A stretch of DNA of 36,141 nt from Streblomastix strix (lineage: Eukaryota), in the NCBI GenBank assembly GCA_008636045.1, contig SNRW01000043.1:1-36141 (forward strand), written 5' to 3'. Below are positions 1-36,141 of the stretch, in pieces; the first letter of the stretch is position 1, and each line of letters opens with the position of its first letter. Below the pieces are notes generated by a model. That model ran no database searches. It worked only from the letters and a program-made list of their open reading frames with translations, and was not told the DNA's origin. The translations under genes and the position numbers were made by a program.

Positions 1-2
1 GA

Positions 3-128
3 CAAAGACTCAAAAATCTTGATAGATTTAAGGGATATAAACTGAGCAATTCAAACACAGGAATTGCACTTGTTGTTACTGATGTAGTTGCACGTGGAAT
101 TGACATTGAGAACGTTACTCATGTTGTA
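3..128 (+). CDS. DDX24: Inverted fragment of the DEAD-box helicase DDX24/MAK5 C-terminal RecA2 domain (5'-partial)
   Basis: Frame from nt 3 reads QRLKNLDRFKGYKLSNSNTGIALVVTDVVARGIDIENVTHVV: the DDX24/Mak5-type QRLKNL.RF segment plus motif V (TDVxARGxDI). Similarity stops abruptly at about 128. It lies on the opposite strand to the rest of the gene. Confidence 0.85.
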
Positions 129-1933
129 GCTGAAACAGTTGGTACAACTCTTTCCAATTATTAGTTACTTATTGAAGAAGATGATTTTGAAGATGAAAAC
201 TAATTAATCTGAATATTGGATAGGTTAACAATAACAGGTGCATCAGTGAATGGGAAGAAAGCAAGAATTTTAGGATCCAGACCAGGAGGAAGTTTGACTC
301 CATTAAAAATGCTAATTTCACCATCTGATATTTCACTTTCACTTTCATCATCGTCATCTGATTCACTTCCAACAGATGATTCATTTGTGTTCTATTTGAT
401 ATTTTTATGTTTTATATCTCTTTCACTATCAACATCACTTCTTGATTCTTCAGAATCCTTTTCACTATCAATATTTACATTACTAATATCTGTAGAATCG
501 TTATCAGAGTCATCTTCAGATCTTTTTCTCTTCTTCTTTTTCACAAAATCAATCATTTCATCATCATCTTCATCAATATTAATATTTACTTTTCCTTAAT
601 TTTTTTATTTTTTCTCCTTTTTTCTTTATTTCTATTTATTTTTCATTTCTTTTTATTTTTCCACTTTTTTCTTCTATATTTGCAATTCTTTCTCTTCTTG
701 CTATCTTCTTCTTTCAAACTTCTTTTCTCTTTATTTTTCTTTTGCTTCGCTTCTCTTTTGTCTTTTCTTGATACTATTCCGAACACGCAGCTCCTTTGGT
801 AGTGTCAATGTAGCAGAGAATAAGAAAGTCTGAAGGTGGAGATAATCTTAATATATAAAACATAAATTAATATGAATATAAATAGTTTGGATATATAACA
901 TACCAGATTTATTTGATTCTTATGAATTTATTATCTTTCCCTTTCTACTCCCATTATTTTGTTAATCTTCTGTTTTTCTTCTTAAAATTTCCTCTTTAAT
1001 TTTACCAACAATCAATCCGAGATGTTTAGTCATACCCTGTTATACCATTCTATCTGCTTCATCAACAGCAAAACAACACAAACCACTTAGATTACTTATA
1101 TGATCATAAGGATGCCATGGCTATTATTTATCAACAATTTTATTCTTGAAAGAAGGAATTTATGAATCTGGTTCAATTTTATTCTATGAAGTTCCCATAT
1201 CCATAGCTTCCCATACTCTTCCAGGAGTCCCTACAACAATCTCTGGTCTCTACTGAAGTAATCTTAATTGCTTTGCTTCTGCCATACCACCAACAAGAGC
1301 TACGATACCAATTTAATGCTATTCTTTGTTATTTTTGGGGTTTATTATATGGCTGATATGATCCTTGACTTGAAGGGCAAGTTCTCTGGTAGGAGTTAAT
1401 ATAAGTGCTCTTAAAGGTGAATTCTCTTCTTCAGTTTGCAAAATTTTCTTCTTCTTTTGTTTGATGGGTTTCATGGAAATAGGATCCAGCTCTTCAATGT
1501 CAAACAATCCAGGGAATTTAGAGATCATATCTGGGTCAAGTATTTCTGAATCATCATCATCATTTATATCAGAATTTGAATTTGATTCATTTTCACTAGA
1601 GTCTGATTCTTCACTTTCAAGATCATTAAGTCTTCGTCGTTTTCGAGAGTATTTGATTGTGTTATTATTTTGCTGCAAATTAAGCATTCGCTATACAATT
1701 GGTATTCCATAAGCAAGAGTCTTTCCAGAACCCTAAAAAATTGTATGTGAATATAAAGCAAAATAAATATTCTCTGGGCATACAGTTTCAGCAGCACCAA
1801 CTATGCTTTTCAGCCTCCCTCCTACGGCAGGAGGAATTGCTCTCTGTTAAATTTCTGTTGGATGGTCAAATTTAAGTCGTTCAAGAGCAGAAATAATGCG
1901 CTAATCAACGTTCAGAGCTTCCCACTCTTCCAT
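125..1933 (-). CDS. DDX24: DEAD-box RNA helicase DDX24/MAK5, N-terminal part (interrupted near nt 125-130)
   Basis: ATG 1933; introns 1783-1733 and 903-847 (GT-AG). Q motif PTEIQ with the invariant Q encoded by TAA (1849-1847), Walker A AETGSGKT, ILTPTRELALQV, GTPGR, DEADRM, QTFLFSATL. The acidic insert between motifs I and Ia is typical of DDX24. Confidence 0.88.
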
Positions 1934-2258
1934 TACCTAAAAATAAAAATTTAGAAGAAAATTGAGAGTTTTAAAAGGTATCATGTTTTATTTCATTGTA
2001 TTTTTATATGTAAAGTTGATAACAATATGAAATAATTATAAATATAAGTGAATTATTCCATATAAAATTGTAGGGGTGGCAAAACAAAGCCATTTTTATA
2101 TTTCTGATATTTCATTAGAAGGGAATTATTTAATTGTATTATAGTATAATTTTACAATGAATAATAAAAAGTGCAATTATTTTATTCTCAATTGAGTATT
2201 TTAAATGAATGATATGCTGAGCTGACTTCGTTTGAAATTTATTGATAGTTTTTTGCTG

Positions 2259-3850
2259 TCACTTGCCCCAGCTTTTTTGTGCTTTCTTTGAGACTGAAAG
2301 AGAGTAAATATGTAAAAAAATAACAAAAGAAATAATAATATACAAACTTTTTAAATCTGACGCTTTTGTGTTAACTTTAATCTGCCCAGATCCAGCAATT
2401 CCGAGCATACCAAAGCCCTTCCCACTCTCATAACTACTAAGTCCATCAGTCTCCTTCTCCGCTCCTCCAAACTGAATTCTATTCTACTACTTGCGCACCT
2501 CAGTCACAGCGTATTTCTCTTTTGTCTTCCTGTGTCTCTATCCCCCTCTTTTCTTCTTCCTCTGTGAAGGTGGGAGTGGAAGTGGTTTGACTAATTTAGG
2601 AGGTGGAGGCTCATTCATCTTTTCAATCTTCTTCATTATTTCTTCTTTTAACTCATTCCCATATATACCAGTTGTCATTTTCTTGCTGATGTCTACTCTT
2701 GCACACATTGCTACTCTGGAAAAATAATGATGATATTTATATATGAATCTAATATAATAAAGAAAGAAATCATTATAATACCTTCCAGACAGAATACGAG
2801 CAGTCTTGATACGCAGAGCTGCAGGAGAATCTTATACAAGTTGAGTACTATAAAGAAGAGCAGAATGCACCAAAGCTTCGCTCTTACCAATACTTCTTGT
2901 ATCATTACCATGAGTTGCTCCAAGTAGTAATATATTACATGCAGGCATCTGTGACATTTTATCAAGGCCCCCACATAGGGTTATAAGCTTTGCTGCAACT
3001 GCTGCTCCAACCATGCTTGTTACATTTGGAGCTATCACAGGCATTAGACTCTCAATATAATACAATAATTACTATTTCTTCTGCCCTAGGTTGATAATAG
3101 CATCACATCCATTAAGGATCCGAGTTAATTCAGTCTTATCAAATACTCTAATATGTGGACATATTGATGCAGCGATCTTTACACCCATTTCCTCACTTTT
3201 AGACAAACAAGGAGGAAGATTAACTTTAGTCATGTCTTCGCAATCTCCAAATCCTGAGACTAAAAGTGCATAATGAATTGGATTCTTAATTATTTACTTA
3301 AGATCTAAAAACTTCTTTGCATATGCTGCAGAGACTGTTTCATGTACTTGTATGATCTCGTCGTCAATTTCTGACTCAAGTTTCACAATTCTTAATTTTG
3401 ATATATATTAAAAAATAAATAAGATTAGTTTGAAGAAGAATAATAATAATATTAAATATCCAAACTTGTCTGGTTCACTTGGTGTCTGGAATTATCTAAA
3501 TATATCAGCCAACTTATCTTCTTATTCGCCATCAAGAAGCGAAAGAGCTACAAACATCCCAATGTGGTTGGAATATTCCAGATCACTCACACAACAAGCA
3601 ACAAGTCCATCATTCTTGGATGCTATGTGAAATGAAACTTTGATATCTTAGTCTTCAATTGATTTCATTTAACCAAGCTGGATTCCTTTGACTTTTTTCT
3701 TAATTGCTTTTTAAATGGTAAATAAAATTTTGAAACTATGAAGAAAAATATTAAACCTTCTTCCGCTGTTTAATCAACTCTGTATTTCTAAATAATTGTA
3801 ACCTCACCTCCAGGTATAATCCTACAGAGTGCAAGGCAGACGAGTGTCAT
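2259..3850 (-). CDS. PRPF31: Chimeric protein: N-terminal Ykt6-like longin domain fused to U4/U6 snRNP protein PRP31 (about 448 aa)
   Basis: Exons 3850-3757, 3706-3466, 3390-2782, 2715-2348, 2293-2259 splice in frame (1347 nt). PRP31 motifs: IAPNVTSMVGAAVAAKLITLCGGL..MPACNILLLG, RVAMCARVD, EPPPPKLVKPLPLP..RKKKRGG, TEVRKQQNRIQFG. The first ~130 aa resemble Ykt6. An alternative last donor (2343) would end the CDS at 2188. Confidence 0.85.
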
Positions 3851-3922
3851 AAGTGTATTATTTGTATATTATCTATAAAATAAATAAATTAAAAGTTAAT
3901 GAATAAAAATGGAAACATGAAT

Positions 3923-4183
3923 TTATGGTTGATCATGTAGGAATAAACAAACCAGAAGTTCTCGTTTAGTAAGATTAATCCAGAGCTTCAATGTTTCATG
4001 ACTAACAAATGTCATTTTGAAATGAGTTTGAAGGATGTTTTTATTCCTTAAACCATTGAAATTTGTAGTTGAGATTATGGGGAAATAAAGGTTTCGTTTG
4101 TATTTGTTGATTTTAGCAGATAAAATGGTTAAATTTAAGTTAATTAATATAATTTTATTAAATTTATATGAATAATTATTCAT
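3923..4183 (-). repeat. 261-bp direct duplicate of the TAF2 proximal promoter, exon 1 and start of intron 1 (source 14379-14639)
   Basis: Ungapped alignment at offset 10456 with 14 mismatches (about 95% identity). The TAF2 exon 1 copy at 4015-3953 is identical. Confidence 0.95.
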
Positions 4184-4613
4184 AGGATCGTTTATTGTAA
4201 ATTTTGTAGCAATTTTTATTTCATTTTTATGCGAAAATGAAAAGATAATTTAAGAACAATTTTTTAATTTTTTTTAGCAATTATACAGGTTATTCGTGTA
4301 TTGTTGTAGAATATTTATTATGAGTTTATATTGACTAATATATATAAGTGAAAAAAATATTCTTTTCCTTCAATTAAATTTGTGGTACATGCCATTAGAG
4401 CTGATTTTTCAAAAATATATGTTTCTGTGTTATTTTGGCTTATGATTAAAAGATAATGTTTTATTAATATGTATTATTGAATAAAAAAAAGTTATTTCAA
4501 GTTTTACTACTTTTAATGATGAAAATTATTTTTTAAAATTCGGAATGAATATATTTATAAAAATGAAAAGATTTGAAGTGACACTCATAAATTATAAAAC
4601 ATAATTAACATAT

Positions 4614-6274
4614 TCAGGTCTGTGAATACCAGACAAGGCTGTCTGACAACAGCATTTTTCGCTCTTGTTCTTCATCCTCGTTAAGACGGCCTGCACTAGA
4701 ACCCAATCTAGGATATTCAAATGTCTAATCACTGTCAATAATCGAATCTTCAGGAACGTCATCTATCGTTGCATACTCTCGATGTCCATGCCGGAGAAAG
4801 AGAGAGGCAAAAGTAGCCAAACCAGAAACTATACCTAATGCGCAGAAGTCCCATTGAAGCTAATATCTTCCTTTTATCTATTCGCCATCGTGAATATTAA
4901 TATTGATTATAGAGCATGTAATCTGTGATAATGATTGTCCTAGCAAACAGAAGCAGTTCATAACTCCTGCAAAGTAACTATTTTCTGTGTTGTATGTGCT
5001 TTCATTGACTATTGCAAAAGGTACTGAATTGAACATAGTGAAACTGAATCCCATTATAACATAGCATACAAACATCAACCATATAAATTTAGATGACATT
5101 GGTGTAACTGCAAACAGAGCAAACATTGATAATGTAGCAAATAACTGAGATATGAAATAAGTCATTTTTACTCCACAGCACTGCATGAATGACATCGAAA
5201 TAAGAGAAAAAACTGAAATAAGAAAAGACATAGCAAGCATAGCCAATGATCCATACATTATACCTTTTGAGTAATCATCCTTATCAGCTATCTACAATGA
5301 ATAGTCTTATATATCTGAAATGACTTATTCTTTCTTCCAATGAAAGATTGCTTGAATTGAAAAAAGAGTAGCACTTGTATTGAAGAAGAAGAATACCCAC
5401 CAACTAAGTGTGAATACAATAGCAACTCTTAATATTGGACCTCCACTCTTAATCTTCTTCAATACCAATCCAGTTGTTCTAAATGGATTCTCAATTTTTT
5501 CACCTTCAGCTCTTCTGTATTAATCTTCATGCACGAACAGAAGAGTAGGAAGAGTCACTACTATGATTGATCCAATTGCATAATAATATGGTTGTGGAGT
5601 CAATGCAGCAACTATGAATGAAAATATATTACCTACTCCAACACAAACAGCGATTAATGAGTTTCCTAAAAGCTCTTATCCATCTCCAGCAATATCAAAC
5701 ACTATGGCACGAGCTGGAAGCATAAGAATATTAATTGCGATGTTGATTAAACAGAATGCAACAACTGCAAGGACAATTTATTCTGTTCTGTTCTGAATAA
5801 AAGCTATTTGACTATCACCTTTGTGTGGGTTGGTTTGGTGATCAAAAGAGTAAAGTTATGGAATTTTGATTCAATATCAATGGAAATAATAATAAATAAT
5901 TTTTGTAAATAAATTGTATATGAATATAAAAACAAATGAAGCAAACGATTTTCACAGATAGTCAGAAAAATAGAAAAAGAAATGAGTAAAAAAATATTTC
6001 CCACGATAATAAATGGGCGGCGTCTTCCCATTTTAAAATTAGCTCTGTCACAATGCGCACCTATAACAGGCTAAATAAGACCTAACAAAGGAGCTAAAAT
6101 CCATATCAGCTATATTACCCAATTGCTCACTTTCAGGTTTGCCATAAGTGGTGTAAACAGTGAGAATTAGAATCCATACGCAATTTAAACAGATGTATAA
6201 GACATGCAGGCACAAAAAAGCCGTATTGGATGAACTTTTGGTTTGCGAAGGTAAAAGATTGGCTAACTCTTCAT
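4614..6274 (-). CDS. MFS sugar transporter, SUT/SLC45 (GPH sucrose/H+ symporter-like) family
   Basis: ATG 6274; reads SVQIAYGFQFSLFTP..IWILAPLLGLIQPVIGAHCD..GRRRPFI with the conserved Q residues encoded by TAA/TAG, then NILMLPARAIVFD and FNSVPFAIV. Many TM segments. One intron about 5946-5819. Ends at TGA 4616-4614. Confidence 0.88.
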
Positions 6275-6462
6275 CAATATCTAAAAATGACAATAAGATA
6301 AAGAAATTTAAAAAATATAATATTGAAAAAGAAATAAATAGAAAGATTAAAAGAGTGCCAATAATCCTTGAAGAAAGTAACAAAATGAATTAAATTGATC
6401 ATAGCTTGTCCAACTCATAAAATTTACTTCTCGTAATTTGTAAAGAAGATAAATAAATGAGA

Positions 6463-6574
6463 TAAATAGAAATTAATGTAGAGTCAGCGTTTTAATGTCT
6501 CATACTTGCATAATATATGATTTAAATAGAAATTAAAGTAGAGTTAACGTTTTAAGGGCTCACGCTTGCATAAT
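6463..6574. repeat. Two imperfect 52-bp direct repeats at 60-bp period, upstream of the transporter
   Basis: 6463-6514 versus 6523-6574, 7 mismatches; both end in CTTGCATAAT. Confidence 0.85.
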
Positions 6575-6944
6575 TTACGTTGAATATATTTATTATTATT
6601 ATTAAATAATATATATGCATAAATTCAGCCGATAAATAAAAATAAACATACATGCTCGAACAGGATAGTGAAAATAATATATTTCAATAGAGATGTTATA
6701 AATAATGTTCATAATATAAATTTTTTATTGTATATTTAGTAAGAATACAAATTATAATTTCATACAGTGAATAAATATCCATAAGCATAGAAATTCAATA
6801 TTTAAAAATTTTATGCATATTTGGCCAATAATGATTTTTTTGATTCAATTTTATAAAAAAATTACTCATATAAAATTAGGGCATTTATTTACTATATATT
6901 TTATTTGAATACAAACAAAAATATAGATACTATTAAAAAAAAAC

Positions 6945-9900
6945 TCATTATTGCATGTTCATATCCACATCTTTACCATCTTCCATAACAGGATGATGAT
7001 CAGATTCTTTTTCCAATGATGTTTATGAGTGGCTTATTAACAGCGAATGAGTAGGAACTGCTTTATGTATTTTGAATTTTATAGGCTATCCTCCTTAATC
7101 AGAGATTGGAGTAGAAGATTTAGAATTCTTTGCATTTGGTTTCATGTTTCCACGAAATTCATCTCCTCCAACACTTGATCGTCTTATCGTATTATCTACA
7201 TTCTATAATATTGGAGATGGAAGTGGATTTGTCATTACTGAGCGATAAGGTATTTCCAAAGCCATATTTTCTCGTTTCATCTCTGGTGTCAGAATATTCT
7301 TCCCAATTTCCTCTTCTTTCAAAGCCAGTTATGGAGTAGATGTTCGATAAGGAGTCTCAGATCGTGTCCCAAACTTCCTCCCTCTTCTAATTTTCAGTGT
7401 TCCATCCTCTTTTTGACTGCAAAGAAACTTCTATGATTCTGAGGCTGGTATTTAAGCAACTGATAAGTTTGGATCATCAATAAAACATGGTGGAACTTCC
7501 TTTCCAAATAAAGCTCTATATAATCTGGCTCCACCTTCACGTACACGAAGATCAAAGGTACTCCTTGAATCTCTGGTAATGAATGTCCAAAGAGATGTTA
7601 GAAACTTCTGGGTTGCATCAATTGCTGTGATTGGAGGAACATTTACTATTTTTTATGTTTTATTCTTTTCATTAACAATTTATATTGATGTTGGAAGTGA
7701 AGAAGAAGAAGAGGATTAAGATTAAGAAGACTGTGGTTTTAATCTGAATTAAAATTCTAATTTTAATCCATCTGATTTCTCCAACTCATCTGGAATTGCT
7801 CGAATCGCTTCACCAAATTGCATTCTCTCTCTTTTATCCAAAATGACATTTCCATCAGGAGAGAAAAAAATTCGGATAGTGCGACCGTCTTATGATGTTT
7901 ATTTGGATTAATTTTGACTCCCTTCATCAAATGCTTCACTATTAACATCTTTTTCCATCTGTTTAATTTGTTTCTTCTCATCTTATTGATTATTATTCAA
8001 TATTTTCACCTTCTACTCTTCATCTTTCATCATTTTTGATTAATTTTTGAATTTTTCACTTCCAGGAGTAGAAACACGAAGAAGAGGAACAACTCCACAA
8101 GAAGCTCTTCGATATTCAACAGACATTCCAATGATCTCAATTTATTGATTAGATTAAGATGATGAAGAAGAAGAAGATGATGATGATGATGAAGATTAAG
8201 ATTATTGTTATGATAAAGTTGAAGCTTATTGAGTAGTATTTGTTTGATTTTTGGTTGTAACTGTTTGATTTTGAGTAGTAATAGGTTATTGTAATTGCAA
8301 TGTTTAGCTGTTCTAAAAGAATTACTAACCTTGCTATATACTATTACCTATTGGTGGGTGTGGCAAATAGTTTGGTAATTATTAACCAAGTGCACTTAAT
8401 GGGCGAAATTATCCACTCTGTTATTAATTCAATTGTTATTAAGATAAAGATTGTATCGAATAATTAGTATTACTAGAAGACGGTTAATATTTTGGAATTA
8501 TCATTCTATCAAACCCTTAATTTCCAACTCCTATTTATCCAAATGATGAATTCTAGTAATATGGAGAAGGGTTTTAAATACCTCTTAATCCTAATATATC
8601 AAATTAATTTAGTTGATATGGACGTATATATTATTGTTATGGTTATTAATTAGGTACATTTGAAGGTGAATATGAAGAAGGAGGCAATGATGAAATAATA
8701 AATGGTGATGGACCTGATATGAGCATAATATTTGGATTGATCATGAACTAATTTGAAGGAGAATTAGATGGTGTAGTAGTTTATTATAAAGATTAATTGT
8801 TAGTGTTACTATTTTATTAGTTAGTTTATGTATTAGGTTGTCTTTATAAGTTGACCTTATTGGGTTAATTCTATTAAGCTCCAGCATTCATTGTGTCTCT
8901 ATTTAAATTTTTGTTCTAATCAGTGAAGTTTGGAAGATGCTCTTTCTGTAACTGTTCCTAAATGGCACGTTAGCCTCGTGCATCCAATTCCTCATTCTTC
9001 CGTCTCTCATAATTGATTTGAGTTCTCTTCAATATTTTAATAAGAGCAGTTATTGGAGCAAAGACTTTAGCTCGCATCTATGGATCAGGATCAGATGATG
9101 CAAGATATATAGCATAATTTAATATAGGGAATAGTGGAGGAGTCATTGAAAGAAGTATTTTCTCAAATTCAAGTCGATCTTAGTCAGCTTAAGATAGTTA
9201 TATAATTGAAGTGGAAGATTATTCTGGAATTGATGAAGTGGATGAAGAAGATTATTAGGAAGTTTATAAATAGTCAGTTTATTCAGTATTTTATGATTAT
9301 TGATTCTGTTTTTCATTTGTTTCACTCTAAAATTCAAAAATATTTCCATCTTCAATCTTCACCAAATTAACAAAAGTTTATTAATCCTGTGAAGATGAAG
9401 AAGAAGAAGAAGATTAATTAGCAGAAATAAGTCTCTAAGGAGGAAGTGGAGTATTATTTTATCCACTCAATTATATCTAATAAGGAAATGGAGAAGGTGA
9501 ATAAGGTACTGGAGGAGACATCATTGAGAAAGATGGGGGTGATTATAATGCAGATGGAGAAGGATATGGAATAATTGTTGATTCTTCTTCTTATTTGACA
9601 TTTGACATAAATATGCTCTCTTTAACATTTTTGTCTCCTTCGTTGTTATTCTCATTAAAATCTTTCACATATTTCGGTTTATGCAAAAGTGTTTCAATTC
9701 CTGGATTCCTTACAAGCTCCAATAAACTCACTAAACATTGAAATGTGGTCAATCGAACAGAAATTGGAAAATCTTTTCTCAAATAATAAGTAAAAAATTC
9801 AGGTTTTACAATTCCTTCATTCGACAACACAATCTTGCAGAGAGCGCGAAGACACGCCCTCAAAGTGATATTGTTAGTTTAAAACTATAAAATGTATTAA

Positions 9901-12900
9901 TAAATAGAATATTTACAAAGATATTCAATTATAACAATACCTGGGTAACTCTCTATGAGAGAGAAAGGGACATCTTCTCCAGACTCAAATGCCTCTCAAT
10001 AACTTTCTTCATTCTATCAAGGAGGTTTGGTTTTAATTAAAGTTTAGGGAAGTAATAAGACAGAGAAGTTGGTGATGAAGAAATAGATGATGGACCTTGT
10101 GCTGCAACATGAACATTCCCAAGACATTGGAGTAAAAGAGCTATATAGACAGCATCAGTATATTTGTTACCTTAGTTCTCGTTCTCCTGAAGACACATGT
10201 AAATCAATTCTGCAATTTCTGGAGGCGTGTTTCCATCAGCGCCTTTTACAAGAGAGAGGTTCCATATCACAGCTTTGATTACATGATACAAAGAGATGTC
10301 ACTGAAGTCGTTAGGTTTAATCTACATAATAATGTAATGAACATTTAATAATAAATAAAATTAATAATAAATGACAAAATTAAGATCTTTTTATTAAATT
10401 CATTTTATATTTTCTCTTTATTTATACTTCATATAGTCTAGAATCAAAGACATAAGACTCAAAGAAGTGCATTAAACAAATTACACCTTGATGAGCTTGA
10501 AGTTTTTAATTGGATTATGAATGAATGTTTGGAGCTGAATTCGAAGCAATTCCAGGTTAACTTATTGAATTGCCATAACTCTAAATTTAAGTCTATTAAT
10601 CTTCTTATCCAAGAGTAACATTAGGCTGTGAAACCAATGCTATTCTCGTTTGTCTGGATTGGCTCGTCTCAAGAACCATATCAACCATCGCACCCACAGC
10701 TTCTGCTCTGATTAAATGATGGAATTTGTGGTCTTTATCCTATAAGCAATCTTCCAGAATTGGGTAGTATGTTTGATCATCATATTTTCTGAAGCCACGA
10801 ATTGCAATGATTTTTCCTACAGGGTCAGGATCGTGGTATAATTGATGCATTAGTTGGCTCATATACTGTTTCAAATCAATTTTGCAGATCAGTTCCAAAA
10901 AAGGATCAATACGAATGAATAAATTTGCAGAATCGTTTCTAAACAAATTAATCAACAAGAGCCGATCATATGTTGATATACCATCATCTTGGTTCTGTGT
11001 TTAAGATGCTGATTTCCCATCAAGAATCACAGATGCATTATCAGTCTTCCTGTGAGGAGATCGTTACTTTCGCATTTTTATAGTATTAGAAAGCTCGATC
11101 TATGTTCTAAAATCCCCAATTTCTATTTTATGCAGATTAAATTTTTCTAATTCGCTAAAAAGAACTGTTATATTCCCTCTAAACATTCTGGTCTAAATAT
11201 TGTTATAATTGTCATTAATGTCTCCTTCAACGCCAATTAATCCACCTTTTCCTCCACTTCCTCCTGCAATTCCCCACATTCCTCCTTTTTTCCGGCTCGT
11301 TTTTGAATTTGTTTCTCCATCAGAATTTCTAACAGTAGTTTATGATCTCACATTAAATTAACCTCGTACTTGTTGCAAAACATCAATTGTTGTGATGTTC
11401 TTCTAAGGAATATACTAAGCTCCACACTATAAGTTTGGTATACTTGTTGAATATACATATTATTTAATAAATAAATCGATGTCATAAGAATTGTTAATTT
11501 TTTTAAAATAATCAATAAATTCTTCAACAGGAAGAGTTAAATAATTCGGAGAGCATAAAGTCCGAAAAATTCGAGGATCAGTTGCAGACATCAATTCATC
11601 ATCACTCATAGGACGAAATTAAACAGAAATTTAAGGACTGCTTTCAATTAGATCTCCATGATTGTAATTATCAGTAGAAGGAGTAATATTATTACCAATT
11701 GAGTTTTCTTTCTCTAATTAATTATTAGAAGAAAGTTATATGTGGTTCTTGGATGAAGTTTAAGATGATGATTATTCTTACAATACTAATGGAGTGTTAC
11801 TACGATCTCGACTATTTGAATTTAGCATATGCTTGAAAGAATAAGAGGAATTTCCTTACAATAAAAAGAACCCTCTCATAAATTCAACATTCCCTCTATT
11901 TTCTTCAAAGAGACTGCGATAAACAAACATACCACTATTAATGAAGTCTCTAGCTTTTCTAACTGAATTACGAAGATGTCTTTAAAAGTTGATTTCGCCC
12001 ATTCTTCGAGCAATACAACCAACAACGGCTCTACTTTTCACCTTTCCAAACTTTGTACGTAATGCGATACGTTATGCTTCAGCTGATATATTCCACCTTG
12101 CACCACTATCAGTAGCGCAAAGTGGAGATGTATCTAAGTTAGTATTTTGGATTACATATTCCATTTCGTAGAATATTCGAATCCTTGCTTCAGTTGCTTC
12201 CATTGCATATTATCGCACTTTCTCTTCTGCATCATTTCTATATCTAATTGTAGCATTATTACCAGTTTCATCAGAAATAAGAATATTCTCTGAGTCTTGA
12301 TGATGTGGACAATGTTCAGCTTCCATAGCTTTAAATGCAAGATACCCTGCAACTCCTTATAAAAACCACATGTCACTCCATTTAAGCGGTGATATGATAT
12401 GTCCAAAATAAGTTTAAATAGCAGCAAGTGCCAAGCAGAAGTGTGACTACCACACAAGTTCATCATCAATTATATTATCTCCAAGTAATACTGCCTCTTC
12501 AGAAAAAATAGACAACGAAGCGGATGTTGTTACTTTCCTAACTGGGCTTGGAATGAAAACTTGTTTGTATGTAATGAATGGAGGAATTGAAGGATATGGA
12601 TTTGTTGGTTGGTTATGCATTATTGGTGAAACAATCTACAGAAGTGACGGGGAATTTGATTTCAATGTTTTATTTGGGAGAGAAGATGATATTTGAGATG
12701 ATTGGATGGATTATGTTGTGGGAGATTATCTGATCTGCGATTAAAATGATGAGTCTTGTGAAGGCGAGGGAGATCTTTGAATTGGTGTTGAAATACCAGA
12801 TTGAACAGTTTATTAGATAATAAAAGATGATTTCTACTCACTCTCTTTCCATTGCTTCAAAAACTGCTTTGCCATCATTGGTTACGATTCAATTAAATTC

Positions 12901-14471
12901 AATGCTTCTTTTGTCTCAGAATTAATTGTTACCAGTGAAAGAAACTTGGCAATAGGAATATTGAATGGAAGAGGTTTAGGAGCAACATTTGATTTCTAAC
13001 CTCTAATATTTGGAGTAACTGACAAAGTCTAAGGTGTATTTGATCTTTCTCTTTACCCATTAAATGATGGAGTAGTTGGTTATTGCGGATGTGGATGAAT
13101 AATACCTGTTAAAGAAGGTGAACGTGACAAATTAGGAGATATTTTCCCACCTTCTTTCAATCCAACGCGTCCACTGGAGTTTTGAGGTGATTGAGGAACT
13201 GAAGTGTTTGAAGATTATTGGGATTTAATTACTGGTTTAGATCCTTGATTTGATGTGGTGTTTTCTTGTAGGCGAGTTGCAAGATATTTTCCATAGAAAG
13301 CCATAATCTTTCTCGAAAACTCGGCTGCATTTTTCAAATTTGCCCGTTTCCGTTCATTTATCTACTGACCATCTCCACTCATCATTCCTCCAGAATTTTG
13401 CCTCTATTCATCAGATCCCAAATTAGTTCGCTCTTCGCCACCTGATTTTAATAAGGGTAAAAAGAAATGCCAAACATTTGCAGGATGAATCGGATCAACT
13501 TCCAACTAAAATGGACCGACAGCTAAGGCGATTGAAGAAGCACCAACTGGATATGAAATTTCATGAATAAAAGTCACTAGTTTCTATCCAGTTTCACTCA
13601 ACATAGTTTCATTTTCCATGATTTGTGGTTAATATCCACTTCCATGGTCTAATCGAGGTCTGCATTCACCAGAGCAAATAACAATATTGTCACTCGTGGT
13701 TGTAACTTCAATTCGCCATGTGCATCGTACTTCCAAATCATCCATACAAGGCATCCAAACTCTTGCAGGTGTAATACAAGAATCAACACTCACATATGCA
13801 TGTGGTGGAATGCCAATCTAATCGCTTCTAATTTATCCTGATCCATCTTTCTTCTTTTAAATTCCAGTCCTTTCTCCTCCAAAGTATAATCCAGCAATTG
13901 GATCTTTAAGTCAATACCAAATCTACACAAATAGAGCTGGTAGAGTGCTAAATTCTTCTGATCCAGTAGCTCTCATACTTTATCTCTTTATTCTAACTTC
14001 ATTAGGAACAATTATTGTTAATTCTCCTTTATCTCCTTCTTTTACATAATTACTATAGAAAGAGTCATATGATGCCATATCACGAACTACAGTATCTTCT
14101 GGAAATAACACTCCCAATGGATCATTATGTTGAAAAGTTGCAATAACTCCATCAATCATTATTTTGTCAACAACTAAAATTATTTGTTAGAATAAAAACA
14201 AAAATTAATGTTTCTTATCTAAAAAACGTATCATACCTAATTGTCTAGCATTCAAGTGTATTTAAGTAGCACTACGATCACGCATATGAACATCAAGTTC
14301 TGCAATACCCTGATTTATAAAAATTTACAATTCGAATTTAAGAAAACATAAATAATGATTGAATTTGTAAATGTCAAATTATGATTGATCATGAAGAAAA
14401 AAACAAACCAGAAGTTCTCGTTTAGTAAGATTAATCCAGAGCTTCAATGTTTCATGACTAACAAATGTCAT
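6945..14471 (-). CDS. TAF2: TFIID subunit 2 (M1 aminopeptidase-like fold), about 2400 aa, with one internal in-frame TGA
   Basis: Exons 14471-14409, 14309-14237, 14173-10428, 10321-9941, 9884-6945 (7203 nt, in frame). Motifs: IHLNARQL, ARVWMPCMD..CTWRIEV, ALAVGPF, YFGHIISPLKWSDMWFLQG, FIRIDP, IKPNDFSD, ITLRACLRAL, LWTFI..LRVREG..LYRALFG. In-frame TGA at 13913-13911. Confidence 0.92.
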
Positions 14472-14868
14472 TTTGAAATGAGTTTGAAGGATGTTTTTAT
14501 TCCTTAAACCATTGAAATTTGCAGTTGAGATTATGGGGAAATAAAGGTTTCGTTTGTATTTGTTGATTTTAGCAGATAAAATGGCCAAATTCAAGCCAAC
14601 TAATATAATTTTATTAAATTTATATGAATACGGATTCATGTAGCTGTATAATAAGAATGTTAAGAAAAACTTAACTTTTCTTAAGTTGGAGAAGGCATCG
14701 GTAGAAATAGATAACTTTATTTTTATTTTTTTATTTTTCCGAAACTAAATTCATAACAATATTGAACTAATCAACCGTATTATTGACTAAAACAGTGCTT
14801 TTGCATTTTTCATAATTTTTCTATTTTTTTTCAATAAATTTCACCATCTAATCTTAGATATATTATAA
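14472..14868. promoter_or_regulatory. Putative bidirectional promoter between head-to-head TAF2 and PGM2
   Basis: 397-bp AT-rich gap between divergent ATGs; inferred from gene orientation only. Confidence 0.55.
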
Positions 14869-16686
14869 ATGGACTCAGCAGCTGTAAAATTGCTAGTTGA
14901 TGAATGGCTCTCTTTTGACACCGACCCAGAAACACGAACTGAGATACAGAAACTTTGGGATGCAGGAGATGTTAATGAGCTTTAAAAAATCCTTGGTCAT
15001 CGTATTGCTTTTGGCACAGCAGGGTTGAGGGGGCCAATGCGTGCTGGATATGCTTGCATGAACAATTTAATTGTTAAACAAACATCCCAGGGTATATGCG
15101 CATATATATTGAAAGTATTTCCAGATGTAAAAGAGAAAGGTGTAGTTATTGGATTTGATGCCCGATATCACAGTCACACCTTTGCACGCATTGCTGCCTC
15201 TGTGTTCATCCACAAAAAGATACCTGTCTACCTCTTTCCAAGTATTTGTGCAACTCCACATGTCCCATTCACAGTGAGGAAGTAAGATGCATGTGCAGGG
15301 ATTATGGTAACAGCATCTCATAATCCTAAGTAAGACAATGGATATAAGGTCTATTGGAGGAATAGTGCATAGATCATACCTCCAATTGATGCGAATATTC
15401 ATGAGTCAATTCTTCAGAACTTGAAACCATGGGAATGTTAAGAGAATGATGTTGATTCATCACCTCTAATTATTGATGCTGGAAAAATATGTTGGGATGA
15501 TTATCGTGAAAAGATCGTTGCTGTTCTTTCAAAGAAAAGGAGATTTGGAACATCAATACCACCATTCCCAATAGTCTACACTGCAATGCATGGAGTTGGA
15601 TATCGTTTTGTTAAAGAAGCATTTTCTGCATTTGGATTATCTGATCTAATACCTGTAGAAGAATAAGTTGAACCAGATCCAGAATTCCCAACAGCACCAT
15701 TCCCAAATCCTGAAGAGAAAGGCACTTTAAACTTAGCAATGAAAAAAGCAGACAAAATTGGAATCCCAATAATTGCAGCTACAGATCCAGATTCTGACAG
15801 ATTCACTTTTGCTGAATACAATAAAGAGAAGAAACAATGGAGATAATTTACAGGAGACGAGATTGGAACTATTTTTGCATATAGACAATTAACAGACTGG
15901 AAAGAAGAGCATCCAGGTGGTGATGTTTCTAAGATTGCAATTGTGAACAGTGCAGTTTCTTCTCAGTTTATTAATGTAATGGGCGCTGCAGAAGGATTTT
16001 AGACAGCATAAACATTAACTGGGTTTAAATGGATTGGGAATAAAATGTTGGATTATGAAGCTTCTGGAGTATAAGCAGTGATGGGATATGAAGAAGCGAT
16101 AGGATATTGTTTGGGAAGTGGAATAATAGTTGATAAAGATGGAATAAGTGCAGCTTCTGTACTTGGGGAACTGGCAGCAATTCTTTATTCACAAAATAAG
16201 ACTCTTGAGAAATATTTGAACGATATCTATGCTCGATATGGAACTACTGTATCAAACAACTCGTATCTCTACTGCTACAGTCCTCCAACAATTACAAAGA
16301 TTTTCGACAGGATTCGTGCATCAGGAAAAGGTAAAGACGGTGGACAACCAGATACTTATATTCGCTTCTTCACAAACACAGCCACTGGTGAGAAATGGGA
16401 AGTCAAACACGTTAGAGATCTTCACACAGGATATGACAGTAGCACATCAGATAAGCGCGCATTACTCCCTTCATCTTCAAGCTCAGAGATGCTTACATAC
16501 TATTTCACCAATGGTGCTGTTCTAACCATTCGCACATCAGGCACAGAACCAAAAGTCAAATACTACTCAGAATTAACAGGAAAGGATGGCGCAGAATGTC
16601 GTCGTGAACTGCAGGCATTGGTAAAGGCTGTTGTCGAAGAATGCCTCCAACCAGAAATCAATGGGTTAAAACCTCCTCTTGGATGA
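14869..16686 (+). CDS. PGM2: Phosphoglucomutase/phosphopentomutase, PGM2 family (605 aa, no CDS intron)
   Basis: FGTAGLRG, catalytic TASHNPK(TAA=Q)DNGYKVYW, NSA(TAG=Q)IIPP, metal loop DPDSDR, TLTGFKW, GYEEAIGY, IRTSGTEPKVKYY. TGA falls at the expected family C-terminus. Confidence 0.96.
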
Positions 16687-16835
16687 ATATGAAAGATCAA
16701 AAGCAATATTCATATTATTAAGTCAATTATTACTTTAATAATATCTATAGATTTTTACAAAATATAAAAATAATTTTACCTAATAAATATGTATAGTATT
16801 TTTAATGGTTGTTAAATTTATTTTATTATTCAAAT

Positions 16836-19800
16836 TCAAATCGGACTAGGAACTTAATCATCTTTAGCTACTTCTTTATCAATTACCATTTTTTTGGCCT
16901 CTTTAAGGAAATGGAAAAACGTTCTTATGTTTTGTTGATAGTGCACCAGACCAAAAACAATGAATGAAGTAATTTCCAAGATTGTACCTGGTTGAACTTG
17001 ATCCAAAATTGAATCTTGAGTTTATTCACTTTCTTACACATTTGCTTTTTTGATTATGTTATCCATCCAAGTAAAAAGTCTCTAAATAAGCTATTCAAAA
17101 GGATTTACTTCTTGATCCTCTTCCACATCTTAGGATTGTTCAACTTTTGACATTTAATCTTTTTATTTGTCTACAACGCTAAAATTTTCTGCCTTTTGTT
17201 GTTGTTGATGTTAATTAATCAGTTCATCAAAATCAAGATTATCAATGGTTGTTTTTAATCTCATAAAATTAAGAGTGGTTAAATAATTAGAGTTATTGCG
17301 TTCAGAAGTAATTTTCTAAATTTTGCGCTATTTTTTTTCAAAGAAAAGTGATTCAGGAGAATTAAAGGAATTGTTGGAAGATATAATTGTATTAATAGCA
17401 ATATTAGGATGAGCGATAAGTGCTAATATTCGAGAGATTATAGTTTAAGCTTGACTCAATGTTATTTCTCTTTTTTCTAAATCTTATGACTAGCTCTATT
17501 TTGTATTTTCTTTTTCTTTAATAACTTAAGAAGAACTAGAATTACTTATGCCATGTTTATTTGAAGGATCTTTTGTAGGTGAAAGTAATTTTCTTTCTTA
17601 AGGAGGAGATAAAATTGCCAATAAAGATGAGCTATTTGATGTTACTTTTGGATGAATAAGCTAATTTCCAAGCTCTGATTCGCTCTTAATAGTTTTTGAT
17701 GGGGATAATATTTATTATTTCTTGTAGTTTATATTTATGCCAATAATATGAGGAAGAATAGCATCTAAGAGTTTAGCAGCATAAATGCGTAGTTAATCTT
17801 CAGAGTTACTGAAGTCAACCAATAAAAGAGGGAAACTTGAATAAACAACTTATTCTTCTGGGGTGAAATGCTGAATAGGGAAACTGTTATGAAGAACCAT
17901 TTGCTGAAGATGAAAATATGATTTAAGGAATGTTATAAGGTTGGCTGAATTTGTCCGAGATTCTCGATTTTTCTTCTTTTGTTGTTTTAGTTATTTGGTA
18001 TTAGATGAATATGGCTTATTCTTACGATCAGATACATTCCCTGATTCAGTTTATTATTTATTTTCTTTTTCTACAATTAATGTTGGAGACGTTGTTAGTT
18101 GAGTATCAATTTGAAGTGATACAGGTTGTATTGAAGACTAAGAAAGCGGAATTGCTATAGGTTATGAAAGCGGAATTGCTATAGGTTATGAAAGTGGAAT
18201 AGCTACTGACTAGGAAGGAGGTTATACAATGGATTAAGAAAGTGGTTATAAAATAGATTGAGATTATGGTTATATAATAGATTGAGATTATGTTTATACA
18301 ATGGATTGAGATTATGGTTATATAATAGATTGAGATTATGGTTATATAATAGATTGAGATTATGGTTATTCAGTGATTAAAGAGAGTGGTTGTTCAGTAG
18401 ATTAAGAAAGTGGTTATGAAAGTTATTGAGATGGAGGCTAATTTATTGGAAGTTATGAACCATTTGATTGCAGTTGAGTGAATGTTTGAGGAATATTTTA
18501 GGTCTAAATATTATTCTTATGTTTCTGTTTATATGGTGAGTTTATTTGATATTTGTTTGGAGAAAGGTATTTCTCTTTTTCCTCAATAAGATTATCAGTA
18601 TCTTTTTCCATTGCTGATTTATTTCTATTTCTTTTCTTGACTGTTTTATTTTCATCCTTGTCATCAATAATATCACACATCCCAGCCATATACAATTATC
18701 CTCTGGCCCACATAGCTGCATCTTTAGCAGCAATCTTCTCTCGTGCATTTATCAACATTTCTGCTTTTTATTAGGCCATTTATTCCTTATAAAGAATCGT
18801 TTAAGCGTTTTTGTCGTCTAACAACCTCTAATAGTGAAGAATTCTTGCTTACAAACTCAGTCTTTCATTCATATCAACTTAATGTTCAATCTCATTTATA
18901 GCCATTGTATCTGTAATGATCTATGTCTATATCTAAGATGAAGTTGCTGCAGCTGCTCTTGCAATCTGTTCATTTACATCCAATAATCGAATCTATTCCT
19001 TCATTTCAAGTGTTTTATTCTCTAATTCTTTCTCTCTTATTTATCTTTCTTTCTCTCTTTCTTATATTTCCATTAATCTTTCTTCTCTTTCTTTATCTCT
19101 TTCTTCTTTGAATAATATTTGTTCTTTATTTCTCTCATCTTCACCTTTGTTAATAATATCATTCAATAACTGCATCTATTTCACTTATTATTCTCTCCAT
19201 TCTTTCTGTTATTCATCTTCTCTTTATAATCTCTACTTCTATTCATTCAATAATTACTCTATTTCTTCTCTCCTTTGTTTCATCATCATTATTTCATTCT
19301 CTCTTTAAAGTTATTTTTCTTATTCTTTTATCTTTCCTTTCTCAATAAGTGTTTATTTGCTCTTCTCAATCTCTTCTTATCTCGTTTTTTCAATCTGAAA
19401 CAACCTTTCTGTAATTCTGTCCATACATCGAACTCTCTCCAATTCATAATCATTGTTTATTTCTTTTGTCTTTTAATTTTAATTATTTTCATTGATTTCC
19501 TTTTCTTTGTCTTTATCCATCAATCTTTCTTTCAAATTGTTTATTTCTTATTCGTTCCTCTATTTTTCAATCTCAATTTCTTTCCATTTCATCTTCTGTC
19601 TTTCCAATTCTATTTCTAATTGATGCATTTTCTCTCTTTATTAATCTCTTTCTTTTTCTCTTTCTTTATCCCTTTATTTCATAGCTTCTATTTCTCTGAT
19701 ATATTCAGTGTTGTCTCTTTAGTTTTCTGGAGATACTTATATTCTCCTTCTCTTCCTGTTTCCATCAATGTCTTATTCTTATTCTGTTTCATCATCAATT

Positions 19801-22800
19801 TTATTATTATCAATATTCTTTTCATCTTCTCTTTTTCTTTTCACTTTCATATCCTATTATTAATTTCTTTCTTCATCTTTTTCTCCGAATTAATTTATAA
19901 TCTTCTTCAGAAGTTCTTCAACCAATCCAGATGAACTCAAATTTTGTTATTCATTATTATTGTTATCATGATCTAATGATATTGAAAATAAGATTCGAGT
20001 TGTATTTGTATTTCTTGATTATGAAATGAGATTTTAATGTAGTTATGAAGATGAAGATGATTAACTCTGAATTGGTTTTGAAGGCGAATGTAAATCAAAG
20101 ATATGTTCTGAAGGATGCAAAATATCACTTTCTTAGTTGTTTATTTGATTGTGTAAAATTGTACCGTTATTATCATTATTTGTATTATTAATTTCATTAG
20201 CATCGATCTATCCTTCAATTTAATCCACATCCATTCTTCCTTCTTCAGGAATTTATTGATCTTATTATAAAGTATCTGAATGTGACTATTCTCTTTCTAT
20301 TTAAATATCGCTTTAATTTTCATCTCTATCCATCAATGAATTATTGTTTTCAGTTTCAATTTGTATTTCATTTCTTTCATTACCTTATGCTTCATTCCTA
20401 TTAATATTCAATTAAGTATTATTCTATCTCCCAATTCTAGGAATTCCAGTTGTCAAAGATGAGAATTAGAAGTTATTTAAAAATGGAGTCAATGTTTAAC
20501 CAACACTATTCTATCCAGGCATATTAATTGATTGAGACATTTATGTATTCAATGCAGAAAAAGAAGATGTGTATCTTGGTGATGTAGAGTTGGTCATTAG
20601 ATTTGAAGGAGAAGGAGATGGATTCTATAAATTATAAGGAGAAGGGTTCTATTAACTATAGGGACTTGAAGGCATCTCAGGAACTGGTGATAAAATAGAA
20701 GAAAATTGAGCTGATCCTGGAGCTGATTATTGATCTGGTATTTGTGTTGAATTTGGAGGAGAATCGTTTCGTGATGGAGTTCGTGAAATGAATGGAGATT
20801 ATCCATGAATATCTTATTGAGATGATGAAGATGATGAAGAAGATGATGAAGAAGAAGAATTATGTGAATTATGTCAAAATGAATAAGGTGATAATGGATG
20901 AGATAATAATTGGGATGATGCGATTGAATAGATGGAAATGGGTGGACTAAAATCTCCTGTAAATTATGAAGATTAAGAAAGAGTTGAATGTTGATTTTAT
21001 TGAGTATGCGATTAAGTATGTGGTTAAATTTATTGCTAAATGTGTTGTTAAATCTATTATAAGGTTTGTGGGAAAATTAATTGTTAAGTTTGTGAAGATT
21101 GTTAAGTTTGAGTTTATGATTGTTAAGTTTGAGTTTATGATTGTTACGGTTGAGTTTATGATTGTTATGTTTGAGTCTGTGATGTAGATTATTATTAAGC
21201 GTGTATTTATGAATAAATAATCTATGTAGTATTTTCAACTAAAGGAGGAGTAGTTGTACTTTGTTCGTTTTATTCTGGATCAAAAGTTTAACTTGACTCT
21301 GAAGGTAGATATTTGTTCTTTGGTGAGAATTGGCCATTCAAATATTCTCGAGCCAAATGTAGAGTTAATGGGCGAAATTAATATGAAAGGGATTTATCTC
21401 CATCATTTGTAGTCTTTTCTTTTCTATTAGATGATATTTCATTATCTTTCTTGATCTGGTGTTTATTATCTTCATTACTGATATTATTATGTTTTTATTT
21501 TATATTATTATTTCCTTTCTAATCGGTTTGTTGCTATGAATGAGATTGTTAAATATTCTTATTTTATTCCGTTATTTTATTTTTATTTATTAAAATAACA
21601 TTTTTAACATCATTTTTTGTTTTGGAACTTGAATGATGGTTATTTTTATTCGTTTATTATATATTCTTTGTTTAATTTTTATTTGTATTACTTTTAATTT
21701 CATCATCACTCAATTACAATTTTCTTTTATTTTTATTAGAATCTTAGTGATTATCTATGTTCTCTTACTTTTATACATTCTTCTTTTTATTATTTTCAAA
21801 ATATTCAATATCTTTATCAGAGTCATCATCGTCATCATCATAATAATCAAAGTTTTCTTCCTTTTATACTTTCTTCTTTTTATTTGTATTTAAATGTTAA
21901 TCTGTGTGTTCTTTCTATTATTTTTGTATTTTCTTTTTATTATCTGTATGTTTATCATCATCTTATTTTTCTTATTTTTCTTCTTTCTTCACATTTTTCT
22001 CTTACTTTGATTTAGATTCATTCTAACTATTTGAATGATGCCTATGATGGTCAGATCTGGTTTTATTATGAGAATGACTTTCTTTCTTTTCTTTATTAGA
22101 ATCTAATTCTTATTTATTACTGTTTTATTTCTCTGATTATGTTTCTTATGGTGTTTCTTCTTATACAATTTATTTATCTTTTATCATTTCACTATTTTTG
22201 TTTGAGTAATCAACTTACTCATCTTTATCCATTTCTGATTTTCTAGAGTTTGATTGTTATTTCCTTGTGTGTGATCTCAGAATTGGAGATCTAACCTCAT
22301 TATCATAAATGTAGTCTTTTTAATCTAATATAAATTATCCCATGCTTTCTTCAATTGTTTGGTGATGTTTTAGTGTGGGAGATCTTAATTCTGTTCCAAT
22401 GCTATTATCTTTTTCATTATTTGATATATTTGGCATTGTTTATTTGTTTGATAATTGTGATATCAAAACTGGTGATTTAATTACAGTTTCAAAGGATTTA
22501 GAAGAATTTTCAGATGATTAATTAATTTCAATCTTTGATTTATAGGATTAATGAGATCGTAGCGTTGAAGATTTTATTTCATTTCCAAAAGTTTATTAAT
22601 CATTCATATTAAATAAATTTATTTCTAATTTTGGTTATTTATACGTACTAGATCGTAGAATAGGAGGTTTAATCTCTGTTTCTATATTACTTTAATCACC
22701 AATAAGTAAATTCTTTTACATAATTGATTTATTTGAAGAATTTGTATGAATATCTGGAGATTTTAATTAAGTTTCAAAATTAGATTCTATATTTTCATTC

Positions 22801-23585
22801 TATGATTTCTTTTGAATTATTGATTTCTTTGATGAATGAGAACGTAAAACTGGTTATTTTATTTCATCTTCAATATTCTATTTATTATTATCATCAAATG
22901 ATCTCTTTTATTCATTGATATCCATGTTATGTTAATCTTTTGTATTTTCATTCTAGTTTTATTAACTCATCGATTGATCAGTATTATCTTAATTTTCATT
23001 TTGTTTCTCATTTACAGTCTCATTTAATTTTTACTAGCCTTTCTGCTGTTGTTTTTTCTTTCCTCTTTATTATCTAAGAGTTTCCTTTTATAGCACTTAC
23101 AATGCTTCTAATGCTTCAGCCTCCTCTTATCAGGCTTATTTCTCAGCTAATGCTCTCTTCTTCTCATTCTCATATCCTTGCAATGAGTCCATACCTACAA
23201 AATTAAGCCCATCAGCTATACTACGCTGTGCCATTAGCTGCCACAAAGCAGTCGGTTCATTATCTCTTCCATACACACAAGGAGATTTTCGCTCTCGTTT
23301 TCTTGGAGAAAGATTCTCACTTTTTGGGGTTTATAACAACTCGGATATTGGAATGAAGTGATTTGATTTCTTTGATGGAGTCTTTGTTAATGGAGACAAG
23401 GAGTTTGAGAGCTATTTACCATTCGGTGGAGAAAGTTATCTATCAGAAGTTGCAATTTATGTCGATTGAGGGGATTAAATTTGTTCATTTGCATCAGATA
23501 TTCCTTCAAACTTAACTCTGGTTGGTCTTCCTTTTTTGTGTAAAATATCTGATATAGTCAAGGTTTTCTCGGTATCCATCTCCAT
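16836..23585 (-). CDS. Large low-complexity/coiled-coil protein of unknown function (2249 codons, intronless) with two internal in-frame TGA codons
   Basis: Single 6750-nt frame from ATG 23585 to TGA 16838-16836, open when TAR=Gln except for TGA at 23132-23130 and 20876-20874. Contains S/P/Q-rich regions, an E/K/R/Q coiled coil (about 19900-18700) and a more globular-looking C-terminus. Confidence 0.75.
18138..18430 (-). repeat. Coding 24-bp tandem repeats (octapeptides QPQSQSII-like and QPIAIPLS-like)
   Basis: Units GATTGAGATTATGGTTATATAATA and GAAAGCGGAATTGCTATAGGTTAT (+ strand), repeated with a 24-nt period. Confidence 0.85.
21097..21180 (-). repeat. Coding 21-bp tandem repeat (QTQTQQS-like), about 4 copies
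   Basis: Unit GATTGTTAAGTTTGAGTTTAT (+ strand). Confidence 0.8.
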
Positions 23586-24081
23586 TCTATTATATTAGTT
23601 AAGAATTAAAAAACTGAAAAAAATGTGAATTAAGACAAATTATACTGTGAAAAGCTCAAATTTTGATGGATTAGTTTTCGTATCAATATTTATCTCAACC
23701 GCTTTGTAAAATCTCATGTACGTAATGTTATGAATAAGTTAACTATATTATGTTTGAATTAATATAATATATATGTATAATATATCCACAATAAATAGAT
23801 AAATGCTATTTTTTTTATAATTGTTCATTTGAGCCAGTGTGAATTTTATTTACAATAAAAATTAGATTATAATAAATAAGTTCGTTTTGTATTCAAGAAA
23901 TAAAATGATACTGCAAAAATAAACCGAAAGAACTGAGAAATTTGAGTTCCAAAAAACAAGTCAAAAAAGATCATTGATTTAAAAACAAATCATTTGTAAT
24001 TACCTAAAAAATATCCCCATAAAATTTATTAAACTATTATAAATGAATTATTTTACATAATAAAATCAAAAAAATCACAAT

Positions 24082-25844
24082 TCATTGCAATTATGACCTG
24101 GAAACTTGAAATGTTTGAGATTTCTCCTTCTGATTAAGTTGAATAAGCGCGTTCTTCAATAAGTTTATGGAATAAGTCGTAGCAGGTACAAATTATATCT
24201 TTTCTCTCTCCTCAAACGTAGTTCTGCCCTTGGATTAGCCAAGAAGAATAACAACAGATGGGTTTGCAAATATCGTTAAGCACACAGCAGAGGCCATAGT
24301 CCTTTCTTCACGTTCACCTCTATCCAATCTCTCACTTTCAGCACTCAATATATTCGCACATATCTGATACATGCATTTCATAATATATCTAAGAGCACGT
24401 TCATCAAATGCAGGTGGTATATGAGAAGGATTATTTAGTTAAGGAGGTTAATTGGGTTAATTAATTCCAGCTCCTTGATCTGTTTAAATACCAACTCCTG
24501 CACTAACAATAGAATCAAGTAGAGTGAGTAATGTACGTAATATCTGATCTGTAGCTTCTCTTCTCCTTATGGAATTAGATGCACCATCAGGTCCATGTTC
24601 AAGAAGTTCAATTCCTTATAATTCGCCTTCCAAATTAAGCATATTATTCATCATGATCAAACAGATCTAATTAATTATGAATATGAATATGAATATATAT
24701 GTTTATTAGTTAATTAGAGTATTATTTATAATGATTCAATATTATAAACCATTCGTCCTTTATCCTTGTCTCGTTATAGAATGAGGCAGAATGTGCTATT
24801 TGATTAAATGGGAAAAACAGAAAAAGATTTAAAATAAAATAATTAAAATAATGTAATAGAATATATACGTAAGAATATCATGTTCATAAAGCATCTTCAG
24901 AACATGTGGGTCAGCTTTCTACAAGATAAAATTAAGTAAGAAATTTAGATAAAACAAATTCTATAATTTTTCTGACTTAAAATTTCATTCACACCAAAGA
25001 GAAAGAGTTGAAAAGTTCAGCAACCTTCCATACAAGCTCCCAGCACTCCTATGGCACTGAGTGGCCCTTTCCTACACTGAATTAAATTATTTAAAATATG
25101 GAAAATAATAAAATAGAGAAAAAATGTTTGAAAAAAATAAATATACCAATTATGAATATAATAGTATAATAACTAAGCAAAAAATCTGGGAATTTGAGCT
25201 ATTTTTTAATAATTATAAAAAGAATAAAAAGTAAGATTAATATTATAAATTATGTACATTTGGCCAAAAGAGCGCATGTTTCAGCATTGTTGATAAGGAC
25301 AAAGAAGACTCGAAGTGCTCGATTAATACGCTACAGCGTTCTGTATAAATAATCTTTAAAAATAAAAAATCGGTTGAAAATATCTTATGCATACTCCTGT
25401 GATACTTTCTATCCCTGAAGAGCAGCTTATAGAGCAGTATTCAATAGAGCTAACTCATCTAATATTATGCGAATTGTTCCAGTACTATGCCAGAGGAACG
25501 GGGCAAGGAATCTATCAAACGGAGGGATTTAATATAGCTATTAGAAACATTAATATAAATCAAGAAATAACGCAAGAATCTTATCTTACTTCAAAAAGTT
25601 CCTGAAATGCTCGCTCTCTCGTTGCTGGTGCATGTAACTGAGTTATCAAAAGAGGAATTCGCGGTGGAATAAGGCGATGGTCTTGCATTTCCATTTGAGA
25701 AAAGCCGTCATAATCCCAGCATGCTGAAATTGCACTGATTGCGTTCTTGGAGCTCGGAAACAGCCCCGGCAACATAATATCGCCTGATTGCATAATATTT
25801 TCATTTTCTATTTTAATACCATTTAAATCTGCTGGTTGGATCAT
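24082..25844 (-). CDS. CNOT9: Divergent CCR4-NOT subunit 9 (RCD1/Caf40)
   Basis: Eight exons; introns 25589-25538, 25394-25341, 25257-25199, 25146-25072, 25024-24915, 24868-24796, 24749-24667. Colinear Rcd1 motifs: PATRERAFQEL, LAPFLWHSTGTI, RINRAL, IPRF, LSAIGVLGA, RALRYIMKC. Confidence 0.8.
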
Positions 25845-26116
25845 ATTTTATTATGGTTCTATTTATAAAATAAATAAAAATTTAATATGCATCAAATATC
25901 AACCGAAAAAAGTTGATAAAAGCTAATAAAATAAAATTTTAACATTTATATATTGCAATATAATTAAATTTATCATAATTTAGCAAAAATAATGAACGGG
26001 TGCCCAACATGGATTAAAAAATAAATTTTTAAAAATTTGCCTCTTGAATTACATTTCCAAATTAATATTTAAATTATTTCAAGTAATTTTATATTTTTAT
26101 TATGATTTTTGTCAGA

Positions 26117-28288
26117 ATGCTTGTAAATACACAACAACCTGAACTTTTTAACTAAACTTAATCCGATTAATTTATTCATTCCTCTTTGCGTAATAATCGT
26201 TAGGATGGTGTTTATATTGCACTTCCTCGTGCTCCTGATGCTCCAAAAATAGTTTATTATCCAGCAAAGAAAATTAATATTGATGGGTTATTAAATGGTT
26301 CTCCTCATAAACACAAGACTAAATTGCCTAAATAAATTAACTAAGAAGAAGAAATTAAATCACCTTAACTTCCAAAAACTAAATTTGATAAAGAATCTAA
26401 AAGATTATAACCATTCTTTGACAAATTAATAGATGCATAACAATAAAAAATTATAAATCCAAAACAACTCTCAGAGTCATAGAAGTCAGTCAACAAATAT
26501 TATTTACATTCTGAAATTGAAGAATAAAAAAAGAAAGGAAGAAAAGAGAGAGAAATTGGATTAGTTCTGATTAATCTTGAAAGATCAAAAGAAGCTGAAA
26601 TTGAGACTAAAAATAGAGCTGAAAATGAAGAAATAGAAGAAAAACAACTTGAAAATGAATAAGATTAATAAATCAGAGAGATTGAAAGGCAAAGAATGTA
26701 AGAAGAATAATAATAATGGGAAATAGAAAGAAATGTAGAATTAGAAAGACAGAGAATGAGAGAAATTGAAAAATAATAAGAAGAATAGTATGAGATTGAA
26801 ATGAAGCATCTGCGCAAACTGTAAATAGAAAAAGAGAAGTTTTGGGAATAAGAGAAACTTCATGAATAAGAGAAAGAAAGAGAAAGAATAAGAGAAAGAG
26901 CATTTTATTAGGAAAGACAATAATAATGGGAAGAACAAATGGAGAAATAGAAGGAACAATATAAACAGCGAATAGAGTAACTTGAGTAATAAAGATAAAG
27001 AGAACTTGATTTAGAACAGGAATTAGAAAGAGAAAGAGAAATATAATGGAAATAAGAGAGATAGAAAGAATAATAAAGAGATTTGGAGAGAGACTAAGAA
27101 TTGAAGATGCAAATATAGTCTGAGAAGGATAAATGGGACATGGAATAGAAGTTGAGAGATTAGATGATATTGGAATAAGAAAGAAAAAGGATATTGGAAA
27201 TTGAAAGGAAAAGAGCAGTTTAGGAAGAATTAAGATTTCAAAGAGAAATAGATATGGAAAAGGAATTATTGAGATTTAAGGAATTGAAAATTGAAGAATA
27301 AAAAATAAAAAATTAAGAAATAAAAGAAAAAATTGAAGAATAAAAATTGAATAAAAATATTAATTTATCTGATCACAATATATAAACAGAAGATTCTCAA
27401 TATCCATCTTAGCAGATGATCAAAGAAAGAATTATAAATAATGATTAAATTCTTGTTTAATAATAATTAAATGATAATTAATAGTAATAAATTAATAATG
27501 AGCAATAACAATTTCAAACAACAGATAAACAAAATAGTTTTGATTAGAAAAAAGAAAAGAAAAAAAATAAAGAGAAAGAAAATGATTCAAAAAAGAAAAA
27601 GAAAAGATTCAATTTAAAAAATAAAGAATAAGAAAAGAAAAGAAGAAAGAAAAAAGATAATATTCATAATTAATTTTCTAAAAAAGAAATATACTATGAT
27701 TGTCTACTTGATGGAAGTGAAAGTGACAGTTGTTTTGAATAAATCATATTAAACAGGAAGAAGAAAAACAAAATTAAACATTCATCTTCAAAATCATCTG
27801 ATTCAAATTCATCTTCTTCATCTTCTTCTTCTAAAAATTCAAAATGTTCTCAAATTCCTCCTTATTTTCAAAAATAAAAAGAATTAATTAATAATTATGC
27901 GAATAAAGCTAATATTTTATCAGATGAAATTGATGATGAATTTAATATTGATGATCCTAAATACTTGAATAAATATGAATGTAGTCCAGTTACTTCATTT
28001 ATTGGGGAAATGGTGTGGACTAAAGATCCATTTATTGGAGAACCTATATCATCTTTCATTTCATCTAAATTGTAAGTAAACCAAAAATAAGGAATTGAAA
28101 GTAAAAATTAAATTCAAACAGAAATTGATATACCTACAAAAGAAGAAATTCATAAACATAATCGTAAGAAACATCAAATGTAACGAGCAATTCGTGAGGA
28201 TTACGCTGAAAAAATGGCACGAATGATTTTATTGCCATAAATTGGTAATTAATTAACTAATGCAAAAGAAGAAAAACAACCAGATTGA
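26117..28288 (+). CDS. E/Q/R/K-rich coiled-coil protein of unknown function (about 723 aa)
   Basis: Continuous frame from ATG 26117 when TAR=Gln. First TGA at 28286-28288, second in-frame TGA at 28301-28303. Long charged helical region at about 26520-27350. Confidence 0.75.
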
Positions 28289-28398
28289 GAATATTTCACT
28301 TGAAATGGATTATAATCAATGCTTTACACATATACTTTGTATTAATATATTTAAAATTATGCAATCAGTAAAATAAATTTATTAGAATAAACAAGTCT

Positions 28399-29296
28399 TC
28401 AATGATGAGTATCAGAGTTGGATAAGAATGGAATGGGTAATGAAACAGAAGCAGTGATTTTTTATTCAACTTCTGCAGCTAACTGTTACAATCTATCTCT
28501 GGCCTTTGCAATTTCTACTTATGCCAGATGAATATCCTGCAAATTAAAAAATCAATAATATAAATTTTACAAAGAAATTATAGACAAACTGGTGGTAATT
28601 ATTGATACAAATATAATTCTTTTGATTGTGCTTTTAATTCACTCAACATCTTATTTATTTCAAAAAAAAAAAATGAAAATAAAAATTAATAAATGAATTT
28701 TTACAAACAATTTTTAGCTTTTCTTTATCATCTACTATAGTCTTGTGAGCTATTTTACTATTCTCTCCTGTGTATCCTCGTTGAGCAAGTTTTTATTACA
28801 TCTCATTAATTTCTTAATCAATTTTTTCACTCTTCTGCATATTATCCCATGCTATTTATTCCATTCTACTTGTTTCTTATTCCATTAATGTTGCTGCACC
28901 TTGAAGATTTTCATTAATTCTGTTTAAAACGAAATAAGCAACTGAATTAAATATTCAAAAGTTGTTTAACAAACATTTCTAAATTAGACATTTTCTATTC
29001 AGCGAGTTTTCTAGATTCGTCAATGAGCAATTTTCTTTCGCTTAGTGTTGAAAAAGTCATTTCGCGATTAAAAAATGCATTTTAATGATGAGCTAATGCA
29101 ATGTTAATACTGAAATATCAAAAAATGTTAATTGAGATGATAAATTTAAAACAAACTCAGTCATTGATGGAGTTTCAATATCCAGTAAGACTGCTATATC
29201 GGTTAAAGCATTAATATAATTCAGTAAATCAGGTGATAAATTTGATTCTGATATTCCAAGCTAATCCAGTGCAGAAGTTAGTGTTTATTATTGCAT
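28399..29296 (-). CDS. HAUS1: Augmin/HAUS complex subunit 1 (about 227 aa; N-terminus may be incomplete)
   Basis: Exons 29296-29157, 29109-28975, 28919-28709, 28649-28590, 28536-28399 (684 nt). Motifs LDQLGISESNLS..YINALTDIAVLLDI, LAQRGY..IAHKTIV and YQQLPPDIHLAQVEIAKAR match the HAUS1/AUG1 pattern (Y.DLPP...LA...I). Confidence 0.8.
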
Positions 29297-30251
29297 TTAA
29301 AGTTTCTACTTGATAAAATAATATGGAAATTAAAAAACTGTTTATAATACAAAATTTGATTTCATGCATATTTCAGAAAAGTTATCAAAAAACATAATTA
29401 ATGTAGTATTATAGTCGGAACGCAGTTTTTAAATTTTCCTTTATATTTGAAGATTTATATATTATTATAGATTAACTTTATTAAAATAATATTAAAATTA
29501 TTTTTATACATAGATTTAATCAATTTAAATATTATTTTGTTAATAAAAAAGAGCACAAAAAGCGCTTTAAGTAAATATGAAATAAAATGTAATAAATAGA
29601 TAAATGACAAATTAAAAATATTTAAAAATAGTGCAAAATTGATTTTTATAAAATACTGAATAAAAATATAAATAATTTGTATAATAAATAAATAAAGTCA
29701 AAAAAATTTGGACAAAATTTTTAAGCTTGGAATTATTTTTAATCAAACAGATTTGAAAAATAATAATCTAAAAATACACAAAAATATATTTTAAGTGTTT
29801 ATATTATATTTTGTTTTATTATTTTAGTTTATTTTGGAGTTTTATTTTTTGTGATTTATTTTACATTTATTTGAATATTCAATATTTAAATTTAATTATT
29901 TTAGTTAAAATGTTCCTTAATTTATTATAAATAATTTAATTTTTATTTGTAACTTTATTTATATATTCATACTTTCGATATTTTCTTTTTTTTTTACTGT
30001 TTTATTTTTGTAATTTCTTGTTCTAAAAACTTAATTTATTTATTTATTAACTATATTTTTTAACTATTTGCTTAATATATCTAGTTTATTCTCTTGAACA
30101 ATTAAAATATTAAGTGAAGATGATTTAGAAGAGAGAAAAAGAATGAATAAATGAAAAAAAATACATAATAATTCTTTAATTATTTATTTTTATTTATTTT
30201 ATTCCCAACTCATTTATTATTTATGATTTTCTTTCCATATTAAGAGAGAAA

Positions 30252-33200
30252 ATGGAAACAAATGAGCCAGATGTGAAGAGATGTGGAAGAGACTAACAAT
30301 TATTCGCTATGAATTTGATGATGGAGCTTTCAAGTGATAGCATGGTCAGATTGAAAACTGAGTTTTAATCACGTGAAATACAAATGGCTGATGTATATAT
30401 TTCATTTCCATTTATTATTTTATTTTATCTACAATTATATTTTCATATTTTCTAGTTTATTATGCTGATGGAAGAGTATTTGCCAAATATGTACTTTGAC
30501 GAGAACTGTATTCGCAATCTTGTTAATTTATTTGAAGAAATAGATGTCAATGGAGATGGAGGAATGGAATGGGACGAATTTACATAGTTCATTATTGAGT
30601 CTGCATTTACTGTACAATCTGGAAACTGTGGTCAAAAGATTGTATATTTATTAATACTATTTTGGATAATATCGCTGTTAATTTCATTATTTTATTATTT
30701 CATTTTATTTCTTCAAGTATAATTTTATAGCTGATGTATAGATGACTGATAGAATATCATTTATGTCTTACTCACCAATTACACGTAGATTGTACTGTGC
30801 GGAAGAACATACAAATAATGTGATTATTATAAATCCTACTGTTTGCTCTTAAAAATAATAAATTACATTCTTCTATTATTAATTTTATTGTTATCCAATT
30901 ATAGAATGGGACACATATATCAACAATCACTGGTCATACAGGCACTGTAACCAGTTGTGTTTATATTCCATAATGGAGAGTACTTGCAACAGCCTCACTT
31001 GATTAGACTATTGCACTTTGGGACGAAGATTCTGGATTTTGTATCTGCTTCCAAACATCAGCTCTTGAAAAGGTTTATTTTATATTAAATTATATTTATC
31101 CTTATTTAATTAATTATACTTACAGGAAGATCCGCATGTTCAAATGGTCTTATATTGGGATTAAAATCATGAAATGTTGTTTTCTGGTGGAATTAATGGG
31201 AGAATAAATATATTCACAATTACAAACAATGAAAAATGGAAAGTGTGTATTTACTATATTTATGTTATTCATTTAATATAAAATATAAATCTTTTTTTAT
31301 TCTGTTCCAAAGATTGTAAATAGTGGTATTCTGCCTGAAGATAAAGTGCTTTTGAAAAAGAGACTTGATGTTCTAAGATCAGTTCAAATGTCTCAAACTC
31401 TAACTAAAAGAACATTGAATTAGTCAATGGAGAAATTAGAAAATATTGGAAATAAGAATAAGGAAGAAGATAAAGAAAAAGAAGAACAGGATCCTGATGA
31501 TGATGAATTGAGCTCATGATTTGATGGTGTTGATGGAAATCTAACAAACAAAAGTGGGAATTTAACTGAAAAATAATCATAATCATAATTGGATGTAACA
31601 ATGAACCTTCCTGATGAACAGTTGGAATAGAAATATAAGAAGATTGAATATATGTTCAGACTCTCACTTCCAGGTGTTGTATCTAAGACTATTGTAGATA
31701 AAAGAAAGAAAAGAGATTATTAATTATAGAAAGAAGAAGAAGCTAAACAACCAAAGAAGACCAGGAACCTTAAAATAGTAATGAATAACATTGAAGAATA
31801 AGTGAGAAGAGAAGAAAGAGCATTAACTCCACAGTAACCACCAATAAGTCCGTTTTAATTATCAAATTAATTCCCAACTCTTGATTTTACTGAAAGAGGC
31901 AGAATTCTGAGACAATCAGGGAAGATTAATAATGATAAACAATAATAAGTTGATGCAAGGAGTAATGAACTGTCTTTACAGCAACTATAAAGAAGAGCAT
32001 CGAAACTATCTTAACTCTGGACATCTGTTTAAGGACACTTTGATTTAATCACAGCAATTGTAGACATACCAGGAACGACTCATTTAATTGCTTCTTCATC
32101 AAATGATGGTAATATTCTGGTTTGGGATGTTAAAAGGAAGATGGTCAGAACTCAGCTGAAGAAACATACAAATGCAGTTACATCATTATTATGGCATAAT
32201 ACTGGTAAAGTTCTTATTAGTGGAGGTTTGGTTATAATATTCAAACGAAGAAAATAAGAAAATTATTCAACTATATATTATTATTTGTATTGTAATTTAG
32301 GATCTGATAGTCGAATAGTCGTCTGGAATCCACTTCTTTCTCGGAACCAATACTCATTTCAACTCACTTCACACAAAGGAATTATTAATTCACTCAATGA
32401 GATTCCAAATACGATGCAATTTTTGTCAATGAGTCGCGATGGAGTAATCAAAATGTGGGATCTAAGAAATGGTATCGTGATTTAAATACTTTCGTTAGAC
32501 ATGTTTTCTGGGTTGAATGTGCCACTTCCAAATTAAGTAAATTATGCACAAGGAAGTGATTAGAATAATGAAACAGCTGCACAGAAACCAAAAGCTGGAG
32601 GAAGGAAATAGTTTATTTCAAAATAGATGATGATAGCTTTGGGATTAAAAGAGTATTCATCATCTATTGTATGTGATAACATGTCATGTAGAATGATAGT
32701 TGCATCACATAGACTTCACTATTTTGATTATTTTGTACCTGTAAAGAAATCTGGACTGATGAATGAAGGACCAAATGACAATGAAGAAGATAATGCATCT
32801 AATGAAGAAGATAAGGAAAAAGAAAAAGTATTTATCAATATAGATAGATTTGTTATTCATTCATTCTAATATATTATTTTTAATTAAATTTATTTTCATT
32901 GTATTTTAAAGGAGATATAAGAAAGAAAGTTGGATAGAGAGAAGAGAAGAAAAGAATTATAAGCTCGTTTATGCAAAAGTGGAGTCATTTAATATGACTT
33001 TTAATATAAAGATGAGAAACCTGATAAGAAATCAGATGAAGTTTAACAAAAAGACGGATTTCCCTTACCTGGGACATATGTAGGCAGTAATCGCTTAAAA
33101 GCGAAAGAAGAATATAGATTGAATATATCCAGAAGGGGGAGAATGAAATATCCAAATTCAACAATGAGATTGGATCTAAACACACATGGACTTGGGAGAA

Positions 33201-36141
33201 GTGCAATGAGAAAGTCAGCTAAATTCGATTAATAATAAAAAGAGGCTGGAATTAAATAGGTAATAATGACATAAGGAGAAATAAAAGAATTTAACCCATT
33301 AAAACCAGTTGGATATGGAATACCAACTTCATAAATTAATAATAAAGGAGACATCAATTATAATGTTTAGGCTTAATTCATAGAATCTGACTCAGCTCCA
33401 AAAAGAAAGAAAATTGAATTGGCTGAATTGTTGGGAAGGAGCAAGAAATAAATATTGGAGAACTCTCTAACTGTTCATGCAGTTGCAGTAACATTATAGA
33501 AGAAAGTAGCGACTGCTAGGGTATGATGTTAGAATACATAAAAGTGAAGAAACGAAATATTATTTATTATTTATTTTATTTTATTATTTAGCCAATCAGA
33601 TGTGCTATATATAATGAACTAGTGACTACATTTGCAGTCTGCACAGACAACATTGTCAGATTATTTGATGCATACACAGGATAGATGAATGGTGAATATG
33701 AGATGGATGCCAATATAACAGCTGCTGATATAGACATAAGAATGAGAAAATTGTATATTGGAACAGTTGATGGGAAAGTTTATGCATATAAATTCAATAA
33801 TGGAGCGAAGATGAAAGATTTAGCGTGGCATCATCCTTTTCAACTAAAAGAATAATAAGAAGAAGAATAAGATGATAATGAAACATCAATAGTAAAAGTT
33901 ACTACAGTAAAGACTTAAGAGTCACCTCGACAATTGGCATCTAAATAATCAATTAGAAATTATGATACTTAAGAAACAAAGAAATAAAATGTAAAAGATG
34001 AGAATAATCCTGGAACCAGTGATATCCATGAAATTGCAGATAAAACAGGAGATTTAAAAAGAAAAGTTGAATAAGATTAAATAATGCAAAAAACATAAAC
34101 AATAAAGAAAAATTAGCTGAAAGCTGGAGCAAACTCACCTTCATCGTAAAACTTGGTTCTTGATAATACTGATAGTTATCTAATTGAAAAAAAGACAACA
34201 TAAAAATAAAAAAGTTCAATAAATTAGTTTGGAGAAGATATATTGAAAGGATTACAAGGTGACTAAATTCCAGGAGCAATAATATCATAACAGAAATTGC
34301 CCTAGGTTTCCTAGGTATAATAAGTTGATGTAGATAATGAAAACAAAGTCATTATTGAGAGCAAAGAAATCCCAAAGCCAAGAATGGTAGTAATAGAAGG
34401 AAATAAACCAATGACTGAGTATCTTCCTTTCTCTCCAAGAACTCTTGAGATCTCACCAAGGAGCATGATCCTTTCTAAATCTATTCCATCTGTTACAAAA
34501 GAGATTGTATCTAAATTGAAAGTATATGTTGACACTGGACATTTGGGAACAGGAGATGCGCATCTTGATGAATTATAAGCGTTGAAAGAATAAGATTAAT
34601 ATTCAATCATCAGTTAATTGCATACAAGTGAAGCTGAAGAACGTGAGAAAGCAGCAACAAGACTCTTATTCTCCAGTGGAATGGGTGCAGTAGGAACAGC
34701 AATCAGTAACAGTGATAACAGTCAATTTAAGATTGGGAAAGATGCTTGGAAGGAAACAGTTCCAATTACATGTTTATCTTACATTGACAGCAAAGGACTG
34801 TGTTTCTCAGTAAGTTGGGATAGAAAAGCAATAATGACAAGTGATACAGCTGATATAGAAAAGTAAGTTATCCCTCAAACTGGAGATCTGTATGCATGCA
34901 CTCATTCTGATAGTGAAGAATTTTAGGCAATTGTTACTGGATCTTCTGATGGATCAATTCGTGTATTTGATTCAGCCACAATACAACAGATCTCAACATT
35001 TCAAGTTGAAAATCCTGTTCAATCACTTTGTATGTTAGGAAACTATCCAGTAGTTTGTGCTGGAGATTCAAAAGGTATGGTACATTTATTCACGTGCAAA
35101 CCATGCTCACAAAGAACGATTGTTGCGCAGTGGCACAACATAGTCATACCATCACAGCCAATATTCCCAAATTAAGTGCCACCACCTGAAATAATTCAAG
35201 AAACAGGAATAAGCAAAATGGCATTTATTGAAAATTATGTTCTTGGAGGTAATGATAGAAGAGATCAAGAGAAAGAGGAAGAAGAAGAAAAAGAAAGATT
35301 GAGAGTGGAATAAGAGAATAAAGCAAAATAGTAATTAATTGATGAAGAGAATGCAAAGAATGCTAAGAATTAATAGAATAATAATTTTTTTGGAAATTTT
35401 AATAGGAAAAAATTAATTAATAAATAATCTAATTAATAAAATAATGCATAAAATGATACTGAAAAGAAAAATATTAAATAAGCTGCGATTAAAAACTAAA
35501 AGTATAAAGATATCAGTGATGATAATTTAAATGAATTATTTTCATGTTCTTCTGAATCTGAAGATACAAGCAAGGCTGATGAAGGAAGTAGCAACAGTTC
35601 AGATCAAATAATGGAAAAAAGTAAATAAATGAGTAAGTCATCAAAAGGAATGCCTACACTAGAAGATGCAATTGAAAATTTAGAAAAGAAAAATGATTCA
35701 TCATTAGATTATATTGACGAGATTTATAAAGATGAATATATGTCAAAAAATGTTTAGAATAAAAAAGGAAGGAAATAATCGTTTTTTGATGATTTTGATG
35801 AAGATTTGGGATTTAGTAGAAATGAAAAACAATAAAATGCTAAGGGTGAGAAATAATAGAAGTAAAAACTATCTGACTCAATATAAAGTAATTCAAAATA
35901 AAGTTCAAATAATGAAAATATGAATAAAATATCTGATTAGAAATTGACAGATACAAGAGTTGGAAGTTCCAGAAAGAAAACTGCATTAAATAATAACTCA
36001 AAATTAAATGAAAATGAAAATGAATAAAATGAAAAAGATAATATGTTTTAAAGACCAGTAATATTAAGTTAAAATTCTTCATTAATTTCAAAAGGAAATT
36101 ACATTCAGCCTCCAAATGTTGGATTGCTGAAGATTAATGAT
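30252..36141 (+). CDS. EF-hand plus WD40-repeat protein (WDR49/EFCAB8/WDR64-like architecture), 3'-partial, with one internal in-frame TGA
   Basis: Introns 30393-30455, 30642-30717, 30841-30904, 31073-31125, 31243-31312, 32226-32300, 32828-32911, 33521-33591. EF-hand LFEEIDVNGDGGMEWDEF; WD40 repeats GHTGTVT..ASLDQTIALWD, GHFDLIT..SNDGNILVWD, SHKGII..SRDGVIKMWD, GSSDGSIRVFD. TGA at 31517-31519. Frame open to the window end. Confidence 0.85.

Follow-up and report, generated by a model that had tools for sequence, protein, structure and literature searches.

We describe a gene on the minus strand of a 36,141-nucleotide stretch of DNA from Streblomastix strix, hereafter referred to as the window, in which the longin part of a Ykt6-type SNARE is fused in frame to the spliceosomal protein PRP31. 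The fusion is confirmed as real in DNA. PRP31 is a U4/U6.U5 tri-snRNP protein that binds U4 snRNA together with Snu13. It is a conserved core splicing factor, and the fusion indicates that its front end is replaceable by SNARE-derived sequence. In the reading that we consider probable, the front half of Ykt6 was joined to PRP31 in frame at the DNA level, and the gene would encode a working PRP31 carrying a decaying longin passenger.

Lineage-specific chimeric genes arise by exon shuffling or ectopic recombination: the 5' portion of a donor gene is linked in frame to a second gene, and the donated portion evolves fast thereafter. Judged by its sequence, the fusion belongs to this class and concerns a core splicing factor. 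It differs from known chimeric genes in the position of the breakpoint, which is internal to an exon and at a motif common to two unrelated helices, and in that the recipient is a core spliceosome gene. It would be an unusually clean case of chimeric-gene formation, with a break within an exon, a three-residue likeness of unrelated helices and donor introns that were apparently kept. No description of a Ykt6-PRP31 fusion was found in the literature searched, which comprised listings and abstract openings with few subscription papers.

Gene model and coding setting

Across the window, the long frames with Pfam matches are open under NCBI translation table 6, in which TAA and TAG encode glutamine, as they do in Streblomastix. 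The sequencing runs that contain the stretch carry the label termite gut metagenome. The fusion reading on the minus strand exists solely under table 6. The gene model, which was deduced from the DNA with the exons joined by script, comprises the following features:

3850, minus strand: start codon (ATG) of the fusion gene in the table 6 reading
3757..3850, minus strand: exon 1 (residues 1-31), carrying the ATG and the opening strands of the Ykt6-type longin, shortened compared with Ykt6
3707..3756, minus strand: intron 1, 50 nt, GT-AG, phase 1, 16% GC
3466..3706, minus strand: exon 2, Ykt6-type longin core, residues 32-112
3391..3465, minus strand: intron 2, 75 nt, GT-AG, phase 2, 13% GC
2782..3390, minus strand: exon 3 as a whole, with SNARE-helix turns, the crossover and then PRP31
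3372..3390, minus strand: opening of exon 3 (residues 113-118), with the initial turns of the SNARE helix of Ykt6
3360..3371, minus strand: crossover, E-I-D-D, residues 119-122
2782..3359, minus strand: remainder of exon 3, PRP31 coiled coil and Nop domain
2716..2781, minus strand: intron 3, 66 nt, GT-AG, 17% GC, frame preserved
2348..2715, minus strand: exon 4, Prp31_C preceded by the last part of the Nop domain
2259..2347, minus strand: probable intron 4 (2347-2294) and a short last exon to TGA, 3' end uncertain

The predicted fusion protein has about 448 residues, with an uncertain 3' end; the intron 4 chosen is the best among the donor and acceptor pairs tried, by a margin of just 0.2 bits. 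In every 3' model tried, the terminus of the protein is PRP31 sequence and there is no cysteine lipidation tail. The PRP31 profile spans the intron 3 join gap-free. Introns 1-3 have a GC content of 13-17% and the exons of 34-40%, and third-position GC is 0.30 in the Ykt6 half and the PRP31 half alike. Introns 1 and 2 are phase-compatible, as the first-pass annotation had stated. For intron 1, four acceptors were tried with donor 3756; acceptors 3736 and 3699 were rejected because of an early stop, and the frame is kept with 3707 and 3692 only. Acceptor 3707 agrees with the register of the Ykt6-like sequences P0046 and P0047, and acceptor 3692 stands as an in-frame alternative to it.

The two halves of the protein and their crossover

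A check against Pfam domains, proposed with the first-pass annotation, had a divided outcome: Nop and Prp31_C score above their cut-offs, whereas Longin, which is the sole family match on exon 2, reaches 14.2 bits (E 0.043) and stays under its cut-off of 26.2. A phmmer search with the segment 3297-3704 against 1.84 billion representative proteins gave six matches at E ≤0.001, the best at 2e-14. All six are Ykt6-like, and Pfam Longin is under its cut-off in all of them too. One of these, KAK2952043.1 from the oxymonad Blattamonas and the sole match with a named source, has 187 residues and a two-cysteine terminus, and in two of the six a Synaptobrevin domain continues the longin part. The Blattamonas protein, P0045, ends straight in two cysteines, whereas rat Ykt6 has a tail of the CCAIM type, and it escapes Pfam Longin at E 1. 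A profile made from the six matches and one cluster member, with the query left out, found five sequences in the PDB, all of them Ykt6 (best E 1.7e-8). The oxymonad-type Ykt6 profile aligns to residues 19-130 of the spliced model with 75 bits, which is not an independent figure since the rows of the profile were found with this query, and its highest score on the 38 PRP31 proteins described below is 5.6 bits. The expectation of a longin match over residues 1-130 is borne out for this segment, but exon 1 alone is weakly Ykt6-like, its score being reached by 33 of 5000 shuffles against P0042 and by 2318 of 5000 against P0045. Single-sequence PDB searches gave nothing relevant.

The model of exon 2 that was built with the Ykt6-like matches in the alignment (pLDDT 79) has longin-type strands and helices. 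In a Foldseek comparison, Ykt6 occupies ranks 1-3 and 5 for this model, with E of 0.037-0.12 and an rmsd of about 2 over 54-55 columns; by VIA, its best Z is 5.0, a value shared with unrelated folds. An alignment-free model (pLDDT 55) had no longin among its structural matches. The sequence comparisons support a Ykt6 origin of the front ~120 residues of the fusion, and the structural ones are weaker evidence.

Compared with Ykt6 (Blattamonas KAK2952043.1; PDB 3kyq, 3bw6), the longin core of the fusion is 31-47% identical to the oxymonad-type matches, and the fusion shares the start of the SNARE helix and apparently both intron positions, whereas it lacks the C-terminal cysteines and the greater part of the SNARE motif. 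This agrees with the initial description, in which the SNARE motif was said to be cut short and the lipidation tail to be missing, as the likeness to Ykt6 stops at residue 122 and the terminus is that of PRP31. Pfam gave no Synaptobrevin match on the fusion protein, and no further Ykt6 piece beyond residue 122 was found in the window. According to excerpts of PMC4974504, the membrane work of Ykt6 requires the SNARE core and the C-terminal lipidated cysteines. Both are absent, and a SNARE role is therefore unlikely for the fusion.

Both introns of the Ykt6 part can be compared with the relatives through protein text. At the intron 2 site, all five matches that look unspliced (P0041-44 and P0046) turn into Phe/Ile/Leu-rich text directly after the D-K at which exon 2 of the fusion also stops; in P0041 the SNARE helix resumes after about 20 intron-like residues, and the annotated Blattamonas protein passes directly from D-K to the SNARE helix. 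At the intron 1 site, two of the three unspliced sequences that reach it, P0046 and P0047, open with text that looks intronic and stops at the acceptor 3707 column, and the third, P0042, reads through; the introns of the relatives are deduced from protein text and not from DNA. We infer that intron 2 was inherited from Ykt6 and, since it is apparently Ykt6's own, that it is not the junction. Because introns 1 and 2 are both at apparent Ykt6 intron sites, the Ykt6 piece was likely copied as DNA.

In the PRP31 half, Pfam Nop (PF01798) matches with 162.5 bits against a cut-off of 25.4 (E 1.4e-47), and Prp31_C (PF09785), which was used to tell PRP31 from Nop56/58, with 85.8 bits against a cut-off of 25.2 (E 5.7e-24). 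The first protein search gave 38 PRP31-family matches, the best of which is 38% identical. Nop is present in all 38 and Prp31_C as well in 36, and no precomputed domain besides these two was found in the 38 relatives retrieved. This search scored 7999 candidates, 276-881 residues long, and returned no oxymonad PRP31 among them. A profile of the 38 matches hits residues 113-435 of the spliced model with 351 bits. The acidic N-terminal start motif is common but not universal in PRP31; a profile of this motif, carried by 22 of the 38 matches, scored positively neither in the model nor in any of the six frames of the window, in line with the earlier claim that the acidic N-terminus had been replaced. 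The reading frame lacks an ATG from Met82 up to Met165, and an intact Nop domain is therefore always preceded by Ykt6 sequence.

Compared with PRP31 (PRPF31), the fusion has both domains, with Nop complete from profile position 3, whereas about 100 native N-terminal residues, including the acidic start, are swapped for Ykt6 sequence, and the C-terminal tail seems shorter, subject to the uncertain 3' end. By both of its domains, the predicted protein is classed as a PRP31 with a non-standard start, and not as a Ykt6. In human PRP31 the ordered part begins near residue 52 and the coiled coil rotates in spliceosome assembly, as given in an extract of PMC11208138; the fused longin would therefore lie on a mobile part of the protein. 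The same succession as in the fusion, of a globular N-terminal domain, a coiled coil and then a Nop domain, is described in excerpts of PMC11213020 for Nop5/Nop56/Nop58 and for the IS110 recombinases. Their N-terminal domain is RuvC-like and ancestral, whereas that of the fusion would be an unrelated longin, added secondarily to PRP31.

The crossover between the halves was located in an ungapped register, scored with two Ykt6 sequences and 31 of the 38 PRP31 sequences. Residues 97-122 favour Ykt6 over PRP31, and the cumulative Ykt6-minus-PRP31 score is maximal at residue 122 (position 3360), where the Ykt6 likeness ends. From residue 123, PRP31-type diagnostics follow (E123, I124, H128, Y135 and F139), and the Pfam Nop match begins at the crossover, at profile position 3. 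The E-I-D motif (residues 119-122, positions 3371-3360) is common in both families at the same column, and the switch does fall, as first proposed, where Ykt6 and PRP31 resemble each other. A profile-profile comparison of Ykt6 and PRP31 gave no homology, so the shared motif is a chance likeness. In the aligned sequences, the join keeps the frame and the register of either parent.

The junction in sequencing data and at its locus

The Logan contig X1-1, from run X1 (depth 10.4), covers positions 1000-3974 and has no joint at the junction. Together with the homology of both halves and the intron positions, this contig sustains the central claim of the first-pass annotation, a Ykt6-type longin fused in frame to PRP31. 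Compared with the window, X1-1 has seven differences in 2975 nt, all of which are within 142 nt (3297-3438), on both sides of the crossover. Four are silent, one changes Ala to Thr and two are in intron 2; the excess of silent changes has a P of 0.008 against a silent share of 0.21, with transition bias ignored. A single allelic site of X1-1, position 3387, is in Ykt6-derived coding sequence, and it is silent. In the PRP31 part, allelic changes are silent in 3 of 4 cases in X1 and in 2 of 2 in run X2, the latter at depth 2. The clustering of the seven differences probably reflects one bubble that was resolved differently, and a local conversion tract could also account for it.

A contig from run X3 carries the letters of the window at 3192-3383; it passes the crossover by less than 31 nt and was not counted as bridging. 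From the variant in X1-1 and the window-type letters in X3, it follows that both allelic states exist. The variant sites 3387 and 3342, each within 31 nt of the crossover, suggest that both alleles carry it. Runs X1 and X3 are one sample, which may be the window's own source. Run X2, from a second study, has near-identical 151-nt pieces of the locus, none of them over the junction, and run X4 gave no matching contig. In run X1, no second contig was listed at 80% likeness over exon 2 or over the PRP31 part of exon 3, at a flat depth of 10.4, where contigs show presence and not absence.

Directly upstream of the fusion and on the same strand, there is an MFS transporter gene (~4614-6400, minus strand). 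In excerpts of PMC10703272, separate PRP31 and Ykt6 genes are listed, without their N-terminal sequences, for Monocercomonoides, Blattamonas, Paratrimastix and Trimastix; for Streblomastix strix, Ykt6 is listed together with a model, Streblo_st517, which has PRP31 as its best match and is hand-annotated as a GPH-family MFS symporter. This model probably represents two adjoining genes that were merged, in the same neighbourhood as the fusion locus, and a longin between the MFS part and PRP31 would be hidden in it. Given the MFS neighbour and the double annotation of Streblo_st517, the fusion is therefore probably at the resident PRP31 locus.

The search for stand-alone genes and for the fusion in relatives, also suggested at the first pass, thus found the separate genes listed in other oxymonads, while neither profile detected a second PRP31 or Ykt6 copy in the window and no second fusion was found. 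In the comparison of exon 2 with longer proteins, none of 20 candidates matched at E 10; there was no match among 473 candidates for the Nop region, and none was confirmed in a metagenome scan of 228 stretches, each of these being a weak negative. A second metagenome scan, of 386 stretches, gave a single locus (L001), which was rejected as a chance match recognised by neither profile, and is likewise a weak negative.

A segment of about 250 nt just upstream of the fusion ATG (3930-4180) is duplicated at 14386-14636, upstream of a TAF2-like gene, in the same orientation and with 238 of 251 positions identical. The copies, which are 10.5 kb apart, look non-coding, and the X1 contigs break there. 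The duplicate has no Rfam match, and its fold z is -1.1 on the minus strand and -2.2 on the plus strand. It may be a shared promoter region or a small mobile element.

Constraint on the longin part and competing explanations

Before the conserved M/I-K/R-S, the fusion has 44 residues compared with 61-62 in two full-length relatives, with 17-18 residues missing. The Ykt6-like matches are 48-68% identical among themselves, one identical pair aside. When the fusion is compared with its nearest match, P0041, using five outgroups in turn, 16-19 changes are unique to the fusion and 1-2 to P0041; these tests are not independent, and P0047 was dropped as it is identical to P0044. The fusion keeps 14 and changes 9 of the 23 columns that are invariant in the six others, and keeps 18 of 45 variable columns. 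As a sequence pattern, this fits relaxed or shifted constraint. The fast change of the longin could be a lineage-wide rate, the PRP31 part itself being 38% identical to its best match. Most likely, the longin is a tolerated passenger on a working PRP31 and not a SNARE; with 14 of 23 invariant columns kept and a pLDDT of 79 for the exon 2 model, it may still be under selection for a role.

In the mechanism that we propose, a genomic copy of Ykt6, introns included, would have recombined with the resident PRP31 gene at the short shared stretch; by an alternative route, the Ykt6 copy would have been inserted upstream and then joined by deletion. The Ykt6 part would now provide the start codon, and the first SNARE-helix turns would replace the front of the first coiled-coil helix of PRP31, with the whole Nop domain retained. 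The fusion protein is predicted to bind U4 snRNA with Snu13 in the U4/U6.U5 tri-snRNP, as PRP31 does.

A passenger is not the sole reading of the fast change. Adaptation would explain it as well as decay does if the longin had been co-opted and had diverged quickly after the fusion to a new job, such as docking of a tri-snRNP partner, packing on the PRP31 coiled coil or localisation of PRP31. Consistent with this, the reading frame and the two introns are retained, as are 14 of the 23 invariant columns; the exon 2 model has longin-type strands and helices, and Nop5/56/58 have a globular domain at the same position, which was lost in Prp31 (excerpts of PMC11213020). However, the frame and the introns would be kept anyway because they are upstream of PRP31, about 18 residues are gone and others that are conserved have changed; the searches gave no conserved fusion elsewhere, and nothing points to a partner. 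We regard co-option as unlikely, although it is the strongest of the rivals. Equally doubtful is a broader proposal, in which the only PRP31 of an oxymonad lineage would use a captured SNARE regulatory domain with a new spliceosome job, and a globular N-terminal domain would have been regained at the position of the Nop5 ancestor through a helix-for-helix swap at a shared motif. If the longin is needed, a trafficking domain would have been reused in the spliceosome; if it is not, the gene would be a passenger fusion that is well documented and might serve as a lineage marker.

The remaining explanations are less probable still. The fusion could be a spare or silent duplicate, with an ordinary PRP31 doing the work elsewhere in the genome, and the recent duplication of the upstream 250 nt indicates that the locus was rearranged; but the PRP31 part is intact (351 bits), its allelic changes are mostly silent in X1 and, at depth 2, in X2, and the MFS neighbour points to the resident locus, which makes a spare copy improbable. 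An amplification chimera or a misassembly of normal Ykt6 and normal PRP31 genes would agree with the fact that all junction-spanning data come from one sample (X1 and X3), while X2 has no piece over the junction. Such an artefact is very improbable, as one contig of depth 10.4 crosses the junction unjointed with two allelic states flanking it, no more than 31 nt away on either side, frame and register are preserved across the join for both parents, and the decay seen in the Ykt6 half sets it apart from a normal Ykt6. Finally, a Longin score under the Pfam cut-off, together with single-sequence PDB searches and an alignment-free model that gave no longin, could be taken to mean that the front part belongs natively to PRP31, as an N-terminus that has diverged and is like Ykt6 only by coincidence. 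This explanation is largely refuted and retains a negligible probability: the best match, at an E of 2e-14 out of 1.84 billion proteins, has a Synaptobrevin domain after the longin part, the intron positions are shared with Ykt6, and the PRP31 profile aligns from residue 113 only. An in-frame fusion that encodes a working PRP31 with a decaying longin passenger thus is the reading we prefer.

Elsewhere in the window, a 24-nt tandem repeat (18172-18483) encodes an 8-residue Gln/Pro/Ser-rich repeat in a long minus-strand frame without a Pfam match. A match to a C/D-box snoRNA family (29080-29126, plus strand) has an Rfam score of 24 bits and an E of 0.42, below gathering, and is probably due to chance; near it there is a weak HAUS1 match (near 29060-29300, minus strand). 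The other genes identified by Pfam are a DEAD-box helicase (119-2030, minus strand), the TAF2-like gene (6945-14300, minus strand), a phosphoglucomutase (14870-16686, plus strand) and a protein with EF-hand and WD40 domains (30147-33526, plus strand).
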